Of a stretch of DNA of 64,000 nucleotides, positions 1-64,000 are shown one piece after another (positions within the stretch are counted from its first letter, which is position 1; the number at the start of each line of letters is the position of its first letter). The DNA is from Blastocladiella emersonii ATCC 22665 (lineage: Eukaryota > Fungi > Blastocladiomycota), in assembly GCA_025594325.1 (NCBI GenBank), contig JANHCV010000015.1, positions 682,001-746,000 of the forward strand. Direction: 5' to 3'. Both the position numbers and the translations under genes were made by a program. A model generated the notes under the pieces. That model did not search any database. It saw only the letters and a list, made by a program, of their open reading frames with translations, and was not told the origin of the DNA.

Positions 1-1672
1 AGCGAGAAACCCACTCCGCCCAAGTTCCAATGCCGCGTCACGCTTTGCGCGGGCAATCCGCTGACCGTCATGGAGTCGTTGGTTGCGCGGGAGCAGCGGT
101 TCCACGCGATCCACATGGGCTCGACCATGGATACGTGCGGTTTGCTCAACCTCCTCGTCCACGCGGCGCCGCTGCTTTCCAACAACGAGGCGAAAATGTG
201 CTCTCGAATCCATGTTTCGACCGACCGTCTTCCGTCCGTCGCACCGACCCGCGACGAGTTCATCACCCGCGCGACCGGGCTTCCGCTTGAGGCCATCCCC
301 ACACTTTTGGGCGTCAACTACCTCGACCGCCCCGCGGACGATGATTGGGCCTCGCACGTCACGACCTTTGCTTGGAACACCCGCCACGTGGAGCAGCGCG
401 TCAGTTGCAGCAGTGAGGCGTTTGCCTTTTTGAAGCTCGACTTTCCGACCATCCCAATTGCGCTGGCGGAGTCGCCGTTTTTTTTGGACTCGCTGGTCCG
501 CTGCGCCAAGCAGCTTCGCGATCTCCCTGCTGAAGTTTCGGACCACACTCTTGGTACGTGCTCCTCACCCAATGGACGCGGTTTCGTTCACTCACATCCT
601 TAAAACGGCGTATGTAGCTTCTTCGTGCGCGGTCGGCGCCCTGCTGCCAAAACTAGTTGGGTTTGCGCTTGCCGCCGGTCGACTCTCGTGGAGCGGTGCC
701 ACCGCTCACTGCTTGCCTTGGCCCACCATGCCAGAGTTTTGGTCCGCGCTTGCCAAGATTCCAGAGCTTGCAACCTCCGCTGCCGAAATGCATGCACACG
801 CCCAGCTTTATGGGTTTACCGTCGGCGTCGCTGGATCGCGCATCATCAACGCGCACTTGTACCGCATCGAGGGCACCTTTGAACTTCCCGCTGATTCAAT
901 CACGGCTCACACGCCGCTTTGCGTCTCGCTCGAAATCCAGCGCGGTTCGATCATGCACGTGTTCCATAGCGCGCGCGTTACCCGTCTTGCAGGTGACAAC
1001 GAGGCGCGCATTGCAGCATACATCCCGCGCTACGTTGTCGAGGGCTCGCTTGGCGATCTCAAACTTTGTGTCCGACTTGACCGAGTACTTTCGAAACACT
1101 TGCTCGTCGTTTCAGGTGATGCTGTGACGTCGATTCCGCTTGTCGCGGTCAAGACGACCCGGATTGCAGTCGGTTCACTCGCTTCCACATTCGGGAAATC
1201 GATTGACCGCTCTGCGGACCGTCGGCTTGCGGTTTCTGCTCAGCGCGACTCGGGCACTCGAAAACATAACGTTCTTCCTGTCGCTTACGTCGTTGAAGAC
1301 GTCCATTAGGTTCGAATTGTTCTCTCGCTTCCACGCAACAAGCTCCGCGCGGACGTCCAGCGTCGCCCCTCCACTCTGGACCGCAAGATCACGAATTCGA
1401 TCGAGCTCTCAGTCGACGGAGCAATCCAGGTCCACTCTCTATCGTATCCTGTTGAAATCACGGACATTGTCATAGAACACAGTGAGCGTCGCGTGACTGT
1501 AACGGCGACGCGAGAGCTTGCAAACTTCAGCCTTGAGCCAAACCATCTCTCACACATCCTTTACCTCGCCGAATACTCGGAAACTCATCCACCGAGTATG
1601 GTCATCCAGCCAGCTCAGAAAATTGGATTACGCTCACTTCGATGCGCAAATTTCGCGAACGAGACTTATTGA
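1..1672 (+). pseudogene. DUF4470-like gene copy 1 (5' end outside the window; premature stop and truncated)
   Basis: Paralogous to copies 2 and 3 (MESLVAREQRFHAIH..., KLDFPTIPIALAESPFFLDSL). Intron 554-617 (GTACGT...TGTAG). Exon 2 hits TAG at 1307-1309; homology continues in frame (VLSLPRNKLRADV) to TGA at 1670-1672, about 200 aa short of the intact copies. Confidence 0.75.
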
Positions 1673-2216
1673 GTAGTACATGTATCGTTTTCCTAGCATC
1701 TGACGTGTACATCGGTGTTCTTCTTTCTCCAACTTGATGGTGAGGCGTAACGTTGCCAGGTTGGTGACAATGATGTGGTTGTCCAGTACTAGTCAAGCGT
1801 ACGCGTAGCGTCACAGCGCGCCGCGGCGAGAAGTTGTGTAGTGTGGGACGCGCTGGTGGGCCGTGGTACTCGATTTCATGGTCGAAGAGGAAGCCGAGGA
1901 AGGGGATGATGCGCCGAAGGTCGCGTCGCGTGAAAAAGCGAGAGGCAGAGCGGGCGCGAACAGTGGGCAGATGATGGCAGCGGCGAGGGCAACGTCAGAG
2001 GCGGGCAGGGCGCACACGAACGCCGACACCGTGGGGCCGCGGGCAGGATGTGAGCGGCTCATCCGCGACATTGCCATAGCTGCCGCCGCGCTCCGGAGCG
2101 GGAGCGCTGATGAGCGAAAGTGATCCGGTCATGTGACCGATTCCCAACGGGTGGCAATCTCAGGGCACCTCGCTCGCCGATCTTCGCTCCCCGACTTCGA
2201 CAACACATGCTAGCAA

Positions 2217-5200
2217 ATGAAGCAGAAAAAGGGCAGGACTAGCGGCAAAACTTCCAGCGGCACGGGTGCTGCCAGTGGCCCGGCCCGCTCGCCGCCGGCC
2301 GTGTTGACCACCTCGGGCCCCGCGTTCCTTGTCGATGACATTTCGGATCCGTACATGCCTTATGGCCGGGACTTGCCGCGCGACTTGCTTCTGCACCACA
2401 ACCCGCGCGAGGTCAAGCAGCTTGACGTGTTGACTCTCCAATGCGGCACCGTCCGCGATGTCGTGTATACGGTCGACGAGGCCAAGCGCAAGTACGGCAC
2501 CGCCGACCTGAACTTTGTGCTCAGCAACTCGCGCCCCGAGGTGCTTGCCCGCGACATGCTGCTTCTTCACGCGATCTCTCGTGGTTCTGTTCCCGAATGC
2601 TTCGTTGGCCAGCTCTACTTTTCCTTCCGGTTCGACCTCGATGCACGCGAATTTTGGAACGCTCAGATGCGCTCGTGCCTCGCCGTCAACTGGAAGCACC
2701 TGACGGACCAAGTTCGTGTGCTCAACGACGAGACCTTACGCGCGGTCCGCCATTGCTGGGAATCGTGGCTCGCTGCCGACTGGTGTCGCGAGCGGCTCCA
2801 AGTTTCACACTACGCTTACCATACGATTACTCGCACCGACTCGCACCCAGCCTCTCACGGCGAGCTTGCAGTGAGACGATTTGTGCGCAGCGTCATGAAT
2901 TCCGACGACTTTTTGAACAAGCCCATTGATTCGAAGCGCGACTTGACACAGGAACTGGCCAGCGTCGTCAACGACGGCACGTATTACCAAACAACGCAGG
3001 ACGACGACGACAAAGCCGATGATGCTACTCGGATCAAGTCCGTGGTGAACCACACCATGCTCATTGTCAACCCGGATGGGACGGTTCGCTACGCAATGCC
3101 GTACGGGTACTCGCTCATCGATTTGGTTCACATCGCCAAAATGGATTTGGTCGGCTCGTTGGACCAAGCGCGCGCCGACCTGCTTCACAAGCTCGACTCC
3201 GTGTTTGGTCCTGGCGCAGCGAAGAACCGCAAGGGCTCGTACCCGCTTGTTACGATGCCCGGCGGTAATTCTGTCCTTCCAAAGTTCCAGGTTCGTCTTG
3301 CCTTTTGCGTTGGAAACCCGCTTGCGGTCATGGAGTCGCTTGTTGCGCGCGAGCAGCGATTCAACGTGATCCACACGGGCTTGGACATGGACACGCGCGG
3401 CTTGCTCAATCTTCTTGTCCACGCTTCGCCGTTGCTGGCGAATAACGAGGCCGGCTTGCGGTCGCTCATTTACGCGTCGACCGAGGACCTTCCTTCTATC
3501 GCCGCTTCGCGCGACGAGTTTGTTTGCCGCGCTACTGGACTCCCGCTTGAGGCGTTGCCGACCTTGTTGGGCATCAGCTATCTCGAGAGCACCTCGAATG
3601 GGGACTGGACTTCCGAGGCCTCGCGCTTTGCATGGAACAAGGGACACATTAAACGGTACGAGGGTCGCAGCTGCGAGGTGTTCACCTTTGCCAAGCTCGA
3701 CTTCCCGACCGTGCCGATTGCGCTCAGCGAGTCGCCGTTCCTCTTGGATTCGCTTGTCCGTTGCGTGTCGGAGCTTCGTGAGTTCCCTGCTGCTGGGTCG
3801 GGTCAGACCATGGGTGCGTTACGATCATGTCTCCCGCATTGCCTACCGTATTAATTGATTACTCGACTCTTGTAGCGGCTTCGTGCGCGGTTGGCGCGCT
3901 GCTGCCAAAACTTGTTGGTCACGCCCTTGCTGCTGGTCGCATCTCGTGGACCGGTGCGGCTGTGCACTCGCCGCCGTGGCCCGATATGCGCGATCTCTGG
4001 GCCCGGCTTGGCGATAGCCCGCCCTTTTCGGCCATGGCCGCCGAGGCGCTTGCTCACGCCCAGCTTTATGGCTTTCCTGTCGACGCGGCCGAGTTCCAGG
4101 TCAACGGCAAACACCTGTACCTTGTCGAAGGTACCGTCAGCCTGCCAGTCGAGGCGAGGCTTCTGCAGCTCACTGCTGTGGTGGAAATCCAGGTCGGCTC
4201 GCTTGTTCACGAGTTTCGGAGTTTGCGCGTCACCCGACTCGTCTCGAGCTACGAAGTACGCGTTGCAGTGTACGTCCCGCGCTACATGGTTGAAGCTTCC
4301 ACCGACTTGCAGCCTCGCATTCGACTTGACCGCGTCTCGACTGGACCATCCGAGTATATTTCATTTGCGACCACGACTCGAATTTCGTTTGCTGATGTCA
4401 AGACCATTCGGGTCCCTTGCGGCGCGCTTGCTTGCGTGTTTAACCAAGCAGCGGCGGTCGCTTCGGTGAAGCGGTACGTGACTTCACCCAAGAGCGGTGT
4501 CGACATCCAGAAACGCGCGATGCTTCCTGTCGTGGCCGCGACCGAGAGCGCCGACGCGATCCAGCTCGAGCTTTCAATCCCGCACGACAAGCTTCGCGCC
4601 GAAATCAAACCGCGCGTCTTGTCTTCGTCAAAGCTGGTGCTCGGGACGCTCGATCTCTTCGTTAGTGGAGCGCCGCAGTCGTACCGGCTCTCGTGCCCCG
4701 TCAAGATTACTGAAATCGTGCTGCGCCGCGACCTTCGCCGCGTGCATGTGACTCTCTCGCGCGCACTCACTCCCAGTGACGGTGAGCATGCCTTCGTCCC
4801 TTACCTTCCCGATTACTCGGACCTTTATCCTGCCGGGAAGGCCGATCCCGAATCGTGGGCGCAGCTCGCTGCAGTCAAGGCTTTATACATGACGGCGCGG
4901 GACGAGTTTGATTTGAGCATGCCGAAATCGATCGCGGCTACCGCCTCGCTTGCGGATGAGCCGACTATCCTGGAGCAGACGCAGTTCTTACACTACATCT
5001 TCAAGCAGCTTACTGGGGCCATCAAACAGTCCGTATCCATTGCGCAGGCCATTGACGGTCGAGGTGATCGCATCGTGATTTTTCTGCTGAACCGCATGTC
5101 AGTCTACTTGGCGCCTGGGCTGGACCACGCGCCCACGCCCGTGCTTGACGTGACTCTCATCCCGAAACCATCGATCCTCAAAAGGTGGGGCGTGCTCGTA

Positions 5201-5539
5201 CAAAGCTCCATCTCCGAGTTCGAGCACGACTTTTTGCCCAACCTGATGATGTCCCTCACTGGCGGGCCCACTAAAACTGGGCGTTTCGAGATCCCGCAGC
5301 GCTACATGCCCTGCTTCATCAAGTTCCTTGAGGACGGGATGCTCTTGGCGCCCACCAAGACCATCTTGAACGACTGTGGATTGAACTCCAAGGTCTTTGA
5401 CGGGATGAAGGCTGCCTTCTTCCGGTCCTTCTTGCTTCCAATGTACCCGGCGAACGGAGCCGAGTACAAGTGGGAGTTTGACGAGGAGTTTGATTTTGGG
5501 ATCGTAGATGAGCGGCTCGTTGAGCTCAACGACTCGTAG
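2217..5539 (+). CDS. DUF4470-like protein copy 2, intact; join(2217..3813,3876..5539), 1086 aa
   Basis: The N-terminal PYMPYGRDLPRDLL...TLQCGTVRDV...LARDMLLL matches the fungal DUF4470 pattern as I recall it (YxxGN-P-DL...LxxGCGDxRNV...ARNxxLL). Removing the 62-bp GT-AG intron joins the two long ORFs in frame (3261 nt). Confidence 0.8.
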
Positions 5540-5755
5540 CTTTCATTTTTTCGTTGTCTAATTGATATTTTTGTTCTGTTCTAACCTCCCCCTCAACCGA
5601 GCCGTTCGAGCATGTATGGCCGGGGTCAGGGACCACGACGCGGTCAGCTGATGCCAGTGTGGCTGAGCGAGTGGCGCGAGTGGCGATGACAGTTTGTCAA
5701 CAGTCGGCGTTTCGCCGTTTCGCTCTCTCCGTTAATCCATGCATAACGTAAACAA

Positions 5756-8700
5756 ATGAAGCCGAAAAAGGCCAAGACTACCTGCAAAACACCTTTTGGC
5801 GCTGGGGCGGCTTCCTTGCCGCCGGCCGTGCCGACCTTGCCGGTTCCCGTGCTGCTTGGCAACGACGCATCGGACCCATACTTGCCCTATGGCCGGTCCT
5901 ACCCGCGTGACTTGCTCTTGTACCACAACCCTCGCGAAATCAAAGAGCTTAACTTGCTCGCACTCAACTGCGGCAATTTGCGCGCCGTCGCGCACACCAT
6001 CGGTGAGGCCAAGCGCAAGTATGGCACGGCCGACTTGAACTTTGTGCTCACCAGCACGCACCCCGAGGTGCTCGCTCGCGACTTACTGGTCCTTCGCGCA
6101 ATGTCGAACGGCGAATTCGCCGACGGCCGTACCCCACCGCATGTCATTGGCCAGCTTTACTTTTCACTCCTGCTTGGACCCGAAGCTCATTCTTTCTGGA
6201 ACGAGCAGATGCGCGCGTGCCTTGCCTTCAATTGGAACCGCTCGACTGCCCGTATTCGTGTCATTGATGACAAGACCTTGCATGCGGTTCGACGCTGCTG
6301 GGAAGCTTGGATTGCGAGCGACTTGACGCCCGAGCACCTCTATTCTCAACGCGACGAGTACTTTGAACGTATGCGTCCTTCGCCTGAAACTCGGAGTCAC
6401 GCCGAGGTCGCTACTGAGCGATACCTACGCCGCGTGCTTGACGAAACGGGTTACGCGTTGACAGGCGCTTCTGGCGACGAGGAACGCGAGCATATTCGCA
6501 CGCTCGAAGCCAACATCCACGACGGCACCGTTCGCTTCACGGCGGAAAGCCGGAACAACGTTCCAGGAAGGCATTCTGAATCGCTCGTCAACCCAACCAT
6601 GCTTCTCGTCCGGCCTGACGGGTCTCTCCGTTTTTCATCGCCATTTGGGCACACGTCCGTCGATGTGAAGAACATTGGCAAGATGCAAAATTCGGCCCCT
6701 GCGACGCAAGCTTGTACCGCGCTGCTTGAGGCGCTCGAGCCCGTGTTTGGCCCTGGGAGCGATAAACGGCGCGACGGGACATATCCTCTCGTAACGGAGT
6801 GGAGCAATCAGCCCGTGTTGCCGCTCTTCCAGTGTCGTCTCATGTTCTGCGCCGGCAACCCACTCTCAGTCATGGACACTCTCGTTGCGCGGGAGCAGCG
6901 GTTCAACGCGATTCATACGGGCACTGCCATCGACACGTGCGGCCTGCTCAGCGTACTCGTTCATGACGCGCCACTTCTTGCCAACAACGAGGCCAAACTG
7001 CGCTCGCTCATCCACGCCTCGACGTACCACCTCCCTGCCGTTGCCTCATCTCGTGACGACTTCGTTCGCCGTGCTTCTGGCCTTCCATTTGAGGCCTTTC
7101 CGACCCTCCTGGGCGTTGGCTACCTCGAGCGCACTTCTGACAGGGATTGGACGTCGAACACCTCGCGCTTTGCTTGGAGCAACAGTCACGTTGAACGTTA
7201 CGACGGCCGCAGCTGTGAGGAATTTACCTTTGCCAAGCTCAACTTTCCTAGTGTGCCCGTCGCGCTCAAGGAGTCGCCTTTCTTGATCGAGGCGCTGGCT
7301 TGTTGCGCCATGGAGCTTTGCGGCACTCCTGCCATTGCTTTGGAGCGGACTCTAGGTGCGTAATGCTTGGTTATCTTGCGGTTGATCTCTGCTTCATACT
7401 AACGATGCTCACATGTCGCTTCGAAAAAGCGTCGACTTGTGCCGTTGGAGCTGTCCTGGTCAAGCTGATCGGCCACGCGCTCGCTGCGGGGCGAGTATCG
7501 TGTACCGGCGCTGCCGCCCAGTCGACACCATGGCCTGTTATGCACAAGCTTTGGGCCGCTCTCATCGACAATCCGCTTCTTGAGACCACGTCCGCCGAAA
7601 CACTTGCCCATGCTCAGCTTTGTGGTTTCGCTGTTGCTGCGGCAAACGTTCCGCTTGACCAAGACGATCTGTACCTGTACCTGGTCGAGGGTGCTTGCGA
7701 GTTGCCAGATGACGCGACCGTGACGCCGCAGCTGGCGTCGCTCGAGTTTTCAACTGGGTCGGGTACGCACGAATTTCGTAGCCTGTGCATCAATCGACTT
7801 GGGTCGGCGGCCCAGGAACTACGCGTCGCTGCGTACGTCCCGCGCCACGTTGTTGAAGCTTGCACCGACTTGCAGCCCCGTCTTCGACTCGATTCGGTGT
7901 TGAACGGCACGTCGTCGATGCCAACTTGGTTCACGCTTACCGCGGTCGAGATAACTCGGGTCCCTTTTGGCGCCCTCGCCTCATTCTTCGACCGCGCATC
8001 GGCCTACTCAGCGGCGTGTCGTTACACGGTCTTGTCGCAGAGCGGTCTTGCCATTCAGAAACGGCCCATCTTGCCTGTGCTCGGCGCGACCGAAGACGCT
8101 GGCTCGATCCAACTGGTGCTTACCCTCCCACCCAACAAGCTCCGCGCCGACATCAAGGCGCGAATCTCATCTGTGTCTGGTGTGCTTGAGCTTGCCGTTG
8201 GCGGAACCACTCAGCTTCACCGTTTCTCGTGTCCGATTAGCGTCAACAGTATCACGACGCGACGCGACCTTCGCCGCGCGACTGTCACCCTTTCGCGTGT
8301 TCTTTCATTTGCCGACGGAGAGCTTTTCTTTGTGCCTTACCTCCCCGACTACTCGGACGTGTACCCGTACAACGTCCCGGATACTTTGGAACAGGAATCG
8401 TCCATGAAAACTCTTGACGCTTTGCAATCGGACGATCTTGAGCTTTACGATCAGGAAGACGGGGATACAAACGCGAGTCCTTCGGTCGAAGCGCAGGCGC
8501 GCTTCTTGCGCATCATTTTTGCGTGGGCGAACCAAGCCATGCACCAGGGCGCCTCCATGGTTCAGTTCATTGGGAAGAGCTGCGACGCGCATGCGATTCT
8601 CCTCATGAACCGCTTATCAACAGTCCTCGCGTGCGATGCTGACCACGCGCCTACCCCTGTCCTCGACGTCACCGTCATTCCGAACTTAAAGATTCTCAAG

Positions 8701-9087
8701 TCATGGGGTAGGGACGTGCGCGGGGGTGTGGACGACAAGGTGTCAAGGCAATATTTGCACATGATTTCATCTCACCTCCCGGAAGCTCAAACCAACATGA
8801 GATTCTTTGTGGTTCCTCCGCGCTATGTGCCCTGCTTCGTCAAGTACCTCGAGGACGGGATTCTCGCTGCGCCGGCTCGCGTGAGCGTGAACGAGACGGG
8901 TGTAGAACCGTCGTTTTTCAAATCGCTCGAGCGGAATGTCTTTCGGTGCTTCCTCCTCCCGCTCTATCCGGCAAACGGAACCGAGTATCGCGTTGCTCCC
9001 GCGCAGCCCAATGCGATTCAGAACGCGGATGACGAGGAGGTGGACTACGGAGTTGTGGACGAGCGGATCATTGAGCTCGACGAATAA
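5756..9087 (+). CDS. DUF4470-like protein copy 3, intact; join(5756..7355,7430..9087), 1085 aa
   Basis: Same motifs and same intron position as copy 2. The intron carries a canonical TACTAAC branch point (7397-7403). The joined length of 3258 nt is in frame. Confidence 0.8.
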
Positions 9088-10025
9088 CCAGCTTCGTTGC
9101 TGATCTGTATTTAATGTATTCTTTCTTTCATAGCCTTGAGCCACGCCGAGGCCCTTATGTTACGCTTTTTATCAGACGGTGGTGTTCATGGTGATCGCCC
9201 ACCTCGTCGCGAATGTTTCCGCAACTGTCCCACCAGCCCCGCGCTCCCGCGACTCCGCGCACAACCTCTCTTCCCTCTACCAACCCTGGCTTGAGGCCGA
9301 AGTCAGTAATACACATCCCTACTTCGCCTTCTCTGGGGGCCTACATAACTCATTTCAGCTCCTAGTCACATGCATTCAGACGACGCAGAAGCAGTTTGGC
9401 TTGGCGACAGTGCGATTTGGTGTGGACCGCGTTACGCATGCGCCGCTTCGTGCTGTGTGCGAGCTGACCTCGGTGGCCTGTTCCCAAGGCGCAGCTGCGG
9501 CTCAGTTGCATCGGGACTCGTCATCGATCGTTCAATGCATAAATAACCATAGCGTCAAATTCAGTGTCGCCATTACGGGCATTTGTTCCGCGTGCGGTTC
9601 GCAGCTCGACCAGCGATTTGTAACATGGTGTCCGGTGGTGCCCCCATTCTACGCGGCAGTGAGCTTTAGATGCGTTTGCTTGCGTGCACGAAACGGGGGC
9701 AGAATTTGGACCTCTCCGTCGCATCAAGGTGCTCCGTTTCGCGGCAGCGGGGACGATCGAGGCCAAGATCAGGGCGCGCTGGATGCGGGCGCCATGGGAG
9801 CGTTGATTTTCAGTGGCTATTCGAAAATAGACCTCGATACTTGTGTTAAATACAAGCGTTTTTTGAGCCTCGGGTGGCCGAGGCACGCGAGACTCGCGAG
9901 ACGCGACGGGAAAACAGGTGACTGATCAGCTGACGCTCTAGTTGTGGCGGCGCATGCTTCGCCACGCTCGCCGGTCAGATCGCTCGCTTTCGGCTCGCCC
10001 AACTTTGACCCTGCCCAAGGAAAAA

Positions 10026-11089
10026 ATGGAAGCGAATGAATGGGACCCGCTGCAATACTCGGGGCCGCCATGGAACAGCGGCTTCGCGCACCCCGATCCG
10101 AGCCAGGTCCCGCTGAACCTTCTGAACGGTGCTGGTGCTCCTCCCGCCGCTGCCCTTGCGGGTGCTGCGGTTGATTACCAGCAAGATTATTGTGATGCTT
10201 TTGGCCGCTTCCTGCCGCTGGCAGCCCATCAACCTCTGCCAGACTTGCTGCCGCGCTCGCCACAGACACCTTATGGGTTTAGCGCTCCGCTGCTTCAACA
10301 GCAGCAAAGCACTTCCTCTTCAACCCTGGAACCTACGGCCTTGGCTTCGCCCCAGAGCTCCCGTTTCGATGACTTGGCCGCGAAGCCCGTAAAATTATCC
10401 TCCCGATTCTCAACCAACACACCTTGCCACGGTGCTTCCCATGTCGCCCCCCGTTACGGCCGCCGCGCGACGCGACGTTGGGGTCCTGGTCACATCGCGG
10501 CTGCTCCTCTTCATTAAGATTTACTTTCCACGGCTTGGCTTGCGCTTCGCCGGCTCAACTTGGGTCGACTACACTGACACGCCCGCGACGGTGCTTGCGG
10601 CTACTCTGCAAAATTGGGGATTCGCTGTGCCCGTGTATCAAGCGCGTCTTGCGCAGCCTCGATGGAGTGTACGAGGAGAAGGGCGCGAGTCTGACGCGCA
10701 ACCTCGATTCGACCAAGTCGTGGTGCAGTCTTGGCGTCAAGTGGGGCTCCATTATTGTGCTCGACTACAACACGAAGCTCTCCCCGGAGTACGCCGAACT
10801 GGCCAATGAACTTACTGTGTGCCCGGCCCATCAAGGTCAAAAGGTGATTGAAGAGCTGGACGCTGTCGCTCAGGTCGCCCTCGCTGGTCACCCCGAGACT
10901 CTGCAGCGCAAGTACACCTTTCTCTTGCTTGCAAAGTGGACCGTGCTCTCACTCCTTCCCTTGAAGCCGTCTTCGGCAGCGCTTATCTCCCAGGCGAAGA
11001 CCATGGACGAGCTAACAGCCAAACGGGCACGCCTCACGTTCCCTCAGTATCTGAGCGCAATCACCACCAAACGCGCCATCGCGACCTAA
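10026..11089 (+). CDS. Possible hypothetical protein (Pro/Gln-rich N-terminus); exon structure unresolved
   Basis: ORFs 9942..10517 and 10424..11089 look coding-like and are followed by an AT-rich 3' region, but I recognise no family motif and the splice sites are not certain. Confidence 0.25.
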
Positions 11090-12184
11090 TGCGGAACGCG
11101 GTGACTCGCTGCCCATTTTGTTCTTGAACTTGCTAAATACATGCTTTTTGTTACTCTAATTTGTGCCTTGGAGGCATTGTCAACCCGAGCGGGCTGGACA
11201 ACTCGTACTGGACAACTCGTACAGAAGGGTGTTGAAAGCGCATTGTGAGACCCGTTTGCTGATCTTTCAAACGCCCTCTCTGGCGATGTGCGTCGCTGCT
11301 GCAACGGCGGGGCACGCAATTTGTTCGGAAATCTCCATGAAATGGTTTGGTTTGACGACTCCTACAAAAAACCATGATTTGCCCGCATAATGCCAGCGAA
11401 CACGCCTGCAGCGTGCTGTGCACCGGCTTGGACCGAATCACAGCCGTGCGAGCGGGCGACAGACTAGCGCTCGACGCCTTGCTATTATTAACAGTATCAT
11501 CGCCAATCCGAGCGGGCTGGACAAACTGTGTAGAAGGGTCGTAAGAGCCTTTGTAACCCTTATGTACGATTTGACTGATATTCTACAACCCTCTTGCGAC
11601 CCTTCTGCAACCCTTTCAGATTGGCGATGATCGCAGGCGCGTTGAGCGGCTGTGGACGTGCGCGCGACGATGATCGCGTCGCTCGAGTGGGGCGCCTCGT
11701 CGACAGTGGCCGCCCTGAGCTCGAAAATCCTCTTGAACTTGCTGTCCAGTGCAGTCTGCCTCAAGGCCATTGCGTCAAGTTGCAGAGGCTAATGGTTTGT
11801 GGAAGACAGCTCATGTCGAGCTTGACGACGGTGTGGGGAATAGATATCCGTGAGCCGATACCTTTGCGTTACTCACCAAACACACTTGGGTCAAACTTGG
11901 CATCAGCGCCGAACCAGGCGAACTCAAGCTCTGTCCGGCGCGGGTTTAGCTTGAAGCACTGGCCACCAAGTTCAAAAAGCGGAACGAGGAATCTCTCCAT
12001 TGGGCAAGTTTATATATCTTTATGATGGACTGTGGTCAGCGCGGGCGAGGTGTGATGGCAGAGGGTCGCGTTCGCGCAAAGTCCACCTGCACGAGCAGTC
12101 ACGTGATCCGTTGCGCCGCAAACTTCCGAGCCGCTCATCCGCCGCTCCTCGCCACACGAGCGACACCCACTCCATGCAAAACTG

Positions 12185-12680
12185 ATGAAGAACAAGTCCA
12201 AGACTAAGCCCAAAGCGACTCGTGACAGCGGTTCTTCCTCGCCGTCGCCTGCTTCCGCCGAGCCGGCCATGCCGACGGTGCCCGGCCCCGTGCTACTTGG
12301 TGACGGGACGTCAGACCCGTACTTGCCCTATGGCCGGTCCTACCCGCGCGACTTGCTCCTGTACCACAACCCGCGGGAGTTGAAGCAGCTTAACGTTGCT
12401 TGCGCTCAACTGCGGCGACTTGCGCGACGTTGCGCACACGATCGGCGAGGCCAAGCGCAAGTACGGCACGGCCGACTTGAACTTTGTGCTCAGCAACACG
12501 CAACCCGAGGTGCTTGCGCGCGATCTGCTGATTCTTCATGCGATTTCGAAAGGCGAGTTTGTTGGTGATCGTATCCCGGCGCGCTTCATTGGACAGCTGT
12601 ACTTTTCTTCGCTCCTCGAAATCAACGCTCGCGAGTTTTGGAACAAGCAGATGCGCTCGTGCCTCTTGGTCGAATGGGAC
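12185..12680 (+). pseudogene. DUF4470-like copy 4, 5' part (frameshifted, then interrupted by DIRS)
   Basis: MKNKSKTKP...PYLPYGRSYPRDLL start. A +1 frameshift near 12395 relative to copy 3. Homology stops at CLLVEWD (12680) and resumes at 33695. Confidence 0.85.
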
Positions 12681-12719
12681 CACTACCCAGTCACTCATCG
12701 CTCGGTCACCGCAGTGACC

Positions 12720-12942
12720 GTGTGCCTATATTCTCTTGAGAAGGATAGCTCTGACGCAATTTCACATGACCAGGGGAGCGCTTGCCCGCGACCCGCGTGA
12801 GCGGAAACGGGTCACGAGACCGTGGAAGGAAAAGGAAAACGAAAATCGCCAAAGGCGCGCGATTGGTGCGCCGCCGGCGGGGGGCCCCCGCCACCCGGCC
12901 CATATATAAGGCCGGACGCGGGCTCCTTCTGCTCCCCACTCT
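12720..12942. repeat. DIRS left ITR (223 bp; includes TATATAA at 12903-12909 upstream of gag)
   Basis: Reverse complement of 33397-33619; I saw 3 mismatches by eye. Confidence 0.95.
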
Positions 12943-12977
12943 TCTCTCTCGCGCTCGCATAGCTCGCGCTCGACAAC

Positions 12978-21845: not shown

Positions 21846-23789
21846 ATGGTCAAGAATATCTTTAACGTCTCAAGTACTGCGTCTCCGACCGTGTCTACCA
21901 CAGGGGTCCCGGACGTGTCCAAGGCCTACGTTGACGCGGCCATCAGTGCCGTGTACGCCACGGTCGGCGCACCTGTTGCTGGCCCTGGCGTGGCAGTCTC
22001 AGGGACCACTGTCTCGGCCAAGGTCGACAACCAGACCCTTGGCGTGGGCGCAGCAGGGCTCTATGTCAAGTCAGTTGGCACAGCACAGCTGCTCCCGGCC
22101 AGCGTCACGGCTGACAAGGTCGCCACAATTACAGCAGGGCAGGTCACAGGCAAGCTCGTCGATGCTCAGCTGGACACTGTGTCTGCGTCCAAGCTCGTGG
22201 GCGTGCTCAGTGCGTCCAATCTCCCAGCTGTTGGAACCTCGGTCCTGGCAGACGGCTCAGTGACAGATGCCAAGGTTGCGTCTGTGTCTGGGTCCAAGCT
22301 CGTGGCAGGCACAGTCGGGACCTCGGTCCTGGCAGACGGCTCAGTGACTGATGCCAAGGTCGCGTCCGTGTCTGGGTCCAAGCTCGTGGCAGGCACAGTC
22401 GGCACGGCGGCTCTCATTGACCTGGCAGTCACAGATGCCAAGGTCGCGTCCGTGTCTGGGTCCAAGCTCGTTGCAGGGACTATTGGGACGGGAGCCCTGG
22501 CAGACGGTGCCGTATCCAACGCCAAGGTGGCAGCTGGCATCGACAGGTCCAAGCTGGCAGCGGGCACGGTCGGCTCCCTGGTCCTGGCAGACGCGGCCGT
22601 GACCAACGCCAAGCTGGCAACTGGCATTGATGGGGGCAAGCTCAACGTTGGGTCCATTGGAACAGCCCACCTGGCAGCAGGCGCAGTCACAGACGCCAAG
22701 GTTGCAGACGTGTCGGCGGTCAAGCTCACTGGGATCCTTGACCCTGCCCGCATCGCCGACGGGACCCTGACCAACGCCAAGCTGGCATCTGGCATTGACT
22801 CGGCCAAGCTTGCAGGGACCATTGACCTGGCACGACTCCCCGACGTCTCGGCCAAGGTCACGGCGGTGAGCGCAGCCTTGGTCGCTGGCACGCTCCCCCA
22901 GTCCACCCTTGGACTTGGCGCTGCCTTTGCCTTTGCAAATACGACGGACAGCTCAACGTCAAGTACTGGAGCAGTCACCATTGCTGGTGGTCTTGGAGTT
23001 GGCAAGCAACTGACTGTGCCCAACGTCCTGGTCCGGAATGCCACAAGCGCAAACCTTGTCTTTGACTCGGCTGCCAATACATTGACGTACGTCAACTTTA
23101 AGCAGGCAGGCGTACTGCGAAGCAACCTGGCATGCACAGCGGCGGGTAACATTGAGATTGCGTCTGCGACCATGGGCGGGGTCTCCCTCGTGGCAGGTGG
23201 CGGCAATGTGGTTGTGGGCTCAGCGACGCTTGGCACAGAAAGGCTCCGCGTCAATGGCACTGGTCGCTTCACAGGGCAGCTCACCCTTGACCTCGCTCCA
23301 GTGGCAGGCACCGACGCGGCAAACAAGGCGTACGTTGACTCGCGGTCCGGCACGACCCGGTACGTCGCTCAGGCCAAGCACCGCTCTACAAATGGAGTGA
23401 CCACGGGCGGCAAGATCATTGGCGGCACAGCATCAACGGGCCCGGCCACCTTTGTGTTCCAGTCCACGGCGGGCGCGTTCACGTCTGTGATCAATGGATG
23501 TGTCAAACCCCCTGTCAGTGGCTACTACCTCGTCCATGCAAAGGGCTACTACGCAAACGGCGCGCTCCCTGGAGCCCACACTGTGAACTTTGCGCTGTAC
23601 AATATGACGGACATGATTGCAGTGTCGCTTGTCACCAGGTGCCGCGCTGAAGGCAACGTCCAGTTCCTTCAGTTCTCGAGCATTGAGTACCTTGACGTGG
23701 CCAAGAGCTACTCTTTCATCTGGATCCCGTCAGTCGCAGTTGCCAACGACTGCCAGGTCATCATTCAAAGCCACTGGACCCTGCTCTAA
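21846..23789 (+). CDS. Fibre/receptor-binding-like protein, 647 aa
   Basis: ATG at 21846 with CTGTTG-N8-TAAAC. Contains 26-aa shaft repeats (GTSVLADGSVTDAKVASVSGSKLVAGT), the phage-fibre-like motifs SKAYVD and DAANKAYVD, and a C-terminal C1q/TNF-like segment (GCVKPPVSGYYLVHA). Confidence 0.7.
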   Translation: MVKNIFNVSSTASPTVSTTGVPDVSKAYVDAAISAVYATVGAPVAGPGVAVSGTTVSAKVDNQTLGVGAAGLYVKSVGTAQLLPASVTADKVATITAGQVTGKLVDAQLDTVSASKLVGVLSASNLPAVGTSVLADGSVTDAKVASVSGSKLVAGTVGTSVLADGSVTDAKVASVSGSKLVAGTVGTAALIDLAVTDAKVASVSGSKLVAGTIGTGALADGAVSNAKVAAGIDRSKLAAGTVGSLVLADAAVTNAKLATGIDGGKLNVGSIGTAHLAAGAVTDAKVADVSAVKLTGILDPARIADGTLTNAKLASGIDSAKLAGTIDLARLPDVSAKVTAVSAALVAGTLPQSTLGLGAAFAFANTTDSSTSSTGAVTIAGGLGVGKQLTVPNVLVRNATSANLVFDSAANTLTYVNFKQAGVLRSNLACTAAGNIEIASATMGGVSLVAGGGNVVVGSATLGTERLRVNGTGRFTGQLTLDLAPVAGTDAANKAYVDSRSGTTRYVAQAKHRSTNGVTTGGKIIGGTASTGPATFVFQSTAGAFTSVINGCVKPPVSGYYLVHAKGYYANGALPGAHTVNFALYNMTDMIAVSLVTRCRAEGNVQFLQFSSIEYLDVAKSYSFIWIPSVAVANDCQVIIQSHWTLL

Positions 23790-24898
23790 AGCCCGCGGTC
23801 CCACTTTTCTTGGACTTGGACTGGGATGCGCCTGACCCGGGTCGAGGGCTCCCTTGGCGTGACTGGGGTGCGCGCAACAGGGAGCCTTGGAAGACCTGGA
23901 CCTACGCGCTGCCTTGTTGGCGGGTCCTGGGTCGCTGTGACTGGCTGGACGTCGCTGCGTGGATAGAAGCCCTTGAGGCCTTGGACCTTGTAGCTTGGAT
24001 TGCTCACGCCCGACCCCTTGCGCACGACCTGGACCTGGCTCACAGTTGTCGACCAGACCGGCTTCCCCTTGGCCTCCATGGCAGTCTTGTACGGCTCGCG
24101 GACTCGGACCTGGGTCCCTACCTTCAACAACGCGCTCAGAGGGTCGCCCTCGGGCTTGCCCTTGGCAGCTCGGATTGCCTTGAGCTCTTGCTTGGCCGTT
24201 TCGCGGGGCATGTCATGGAACGCGTTGGGTGCCTTGCTTGTGGCCCTCGACTTGCTGCTGTTGATCACAGATTCAATGGTCTCGAGGTGCTTGGGCCAGT
24301 CGTTGTTGCCCGGGATGGACAGCCACGGTGTGAGCATCCAGCGGATGGTCCTGTTCATACGCTCAACGACACCTTGACCGTATGGCACTCCTGCCTTACC
24401 CTTGATGTGCTTGGCCTCGGTCCCGGCCTCTATGCCAAAGAACTCGGTCCCATTGTCCGTCTGGATCGTGGCAGGTGCAAGGCTGTGCTTGGCAACCACG
24501 CTGGACCATGCTTCCCGCGTCTTGTCCTTGGTCTTGATGGGTTGGAGGTAGACGCGGCGGCTCGCCAGGTCAACACACGTGAGAATGTAATGGAAGCCCT
24601 TGTACGTACCGTTTTCGCCCATGTCAATGAGGTCGAGCTGAAAGTTGCGGCCAGGACTTGTTGAGTTGATGCTTCGAATGTCTCGGCGCTTCTGAGGTGC
24701 GCGTTTGTACTGCTGCCACACAGACTGTTCACCGAGCCATCTCTCAAGCTGGGCGCGGTAGATGTGCTTCCCTGTGTGCTCTTGGTCGACAATGTCAAAG
24801 AGACGTCGGATCCCAACCCCAACATGGCCGCGTTTGTAGTACAAGTCTTTCAGGTACTCGGTCTGTTCAGCAGTCAAAGGTTCTTCGTGTGGATACAT
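23786..24898 (-). CDS. Retroviral-type (rve) DDE integrase of polinton class, 370 aa
   Basis: FQLDLIDM (D), YILTCVDLASR, IQTDNGTEF (D), GVVERMNRTI (E, 31 residues after the second D), then a KVGTQVRV...W SH3-like tail. Its stop overlaps the fibre stop. Confidence 0.93.
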   Translation of the reverse strand: MYPHEEPLTAEQTEYLKDLYYKRGHVGVGIRRLFDIVDQEHTGKHIYRAQLERWLGEQSVWQQYKRAPQKRRDIRSINSTSPGRNFQLDLIDMGENGTYKGFHYILTCVDLASRRVYLQPIKTKDKTREAWSSVVAKHSLAPATIQTDNGTEFFGIEAGTEAKHIKGKAGVPYGQGVVERMNRTIRWMLTPWLSIPGNNDWPKHLETIESVINSSKSRATSKAPNAFHDMPRETAKQELKAIRAAKGKPEGDPLSALLKVGTQVRVREPYKTAMEAKGKPVWSTTVSQVQVVRKGSGVSNPSYKVQGLKGFYPRSDVQPVTATQDPPTRQRVGPGLPRLPVARTPVTPREPSTRVRRIPVQVQEKWDRGL

Positions 24899-24919
24899 TT
24901 ACAACAAAGACAACAAAAG

Positions 24920-26089
24920 TTACTCGGGCTTCACACGGTTGGTGTAGTACTTCTCGGACACCTTGGACGTGTGACCCATCTCATGGCAACGCTGCTCACG
25001 CTCCAGCCATGGCACATCGGCACCCTCGGTTGCGACAACACGTTGGACCTTCTGCACGCCGCACTTCTTGTCCATGAGATCCAAAATCGTGCAGTCAATG
25101 GACTTGTTCCAGGTGTTGTGGAGACGCTTGTTGACCTCCTTGCTGGCCAGGTCCTCAATGGTGCAGTTGATGAACACAAAGTCATGGCCCTCTGCCTTGC
25201 GCTTGGCAATGACACACTCCAGGGCGGCTGCCACCTTGGGGTTGGGGATGACGTGTGAGAACTTGTGGCCACGACCCTCGGTCTTGACACAGATTGGACC
25301 TGCCACAGTCTTGGTCTCCGGGTCGTAGTGCGGGTACTTGTTGTTGGGACTTGTGGTCAGGTACGCCATGTTGCTGCGCGTGGCAGTCATGACCTGGAGG
25401 TACACTTGGAGATTGGTCATGGGCCCCTTGCCCTGGAGCGTCGCCCAGTTCTCAGCAGCAACAACAGCAGCCAGGAGGTCGTCACTGCTTGGGAGCGTCC
25501 CTGCCTCTTCAGCATTGCGCTTCTCACGGGCAGTATCAGCGTCCTGCTTCTTGGCCTCCGTGCACTTGGCCCCGAGTTTGGTCCACCCGTTCCAGGTGCA
25601 GTACTTGGCCAGGGCCTTGAGCGTCTCGACCTGCAGTCCCTGGACGTTCTTGGACCCCTTGGTCGCGCGGTAGGTGGCCACGGCCTTGGACACGGCCTCG
25701 ACGTCCTGGATGTCCAGACCTGAGGCGGCAAAGGCAAGGAGCACACAAGCCGTCTTGGCCTTGTCATCGGCGTCCAGCTCGGCCGGCTCCCCGTTCTTGT
25801 TCACCACGGGCGCGTCGACACACGCAGTAATGGACTCTTTGGTCAGCTCAGCAAACTTGACTTGGGGCGGCTCCGGGGTGTCGACTTCCACGGGAGTGAC
25901 TTGCTGATCAGCGCCGTGATCTGGGTCGTGTGACTCGATGGCCTTGAGTCGCGCGTCCAAGTCCTTGAAGCGCTTGTCGATTGACCCAAACACGGGCTGG
26001 AGCTTGTCCATGACTTGCTGCACCACGTCTGCGGCAACATGCTGAGCAAGGGCAACGGCGACCTGGGAGGCAAGAGACTCGAGCGACAT
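24920..26089 (-). CDS. Tyrosine-recombinase superfamily protein (integrase or telomere-resolvase-like), 389 aa
   Basis: Candidate catalytic set in the correct order: R (TATRSN), K (VKTEG), KxxR (QKVQR), H (MGHT) and Y (EKYY, 8-9 residues after H). Confidence 0.7.
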   Translation of the reverse strand: MSLESLASQVAVALAQHVAADVVQQVMDKLQPVFGSIDKRFKDLDARLKAIESHDPDHGADQQVTPVEVDTPEPPQVKFAELTKESITACVDAPVVNKNGEPAELDADDKAKTACVLLAFAASGLDIQDVEAVSKAVATYRATKGSKNVQGLQVETLKALAKYCTWNGWTKLGAKCTEAKKQDADTAREKRNAEEAGTLPSSDDLLAAVVAAENWATLQGKGPMTNLQVYLQVMTATRSNMAYLTTSPNNKYPHYDPETKTVAGPICVKTEGRGHKFSHVIPNPKVAAALECVIAKRKAEGHDFVFINCTIEDLASKEVNKRLHNTWNKSIDCTILDLMDKKCGVQKVQRVVATEGADVPWLEREQRCHEMGHTSKVSEKYYTNRVKPE

Positions 26090-26171
26090 GGTTTACTGAC
26101 TGTCAACAAAAAGGCTCCATGGGCTCAAGTGCGTTTGAACGCAACGTTCTTTTTTCTGGGTAGCTGGGCCT

Positions 26172-26505
26172 GGGTCAGGGTCAGGGTCAGGGTCAGGGTC
26201 AGGGTGGTGGCAAGTCATGGGCCATGCCAACAAGGCACCCCCCCCTCCGACCCTGACCTCCAACCCTGACCTCCAACCCTGACCTCCGACCCTGACCTCA
26301 GACCTGGCGCCCTTGACCTGACCCCCCGACCTGGCGCCCTTGACCTGACCCCCCGACCTGGCACCCTTGACCTGACCGCCCACCTGACCGCCCACCTGAC
26401 CCCCGCCTGACCCCCGCCTGACCGCCCACCTGACCCCCGCCTGACCGCCCACCTGACCCCCGCCTGACCCCCGCCTGACCCCCACCTGACCCCCGCCTGA
26501 CCCCC
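26172..26505. repeat. Strand-asymmetric repeat block: (TCAGGG)5 followed by C-rich CCTGAC arrays with 13-, 27- and 11/12-bp units
   Basis: Read directly. It lies between the divergent YR and TVpol-helicase genes. Confidence 0.92.
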
Positions 26506-26633
26506 ATACCTTTTTGCAGTGACTAACTGCACACGTACCCAGACACGGCCAGCAGCAATAGCAATGATCGCGGCGCTTCAAAAGCACGGCCCCGCCCCCG
26601 CTCCCAGACTGCGTTTTTCCGCATCAAAGTAAA

Positions 26634-28976
26634 ATGCTTTATTCTGTGCTTAACAGTAACTACTCGGCCATGCCCCAGCTGACCAAGATCGCCAAGACCC
26701 TCGACTACACCAAGTCCATGTTCACGGACTTGCGCCAGGTCGTGCTGCATGAGTACTACAACAAGGACGTGCTCGACGGGCTCTGCGCGCGGTACTTGGG
26801 CATCGACGCCGAGGTCAAGAAGAAGCTCAAGGCCTACGCGGCGCTGGCCAAGGCGAGCTACGGCGATGGCAAGGAGACCGTGTACTCGTTCACCACACGG
26901 TCGACCTCGGTCGAGAAGAAGTTTGGCTGACTCTACGCCACGTCGCCGTCGCTCCAGAGCTTCAGCAAGGACCTCATCCGCAGCCCGCTGGCCAAGGGCG
27001 TGCTCCAGGACCTTGACATGAAGGGCGCGGCGCCGTCAATCCTCCGCGGCGTCTGCCAGCACTACAACCTTGGCCACGGCGTCTTTGACCAGTACCTCGC
27101 CAACCGCACGGCCGCGCTGGCCAAGTGGGGGCTCGGGGATAAGCAGGAGTTCCTCTCGATGCTGTTCAACGAGTTTGTCGACCGCGACGCGGTGCACCCC
27201 GAGCTCGCGGCCTTCCACCACATGCTGTACGGTTCGCTGTACAAGCTGATCGAGAAGGACTTTCCGCACGTCGTCAAGGCGTCCAAGCCTCGCGCGGACA
27301 AGACCATGAACAAGGGCTCGGTGCTCTCCAACCTGTTCCAGGCCGTCAAGTCGATCCTCCTGATGCGCGCCATTGACTTTGCCCGCGCCAACGACCTTGT
27401 GCCAAGCGTGCTTGTGTTTGACGGGTTCATGGTCAAGAAGGACGACCGCATCAACGCCAAGCTGCTCGCCAAGATGTCCGCCGACACGCTCAAGTACATG
27501 GGCTTTGAGGTGGAGTGGGACGAGAAGGAGATCACGGTGCCTGAGTCCAAGGACAAGGGCAAGCTCCCCGACTTTTGCGAGGACCCGGCCGCGTTTGTTG
27601 CCGTGCAGCTCGAGCGTGACCCGCACTACGACAACGACTGGATTGGCAAGGTCATCACCCACTACCTCAGCCGCAAGGTGGACGAGGACAAGCAGTCGTG
27701 GAAGGAGGCCGTGATCAAGTACGTGGGCGAGTTTGTCCGCAAGGACCTGGTCGGCGAGATGTACTTTCGCCGCACCGTGACTGACGCCTGGGACACCAAC
27801 GGCAAGGACAACGTGAAGAAGGCGTGCAGCACGGGGGCCATCAAGTACGCTCCACAGGTCAAGGCGCTCATCTTTGACATGCACAAGCCGCAGTGGGGGC
27901 CGTCGCACCAGAACGGCCTTGTGGTTGACTACTTTAACGCGTTCTATGGGTTTGCAGCCACGGACCTTGGCCGCGACATTGAGCCCGAGTCGATTGCCAT
28001 GTACCTCGAGTACATTCGCGACGTGGTCTGCAGCGGCAACGAGGAAGAGTACGCGTATGTCCTCAAGTGGATCCAGTGTCTGCTCACCACGGGCAAGGCC
28101 AATGGCGTGATGCTGCTGCTGACGGGTCTCGAGGGCGTGGGCAAGGGCAAGTTCTACCACCTTCTGGCCCAGTACATTATCGGCCGCAAGAACACGGTGT
28201 CCATCAGCAACGGGCTGACGTGGCTCAAGGGCGAGTTCAACTCGGAGATCGCCCACAAGATGCTCGTGCTGTTCGACGAGATGCCCTCCAGCAAGCCAGC
28301 CAAGCTCAAGAACGCGTTTGACAAGCTCAAGAGCATGGTCACCGAGGACAAGCTCATCGTCAACGAAAAGTACATGAAACGCAAGGAGGTCGAGAACGTC
28401 AACAACTTTATGATCGCGACCAACAACTGCGACGTGCTGCCACTCACCAAGACTGGTCGCCGCGAGTTCGTCCTCAAGATGTCCAACATCAAGTGCCAGG
28501 ACGAGAACTACTTTGGCGAGCTCGACGCGTTTGTCAAGGAGCACGCCGACGAGATCTTTACCTACATCCTCCGCCTCGACCTCTCGCACCTGACGCTGTC
28601 CAAGTTCCCGCGCAACCAGGCCCGCAACGACGCCATCATGGCGGCACTGGAGCCGGTTCCCGCGCTGGCCATGGACATCATGGAGTACGGCGGCTTCCCG
28701 CTCAACCTCCTGGACCACACGCGCCAGGTCGAAGTTGTGCAGGAGCTCGAGGCAGAAGCGTTCTACGAGTTTTACCGCAAGTACGCCGAGAAGCGCTTCC
28801 CTGGCCGCTCGTCCATGTCGCAGACCAAGTTCGGCGAGTACATCAAGCGCGAAGTCAACCCGGCCAACAAGCAGGAGCTCTTCGAGGTGACGCGTCGCAC
28901 CGTGAATCGCCGCAAGCTTCGCATCTACAAGTACCGCGGGCCGTACACAGTTGAGCTGTCCGACGACAAGATGTAA
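26634..28976 (+). pseudogene. TVpol (PolA-like primase-polymerase) fused to a D5-like SF3 helicase; one in-frame TGA at 26928-26930
   Basis: ORFs 26634 and 27000 share a frame. FG*LYATSPSLQSF matches the PolA GRL...P.LQ motif, with QDLDMKGAAPSIL (motif A) and LVFDG (motif C). The helicase has TGLEGVGKG (Walker A), VLFDEM (Walker B) and FMIATNN (motif C). Confidence 0.82.
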
Positions 28977-29054
28977 CGAGTCCAGAGACTCCTTTGTGAA
29001 TACAACTTTGTACCTTTTGTTTACTGTACTCGCAGCGACTGGGTCACGGCAGCC

Positions 29055-30108
29055 TGGACCGGGTTGCCCGCCCTTTGAACCGTTCGCCGTAAGCCATGGA
29101 CCGGGTTCAATGGACCAAGTCGATTGAAATTCGTTTGGGGTAAGCCATGGACCGGGTGGACCGGGTTGAGGGGGTCGATTGACCTTTAGGGATTTGAAAG
29201 GGGGGGAAGAGTGGCACTGGAGCGGTCCCTCCCCCCCTTTTCACTACACTGTTACTTTAAAACAACCCGGTCAACCCGGTCAACCCGGTCCATGGCTTAC
29301 CCCGAGCGAATTTCATGGACCGGGTTGTCTTTGAACCCGGTCCAGTGAGCTCCAACCCGGTCCAGTTCAGGGCGGCCATTGAGAGCCTTCAGGGGCTGGT
29401 CGCCGACCTGGGTCGCTGCTCGCGTTCTTGGACTGACCGCCGACCTCTCGTGGAATTATTCCGAGAGCCTTCAAGGGCCTATTGCCGCGACCAAGTCGCC
29501 GACCAAGTCGTGGGCCGGCTCGTGGAGTGACTCCGTGGTCGCCGACCTGGGTCGCTGCTTGCGTTCTTGGACTGACCGCCGACCTCTCGTGGAATTATTC
29601 CAAGAGCCTTCAAGGGCCTATTGCCGCGACCAAACAGATCGACTTGCAGCTGTGCTCAGGGACCAGACCAGGGAACTCTGTCAGTGGGTAGCCGCAGCTG
29701 CGCTGCTCTTCGTCTCGCTGCGCTTGCCGGCCGCCGCCGACCGCTCGGGGTAAGCAATGGTCAGCCCGAGCGGTTGGTCAGGGACGGGCTCAGGGATCTG
29801 CTCTCGGACTTGTCTCGCAGATCGACTCGCAGATCGACTCGCAGCCGTGTCCACGCGCCGTTCATCTGCACGTGACCCACGTGACCCCGCCCGCCGCCGC
29901 CCTTCTTCGGCCTTCGGCCTCCGCCCGCGTGTTGTGTTCCCTAAGGGAATCCGACATTTGAATCCGACATATTATTAACCACCCGGGGTAAGCAACGGGG
30001 TCTCACGTGGTTACCCCAAGTGACTGCTGCCAACCGCTCGGGGTAAGCAATTGGTCAGCCCGAGTGGCAGTGGGTCAGCCTATGTCGTATCCCTTAATGG
30101 ATACGACA
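29055..30108. repeat. Virus right TIR (1,054 bp)
   Basis: Reverse complement of 14372-15425; ends ...GGATACGACA. Confidence 0.97.
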
Positions 30109-30109
30109 A

Positions 30110-32395
30110 CGACTTCTCGGAATTTTGGACCCCGACGCGTGCGCAGCGGCGCTGGCAGCGGCGTCGGGCCTGAGTGGGCAGGAGCAGGAGGACTATCTCG
30201 AGAGGACGCTCCTGCACCCGCACGCCACGACCCCGGTTGGCGGCCGCTTCCACCACCCCGACTTCAGGACGGTGTGGCTCTTGCTGCACGACTCGGCGCT
30301 CGTCGCGTCGGTCATGCCGCAGGGCCTGAAGCTGCCGCTCATCTCGGAGCCGCCTCCTCGCCTGCGGCCGCGGACAGTAGCGGCCTCGGCGGAGGAGCGG
30401 GAGATCCTCGATCGCGAGGTGCAGACATGGGTCAAGAAGGGTGCCGTGGCGCCGGCGGGTCCGTGCGACCGGGCCGCGGTGCACCCAACGTTTGTTTGGA
30501 TCCAGCGATCGGGAAAAGCGCGCGTGATCACGAACTATTGCTACGTCAACCAGTTCATCCCGGCGGAGCGCTTCAAGATGGAGACGCTCACGTTGGTGCG
30601 GTCGGTCATCCCGGAGATGGAATGGGCCGGCGTGGTCGACATCAAGGACTTCTTCCTGCACCTGGGCGTTCACCCGGACCACCGCCACCTGCTGCGGTTG
30701 GAGGTGAACGGGAAGGTCTACGAGCCGCTGGCGAACCTGTTCGGCCTGTGCCTCCTTCCCCGCGTCTTCACAAAGTTGATGCGCCCGCTGCTCGGGATCC
30801 TGCGCTCGGTCGGCGCGACGACGATGGCCTGGATCGACGACATCATCATCGGCGCGGAGTCGAGGCACCTGTGCCTGCGGCTCCTCGTCGCTCTCGTTCG
30901 GCTCCTCCAGCTGCACGGCATGCGCATCTCGTGGGCCAAGCTTGAGCTGCCGGCGCAGTCGCTGATCTGGATCGGCTGGGAGTGGGACCTCGCGCGCAAG
31001 GCGTTCGCGCCGTCCCTGGCGAGGCGCCGGGATCTTGAGGAGTCCCTGGCCGCCCTGATCCGACGATCGCAGGCGCCGCCCCGCACGGTGGCGAGCGTGG
31101 TCGGCAAGGTGGTCTCGATGGCGCCAGCGATTGGCGACCTCAACCTCCGCACCATGGAGCTACGGCGCGTCTACCGCACGGCGGCGATGGGGACGATACG
31201 CCGCGGCGAGTGGGACGCGCGCATAGTCGGCGTGACCGGGACGGTTCGCGAGGACCTCGAGGACGCTCTCGCTCTCCTCCGCCGCGCGACCGAACCGGCA
31301 CCGCTCCAGTGGACCGAGCAGATCACGACGTGCTTGGATGCGTCGGGCTCGGGCTGGTCCCTGAACGCTATCATCAACGGGACCCTTCACCGAGTCGGCG
31401 GCCGCTGGACGGCAGCACAGCTCGACCCAATCATCCCGCTCCTGCAACAGGCACCGACGCGCCACCAGCTGGCGGCGGCGTTGGTGCGGGGAGTGCCGGC
31501 GACGGAGTTTGTACACATCGGCGTCCTGGAGCTGATGGCAGTCCAGCTCAGCCTCGTGGCGCTCTTGAATCGCCCGGCCGCGGGCAAGGCGTTACGGAAT
31601 GGACACCTCCTTGCAAATTTGGACAACCTGTCCGCAGCGCTCTACTTGGACCGCCGCGGCGGCAGGAAATGCCCAATGATGAACGCCGTGGTGAGAGCGA
31701 CGTGGGCGTGGGCAGCGGACCGCGGCCTCACTCTCCACGCGCGCCACCTCCCACGAGCAGAGAACAAGCAGGCCGACCTGGACTCGAAGGCGGGGCACGA
31801 CCCGTACGGGTGGATGCTGCACCCGGCCCTCTTTGCGCAGCTACGCCAGCTGTGGCCGGTGTTGATCGACCTGTTTGCGACTGCGCTGAACACGCAGATC
31901 CCGGATCGCTTTGTCTCGTACTCGCCCGACCCGCACGCGACGGGGACAGACGCGTTCTCGATGAACTGGGGCAGGGAGGACGCGTGGATCTACCCGCCCT
32001 GGGGGCTGCTCCCGCGCGTCCTCCGCAAGGTCCGCTCGGACGGGGCGACGGCCACGGTGATCGCGCCGTTCTGGCCGACGCAGCCGTGGTACTCGCTCCT
32101 GCTCTCGCTCCTGGTCGACCTGCCCATCCGCCGCCCCAAGTCGGTGCACACGGTCTTCACGCCGGAGGGAACGGCGCCGTCCACTTTGACTACCAAATTA
32201 GTCGCTTGGAGGCTCTCCAGCAATTCTACGCGGCGCGCGGTCTTCCTCCAAAGACTGCGCGCGTGGCGAACGAACGGCTGGCCAAGTCCACCAAGGACGC
32301 ATACGACTCGTCCTGGCGGCAGTGGCTTCTGTGGTGCCGTGGGCAACGATCCGATCCCCTTCATCGATCTGTTGACGCCCTTTGCCGGTTTCTGA
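30110..32395 (+). CDS. DIRS pol (reverse transcriptase, RNase H, Dam-like methyltransferase); 5' end at ~14260-14370 separated by the virus
   Basis: RT: ERFKMETL, VDIKDFFLH, LFGL...PRVFTK, WIDD. RNase H: LDASGSGW, HIGVLEL, LDN, HLP...NKQAD. MT: IDLFAT...DAFS...YPPW...IAPFWPTQPW. Confidence 0.93.
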   Translation, partial: RLLGILDPDACAAALAAASGLSGQEQEDYLERTLLHPHATTPVGGRFHHPDFRTVWLLLHDSALVASVMPQGLKLPLISEPPPRLRPRTVAASAEEREILDREVQTWVKKGAVAPAGPCDRAAVHPTFVWIQRSGKARVITNYCYVNQFIPAERFKMETLTLVRSVIPEMEWAGVVDIKDFFLHLGVHPDHRHLLRLEVNGKVYEPLANLFGLCLLPRVFTKLMRPLLGILRSVGATTMAWIDDIIIGAESRHLCLRLLVALVRLLQLHGMRISWAKLELPAQSLIWIGWEWDLARKAFAPSLARRRDLEESLAALIRRSQAPPRTVASVVGKVVSMAPAIGDLNLRTMELRRVYRTAAMGTIRRGEWDARIVGVTGTVREDLEDALALLRRATEPAPLQWTEQITTCLDASGSGWSLNAIINGTLHRVGGRWTAAQLDPIIPLLQQAPTRHQLAAALVRGVPATEFVHIGVLELMAVQLSLVALLNRPAAGKALRNGHLLANLDNLSAALYLDRRGGRKCPMMNAVVRATWAWAADRGLTLHARHLPRAENKQADLDSKAGHDPYGWMLHPALFAQLRQLWPVLIDLFATALNTQIPDRFVSYSPDPHATGTDAFSMNWGREDAWIYPPWGLLPRVLRKVRSDGATATVIAPFWPTQPWYSLLLSLLVDLPIRRPKSVHTVFTPEGTAPSTLTTKLVAWRLSSNSTRRAVFLQRLRAWRTNGWPSPPRTHTTRPGGSGFCGAVGNDPIPFIDLLTPFAGF

Positions 32396-33186
32396 TCCAC
32401 CGGTTCAAGGAGGTCCGGGTCAGGGCCGGCACGGTCGCAAACGACCGCACGGCCATGGCGGACACGTGGGGTGACTTCCCCAATCGGGGCACGATGACAC
32501 ACGCGTCCAGGAGCGTGGTCGTCTCCAACGTGCTCGAGGGACTTGAGGCGATGCAGGGCCCGACGATCCCAACGAACGAGATCCCCGTGTTCGACATCCG
32601 CATCCTCGACGCGTACGCGGTGCGGCTTGGCTCGGCCGAGGACGTCCCGCTGCGCATGCTCGGCGCGCGGCTCGCTTTCCTCATCATCTGAGGCGCTCGG
32701 CGGCGGTTCAGCTGCCTCGCGCGCATCCTGCTCACGCACTGCCGCGTCACGCAATCCAAGGTGAAGCTCGCCATCCTCGGTCCCAAGGAGGCGCAGCGAA
32801 CGCTGGTGATGGTCGAGATCGACCGCAACACGCGCGTTGCAGAGCTCGACATCGGCGTGCAGTGGGAGGCGTACATCGCCAGGTCGGCGGCCCGCCGCAA
32901 GGACCCGGCGCGCATGTTCGTCTCATCAAGCGGACCCATCAAGCCAGTGGTGGCGGACACAATCTCGTCGTGGATCCGCGACTTCATGAAGCAGGCGGGA
33001 CTCGAGGGTTTCGTCCCGTACTCGCTCAAGGCAGCGGCGGCGTCGTCGCTCTCAGAATTGGGCGCCACCGACGAGCAAGTTGCTCAAGGAACGTGGGCGT
33101 CGACGCGCACGTTCAAGCGTCACTACCGGCGCCCGGTTCAACTCATTGCGCCGGTGGCCGACGCGACGCGCAACCATGCTAACTAG
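32161..33186 (+). pseudogene. DIRS tyrosine recombinase (start approximate) with an in-frame TGA at 32689-32691
   Basis: STKDAYDSSWRQWLLWC...FL (SAM-like N-domain). ORFs 31210 and 32761 share a frame. The C-terminus has YSLK in place of HSxR, then GTWASTRTFKRHY. Overlaps the pol MT domain in another frame. Confidence 0.88.
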
Positions 33187-33313
33187 GCACACGGTCACCG
33201 CGGTGACCGAGCGATGAGCGACTGGGTAGTGCTCATCGGACGAGCCTGAAGGGCGAGTTTGAATGAGATGCTATCCGAGCTGGAGCTCGGGAACCGCGGT
33301 GTAAGTGTGCCTA
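33184..33313. repeat. DIRS internal complementary region (ICR)
   Basis: 33184-33231 is the reverse complement of 12681-12728 (2 mismatches). 33231-33313 is the reverse complement of 33611-33693 (6 mismatches). Confidence 0.95.
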
Positions 33314-33396
33314 CCCGCCCAACCACACCCAGCACACCGTCATGTGAGTGGCGCGTCGCGTCCAGCGGCGCCTGCAGCGTGCGGAACCTGAACAGC

Positions 33397-33619
33397 AGAG
33401 TGGGGAGCAGAAGGAGCCCGCGTCCGGCCTTATATATGGGCCGGGTGGCGGGGGCCCCCCGCCGGCGGCGCACCAATCGCGCGCCTTTGGCGATTTTCGT
33501 TTTCCTTTTCCTTCCACGGTCTCGTGACCCGTTTCCGCTCACACGGGTCGCGGGCCAGCGCTCCCCTGGTCATGTGAAATTGCGTCAGAGCTATCCTTCT
33601 CACGAGAATATAGGCACAC
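33397..33619. repeat. DIRS right ITR, followed by a 75-bp right extension to 33694
   Basis: Reverse complement of 12720-12942. Confidence 0.95.
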
Positions 33620-33694
33620 TTACACCGCGGTTTCCAAGCTCCAGCTCGGATAGCGTCTCATTCAAACTCGCCCTTCGGGCTTGTCCAATGAGCA

Positions 33695-36582
33695 AGCTAC
33701 AAGCGCCATCGGCGTTGCAGACGGGGAAACGCTCCTTGCAGTGCGCCGTTGCTGGCAATCCTGGCTTGCATGCAACTGGACACCCGAGCAGCTTCTCGCT
33801 TGACGCACCAAACATCATGCTACGTTTGGTGATTCCTTCGCTCGTGATAATCCGAACCGCATCCTTAACACATTCGCGCCTGTGCGTTTTCTTAAGCGCC
33901 GCCTTGGTGCGGGTTATCCATCGACTGACAAGGGTACGGACCTAAAAGCCTTCAGGAAAGATCTGCTTGTCGACTCGGCTGCCGGCGCGTACTGGGGCGT
34001 GAAGACTACAACTGTAAAATCGTTGGAATGTGTCATCAATCAGACCTTGCTTCGCATTGGTCCAGATGACACGCTCCGCTTCTCGAGCCTGCCTTCTCAC
34101 TCGCCCCTGGATGTTCTCTCTTGTAACAAGTTGGACGTGCAGGCGCTAATTGTCCAGGCCAGTACCGCCTTGCTTGGCGCGCTCTCATTCGTGTTTGGCC
34201 CTGATTGCGAGCCGCGACGCCAAGGCGCTTACCCGCCAGCCAGCGAATGGGGCGATAACCCTCCTCTGCCCAAGTTCCAATGTCGCATCAAGTTTTGCGC
34301 CGACAACCCGCTTACCGTTATGGAGTCATTGGCTGCGCAGAAGCAGCGATTCCATGCGATCCACACGGGATCGACCATGGACACGTACGGCTTGCTCAAC
34401 CTACTTGTTCACGCGGCGCCTCTCCTCGCCAACAACGAGGCGAAACTCTGCTCTCAAATCCACTGTTCAACCGACCGCCTTCCGTCCGTTGCACGGACCC
34501 GCAACGAGTTCATCGCCCGCGCGACTGGGCTTCCGCTTTAAGCCATCCCCACGCTTTTGGGCATCGGGTACCATGATCGCACCAAGGACGATGATTGGGG
34601 TTCGCAGGTCACGCGCTTTGCCTGGAGCGCAGGCCACGTTGAGCGGCACGATGGTCGCAGCAGCGAGGCGTTCACCTTTTTGAAGCTCGACTTTCCGAGC
34701 GTCCCCATCGCGCTCAAAGAGACGCCCTTCCTCCTCGATTCGCTTGTCCGCTGCGCCAAGCAGCTTTGTGAGGCCTCGTTCACGGCTTCGGATCACACTC
34801 TTGGTGCGTGCTCCTCATCCAGTTGACGTGGTCTTCGTTCACTCACACCTTTGAATGTCGTATGTAGCTTCTTCGTGCGCGGTCGGCGCCCTGCTGCCGA
34901 AGCTCGTTGGATTCGCGTTCGCTGCTGGTCGACTCTCATGGAGCGGTGCCACCGCTCACTGCTTGCCGTGGCCCAGCATGCCAGAGCTTTGGTCAGCGCT
35001 TGCCACAAGCTCGGTGCTCGCAGCCAACGCGGCCGAAATGGTCGCACAAGCCCAGCTTTACAGCTTTCCTGTTGCGGCGGCTGGAGCGAATGGCAAGGAC
35101 GCGTACTTGTACTGTGTCAACGGCACGTTCAAGCTTTCCAATCCCGTGTCTTTCACCCCGCTCGTGGTGTCGCTGGAAATCCAGGACGGGTCGATTGTGC
35201 ACGAGTTCCAGAGCGTGCGGATTACCCGTCTTGCAGGCGGTCGCGAGGCACGTATTGCTGCTTACGTCCCGCGCCATCTCGTTGAGGCCGCTCCCAGTGG
35301 CGTTCGACCCCGCGTTAGCTTCCGTCGCGTGCTGGTCGGATCCGAGACTCTGGCCACGGATGAGCGGCTGACCTCAATCCCGCTGACCGCCGTCGCTGCA
35401 ACTCTCGTTCCCGTTGGCTCGCTTGCTTCCACGTTCACAAAGTCGGTTGACTTCTCGGCGGCCAATCGCTACACGGCAACACAGCGCCTAGTTGTCTCTG
35501 TCAAGCATGTTGCCGAGGATGCCAACGCGATTTATCTCGGTCTTAGCGTTCCGTCCGCCGAGCGCACGCAAGTCCATTGCGGTTCGGCTCGAGGCGGCGA
35601 AAAGAGCCGTGAAATTGAGCTCACGATTGCTGGTGCTTCTCATGTTTATCAGTTCTCGTACCCCGTTGAGATTACAACTTACAAAGACCCCAGGTCCAGC
35701 CGAGCTTGCGTCTTCTTGAAGGCGAAGCGGGAGCTCTCAGCGACCAGCTCAAAGTTGTACTACTTGCCTCATCTTCCTTGCCTCGCCGATTACTCTGACG
35801 TTTTCGCGCCTGGCACTTGCGCTGACGTGGACCAGCGGGCTTCACTTCACTCGCTTCGCTTCGCAGCGACTGAGGATGCTGGGGATCTTATTGCCAACGT
35901 GTTCTCCAAGGACGTGAAGCTGTCTGTCCCTCAGGCAGCCCTTCTTCTCCGCATTTTCGCCATCGACGTATTTGAAGCATTCCGTGATGGCGCTCGCGTG
36001 GTTCACTTTTTCGAATACAGCGAGGAGGACGGCAACGACCACGTCGCTCTCCTGTTCTTGAACCGCCTGTCGGTAATCCCGCCCATCGACTTGGATCACG
36101 CGCCGACACCTATCCTTGACGTCAGTGTCCTCCCGCATGCCGACTTCGCGCGCGAATTCTTTTGGGGAAAGACATCGAAAATGAGTCGGTCTCCCGCCGC
36201 TCAACAGCCGTTCTCGGAGCTTCTTGCATCACTCGATATTGCTCCAGGCAAGATCAAGAATCTTTATGTTCCCGTCGACTTGGTGGACCACGTTTTTGAT
36301 TACCTCCACGACGGAATTCGCATGGTGCCCACCAAGGTTGTTGCCAACGACGCGGGGCTCCCCGAGTCGGTCTTCAAGACCCTCGTGCCCAGTCTTTATC
36401 GCTGCTTCATGCTCCCGCTCTTCCCTACCAACGGCGCCGAGTACTGCGAGAACCCAGAGTCGACCGACGACTTCGATCTCGCTGGAACGTTTGACTTCAG
36501 CGAGATGGACGATCGGATTGTTGAGCTTGATGCTGACGACGACGGCGAGGATAAGAGCGCGGACGGCGCCAGTAGTTTTTGA
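33695..36582 (+). pseudogene. DUF4470-like copy 4, 3' part
   Basis: Continues the frame broken at 12680. In-frame stops at 33801-33803 (TGA) and 34539-34541 (TAA). Conserved intron 34804-34867; exon 2 is open to 36582. Confidence 0.85.
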
Positions 36583-37048
36583 ATTGGGTTGATTTTGTAA
36601 CGTAATTGAACATAATATTTTTATTTTGCTCTGGCCTGGCCTGCCTTTTGCTCCGACTCGTCGTTGCGCAACCTGTCCTGCGCCAACCGGCAGGCCTCAC
36701 ACCGCCGCCACCGGTGCGAAATGAGCGACGCGTCCGGTCCGCTCGATTGCGTCATGCGGTCGCGCCGCTCAACCGGTGGCGCACGATTCATGAGCCGCCG
36801 CTGCGGGTGTGGCTCAGCCACCTTGACCGCTGCTGCGGCCCGGCTGCGCCACCAAATAAATTTGCGCCACAGTTGCTGCGGCTCGCTTGCGTCGAACTAG
36901 GCCCTTGTCCGCAGCAACAAGCCGCGAGATTCCGCTTGTTTGACATGTGCAGCGCGACTGTCAATGCACGTCATCGTTCAGCCGCTGCTGCGGATCGAGC
37001 CTCCCGCGCGAACGCCTTCCCCCGCACGGACAGGCGGGCGAGCGAGCG

Positions 37049-37055
37049 TATAAAG
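37049..37055 (+). promoter_or_regulatory. TATA box (TATAAAG) of Gly-rich gene A; an equivalent one at 38583-38589 for gene B
   Basis: The same heptamer lies 108-125 nt upstream of both paralog ATGs in GC-rich DNA. Confidence 0.6.
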
Positions 37056-37173
37056 TAGCGGGCCTCCCGCTCACCATCTTTCGACAGCACAACCAACAAC
37101 AAGAAGCGAGCAGGTCTCCTCTCACCCACCCACCCAACCTACCCTCACCTCCCTACCACTACACTACATCAAG

Positions 37174-37746
37174 ATGACCTTTGGCCTCCTCAAGTCGATC
37201 GTTGCCGGGACCCACGCTGGCGCTGGTGCCGGGTACAACGCGGGCGCGCACGTCGGCGGAAACTACAACGCGGGCGGCAACGCTCACCACGGCGGCCAGT
37301 TCAACGGCGGCGGCCACGCGTCGGGCAGCGGCAGCTGGAGCTCCGAGTGGCACTCGGAGTGGTCGTCGAGCTGGAGCAGCAACTGGAACTCGAGCTGGAG
37401 CAGCAGCGGACAGTCGGGCCACGGCGGCTACGGTCGCGGCGGCCGGTGCCAGCGCGACGAGGACGGCAGCGACGGGACCTCGTTCATCCAGTCGTCGGCC
37501 AACGACGACAGCAACAACACCGCGGGCGACGCGTTCCAGGGCGACGGCGGCAACGCGTTCCAGCCCGCTGACGGCAGCGACCAGTTCGCGTTCCACACGG
37601 CGGTCCAGCCCGAGGAGGTGTTTGGCGCGTCGTCCATTTCGTCGGGCCCCGACGAGTTTGCGGCCGTGACCGTCGACCCCGCGGCGGCGTCGCAGCAGGC
37701 CGCTGAAGCCCATGCCTCGTCGGTTGCGACGTCGGCCCTCGCTTGA
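37174..37746 (+). CDS. Gly/Asn/Ser-rich protein A with a W-x3 repeat, 190 aa
   Basis: TATA box, C/A-rich leader and strong GC3 codon bias; clear paralog at 38691. Confidence 0.8.
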   Translation: MTFGLLKSIVAGTHAGAGAGYNAGAHVGGNYNAGGNAHHGGQFNGGGHASGSGSWSSEWHSEWSSSWSSNWNSSWSSSGQSGHGGYGRGGRCQRDEDGSDGTSFIQSSANDDSNNTAGDAFQGDGGNAFQPADGSDQFAFHTAVQPEEVFGASSISSGPDEFAAVTVDPAAASQQAAEAHASSVATSALA

Positions 37747-38690
37747 TCGTGCGGAGCTGGACTCGCGCGCCGTGTAAACATTCCTGTTTGAATACATTCT
37801 GTAACTCAAATAATTTTGTCTCCAACCGATGGGCGCAAGCAAGAGGAGGACTAATGGAATGAGTAGTGGTGCGTCGCGTTCGAGCTAATCAACGGCGCGT
37901 CCAAGACGGTGAGGCAGCGGGAAACCCGAAACTACCTTGATGGTTCGACCAATGTCAGGATAGACATCATCAGCAATCAGGAGTGCAAGTCACCGACCTT
38001 CGCCTCTCATCGTCGTTCGTGAATGCGACGGCGAACATGAGGTGCAATCAGCACCCCTGGTGCGACGCGTTGAGCGACGCGTTTCGACGCGTCGAGCTAT
38101 CACCTGGCCCGCGCGAGACAACCGCGTATCTCTCGTTGAACGACGGCTGCACTCCCGGACTGACCATGGGCTTGCAGTTCGTCATCGCTTGTCACCGCCC
38201 CCGCGACGCCCATGCGCCGAACCGCTGTCGCCCTTGGCAGCACGCGCCACTATACGCGTGTCTTTCGTCACTCGCCATCGCGGAACTCGATGGGCGCAGC
38301 CTAACCGCAGCGCATGGTGCCGCACGACCGGTGGCGCAGAGTTCATGGCGTGCCCGTGCACGAGGGTGCTAAGCCGCCCGATGGCCGTCGCGCGGTCGCT
38401 GCGCCACTACGCCGCGCCCGACTGCGGAGCGCGAACAAGCGGTGCTGCGGCCGCGGCCAAACGGAACGCGTCGGGATTAGCTTCGCTTGCGCGGGAGTGT
38501 GCCAAGGCTCGCGGGCCGGCGGGAGCTAAAGATTGATGGTGATGCGAAGCTTGATGGCGCCGTGCAGCGGGGCGACGGAAAGTATAAAGGGCGGCCGAGC
38601 CCTCGCACTTCGGATCGGATCAGCAGCAACAACAGCAAGAGCGAGCCGGCCTCACTCTACATACTCCACCGAAACCTACTCCTCATCACC

Positions 38691-39320
38691 ATGACCTTCG
38701 GACTCATCAAGGCCATCCTCGGCGGCGGCGCGAACTGCAACACGGGCGGCTCGATCGGCGGCGGCGGTTACATTGGCGGCGGGGCTCACGCCGGCGGGCA
38801 GTACAACGGCGGGGGTTCCTTCAACGGCGGGGGTCACGCAGGCGGCAACTACAATGGCGGTGGTAACTTCAACGGGGGCGGCAACTTCAACGGCGGCCAC
38901 TCGGGTGGCGGCGGGTCGTACAACGGCGGCGGCCACTCGTCGGGCAACTGGAACTCGGAGTGGAACAGCAACTGGAACTCGGACTGGAGCTCGAACTGGG
39001 GCTCCAACTGGGGCGGTAACGGAGGGTACGGCAGCGGCGGCCGCTGCCAGCGCGACGACGACGGGTCGTCGTACCACCTGCAGTCGACGGACAACGGCGG
39101 TGGCGACGCGTTCCAGTCGGCCGGCGACGCGTTCCAGGCCTCCTCGGCTCAGCAGCAGCACGCCGACTCGTTCTCGGCCGCTAGCGCTACCTCGCACAAT
39201 AGCGTTGACGAGCTCTCGGTCGCCTCGACCGTCGACCACTCGTCCGTCTCGCACGCCGCGGACGCGCACGCCCAGGCCGAGGCTGCTGCGTCGGTCCATG
39301 CGTCGTCGACCATCGCCTAA
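38691..39320 (+). CDS. Gly/Asn/Ser-rich protein B with a W-x3 repeat, 209 aa
   Basis: Shares MTFGL, the six-Trp block, GGYGxGGRCQRDxDG and two GDAFQ motifs with protein A. Confidence 0.8.
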   Translation: MTFGLIKAILGGGANCNTGGSIGGGGYIGGGAHAGGQYNGGGSFNGGGHAGGNYNGGGNFNGGGNFNGGHSGGGGSYNGGGHSSGNWNSEWNSNWNSDWSSNWGSNWGGNGGYGSGGRCQRDDDGSSYHLQSTDNGGGDAFQSAGDAFQASSAQQQHADSFSAASATSHNSVDELSVASTVDHSSVSHAADAHAQAEAAASVHASSTIA

Positions 39321-39675
39321 GCGTGCGGCCTCGTTTGAAACGGGCGTCCGCCCTGTCGTTCACACTGTCGAGTCGTATCTGGAATACATTTACTTGATAT
39401 TAAAACCTTTGTGTGCGTCCGGTCGCTCAACATCAACCAACGGGCGCGGTCCAACCCGCGACCCGCGACCCGCGCTCGCGAAAGTGTCTCGCGCTGGTCA
39501 CATGATTGATCGACGCGTCGCGGCTGGTTCGGCCGTGACGTGCGTGAGGTTTTCAGCTTGGCCCCGCTTGAATGCTTTCTTCCTGTTAGTGTGAGACACC
39601 TCGCAAAAGTTGCATGGATTGGTCAGAAAAATCTAGGCAGTATAGTTCAATTAAATATTCGAAGCAATGCAGCTG

Positions 39676-42600
39676 CTAATCGTCAAGCTCCATGATCCGG
39701 TCGTCAATGACCCCATAGTCAATCCCGTCATCTTGATCCACACTATACGCACTCGCTGCACCGTTTCGAGGAATCTTAGGTCGGTGGTACTCGGCCCCCA
39801 GCGCGGGATACAGCGGGAGCACAAAACAGGAGCGAAGACACGGCCTCACGGCCGCAAAGAGGTCCGGGTCTACGCCCAGAGCGTTTCTGGCAATTCTAAA
39901 GGGCGCAGAAGAAAGCCCGTATTCGAGATACTGGAGGAAGCAAGAGAGGAACTTAGGCGGGACGACCAGTCGCATATTCTTGTCAGGATCACGATCGACG
40001 TCGGCAGCAAAGGTTGGCAGGTGCTGCATGGCAAGGGCAAGAGCAGAGGCGTTGAGCGGCCGGCGCCACGCTGCCGCCGTCTCGGGGTGAGGGAAGATGG
40101 TCATGTAAAGCACCGGGGTCGGCAAGTGGTCAGAGCAGGTCGGCTGGGCGACCTGCAAGTTGTTCAGGAGAAGCACGGCTTTAGGGCAGTCCTCGTCGCC
40201 CTCCTGCACGACCTCGACCACGTATTCCGCGCTCTGATACGCCCGAAAAAGCTTCGCGGCGGTGACGCGGAGAAACTTGGCTTCCTGCGCGGCGGATGGC
40301 TTCTGGTTGAGCACACTCACGGCCGCGACCACGGCCGCATCCTCGTCGCTCGCCGTAAACTGCAGCGTGCGGAGTGCAGCTTTAACATTGAGGATGGGTT
40401 GTGGCTCGACCGAGACAACGAGATCCGAATAGTCGGCGAGGAAAGGGACAAGGGGGAGGAACAGGTGCTCGGAGCCCGTGTGAGAGAGGTTGCGGGTGGC
40501 CGTGACCACGACGCGGCGCTCGGTGCGCTTTACGTCAATGTTCGCAGTCCGGGCAAGACACGGGAGCGTGTAGCCCTGCGGTTCCCCGTCAATGAGCAGC
40601 GCGATAACCCCAGTCGGCTCGCCTCGCACCGTCAGCCTGCGTGCGACCGTAGCCCGAAGTTTGTTGCGCGGAAGCAAAAGTGAGAGCTGAAGTGGCTCTG
40701 CACGCTCACTGGCAAGCTCAACGGGCAAGATCGGGCGCCGAGTAATGCAGCGTGTATCGTCGGGCGCACTGTACCGGTTTGCCGCGGAATACTCGACCGC
40801 GCGCTGGAAAGAGAACGCAAGCGATCCAACGGGGACCTGAGTGGTTGCAACGTCGGTGAGAGGAACTCGAATCGACATGCCAGCAACGGCTGACGGCGGG
40901 GCAATATCGATCAGGACGTGGTCAAGTCGAGCGCGAAGCCTCAAGTCGCCCGCCGTTTGAACAACATGACGCGGAACGTACGCAGCCACGCGCACACTGT
41001 TGCGTGCCACTAGCCGAACGACGTTGACGCTTTGGGATCGGTGTATATCCGTGCCAACCTGGACTTCAAGCGTCAAACAGTGCGGCGTGACGTCGGCTCC
41101 CACAGGAAGGTCAAGAGTGCCTTGGACAAGATACACGTAAGTTTCGCTGCAAAGACCGCCCGCCGAAGGGATTGGGAACCCATAAAGATGCGCGTGCATG
41201 AGCGATTCGGCAAAGGACGCGGCTGAGAGTGCTGCTGCTGAGAGCCACCCAAAACTCGCCCATGTCCGGCCAAGGCATTGAATGGACAGCAGCACCGGTC
41301 CACGAAAGTCGGCCGGCAGCAAGCGCGAAACCAAGGAGCTTGGCAAGGAGCGGACCGGCCGGGGTTGATGACGCTACGACAGTTGCGTCAGCATCATGAC
41401 GCGTTGCAATTAATCAAGGACGGACGTACCAAGGGACCGTTTCGATGCAACGCCGTCAGGGCCGCGAAGTTCCTCTGCGCAGCGGGCCAGCGCCTCGATG
41501 AGGAACGGCGACTCTTTCAGCGAGACAGGAACGCTAGGAAAATCAAGCTTGAAGAAAGTAAAAGCCTCGATGCTGCGGTCATCGTATCGCATAACGTGTC
41601 CCTTGGTCCAGGCGAAGCGCGAGACGTGAGGCGCCCACTGCATCTCCTCGGCCCGCTCAAAGAAATTGACCCCGAGAAGCGTCGGAAGCACCTCGAGCGG
41701 AAGTCCGAGAGCGTGACGAATGAACCCTTCACGCGTCGATGCAACCGAAGGAAGGTGCTCGGTCAAAATGTAGATCAACGACCGAGTATTTGACTCGTTA
41801 GCGGCGAGAAGAGGTGCCGCGTGGACGAGCACGCTGAGCAGGCCATACGTGTCGATGGCCGAACCCGTGTGGATCGCGTGGAAGCGCTGCTCGCGTGCGA
41901 CGAGCGATTCCATAACCGCGACGGGATGACCAACGCAGAACGCAATGCGAGCTCGGAACCGCACCACGGGCTCAGTACCCCAGGTCTGAGCAGGAGGGGG
42001 CAAAGTTGAGGAGTGCGGCACTCTCCCAGGGCCGAACACGGGTGCAAGTATGTTGAGCATCACCGTGCCGGCGCCATCGACGTCAGGTAAGCCCAGCTCG
42101 CGAACGAAAAAGGTGTCAAGCGGAGAATGACCGAAAGGCAACGAGAAGCGGATCGTGCCATTGGGGTTGACGAGGTACATGGTCAGGTTGGTCGCGAAGT
42201 GGAGCTCCACGGACGTACAATCCGGTTCATGGTCAACGCTGACGCCGTACGCACCGGACTCAAGGCCGGCGACGAGATAGTTTCTTGTTGTTGTAGCGGG
42301 CCTGGAAGCGTTGAACGGCGATCCCGACGTGGTCGTGCGGGTCCGCTGGATCCTGGATGCGATGGAGGAACTGCTTCCGCATGGTAAACATTTGCTCGAA
42401 CGAGACGTTCATGGCCAGCCACGACTTCCAGCAGTGGCGGACGGCGCGAAGCGTTTCGTCGTTGAGCACACGGACCCGGGCAGTCGGGGAGCTCCAGTCA
42501 ACGCCGAGGCACAGGCGCATCTGCCGGTCCCAGAACGTGCGGGCTTTGGGCTCAAAAAGCTGCGAAAAGTAGAGCTGACCGATGAAGCGCGAGGGGGTGC

Positions 42601-42917
42601 GGTCGGCCGCGAACTCGCCGTTCGCGACGGCATGGAGGACCAGCAAGTCGCGCGCGAGCACTTCAGGGTGCGTATCACACAAGACGAAGTCGAGATCGGC
42701 GGTGCCGTACTTGCGCTTTGCCTCGTCAATGGTGTGCGCAACGTCGCGCAAGTTGCCGCACTGAACTGAGAGCACGGAGAGTTGGTCCATGGCACGCGGG
42801 TTGTGGCGCAAAAGCAGGTCACGCGGAACAGAGCGGCCGTAGGGGAAGTAAGGGTCGGTCGTCTCGTCGCCAAAGAGCATCGGGTTTGCCAACGTCGGCG
42901 CGAACGATGCCGCAGGT

Positions 42918-42948
<31 letters not shown>

Positions 42949-42997
42949 CCTTGCCCCGCGAAGCGTTGCCCTTAGTCTTTGCCTTCTTTGGCTTCAT
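39676..42997 (-). pseudogene. DUF4470-like copy 5 (inverted; two frameshifts)
   Basis: MKPKKAKTKG start and the DUF4470 motif. The frame breaks near 42280 and near 41225 relative to the paralogs. The conserved intron lies at about 41373-41430. Confidence 0.78.
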
Positions 42998-43371
42998 TGG
43001 GAATGACATGAACATGCGCTGTGAGAGAGCGAGCGGTTGCGCGAGGCGAGGCGGGGCTTTCGATGGTCGTTGAGCATCAGGTGACCCTATCCGTGTACTT
43101 GGTGAATGAGGGCGTTTGAGAAATATGTACTTTAATATACTTTGAAGAGGCATATGATGAGGATCGATTGTCTAGCAAGGTATCCTGCAAATCAAGACGT
43201 ATGTGAGAGTGTTACTGTGACCGTAACCCAAGTCTGCTAGTGCGCGTGTTCATAGTGAGCCAGTCAGTCAACTTCGCAGCCTTGGTAAGGTCGGGCGAAC
43301 ACGCTGGCTGTGCGAAGCGATCACGCAGCCGAGAACGCACCGACAGGTTCGAGCGAGGCGCCGCGGGCAGG

Positions 43372-44012
43372 GCGTGATGAGGCCATGGTCGCCACGGCCC
43401 CGGGAGGGTCCGCTCCAGAGCCCCAGCGCGAACGATGCGTACCTAGCCTTGACTGAGATCGAGTACCAGTTGCGCTGCGCCGCGCCGGTAGCCTTAACCC
43501 GGTATTCGTTCGGTGGAAAGCGAACGGGAGCGCGTCCTGGCTCGACTCGTGCATTGATAGAAAGTCACCCCGGATCCGCTCATCGTCACGCGGGCAACGG
43601 CCAAGAAAAGCTCAACCACAGCCTTGAACATGTTTAGAGCACGACCAGCGCGAGAGATAGTCAACCAGTCGAGTACGCGCCGGCAATCCTGTGCGATGCG
43701 CCGAGAGCGGTGCGTGATGAGGCCATGGTCGCCGTGGCCGCGGGCGCAGCTGTCTGGGTCTGCTTGAGAGCACCAACGCGAACGACGACGAGTACTTGGT
43801 CGAGATCAACCACCAGCTGCGCTGCACCGCGCCCGTAATGTTAACTCATCGTTCGGTTGATGGCAAACGGCGTCGTTGCTTGACTCGCGCGCGCCTGACG
43901 CTGTTAGAAAGACCCCGGATCAGTTCTCCGCATTCGTCGTCCCGCAGACAAGGGTCAAGATGAGCTCGACAACGGCCTCGCCAATGTTCAGAGCACGGAC
44001 AACGCGAGAGAC
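43372..44012. repeat. Diverged ~340-bp tandem duplication
   Basis: GCGTGATGAGGCCATGGTCGCC occurs at 43372 and 43712, and colinear similarity continues (GCGCTGC.CCGCGCC, CCCCGGATC, AGAGCACG...CGCGAGAGA). Confidence 0.7.
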
Positions 44013-44659
44013 GATCATGCAGCTCAGGAGCCACCAGCGCGACGGACGAGCGTCCAAGCATGTCTTGGCCACAGTCAAGTAACCGTTGCATCGCGCGCCG
44101 CGCCGAGGACGGGGTTCACTTGATGGCAAGCAGCTGGAAGCGTGCCGTCGCTCGACTCGCGCGCGACTCGCACTGTTCGCCAGCCATTGGATCGCTCGGA
44201 CACGCTCCTTGTCACCCAGACAGCTGCCATGGCAGCCGAGGTTCCTGTGACCGAGTTGCTTGGCGCCGCACCGCCGCGACGGTCGAGCGGACCGTCAGCG
44301 GCTAAGCCAAGGCAGCCCGCGCGACGCGAAAGAGGCGCCAGTACGTCCCGCGCACAACCGACGTCGCACACCCGCGAGGCCGCAGAAACGAGCAGCTAGA
44401 GCCAACTGCATCAGCTTTCATTCGATTTGCATGCTCAAGTCTCTCGGCCAAGGGGAGAGAGGGAGAGAGGGCGAGAGGGCGAGAGGGCGAGAGAAGGCTA
44501 TGGACGCGCGGCGCCCAAGCTTCGCCACACGGCGTGACCGGCGCGCCCGCTGACCGCCGAGCTCGCCCGCCGACGTGGCACCCTCTTGACCGCGCGACGC
44601 CCACCCCCTCTCCCTCCTCTCCCCAACCCCACCCTCACTGCAACGAATCAACCAACGTT

Positions 44660-46472
44660 ATGCTCGACTACTTCCTAATCCTGACCACGGGCGGCGTCGC
44701 GCTGTACGACCGGTCGTTCAACCCGGCGCAGACCCCCGCCGCGCGCTCGGCCTCGGTCAACGCCCTGATCTCGCACCTGCTGGTCGCGGGCACGGGCACC
44801 GCGTCCGAAACCTTCCTGCACGGCTCGACCGCTCTGCGGGCGCACGTGAACCACACGCGCGGGCTCGTCCTCGTAGCGGCATCCCCCAAGACGATCCCGG
44901 CCGAGTACGCGCCCGAACTGCTGGCGCGCATGGAGCGCGTCGTGCTCAAGCTCGTGGACGGCGGGGACGTGCCGACGTTCGGGCTGGCCGAGGGCGACCG
45001 CGCTGCGCTCGATGCCGCGTTCTTGCAGGTGCTCGACGCGTGCGAGAACGGCGCGGGGCGCAAGGCGCCACCAGCGGCAGCAGTGCACGATGACGGCGAC
45101 GAGGACGACGACGAGCACCGCACGCGCGGCGGCGGGCGGCGCGGCGGGCGCAAGTCGCGCGGCAACAAGAAGGGCGGCGACGACGGCTCGGTATGCTCCG
45201 GCCCCCTCACCCTTCCCTCGCCCCTATCTAACCCACTTCCGTGAATAGCCCGCATCCGGCCGCGGCACCAAGCCCGGCAAAGCCGCGCGCAAGTGGGACG
45301 GCTCGTCGCTGTCGCAGTCCGAGGCGGCCGCGCTCGACTTCAGCAGCGCGCCGCCGCCGCCTTCATCCGACTCGGCCTCGGTGGCTCACCTGGTGGACGC
45401 GGCGTCGCTGGGCAGCACGGGCCGCGACGGGAGCTACACGCCGCAGGACCTGGTCGCCGCCGCTTCGTCCACCCCAACCTCGGCCGAGACCGCGGCGCCG
45501 AGCTTCCTGTCGTCGATGAAGAACCTGTTCTCGGGCAACCGCGCGCTGACCGAGTCGGACCTCGCTCCCGTCCTCGCGTCCATGGAGACGCACCTGATCA
45601 GCAAGAACGTGGCGGCCGAAGTCGCGCGTGACCTGCTGGCGTCCGTTGGCGCGTCGCTCGTGGGGCAGCGGATCGGGTGGACGTCCGTCGGGACACACCT
45701 GCGGCGCGCCATGGAAGACCGGCTGCACCGCGTGCTGCTCCCCTCGGCGTCGACGGACCTGCTGCGCGACATCCAGGACCGGCGGCGCGCGGGCGGCGGG
45801 CCGTACGTGGCCGTGTTCTGCGGGGTCAACGGGGTCGGGAAATCGACCAATCTCGCGAAAATCACCTTCTGGCTGCTGCGCAACCGCCTCAAGGTCCTGA
45901 TCGCCGCCTGCGACACGTTCCGGAGCGGCGCCGTCGAGCAGCTGCGCACCCACGTCCGCAACCTGCGCATCCTGACGCAGCAGCAGCTCGGCGCCGATGC
46001 GGGGGAACCGACGATCGAGCTGTTCGAGCGCGGGTACGGCAAGGACGCGGCGGGGATCGCGCGCGACGCGATCGCGCACGCCAAGTCGCGCGGGTTCGAC
46101 GTGGTGCTGGTCGATACCGCGGGCCGGATGCAGGACAACGAGCCGCTGATGCGGTCGCTGGCCAAGCTGATGGCGCTGAACCAGCCCGACAAGGTGATCT
46201 TCGTGGGCGAGGCGCTCGTGGGGAATGAGAGCGTGGACCAGCTGACCAAGTTCAACGCGGCGATCCGCGATTTCTCGTCGCAGGCCGTGCCGCGCGATAT
46301 CGACGCCATGGTCATGACCAAGTTCGACGTGATTGCCGACAAGGTCGGCGCCGCCGTCAGCATGACGTTTATCACGCGCCGCCCGATCCTGTTTGTCGGG
46401 ACGGGACAGACGTACACGGACCTCAAGCGGATCAACGTCGCGGCGATTGTCGAGGCGCTGCTCGCTCCTTGA
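44660..46472 (+). CDS. SRP101: Signal recognition particle receptor alpha; join(44660..45190,45249..46472)
   Basis: MLDYFLILTTGGVALY longin domain, RKWD...LDFS linker, and SRP GTPase motifs GVNGVGKSTNLAK, ACDTFRSGAVEQL, DTAGRMQ and TKFD. Intron GTATGC...CTAAC...TAG. Confidence 0.95.
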
Positions 46473-46492
46473 AATGGATGCACTAGACTAGT

Positions 46493-48632
46493 TTATTTAT
46501 CTGCCCGCCGCGCATTCGCAAACTTGATGTACGGCGCCATGATCCGCGCCGCGCGCCGGCGACCTTCGTTGATCCACGCGGTGTGCCGCGGCTTGACGAG
46601 GTCGTCGTCCTCTTCCTCGCTGACCCACCCGCTCTCGTCCGCCACCTCGTCCTCGTCGACCTTCATCCCCGCGACGCCGTCCACAATCTCCTCGACGCCC
46701 TTGTCCTCGCGCGCACACGTCGCGGGAAGCCGGATCCCACACTCCTCCGCGGCCTTCCGCAGATCCCTCCACCCGATCTCGCGCGCCTCGAGATCGCGGT
46801 CGAGCGCATGGACCGCCGCAAGGCGGATCAGCCGCTTGATCTCGGCGCCGGAGCACCCGGTCGTGAACCTGGCGACGACCCGGCGGTCGACATCCCCCGC
46901 CAGCACCGCGGTCGTAGCCCCCAAAATCGCCTCGCGGTCTTTCCGCGAGGGCAGCGGCACGGGGACGAGCTGGTCGAGCCGTCCGGGCCGGAGGAGCGCG
47001 TCGTCGATAGCGTCGGGGCGGGACGTGCAGGCGACGACGACGACGCCGGTGCGGGCCGAGATGCCGTCCATTTCGTTGAGGAGGGTCGAGAGGACGCGTT
47101 CGTTGACGGACGACGTGGTTGACCCGGAAGACCAGGCGCGTTTCGCGGCGAGGGCGTCGAGCTCGTCAAAGAAGAGCACGCACGGCGCGGATTTGCGGGC
47201 TTCGGCGAACAGGGTGCGCAGGCGGGATTCGGATTCGCCAAAGTACTTTGAGAGGAGCTCGGGGCTACATTTCCGTAAACGTCAGCTCGCTGGATCCTAG
47301 TTCACCCGAAGCGCACACGTACCCCTTGACACTCACGACATTCACCGTCGGCTCCGACGCGAGCGCGTGCACGATCTGCGTCTTCCCGCACCCGTGCGGT
47401 CCATACAGGAGGACGCCACCGGGCGCGCGGGCGCCGACGCGCGCGTAGGCTTCCGGATGGGCGAGCGGCTGGAGGACGGCGTGCTGCAGCTTGCGCACGA
47501 CGCGGGCGTACCCGGCGACGTCCGACCAGGCGACGCGCGGGACCGGGCGAGTGTACTGCTCCGAGACGGCGAGCGAGGGCGGGACGCGGTGCAGGGCGGT
47601 CGGGACGGAGGTGAGTTTAATGGTGCGGAAGGTGGAGAGGAGAAAGAGGTGCCGCGTGACGAGGGTCAGGTCGCGCCACGAGTAGCCCGTGGAGATCTAC
47701 GGTTGTGCAGGGTGGTGAGCGGTGTGGGAGGGGAAGGCGGGGGAGTGAGGGACGCGTACGCTGGCAATGTGCCGCGCGAGCCACGCGAGCTGAGCCGCGC
47801 GGTCGTCTCCTTGGATATCGGCGTCGAACGCGAAGGTTTCAGGGAGCGAGGCGAGCAGGCCGGCCATGATCTCCTCGCGGATCGACCTACACACGACGAC
47901 GGCGCGTCAGCCCTCTGCCCCGAACGCACGCCCACGGCACACGTACTGGGTCGGCGTCGGCAGCTGGACGCAGTGCGGGAACAGGTTCGGATGGGATGCG
48001 ATGGTCGGCTTGTTCCACGTCGCGACGAGGGCAATCTACACACGAAAGGATCAGAGCCCGGTCCGGTCCACGACGCGGCGCGGCGCGCGGGGGCAGGCGT
48101 ACCGGGACGTGCGCGGGGATCCCGGCAACAAACTTGGCGATGCGTGCGAGAAAGAGCGTGACGGCCGTCTCGAGGGTATCGTCTACATTCCCCAATAGTC
48201 TCAGCAACGGGTGCAGCGAGCACGCATCCTGGGTGACGTACACCCCTGGGCCATCAACAGATCGTCCATAACCACGACAACAGGAGCAACCGACCCTTCC
48301 GCCTGCCCCTTGGCCATGGCGAGCACCTCCGCGGGCACCGCCACCTTCAAAAAGTCCTTTCCCGCGTTCTCGTCCTTGGCGTAGAACCTGACGCCGCGGA
48401 CAGCCGACACCTCGACGACGCGCACTCCGCTGCGCTCCACCAGCAGATCGAGTGCGGCGCGGAGCACGGGCGACTTGCCGGCCCCCGCCCCGCCGGCGAC
48501 GAGGAAGCCGCGCGAGGGGGCGAGCCCGAGCACGCGCGCGGCGGCGGCCAGGTCGTAGCAGTCGCTCTGGATGGCACACGCCAGGCGGTCGGCGAGCGAC
48601 GCGTAGGTTGCGGGGAGTCGCGGTCGTTGCAT
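46493..48632 (-). CDS. Two-domain AAA+ ATPase of the CDC48/AFG2 family (SPATA5L1-like); several introns not fully resolved
   Basis: D1: AGGAGAGKS and VVMDD. D2: GVLLYGPHGCGKT, SKYFGESE, LFFDELD, LLNEMDG and DDALLRPGRLD. Confidence 0.85.
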
Positions 48633-48948
48633 GTGAGGTTTTCAGGAGTTGCCAAGAGGAACAAGCAAGGGAGCGTTGCGAGGAGAAGAGGGAGGAAGGT
48701 GAAACGCCGCCCGCGTGGTTGGCTGCGCCGCAGACGCAAGCGGGCGTCGCCACACGGCCACACGCGGGCTGCCCGGCCGGTCCCTGAGCGGTTCTCAAGG
48801 AGACGCCCACCCGCTCGCTGCTTGTTACGCCCACGGCACACACGGCCCATGGGCCCGGTGGGTGTCCTGCTGGCCAGGCAGTCGGCCTTGCTTGACGAGC
48901 CGTTGCCGATCCTCTCTCCCGACCGCCGTCCTCGCGCGAATCCCGCCC

Positions 48949-50362
48949 ATGTATCCAATGCGACACGACGCCGTGACCGTCGACCTGCCGCTGCTCTCGC
49001 CGACTGAGTCCACCGCGACCGCGTCACCCATCCCGGCGCCACGCCGCCACGATCCTCACGGCGACGATGGAGACGACGAGGCCATGACGGCCATGGCGTT
49101 CCTCAAATCCACCACCACCCCGCTGCGCAGCCCGTGGTGGCACCGCCCCCGGATCCTGGCTGCCGCCGCAATCCTGGCCGTCCTCGCACTCGCGCTGGCC
49201 AGCGGGTCGGTGCTGAGCGCGGCGCGGCGGCACGGTGCGGTCGCAGTCTCCGCGGCGCCGAGCGTGACCGCGGCCGTCGACGACGCAGTTCCCGCGCCGG
49301 CGGCCGCCGAGCTCGACTTCTCGTTCCTCGCGCGCGAGCGCGGCAACCTCGCGCCACTGACGGGCGACCTGGCCGCGCCGCGGACCCCACCGCTCGACGC
49401 GGCCCACCGGCAGCCGGGCCTGCTGGCGGTCCCCGTGTCCAAAAAATCGATCTCCCGGATTCTGCCGGTGCTCGAGCGGTTCGAGCGCGCGGGGTTCGGC
49501 GTGCTGCTGTTCCACTGGGATCACGACGTGTGGGCGTCGGCTCCCGCCACATCCCGTTTCCCGAGCGTGGTGGCGGTGAACCAGACCAAGTTCTGGTTCG
49601 CGAAGCGGTTCCTGACGCCGCAGGTCGTCGACAACTACCGCTACGTGTTCCTGTGGGACGACGATGTCGGGCTGCCCGACGGCTGGGACCCGCTCGCGTT
49701 CGTCAAGGTGCTGAGCGAGAACAACCTGCACATTGCGCAGCCCGCGCTGCGGTCGGGCGTCCGCGAGTACGGCCAGAGCGCGGTCGTCAAGCAGCAGCCC
49801 GACGTGGTCAAGGCGGGCCGCGTGGGACGGTTGACGTCGTTTGTCGAGGTCATGATGCCGGTCTTCTCGCGCGAGGCGTGGCAGAACTGCGTCGTACGTT
49901 CTTCCCTCCTCCCTCCCCAGCCATGTCCCTAACACTCACCCCGCAATCCCGTAGTACGAATCGATCCCCTGGGACGGCCACTCGTACTGGGGCCTCGACT
50001 TTGCGTGGTACCCGCACTGCGCGAGCAAGGGCTACTGCCGGCTCGGCGTGGTCGACGCGATGCCCGTGGACCACCTCGACACGCGGTCGCTGAACCAGGC
50101 CACCGACGCCAACATGCACGAGCTCGGCGCGTACGTCGCCGCGTACACGTCCATCTGCGAGAACCCATCAACGGCGGCGGGGACCCCGCGAGGGCGCGCC
50201 ATCTGCGAGTACCTCGCGCGGTTCCCGCTGGGCACGCATATGGCGTCGCTCGGGGTGCTCGATCCCAAAGAGAGGGCGACGTGTCCACAGGCCGAGCGGT
50301 GGCCGAGTGCTCGCGTGAATGAGGGCGTTCAATGTGTATTTCGTGTGAGAGTGACTGTATAA
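48949..50362 (+). CDS. DUF707-like type II membrane protein (putative glycosyltransferase); join(48949..49893,49955..50362)
   Basis: TM anchor, then KFWFAKRFL, YRYVFLWDDD, IAQPAL, FVEVMMPVFSR.AW and WGLD. The phase-0 intron joins the exons in frame. Confidence 0.8.
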
Positions 50363-50675
50363 ATCTGCCTCCCTCCTTGCCTTACCGAAAACGCGTCGCA
50401 TCCCATCAAACGCGTGATGCGTCTCGCACCCGCGCACGTGCACGGTGGGAGACACTCCACGCGTCGCGCGTTCCTGCGCTTTTGCCCACGCCCCGCACGC
50501 ACGCACCTTCGCACTCCCTCGCTTCCCGCCCACCCACCCGCCCCCGAAAGCGACGGATCCGACACGCGCTGGCCGTATATCTGCTCCCCCGCTGCCCTGC
50601 ACTGCGATCCGCCCGCCCGCTCGCCGACTGGTCTCGACGACGCCGACGACTCGCAGCAACCGCACTATCAACACC

Positions 50676-51891
50676 ATGGACCCCCAGCAGCCGCAGCCCG
50701 CACCCGTCGACGCGCAGGCGCTCGCCGGCGACACCCTGTCGCGCGCGGTCCCCTCGTCGGGCGGCGGCGGAAACGACGTGTTTGTCGCCTCCCTCGCCAA
50801 GACCGCGCCGGCGCCCGAGTACGTGGTCCTCAAGTCCGGCGCGGCCCCGACCAACCTGTCCCCCGCGGTCCGCGACACGCGCCCGTGGTGGAAGCGCAAG
50901 CGCAACTGGCCGATCGTGGCGGCGCTGACGTTCCTGGTCGTGTCGCTGGGCGCGACGATGGTGGGCGCGGCGCTCATGTACCGCGGCGAGCGCGCCATGG
51001 TGCAGGCGGCCGCGTACGCGCCGCCGAGCTCGGTCAAGGACTATATCGCCATGGAGGTCAAGCTGCGCCACCTCGACCTCGACGCGGGTGTCGGGCAGGT
51101 CGCGATTAGCAAGGTACGCTCCACGCGCGACGGACAGTTGTGTGGTGAAAACTGACGCGTCGCGCCCCGCCGTGTAGATTGTGCCGTACGGCAAGTACGC
51201 GTCGGGCAGCGGCTCGACGTTCCTGCGCGAGCGGACCGAGCTGTTCGTGAACGGCAACCAGTTCGTTCTCGACGCGGGGTTCCCGGCGCGCGAGATCGAG
51301 GCGCCCTTCTCGTTCACGGGCGGCCAGATCGCCAAGTACCCGTTCGACAAGCACGCGGCGTCCATTTCCGTGTACGCCATGACGACGGCGTCGCGGTCGG
51401 CGCTCGTGGCCTCGCTCGCGACGGGCACCGGCGCCGTCACGGCCAACCCGATGATCCCCGTCAAGATGGTCCTGTTCGGCGGCGTGCAGTCGCTGTCGCT
51501 GAACGCGACCGTCGACACGAACCTGGCGGACGTCGGGATGCTGCAGACGCGGGTGCGCGTTTCGCGGTCGCCGCTGACCAAGCTGTTCTCGGTGCTCGTG
51601 CTGTCGCTGCTGTGGGCGCTGTCGATCGCGATGCTGGCCGTCGCCGTCGACACGCTGCTGCACCGCAAGGACGTGTCGCCGTCGCTGCTGCTGGTGAACG
51701 GCGGCATGCTGTTCGCGCTGCCGACGCTGCGCAACGTGCAGCCGGGGGTCACGGCGCTGGGCACGACGAGCGATGTCGTCGGCTTCTTCTGGAACATGGC
51801 CATCGCGTGCGTCGCGTTCGTCCTGCTCGCCGGGTACTGGGTCTACCTCGCGGCCAAGGCCCACAAGAAGGCGACGGCCGCCGCGCAGTAG
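50676..51891 (+). CDS. DUF4436-like membrane protein; join(50676..51113,51178..51891)
   Basis: N-terminal TM, a beta-rich domain with KYPFD, then three TMs with LFALPTLRNVQPG...GTTSDVVGFFWN. Confidence 0.78.
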
Positions 51892-52072
51892 GTCGATGGT
51901 CGCTGCTGTCCTCGCACTACTTGTTCTTTGTCCATTCTCCTCTCGAAAGTACCTCCCGCCCGCTAGTCGCTGTGCTGTGCAAACCGTGCAATGACTATAT
52001 TTTAAAAACCCCTCCATCAACCGTCACACTCTCGAGAGACTCCCGCGATACAAAACTGGCCTCTCTACCCCG

Positions 52073-54409
52073 TCACTCGAGCTTGGCCGCGCTCGCCGAG
52101 ATGATGGGCGTCGGCAACAACCCCCACCCGGCCTGCTGCTGCTGCTGCTGCGCTGATGACGGGCCGGATGGTGGCAGCGGGAGCGGGAGAGGCAATGGCG
52201 TATCGCTCGATGTTGGCGACTTGGCCGTGGTGGTGGTGTCGAGGCCCGACAGACCGAGCGCGACGAGCGGGTCCATGCCCATCGAGGCGGGTGCCGCGGC
52301 CGAGGAAGGCGACGGCGCGAGCCCGGCGGCAGCGGCCGCGACCGCGCGCTGCGCAGCGACGCTCGCCGCGACGCCCGAGGCGGACGAGGGCGTCGACGAC
52401 CGGCGGCCCGCATCCACGGCGGGCGTCAAAGACGCCGAGCGGCGGCGGCGGTACCGCTGCCCCGTGGCCTTGGCGACCGTCGCGCGGACGGACCGCGGGA
52501 CGACGGCGCGCGCGAACCCGCGGACCTTGGCGGACCCCGCACGGACGTCGTCGAGCGACGACCGGCGCTCGAGGAACCGGATGACGGGGTCCTGGGCGAG
52601 GAGCGCCGGGGACTGGGTGACGGCGGCGTACCAGCGCCAGACGAGGGTCGTCAGCGCGAACGACAGGAGGATGTCGACCGTGTAATGGAAGCGGGCGGCG
52701 AGGAGGGAGACCATGCCGGAGAGCGCGAGCGTCCACATGGCGCGGCGGACCCAGGCGCGCTGCGGGCCGTAGTCGGCCCACGCGAGCCCGATCATGGTCA
52801 GGACGACCGTGTGGCCCGAGAAGATGAGGTCCGAGCAGGTGTCGGGGGCGAAGGGCGACGTCATGCGGAAGATGTCCGTGGTCGGCGCGCGCTCGCGGCA
52901 CCGGTCCTGCGGGTCCGGGACCGTCGTCGAGATGATGGTCAGGGACCGGAACAGGAGCAGGATGCCGTGGGTGTAAAAGTAGCGGCGGAACAGGCCGAGC
53001 CGGTGCTTGTGGAACAGCAGCATGATGGTGGTCATGGCGGTGCCCGTGGTGATGAAGTAGTCGGGCAGGCCCTTGATCTTGATGTGCGGGATCACGTCGT
53101 GGCCCATGTCGGGCAGCGTGGACGTGATCGGGATCCCGTGCTGTTCCAGGAGGATGCGCCGCGAGTCGGCAATGTTGCAGAACACAATGTTGACGAACCC
53201 GCAGAACAGGTAGAAGACGAGGGCGATCACGAACCGCCGCTTGCCGTACGTCTCGAGCTCCACGTCGCCCAGCCACCGCAGCCACCCGAGCCGCTCCTTG
53301 CGGTCGCGCAGGTACGGGAACATCGGTCGGCGCGGCACCGAGTTGAACGCCGGCGCCATGACGGCGGACTTGGCCGGTGTCCGGCTGCCCGTGCGCCCGC
53401 GCGCCGTGGACCCAGCGCGCGACGCGGCCGACCCCGCGCCGTGCGCCGCGAGCGACCCGCCGGGCTTGTGCGGGATGCGCGCGGACGCCGACGACATGCG
53501 GCGGCCGTACCCCTCGTCGTCCACGAGGTCGAGCGTCGGGGAATCGAGCGCGAGCGCGGGCGGGGCGAGGACGTCGGGCCCGAAACTCGCGGCGACGGGG
53601 GTGAGCGGCGGGGCGAGCGGGTGGCGGTCGTAGCCGTGGCCGCGGCCCTGCCAGTTGGTCGGGTGCGGGCGCATCAGCTTGCGGTACGCGGGTTTGTGCA
53701 GGAGGGACTGCTCCGAGTGCCGGCGGCGGCGGTTGCCGCGGTGGTGGCGGCGCGGCGCGTCGAGCGCGGCGAGCTCTTCCTCGTCGCTCGCCAGCTCGTC
53801 CTCGTCGTCGTCGAGCGAGTCGTCGGACCGGTAGTACGTGTCGTACTCGTCTTCATCCTCGTCGTCGTCGTCGTCGTCGAGGAACGCGATGTCGCCGTCA
53901 TCCGGCACCACATCGGCCTCGACCGCGGACGCCGCGCCGGACGTGGCGTCGTCCATGAACGACGACAGGTCGACGACGGCCGAGTCCTCGTGGAAGCTCG
54001 CGCCGGGCGTGGTGGCGCGGCGCTCGAGCGAGAGCGGCGGGTTCCCCGCGGCGACACGGCGCGACGCGAGCGGGGCGAGGCCCGGCAGCGAGGCGGTAGC
54101 GCCGGAGGCGGGCGGCGACGGGTCGCGCGAGCCCGGCAGCGACGCAAACGGGTTGTGCGACAGCGCCGCCATGGAGAGCGACGGCGCGGGCGAGTGGCGC
54201 GACGACACGGGCGCAACCACGGAGGGGCCGGTAGAGGCGGCCGCAGCGAGGGCCTCGGCCCACGGGTCGGCGAGGACGGGCGCGCTCGCTGAGGTAGACG
54301 AGGCGGCGGCGGTGGTGGAGAAGGCCGACGGCGTCGATGCGCGGCGCAGGTCGGCGGCAGCAGCGGCGCCCGAGGACGAGGCAGGTGGCGGCGGGTCGTG
54401 CGAGTTCAT
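52073..54409 (-). CDS. Sphingomyelin/phosphorylceramide synthase family protein (PAP2_C), ~778 aa
   Basis: LPDMGHD, FRSLTIISTTVPDP, CSDLIFSGHT and HYTVD motifs; long disordered N-terminus. Confidence 0.88.
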   Translation of the reverse strand: MNSHDPPPPASSSGAAAAADLRRASTPSAFSTTAAASSTSASAPVLADPWAEALAAAASTGPSVVAPVSSRHSPAPSLSMAALSHNPFASLPGSRDPSPPASGATASLPGLAPLASRRVAAGNPPLSLERRATTPGASFHEDSAVVDLSSFMDDATSGAASAVEADVVPDDGDIAFLDDDDDDEDEDEYDTYYRSDDSLDDDEDELASDEEELAALDAPRRHHRGNRRRRHSEQSLLHKPAYRKLMRPHPTNWQGRGHGYDRHPLAPPLTPVAASFGPDVLAPPALALDSPTLDLVDDEGYGRRMSSASARIPHKPGGSLAAHGAGSAASRAGSTARGRTGSRTPAKSAVMAPAFNSVPRRPMFPYLRDRKERLGWLRWLGDVELETYGKRRFVIALVFYLFCGFVNIVFCNIADSRRILLEQHGIPITSTLPDMGHDVIPHIKIKGLPDYFITTGTAMTTIMLLFHKHRLGLFRRYFYTHGILLLFRSLTIISTTVPDPQDRCRERAPTTDIFRMTSPFAPDTCSDLIFSGHTVVLTMIGLAWADYGPQRAWVRRAMWTLALSGMVSLLAARFHYTVDILLSFALTTLVWRWYAAVTQSPALLAQDPVIRFLERRSSLDDVRAGSAKVRGFARAVVPRSVRATVAKATGQRYRRRRSASLTPAVDAGRRSSTPSSASGVAASVAAQRAVAAAAAGLAPSPSSAAAPASMGMDPLVALGLSGLDTTTTAKSPTSSDTPLPLPLPLPPSGPSSAQQQQQQAGWGLLPTPIISASAAKLE

Positions 54410-55245
54410 GGCGTGCCTGTGCGGGGGCAGCGACTGCGTAAGGTTGCTTGCTGCGGGGCAGATGCAGCGAGTGCAGCGAAGCGGCGGGAGGGGGCGCAGC
54501 AGCTGCGGCGGCGGCGGCAGGGAGAGAGAGGAAGGAAGGCGGGGCGAGCGTGGGAGGGAGTGCCGTGTTGATGGAGGCCGCTCGCAGCGATGCACGAAGC
54601 CTGACCGAGCAGTCGGAAGAGAGGGCGGCCCGCGGAGACGACTCCGGCGGAGACGATGGGCGCTGTGGCATGGCGTCTCCTCAACGCAGCACAGGGTGAT
54701 TTTCGGGATGCTCATCGAGCGGCCTCCCTCGCGCACCGCCGATCCCCTCCCCGGCAACCCTGCCCCGCTGCCCTGAACGGGATCCCGTCGCCACCTTCAC
54801 CACCACGGCGTCTGCGGCGGTCACGGCGACGGCGAATATTATCCGACGACGGCTCGAGTCCCTGGCGCTCGCCGCCGCTCATCCGGCTTGGCGCGGCCCA
54901 CGGCCGATGGCACATGCACAGAGCCACGCGCCGCGGCGCACCTCGTCACCGTCGCCGCTGCGCCACCCGCCCTCGCGCACGTCCGCCGGCTTCGATGGAT
55001 TGCACCGAGTTGCCGCCGATCGTGGCGACTCTCTTTATTAATATGTATCGCAAAGGTTAGGAGGGTTCGCGACATGTTTCGCGTCATCTCCTCCTCGGCG
55101 ACCGAATTTGACCCGCGGGGACGTGATGCCATTTCTCCGCCACCTCCCGTTGTCTCGCGGATGTCTCGCACACTTCACGTGCCCCCTCGTCGCCCCTCGA
55201 CGCGTGCAATTCGATCGGCGAGTCAAACGGGTTGTATTTCACTCA

Positions 55246-57495
55246 TCACTTACTCTCGCGCTCACGCGTCGCGGCCGCCGCAATCGCGACCCCCGCCTGC
55301 GCGTCGACCGCGGCCAAACTGCCCAACCGCGCATGCAGCAGGCGCGACCGGAGCGCGAGCGAGTCGCACCAGACCTTGACGACGTTCTGGCGCGCGAGGA
55401 GCCCGGCGCGGAGGTTCTTGACAAAGGCCACGAAATCACACGCGGCCACGACGCGGTCGCGGCAGTACGCGCACACGCGCAGCGGGCCGCCGGGGTGCCC
55501 GTCGACCGTCAGCAGGAACGGGATGTCCGCGTGCACCGCGCACAGCGTGCATTTCGTCGGGACCGCGGATTCGGCGGACGCCGCGGTGCTCGCGGGGGTC
55601 GCGGACGACGACTTGTTGGACATGAACGACGAGAAGAACCCGCCCGACTTCTGCACCGGTGCTGCGGGCGCGGGCTGCTCGGTCGCGACGACGCCCGAGT
55701 CCGTCGACGCCGTGCGGCTCCGCTCGCCGCCCGCGGGCGCGACGCCGATCTCGACCTGCGACGCCAGCATCGCGTCGACGAGCTTGCGCGCGGTCGGCGC
55801 GCCCTTGGCCCCGAACTGCAGGCACGGCTCGAGGTCCGCGGCCAGCGCGCGCCCGAGGAACGGCAGCGAGGCCACCTTGGGCAGCGGCGTCGCGGGCGCC
55901 GACGACATAAAGTCCAGGAAGTCGTCCAGCGCGGCCGAGTCGATGGCGGAAAAGTCGATGGCGGGGGTCCCGCCGCCGTTGCCGCCCGTCGAGGACGCGA
56001 CGGACCGGCGCTTGTTGGTCGAGGATGCCGTCGACATGACGCTCGCGCGGTTCCCGGATGGCCGGTGCCGCGTGGCGGTCGCCTCGGCGAGCTGGTCCTC
56101 GAGCTCGTCGATCGCGTCCTCGAGCTGCTCGATGCGCGCCATGTCCTCGGCGCGGTCGGCGTTCATGTCCTGCAGCATGGCCTTGAGCTCGCGGGCCTGG
56201 TCGCGCTCGTCGTTGAGCATGGCGTTGACCTCGCCCAGCCGCTTCTGCAGCAGCGACGCGTCCGTCTCGCTCGCGTGGCGCGCCTGCGACTCGGTCGCGA
56301 CCAGCACGTTGGCCTCCTCGAACAGCTTCGCCGTGAGGTCCTCGACCTCGGCCTCGAGCTTGGCCTTGTCGCGCGCCATATCGCTCGCGACCTCGCGCGC
56401 GTCGCGCACGTCGTCCTGCAGCGCCGCGACGTCGCCGTGCAGCCCGGCGACCTCGTCCTCGAGCTCGGCCACGCGCTGCTCGGCAGCGAGACACCGGTCG
56501 AAAACCTCGTCGTGCTTGTCCTCGAGCTCGTCGTAGTGCCGCTGCAGCCGCTTCGCCTCGGCCTCGGCCCGCGCCACGGCCGCGTCGCGCGCGGCGAGTT
56601 GCGAGCGCAGCTCGGCCACGGCGTCCTCGAGGTCCAGCGCGCGCACGTGCATCGCGTACAGCCGCGCCACGGGTTTCTGGCACGAAGTGCACAGCGGCGA
56701 CGCGTGCATGCCCGGCGCGAGGAACGTGTCGTGCGCGCACACGTGCTCGGGCTCGTCCTCGTCATCGTCGGCGGCGGAACGGGGCAGCGACGCGGCGGGT
56801 AATGGCGGCGGCGGCGAGTAGGGCGACGCCGAGCTCGTCGACGCGTGCCGCGCGTGCTGCTTTGGCGGCCGCGGCGGGCGCGCAGTACTGCGCTCCTTGT
56901 CGAACTGTTGCATGTCGCCACCGGCGGCGCTGGCGCCCGGCGTGGGCGGCGCCACGTCCGGCAACCACGGCGCACCGCCGCCGCCACTGCTGCTGCCGGC
57001 GGATATGGACCGGTGATGCCCGCCGAACCCGGCCGACCCCGTCGGCGACCGCGGCGGCGGGAACTTGAGCGCCGGGTACCCTGGCCGCCCGGTACCGCTG
57101 CCGCCGAGCGGCGCGGGCGACGGCGGCGACGGGTACGGGGCGCCGTTCGCACCAGAAAACTGCGCGGGGATGGGCGGCGGCGGGGACATGATGCCCATCT
57201 TGCCGGCGAACCCGGTTGGACTGCGCGGCCCCACACCGGCGGCGGCCGCCGAGGTGCGCGGGCTCGGGATGCGCAGGGACAGCGGGCGGCCGTCGGGGCC
57301 CTGCGGCGTCTCGTTGGCGGAGGACGAGACGGGGCCGTACGGCGAGCGCGGCGACGGCGGGAGCGCGGGGACGGTGCCGCCAGAGTAGCCGGACGAGCGG
57401 GGGAGGGAGAGCGGCAAGGCAGGGCGTGGGGAGGAGGACGCCATGACTTGGGAGGAGGAGGATGGGGAGGAGGGCATGCTAGCTAGCGGATACAC
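55246..57495 (-). CDS. SEC2: Sec2-like Rab guanine nucleotide exchange factor
   Basis: Coiled coil with LEAEVEDLTAKLFEEANVLVA, and a C-terminal CTLC...CAYCRDRVVAACDF...LRSRL segment. Confidence 0.82.
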   Translation of the reverse strand: MYPLASMPSSPSSSSQVMASSSPRPALPLSLPRSSGYSGGTVPALPPSPRSPYGPVSSSANETPQGPDGRPLSLRIPSPRTSAAAAGVGPRSPTGFAGKMGIMSPPPPIPAQFSGANGAPYPSPPSPAPLGGSGTGRPGYPALKFPPPRSPTGSAGFGGHHRSISAGSSSGGGGAPWLPDVAPPTPGASAAGGDMQQFDKERSTARPPRPPKQHARHASTSSASPYSPPPPLPAASLPRSAADDDEDEPEHVCAHDTFLAPGMHASPLCTSCQKPVARLYAMHVRALDLEDAVAELRSQLAARDAAVARAEAEAKRLQRHYDELEDKHDEVFDRCLAAEQRVAELEDEVAGLHGDVAALQDDVRDAREVASDMARDKAKLEAEVEDLTAKLFEEANVLVATESQARHASETDASLLQKRLGEVNAMLNDERDQARELKAMLQDMNADRAEDMARIEQLEDAIDELEDQLAEATATRHRPSGNRASVMSTASSTNKRRSVASSTGGNGGGTPAIDFSAIDSAALDDFLDFMSSAPATPLPKVASLPFLGRALAADLEPCLQFGAKGAPTARKLVDAMLASQVEIGVAPAGGERSRTASTDSGVVATEQPAPAAPVQKSGGFFSSFMSNKSSSATPASTAASAESAVPTKCTLCAVHADIPFLLTVDGHPGGPLRVCAYCRDRVVAACDFVAFVKNLRAGLLARQNVVKVWCDSLALRSRLLHARLGSLAAVDAQAGVAIAAAATRERESK

Positions 57496-58690
57496 GGATG
57501 GTGGTCGCGCGTGCGGGGTAGGCTAAGGATACAGAGCGCGCGCAGAGGGGAGAGAGGGTGGTGCGGACGCGGGGAGGTTCTTGAAGCAATCGAAGGGAAG
57601 ATGATGTGGGTGGAACCGGGGAAGATGACCTGACCGCGATGAACGGCGACGGCGACGCGGGTCGAGGTCAAGGGATGGAGCGATGCGATGCAATGGACGG
57701 ACGCGCGTTGGTGCGTGCGCAAGGGGGTGAGAGGGTGGGAATGGGAGCGAGGCCGCCGTCTAGAGTCTATCAGTCGAGTCGAGCGTCGAGGCGCGGTCGC
57801 GCGAGGGGATGGAGCTGAGCGCCGTGGTTGTCGTGGTGGTGGTGCCGAGGTCGCGCCAGGCGGAGGCGAGTGCGGCAAGTGCGAGGGCTCGCGCTGGAGC
57901 GTAGATGGTGGTTGCAGTGCAAGTGCAGCGAGTAGCGTTGGAGGTCGGAGGAGAGGAGGGCGGGAGGGGGGGGGGGGACGAGAGGCAAGGGAGCCAAGCC
58001 CGGTCGGTCGTCGACCCGCGCCACCTCGCCACCACGGCCGCCTTCTCCCCGCCACTGATTCGCTGCTGCATGCTCAATCGACCCATGAAAAAACGTCTCT
58101 CGCTCCCCAACGTCGTCGTCGTGCAGGCCGTGGACCCAGGGACTCGAGCGCGTCTCGAAGGCCAAGGTGGACCCACCCGCCTTCCGAACAACCACCGAGC
58201 TGGTCCCGGCTCCACGGCGTGCGTCGCTGATGAGATCACTCGGCATAGCGACTGGTCGCCGCTGACGCGATCCCACGGCGTATTTTCAGTCAGGCGGGCG
58301 CGGCCTGTCACACGCGGCCAAAAATGTCTCCACGGAGCGCGGAGCACCGCCGTGGTCAACACGGCGCGCGCGTACGGCCGGATCGGGGAGGGAGGGGAGG
58401 CCCGCGTGCCGCGTGAGGGTGAGAGGAGGTGGGAGAGGATCGCCGCCGCGTCAAACGTTCGTTCATTCATCACGTCGCTTGTAAGCGGTGGTGCAGGACG
58501 CCGACGCCGCCATGGCCGCCGCGAACCGGTGACGTCGGGCAACAGCCGGCCGGCCGCAAGCGTGCAGCGGCGGTCCCTGAACGCCACCCGGCCGGCGTGC
58601 CTCCCGATCTGCATGCACGTCACGGCCGGCCTTGGAGGAGAGGGAGAGTGAGCGCCGCGAGCGACTCGATGCAACGTCTTAGTTTTCTTC

Positions 58691-59494
58691 ATGTCGGCGA
58701 CCACCAATGATCCGCCGCTCGCCACGGCGACGGCGTGGATCGCGCTCCCCTCGCGGCCACGGCGCACCGACCTGCCCCCGCGGCCACCGCCGCCCACGAT
58801 CCCGCCGATCCTGCAGGACCTCGAGCCCGACCCGCCGACGTTCCCACCCGTCCTCGTCGCCGTGATCGTGCTCGGCTCCGTCTTCGTCGTGGCGATGCTG
58901 CTGGTCCTGATCCGCGCCGTCAAGCAGATGCGCGCGCTGCAGCGCACCGCGCAGGTGTACCGCGCGACGCCCGTCTCGGCCATCCTCGCCGCCGCCCTGT
59001 CGCCCGTCGACCGCGAGCGCACGCTGAGGCCCGCGGACCGGCGTATGCTCGACCTGTTCCCGAGCCGCGCGCGGCGGCGGTCCAGCGTCACGGTGCTCGT
59101 CGAGCGCGTGCACCGGAACAGCGTGCGTCGCGCCGCCGAGGGGACTGCGTCGCCTGGCAACGGCGGGTCTCTCCGTCGCGCACCGCCGCGACCGCCAAGG
59201 CAGTACGCGTGGAGCATAGGGCACGGCCCGGCGGCGGCGTGGATGGACGCCGAGATCGAGCCGCCCTCGCTCCCGCCCTATGCACCGCTCGACTACTCGC
59301 CGCCGCCCTCGCCACGGCTGTCCTACGCTGCGCCGGCAGCCGAGCCGCCACGACTGCCACCACCAGCACTCGTCCCCCTCGCCCCACCACCGCCCGTCGC
59401 GCACTCGGATACGCAGCGCGCGCGCGCCGCGTCGGTTCTCGTCGCGATGCCGGACGACGAAGCGGATGCCCGAGCGCCGCCTTCGCCCTGCTAG
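58691..59494 (+). CDS. Hypothetical single-pass membrane protein, Pro-rich, 267 aa
   Basis: One hydrophobic segment (VLVAVIVLGSVFVVAMLLVLI), a C-terminal LPPY motif and GC3 bias. Confidence 0.55.
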   Translation: MSATTNDPPLATATAWIALPSRPRRTDLPPRPPPPTIPPILQDLEPDPPTFPPVLVAVIVLGSVFVVAMLLVLIRAVKQMRALQRTAQVYRATPVSAILAAALSPVDRERTLRPADRRMLDLFPSRARRRSSVTVLVERVHRNSVRRAAEGTASPGNGGSLRRAPPRPPRQYAWSIGHGPAAAWMDAEIEPPSLPPYAPLDYSPPPSPRLSYAAPAAEPPRLPPPALVPLAPPPPVAHSDTQRARAASVLVAMPDDEADARAPPSPC

Positions 59495-59739
59495 ATAGAC
59501 TGTACCATACATCGATAGAATATACACACGTTATCCACCCACCATGGCGCCATCGCCCTCTTCCACACGACCGCAAGCGCTCGCGCGGCGGCGACGCGAT
59601 GAGTGGGCGGCGCCGCACGCGCACGTGACGCGAATCTCGCCGATGAAGAAGGGGGGCGCTTCGCCACTTCGCCGCGCCGCCCTGTGTTCTCTCTCCTCCC
59701 TAGAGAACGGCGGCTCGCTGCCGCTTAGAGACACACGCC

Positions 59740-62700
59740 ATGGAACAACCACCTTCAACGTCGGCCGCGGTGCCCGAACCCATCACCACCACAGCGGCGG
59801 CGGCGGCGCCCATCGCGACCGCGGCCTCGCCGCCCATGTCGCCGACCGACATCCCGCTCGCGCGCACCACCGCGCCCGCCTCGCGGCCCATCGCCACGCA
59901 GGCCCGCACCACGAGCCGCACCAGCGCGCACCTGCCCATGCACCCGGCCATGCGCGCGAGCCAGGTTCTGGGAGAAGCGCCTGACGGGTCGCCGCTCTCA
60001 CCGACCGGCACGGCAGCCGACGACGCCAGCGTGCGCCCGTTCAACCTGCCCGCGCCGCCGCGCGATCCCGCCGACGAGGACGTGCAACCGGACGCGGTAC
60101 CGCCGCCCCCACAGCCGACGACGACGACGACATCCAGCCGCCGCGCCGCGGGAGGCCGCCGGCGCCCGCGGTACCCGGCCGACTACTACGGGACCGACTC
60201 CGAGGACGACCTGGTGCAGGGCGAGGTGCCCGACCGCGCGTGGCTGGCCGCGCAGCTGAACCCGGTCGTCCCCGACGCGGCGGCGAAACTGATGGCGGCG
60301 GCCAACGGGCAGCAGGGTGTGACGGTCGACCGCGTCGTCGACACGGCGGCGCTCATCGACCACGCGGTCGTCCTGCACCAGCTGCTGCACCGCACGCGGC
60401 ACGGCGACCCGGCGACCGACGCGCTGTACCTGGTGCGCGCCGAGAACCGCTACGTCAAGTGGTTGTTCATGCTCGAGCGGCTGCGTGCGGCCGGCGACGA
60501 GGCCATGGTCCCCGCCGGCCGCGTAGTTCCGCCGCTCGACGTCGCCGTCATGTGGCTCGCGCACCTGACGGCCGTCCGCCACTACGTCGAGGACGTGGCC
60601 CGGCTGTTCGACGACGCCCTCCTGTACCTCGTCCCGCCCATGGCCCGCCTCCGCGCGCTCATCGAGCAGCCAGAGTACATGGACCGCGCGTCCGCGCAGC
60701 TGTGGGAGTCGTTCACGGGCGAGCCGTTTACGCTCGCCTTTGACGACAACTCGCCCTTCTACCTCTCGTGCCCGACGTGTACCGCCAGCGTCATGGTCCC
60801 CTGCGCCGACTACCTGCGCCTGAAACTCGAGCCCGGGTTCCACGGCATCGTGTGCGCGCCGGGGACCGCCGAGGGCGGCGCCGGGTGTGGGACCGTGCTC
60901 ACGGCGAGCTTCCTGTCGGCTGTCCGATACGTCAACGACTTCAAGGGCTCGCAGCGCGAGTCCAACACCTACGTCGCGGGAACCCTCCTCAACCCCGTCT
61001 CGGGGAAACCCAACCACTACCTGTCCAAGCAGATCGTCCTGTACCTCGCCCAGGCGCCGTCCGTCGTCGACCTCTACGGCGCTATCGCCGTCCCGATCCC
61101 AACGCCGCCCGAGCTCCTGCACCCGATTGGCGTCGCTGCGCCGTCGCCCGTCCCCGAAGCCGACGAGGACGGCGACGAGGTCGTGACGCTGCCGGGTAAC
61201 GCGACGCCGCCGACCGGGCCCGGCAGCAGCGCCGCGACGCTTGGCGGCGGCAGTGGGGCGGATAGCGCCGCGTCGTCCGAGGTCGGGCCGACCCCGCACG
61301 CGTCGGCGTCGGCTGGGATCCACCACCACCGCCCGCAGCGCACCAACACGGCAGCCAGCACCTCCTCCGGGTTCGGGTTCTGGAACCCCGCCGGCGGCAG
61401 CAGCAGCCACAAGGCGCAGCGGTCGCAGAGACTCGATCCGTGGCGCGACATCTCGAGTACGCCCTTCGTTATCCCTCACCCCACCAACCCTCACTGACCC
61501 CGTCCTACCAACAGACGTCCTGTTCCGCCTCGAAGTCGACCTGTACGCGCTCGAGCTCGAGGACCACCGCCTCATCTCGTGGCACATCCGCGCCGCCATC
61601 GACCGCATGGAGCGGTGCTACCGCGACCTCGTCACCCCGCTCTCGCTCGACCTCGTCGCCCGCGTCCGCGGACATTGGCGGACGACCGCGACGCTCGTTC
61701 TCGCGTGGCTCACGTACGCCGGGCAGCCCGACCCGAGCGCGGTTCCTGCCGCTGCGGCGGCGGGCGCGGCGAACGCGTCCAGTGATAACCCCGACGACTC
61801 AGACGACGAGTCGGGTGCCCAGCCCGCTGGCCCGGCACCGCGGCCCGACGCCACCAACGGCTCCGCGACCGCGTCACCGCTCGCTGACGTCGACGGCTCC
61901 TCGCGCCACGCCGCGGATGCCGTCATGGCGATGCTCCCCGCGGGCATGGTCGGCGTGCGCGTACGCGGATCGGGCAAGTCGCGCACGCGGCGCGGCGGCG
62001 GCGACCGGTCGGCGATCTCGGTGTGGATCGGCGGCACCGCGACTGCAAATCCCGGCCCGAACGCCGTCTCCACGCTCGGCCGCCGTCCCGCGACCGCCGA
62101 CGACGTGCGCGCCGCGGCCCACGCGGTGCCGAGCGGCGTGGTTGCCGTCGACGCGCCCGTCCCGCCGCCGCTCGGTGGGACGAATGCCGCGGCGTACAAG
62201 CTCACGCGCAGCAAGAGTGTGCCGGGCTCGGCGCAGGGGATGGTGGCGGGCGCCGGCGGTGGGAGTCTCCCGCGGTCCGCGTCCGGGTCGATTCGGCGGT
62301 CGTTTGGGTGGCGCGCCAACTCGACATCGGCCGCATCGTCCTCGGCTTCGGCAGCGGGGGATGCGGCCGATCCGTCCCGCCGCCGCGCGCGCAGTACGCC
62401 GCCGGGATCGGGCGACGCGATGCCTGACGCGACCGCGCCGCCGCCGGTCCCACCACTCCCTGCCAGCAACAGCGCCGACAGCAGCGACGCGGCGAGCTAC
62501 ATCCAGCCGCCGCCGGGCTCGCCGTGGGACGACATTGACGGCGTGACCGTGGTCCCGGCGTCCGCGCTCCTCGCGGCCCTCGACCCGGCGGTCCTGACCG
62601 CGTCGACGGTCCGGTACCACAAGTTCCTCCTGCTGCAGCGCTCGCACGCGGGCCTGTACGCGCAGCGCATGGCGCTGCCCATCGACCTCGTCCTGTGCAA

Positions 62701-62950
62701 CTGGACGCACCTCCTGTACCCGCCGCGGTACGTGCGGTTCGCGGGCACGCATTTTGGGCGATTGATCACGTACGAGTTTGCCACCCCGCAGGCGCTCGAC
62801 GCCGCGCTACGGAATACCGCGCGCAAGTGGCGCCGCAGGTACCGCGAGCGGCTCGATCCCGGGTTCCGGCCCAAGTTGTCGTGGAGCGATAAGATCGTCG
62901 CGGTCCTGGATCGCGTGGTCGGGCGGTTGGTGAGTTCGGGGCCCATGTAG
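59740..62950 (+). CDS. DUF1399-like (glycine-rich domain-containing protein family); join(59740..61456,61515..62950)
   Basis: Two domain copies: AENRYVKWL...VPPLDVAVMWLAH and VRYHKFL...PIDLVLCNWTHLLYP..Y. The intron (GTACGC...CTGAC...CAG) joins the exons in frame. Confidence 0.8.
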
Positions 62951-63340
62951 CGCTGGGATGGAAGATGAATAATAAATACTTGGCATCGATGCGATTCTTG
63001 AGGTCCTCGCTGGCTTTCGAGTGACGCGGTGCAGGGTCGGCCGTGCTGCGCCACAACAAAGCCGAAATGAGCGACGCGTCAGCGCGGCCGCGTGGGCGGA
63101 GACAGGTCGTCGTGACGCCGGCTTGGCCGTGATGGCAGGCGAGAGCGACTTGTACTTGTCCTTGAGTGACACGGTGCGGGGTCACTTGTGCTGCGCCACC
63201 CTGCAACCGAAAGGAGCTCCGCGTCAGCCGGCGTGTCAGCGCGAAAGCACCGCGAGGTCACTCACGATCGGCTCACGCAATGCGACAGGAGTATCAATAT
63301 TCAACAAACCTTTGTACTCAACAAGCAGAAACTAGACAGG

Positions 63341-64000
63341 CTAGCGATCAATCTCAACAATCCGGTCGTCCACCACGCCATAGTCCACCTCCTCCTCCTC
63401 CGCCTCGCCCTCAAGCGCGTCGTTGGGAGAAGCAGTAATGGCGCGATACTCGGCCCCGTTTGCGCGATACAGTGGGAGCAGGAAGCACCGGAACATGTTT
63501 CGCTTGAGCCCATCAAAGAAGTCGGGCTGGATCCCTCTTGGGTTGGGACGCGCGTCCGTTGGCGACGACGCAAGGCCGTCCTGGAGCAGCTGCATAAAAC
63601 AGTCCACGTAGCCCGGCATGAGCGTGATCTGCTCGCTGGGCGTGAAATCCGAGCCCAGCTTCCGCACGACGGCAGGCAAGTACGCGTCAGCCAGCTCGGG
63701 AACGAGCTTCAGGCCTGGGTAACCCCACGAAACCGCGATGTCCGGGTGCGGGACGACGCTCAAGTCAAGCACGGGTGTGTGGGCACGGGCGGCCTCGCAC
63801 GGAGGAAGCACTGAGATGCGGTTCACGAGCAGGAGTGCGAGAAGTTCCTTCTTCTCGTTCAACACCTTGACCAAGGGAAGCGCGTCCCGATGGATCAAGG
63901 CGAAGAGCCGCGCGAGCGTAACACGCAAGAAGCGCGCCCGCTCAGCGGCGGATGGAGCTCGCTTCGAGTCAAGTACGCGCCGCTGCACGGCGTCGTCCTC
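63341..64000 (-). CDS. DUF4470-like copy 6, C-terminal part (continues beyond the window)
   Basis: AERARFLR...HTPVLD...FRCFLLPLYRANGAEY...VDYGVVDDRIVE matches the C-terminus of copies 2-5. Confidence 0.85.
   Translation of the reverse strand, partial: EDDAVQRRVLDSKRAPSAAERARFLRVTLARLFALIHRDALPLVKVLNEKKELLALLLVNRISVLPPCEAARAHTPVLDLSVVPHPDIAVSWGYPGLKLVPELADAYLPAVVRKLGSDFTPSEQITLMPGYVDCFMQLLQDGLASSPTDARPNPRGIQPDFFDGLKRNMFRCFLLPLYRANGAEYRAITASPNDALEGEAEEEEVDYGVVDDRIVEIDR

Follow-up and report, generated by a model that had tools for sequence, protein, structure and literature searches.

An integrated element that already carries an rve integrase and yet encodes a second recombinase raises the question of what the second enzyme does. 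In elements combining rve and tyrosine recombinase (YR) genes the job of the second integrase has so far only been hypothesised, and the way in which integrated polinton-like viruses (PLVs) are excised and have their ends copied without a protein-primed polymerase is a standing question. Such a locus is found in Blastocladiella emersonii ATCC 22665, in a stretch of 64,000 nucleotides (contig JANHCV010000015.1, positions 682,001 to 746,000), hereafter the window, to which all coordinates refer. A first-pass annotation had proposed that the YR encoded there might be a telomere resolvase acting on the palindromic ends of the element.

The analysis presented here indicates that the enzyme is most likely not a protelomerase but a YR of the type found in giant viruses, virophages and polinton-like viruses. 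The explanation that we consider probable combines three elements: a second recombination route provided by the Arg-bearing alleles of this PLV-type YR, an impaired allele in the window, and palindromic tips that would serve for fold-back priming. The remaining interest lies mostly in the element family and its ends, and less in the motif. The family, whose host is a likely culturable fungus, comprises numerous copies with several YR alleles, one of them naturally devoid of the Arg, and has a defined candidate site of 26 bp.

The element and its insertion

The YR gene is hosted by a polinton-like element of 15.7 kb at 14372-30108 (Table 1). Terminal inverted repeats (TIRs), a size within 15-30 kb, an A32 ATPase, an integrase and a helicase-type replicase are all present, and by its gene content the layout is that of a polinton-like virus with a putative capsid gene. 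The 406-aa putative capsid ORF beside the ATPase gave no Pfam, PHROGs or PDB sequence match; furthermore, no protease gene was recognised in the element and no protein-primed polymerase was found among the ORFs scanned. The rve integrase ORF sits directly downstream of the YR gene. The replication gene has an in-frame stop at 26928-26930, past which the frame runs on into the SF3 helicase, while its upstream part, including the region of the stop, presumably resembles a PolA-like TVpol domain. In the A32 ATPase the Walker A motif reads GAKGQGKL, with a final Leu where Ser or Thr is usual and, together with the stop in the replication gene, this suggests that the window holds a decaying copy of the element.

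Two repeat regions were also observed. At 26160-26510, GGGTCA-type repeats face the C-rich array, in what is a candidate origin or promoter region. At 15084-15997, the inner part of the left TIR is duplicated in tandem (about 500 bp), with 42-bp repeats and nested inverted repeats, and this duplication has no counterpart at the right end.

Table 1. Coordinates of the element, its ends and the catalytic positions of its tyrosine recombinase.
Feature	Position	Strand	Remarks
Target duplication, left copy, 5 bp, imperfect	14367..14371	+	4/5 bases match 30109-30113
Left TIR, 1054 bp	14372..15425	+	3 mismatches vs right TIR
Left terminal palindrome, 26 bp	14372..14397		perfect, TG...CA, 6-bp centre CTTAAG
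Putative minor capsid protein, 247 aa	16625..17368	-	proposed from position; no library match
Putative major capsid protein, 406 aa	17696..18916	-	proposed from size and position
A32-like packaging ATPase	18957..19754	-	PF04665 E 1.6e-11
Fibre-like protein, repeat-rich	21846..23789	+	PF09327 E 3.3e-9
rve (DDE) integrase, 370 aa	23786..24898	-	PF00665 E 4e-6, under curated cut-off
Tyrosine recombinase gene, 389 aa	24920..26089	-	N-terminal coiled coil, about 1-55
H373 (second His) to Y382 (predicted nucleophile)	24944..24973	-	both invariant, 26/26
HxxR box Q346-K-V-Q349-R350	25040..25054	-	Q346 His slot, Q349 Arg slot
K269, beta-hairpin-region Lys	25283..25285	-	invariant in 26 family proteins
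R238, first catalytic Arg	25376..25378	-	aligns to lambda R212
C-rich array, 11-12 bp units	26240..26510	+	between divergent YR and helicase genes
Replication gene	26670..28976	+	SF3/D5-like helicase part 27018-28976, PF19263 E 4.5e-19
Right TIR	29055..30108	-	3 mismatches vs left TIR
Right terminal palindrome	30083..30108		one mismatch
Target duplication, right copy	30109..30113	+	empty site in X1-X3 contigs

The element ends in TG..CA, which, together with the 5-bp target duplication (four of five bases matching), is as expected of an rve integrase. With the PF00665 match added, these features agree with the earlier proposal that the rve integrase accounts for the chromosomal insertion, which was probably its work. 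Target duplications of 3-5 bp in EMALEs and of 5-6 bp in mavirus are given in the available text of PMC8547959. The empty site is seen in contigs of runs X1-X3 (one sample), which join 14365 to 30108, and the element start at 14372 recurs in 5-9 contigs of each run, the flanks being unrelated. That a further A, at 14371, might be a base of the element was rejected, as it is present in just one of seven (X1) and one of ten (X2) other flanks. Summed contig depth, which is not to be read as a copy number, amounts, for the larger part of the element, to 20-40 times the depth of a single contig, and for the 3' half of the YR gene to about four times.

Domains and catalytic residues of the recombinase

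That the ORF encodes a recombinase of the YR type is borne out by the structural models, in which its product has a two-domain YR fold with a core-binding domain (about 80-190) and a catalytic domain (about 195-385). The model of the window protein has a pLDDT of 57, falling below 50 in residues 328-389, and that of an Arg-bearing relative, P0004, reaches 82.5. The family alignment comprises 26 proteins, the 54-aa fragments, P0002 and P0052 (an identical sequence) having been left out.

The ORF contains R238, K269, K347-V-Q-R350, M371-G-H373 and Y381-Y382, the distance from H373 to Y382 being nine residues, and in hhalign comparisons R238 and the GH motif align to lambda Int. The R238 column holds Arg in 23 of the 26 proteins and Cys in two, P0018 and P0019, and is missing in the split P0009. 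K269, set by hhalign three columns off lambda K235, is a candidate for the catalytic Lys of the beta2-beta3 hairpin, and Y381 is variable (Tyr in 14/26).

The first-pass annotation had read KxxR in place of HxxR. The letters K347-V-Q-R350 are indeed present, but the register is off by one, the His slot being Q346: hhalign with nine phage integrases sets lambda H308-E-L-R311 over Q346-K347-V348-Q349, and a non-significant alignment sets ResT Y-F-C-R over columns 346-349. Across the 26 proteins, the His slot (column 346) holds Q in 12, A in 12, R in one and N in one, and never K or H; column 347 holds V (12), K (6), Q (6) or E (2); the Arg slot (column 349) is R in 24 and Q in the window copy and P0009; and column 350, the position right after the Arg slot, is R in 23, W in two and H in one. 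In P0010 columns 346-350 read R-E-L-R-H, a canonical box in which the catalytic Arg is preceded by a hydrophobic residue, and four of the six proteins with K347, those of the P0008 type, have a K-L-R-R box. From the family columns and the profile register it follows that the window allele is QxxQ and not KxxR. Thus, the Lys regarded as a sign of protelomerases belongs to a variable column, and the Gln in the second Arg slot is a feature that the annotation did not contain.

Integrase or telomere resolvase

Reference sets for the family comparisons were hand-picked, with nine integrases taken from 241 records and 11 telomere resolvases from records of phages (37) and plasmids (264); all YR profile scores are weak and are based on these 9 + 11 sequences. 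Using the catalytic domain, hhalign gave E 4.8e-4 (score 30.0) against the integrases, the Arg, HxxR and GH motifs lining up, and E 0.095 against the resolvases (0.75 and 0.024 for subsets of them), with the C-terminal motifs mostly misaligned. When twelve random four-sequence subsets of each set were used, the scores were 11.9-27.9 for integrases and 11.1-20.3 for resolvases, and the two reference sets matched each other with a profile score of 44.5, far above that of either against the window YR family. Pfam Phage_integrase matched P0009 (E 0.0049) and P0010 (E 0.062), and PHROGs gave a single weak integrase match (E 0.0036) in one of 11 proteins. PF16684 (ResT/TelK) matched none of the 12 proteins scanned, with HMMER filters that discard most matches above E 0.1, and neither PDB sequence searches nor NCBIfam gave a match for the YR family. 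Outside Blastocladiella and Allomyces the only YR sequence match was one Logan protein, and no related loci were found in viral contigs searched with the YR alignment, the capsid protein and the capsid alignment, in metagenome contigs searched with the YR alignment, or in either collection searched with the palindrome pattern.

In a tree of 28 rows (eight of the 26 family rows and the 20 references), the YR family and the resolvases form separate clades, 100/100 each, on very long stems (3.8 and 4.9 changes per column), the bootstrap being unsettled. The profiles, for their part, lean towards the integrases.

When the P0004 model was compared with PDB structures by VIA-align, the matches included XerA (Z 10.1, rmsd 13.8, 238 aligned), Xer (9.6), SroF (9.3, rmsd 5.2, 243), XerH (9.2, rmsd 5.0, 251), Cre (9.0, rmsd 6.1, 250) and MrpR (6.1), and the window model matched Xer (Z 8.6); protelomerase rows are absent from both lists. 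The Foldseek check that had also been proposed was equivocal, with XerA (E 4.4e-3), TelA (6.6e-3, rank 2) and lambda Int (1e-2) practically tied for the P0004 model, none of them significant, and Cre giving the best TM-score (0.49, vs 0.33 for TelA and 0.25 for TelK); with the poorer model of the window protein, TelA and TelK ranked first and second. Among predicted viral structures, nine matches of the P0004 model are better than E 1e-3, with unnamed and giant-virus proteins at the top (best matches E 8e-7 to 3e-4, TM up to 0.56), and the EhV-86 ResT/TelK protein occupies rank 26 (E 8e-3, TM 0.34). In the ESM Atlas, the nearest clusters of P0003 are Preplasmiviricota proteins (0.98), and the window protein is as close to a ResT/TelK cluster as to the viral ones (0.97, 153 shared features; 6/30 matches), bacterial integrases being lower (0.95, 119-127 shared features).

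The His-to-Tyr spacing of nine, which had been put forward as a TelK-like sign, does occur in seven N15-type protelomerases, but the lambda, phi2, Mannheimia, iLp84 and Xfas53 integrases have it as well (5 of 9 matched the pattern), and in TelA the spacing from His394 to Tyr405 is 11 (PMC3558466, available text). In the His slot of telomere resolvases, the N15 type has K, two cyanobacterial enzymes have H, ResT has Y and phage MAR has R, and this His varies even among integrases. According to the same part of PMC3558466, the slot is Tyr in TelA, and the hairpin-refolding residues of TelA, Tyr201 and Arg205, are poorly conserved among resolvases. Since such features vary among resolvases or are found in ordinary integrases too, neither the His slot nor the spacing is diagnostic, and the caution already expressed in the annotation, that the motif alone is not decisive, was well placed. 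A fair reading of the comparisons as a whole is that of a distinct YR lineage of eukaryotic viruses outside PF16684, possibly with a distant link to the small resolvases.

The window allele and its relatives

YRs are normally crippled once the second Arg is lost. Having Gln where 24 of the 26 proteins carry the predicted second catalytic Arg, the window allele is likely to be impaired. Q349 is also present in P0009, a 93% identical copy annotated as two pieces (P0002 and P0009), and these are the two known copies of the Gln allele, which forms its own branch (0.57, support 100/99). Its frame is open, with R238, K269, H373 and Y382 all retained. Residues 74-200 show 60-80% identity to the P0001, P0003 and P0004 types, and residues 311-382 about 30% to any Arg-bearing allele; the open frame and the conservation of H373 and Y382 in spite of this low C-terminal identity look like the result of selection rather than decay. 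The alleles appear to be mosaic, the N-terminal half being near the P0003 and P0001 types and the last 80 residues far from all Arg-bearing alleles.

Moreover, at least five YR allele types coexist beside a conserved gene in the capsid position, the YR types being 36-69% identical in the catalytic domain and the putative capsid 84-96% identical, and the locus tags place divergent YR alleles within a few genes of such putative capsids. Protelomerases are described as strictly sequence-specific (PMC3558466, available text), so that alleles as divergent as these fit one fixed target poorly.

Two other explanations have been considered for the window allele. It is rather improbable that the Gln allele is a maintained inactive DNA-binding protein, working as a regulator or competitor of the active alleles as integrase-derived phage regulators do. 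The Gln shared with P0009, the separate branch and the intact frame are consistent with such a role, as is the presence among the structural matches of SroF (Z 9.3) and MrpR (Z 6.1), both of which we take to be inactive regulators; however, the allele retains R238, K269, H373 and Y382, the other of its two known copies is annotated in two pieces, the element decays elsewhere (replication-gene stop, atypical Walker A), and a common fold proves no function. An active window allele, in which R350 (with K347) would replace the lost Arg in a KxxR of the topoisomerase-IB kind, is likewise improbable. In the K-L-R-R box of the four P0008-type proteins K347 and R350 stand beside an intact Arg slot, column 350 accepts H and W, and a side chain displaced by one residue along a helix no longer faces the active site, although the other catalytic positions have been kept despite about 70% divergence over the C-terminal 70 residues and R350 itself is found in 23/26 proteins. 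Likely impairment of the allele is the reading adopted in what follows.

The palindromic tips

The terminal palindromes reported in the first-pass annotation are real, perfect at the left and with one mismatch at the right, and they do call for an explanation; that the Arg-bearing relatives resolve hairpins there is conceivable but unlikely. Each palindrome makes up the outermost 26 bp of its TIR, and 0/100 shuffles reach two matches. The left one folds into an 11-bp stem with a 4-nt loop, and the mismatch in the right one adjoins the 6-bp centre. The palindromes belong to the element rather than to the target. The idea that they are an att core common to the target was ruled out, the empty site of the X1-X3 contigs having no palindrome.

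With its 6-bp symmetric centre, the left tip has the form of a resolvase target and is, by sequence alone, a candidate site. The variants listed in contigs number 0 in 14372-14410 vs 15 in 14411-14530; as the variant table also omits the differences that the window itself has at the right tip, and as the tip is altered in one X4 contig, the conservation of the tips is weakly shown by these counts. A second copy of the tip half-site was not found inside the element, except for one 9/10 match in the fibre gene, and no strand-changing joints were seen among those listed, in short-read contigs that are unable to reveal hairpin ends.

The shape of the tips would be the expected product of a hairpin end nicked after CA, 13 nt from the apex, and then joined to the target, which is compatible with a resolvase and equally with fold-back priming, a process proposed for the tips of Halocafeteria elements (10.64898/2026.07.28.741278). 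The available text of that study describes palindromes beside target site duplications (TSDs) in virophage subtypes 1, 2, 5 and 6 as well as PLV subtype 4, ties them to non-pPolB replicases and particular RVE integrases, and states that Halocafeteria PLVs do not combine RVE with YR. Since PLV subtype 4 has RVE, it should have no YR, and by this text palindromes appear to be possible without one.

Proposed roles and rival explanations

In the explanation held here to be probable, for which we infer all enzymatic roles of the YR and the rve integrase, the Arg-bearing alleles would break duplex DNA and reseal it by way of a phosphotyrosine at the equivalent of Tyr382. They would thus provide a second recombination route, either into the genome of a helper giant virus or between the element's own ends, and the palindromic tips would fold back and prime end replication by a non-protein-primed replicase, the YR being unneeded for this. 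No att site for the YR was found, nor was a helper virus or a circular form of the element seen, so that the job suggested for the YR is borrowed from other elements. The rve and YR genes occur together in EMALE05-08 and in Halocafeteria virophages, for which integration into giant viruses has been proposed (PMC8547959 and 10.64898/2026.07.28.741278, available text), and giant viruses are reported in Allomyces (PMC13533422, available text).

It is unlikely that the YR family represents a hairpin telomere resolvase, whether by distant descent or by convergence. Such an enzyme would cut both 26-bp palindromes, so that the provirus leaves as linear DNA with covalently closed ends, and would also resolve the end junctions formed by replication. 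For reinsertion, the hairpin would have to be nicked behind the terminal CA (13 nt from its apex), after which repair would yield exactly the observed ends. The even 6-bp centre of the perfect left palindrome fits this scheme, as do the lack of a protein-primed polymerase among the ORFs scanned and tips owned by the element, with the same start beside differing flanks; against it, the right tip has its mismatch next to the 6-bp centre and the window copy lacks the second Arg. The blank of listed variants at the tips also fits, but is weak and is accompanied by the altered tip of the X4 contig. Regarding the protein, the second rank of TelA in Foldseek, the ResT/TelK tie in the embedding and a local likeness to the ResT Y-F-C-R-R box (not significant) favour the resolvase; the KxxR and spacing arguments, however, both fail, PF16684 is unmatched, and profiles and tree favour integrase kinship or leave room for it. 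Furthermore, phaeoviruses, which are eukaryotic viruses, use such enzymes (PMC13236599) and it has been proposed that YRs act on viral ends (PMC11296320), while one capsid type is shared here by highly divergent YR alleles and a Halocafeteria PLV subtype has, by its text, palindromic tips without YR. A replicon with hairpin ends served by two enzymes, in which the Arg-bearing YR would pop the provirus out closed-ended and the rve integrase would open the hairpins at CA and reinsert it, is likewise unlikely; if true, PLV-type YRs would form a branch of the telomere resolvases that has gone unrecognised, with the Gln allele as a disabled or regulatory version. In a literature search that left most subscription papers outside, no work was found joining protelomerases with polintons, or dealing with catalysis by the OLV11 tyrosine recombinase in virophages.

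Relation to known systems

The YRs of PLVs, virophages and giant viruses (OLV11-like, PMC4642659, available text) have the same architecture of about 310 aa, core-binding plus catalytic, and the best structure matches include those of Aureococcus anophagefferens virus, Heterosigma akashiwo virus 01, Tetraselmis virus 1 and Qinghai Lake virophage. The window allele differs from them by the Gln at the second Arg, and the likeness is one of structure and embedding.

At the level of the whole element, EMALE05-08 and the Halocafeteria virophages share the same two integration enzymes, the TIRs, a short TSD and a non-pPolB replicase (PMC8547959; 10.64898/2026.07.28.741278). In the available text of the latter, several subtypes have palindromes within the TIRs adjoining the TSD, as here, although with 52 nt in subtype 5 vs 26 bp in the window element, and rve and YR occur together in virophages only and not in PLVs, whereas the window element is PLV-type with both. 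The window element also differs from these elements in its fungal host and in that no protease gene was recognised.

TelN/TelK, TelA and ResT have the same YR-fold catalytic domain, TelN/TelK share the His-Tyr spacing of 9, and the candidate site in the window is palindromic with a 6-bp centre, as the targets of hairpin telomere resolvases are. In contrast, the window YR family has no PF16684 match, has Q, A, R or N in the His slot and forms a separate clade; moreover, N15 and phiKO2 have one internal tel site beside the gene, whereas the candidate sites here form the two ends of an rve-integrated element. The Xer, Cre and lambda recombinases offer the best PDB fold over both domains (XerA Z 10.1; Cre TM 0.49) and the best profile match, but the HxxR His is absent in 26/26 family members, identity is 8-16% and no att site was found.

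Distribution and genomic surroundings

The cluster of proteins in the capsid position has 26 members, some of them fragmentary. The named YR and capsid homologues are all from Blastocladiella emersonii, with the addition of one Allomyces javanicus YR (P0011), which hints at a wider spread within Blastocladiomycota. No literature linking Blastocladiella with polintons was found (most subscription papers lay outside the search), and a large survey omitted fungi, by its available text (PMC10120064); the element family may be undescribed so far.

The element splits a DIRS-order retrotransposon between its gag-like ORF and its RT gene, so that a PLV is here inside a YR retrotransposon, whereas in Cafeteria the nesting is reversed, with Ngaro inside a virophage. 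This retrotransposon (12678-33700; gag-like ORF 12978-14153, RT 30314-32395) has terminal inverted repeats and a complementary internal region, and its own YR, at about 32251-33182, is interrupted by a stop codon in frame near 32690. Finally, a host tandem gene family flanks the retrotransposon on both sides (1-12700 and 33900-43200), its paralogous blocks being spaced by about 3.3-3.5 kb and having a DNA identity of 65-84%; two stretches coding for Gly/Asn/Ser/Trp-rich repeats are found at 37174-37746 and 38700-39050, about 1.5 kb apart.
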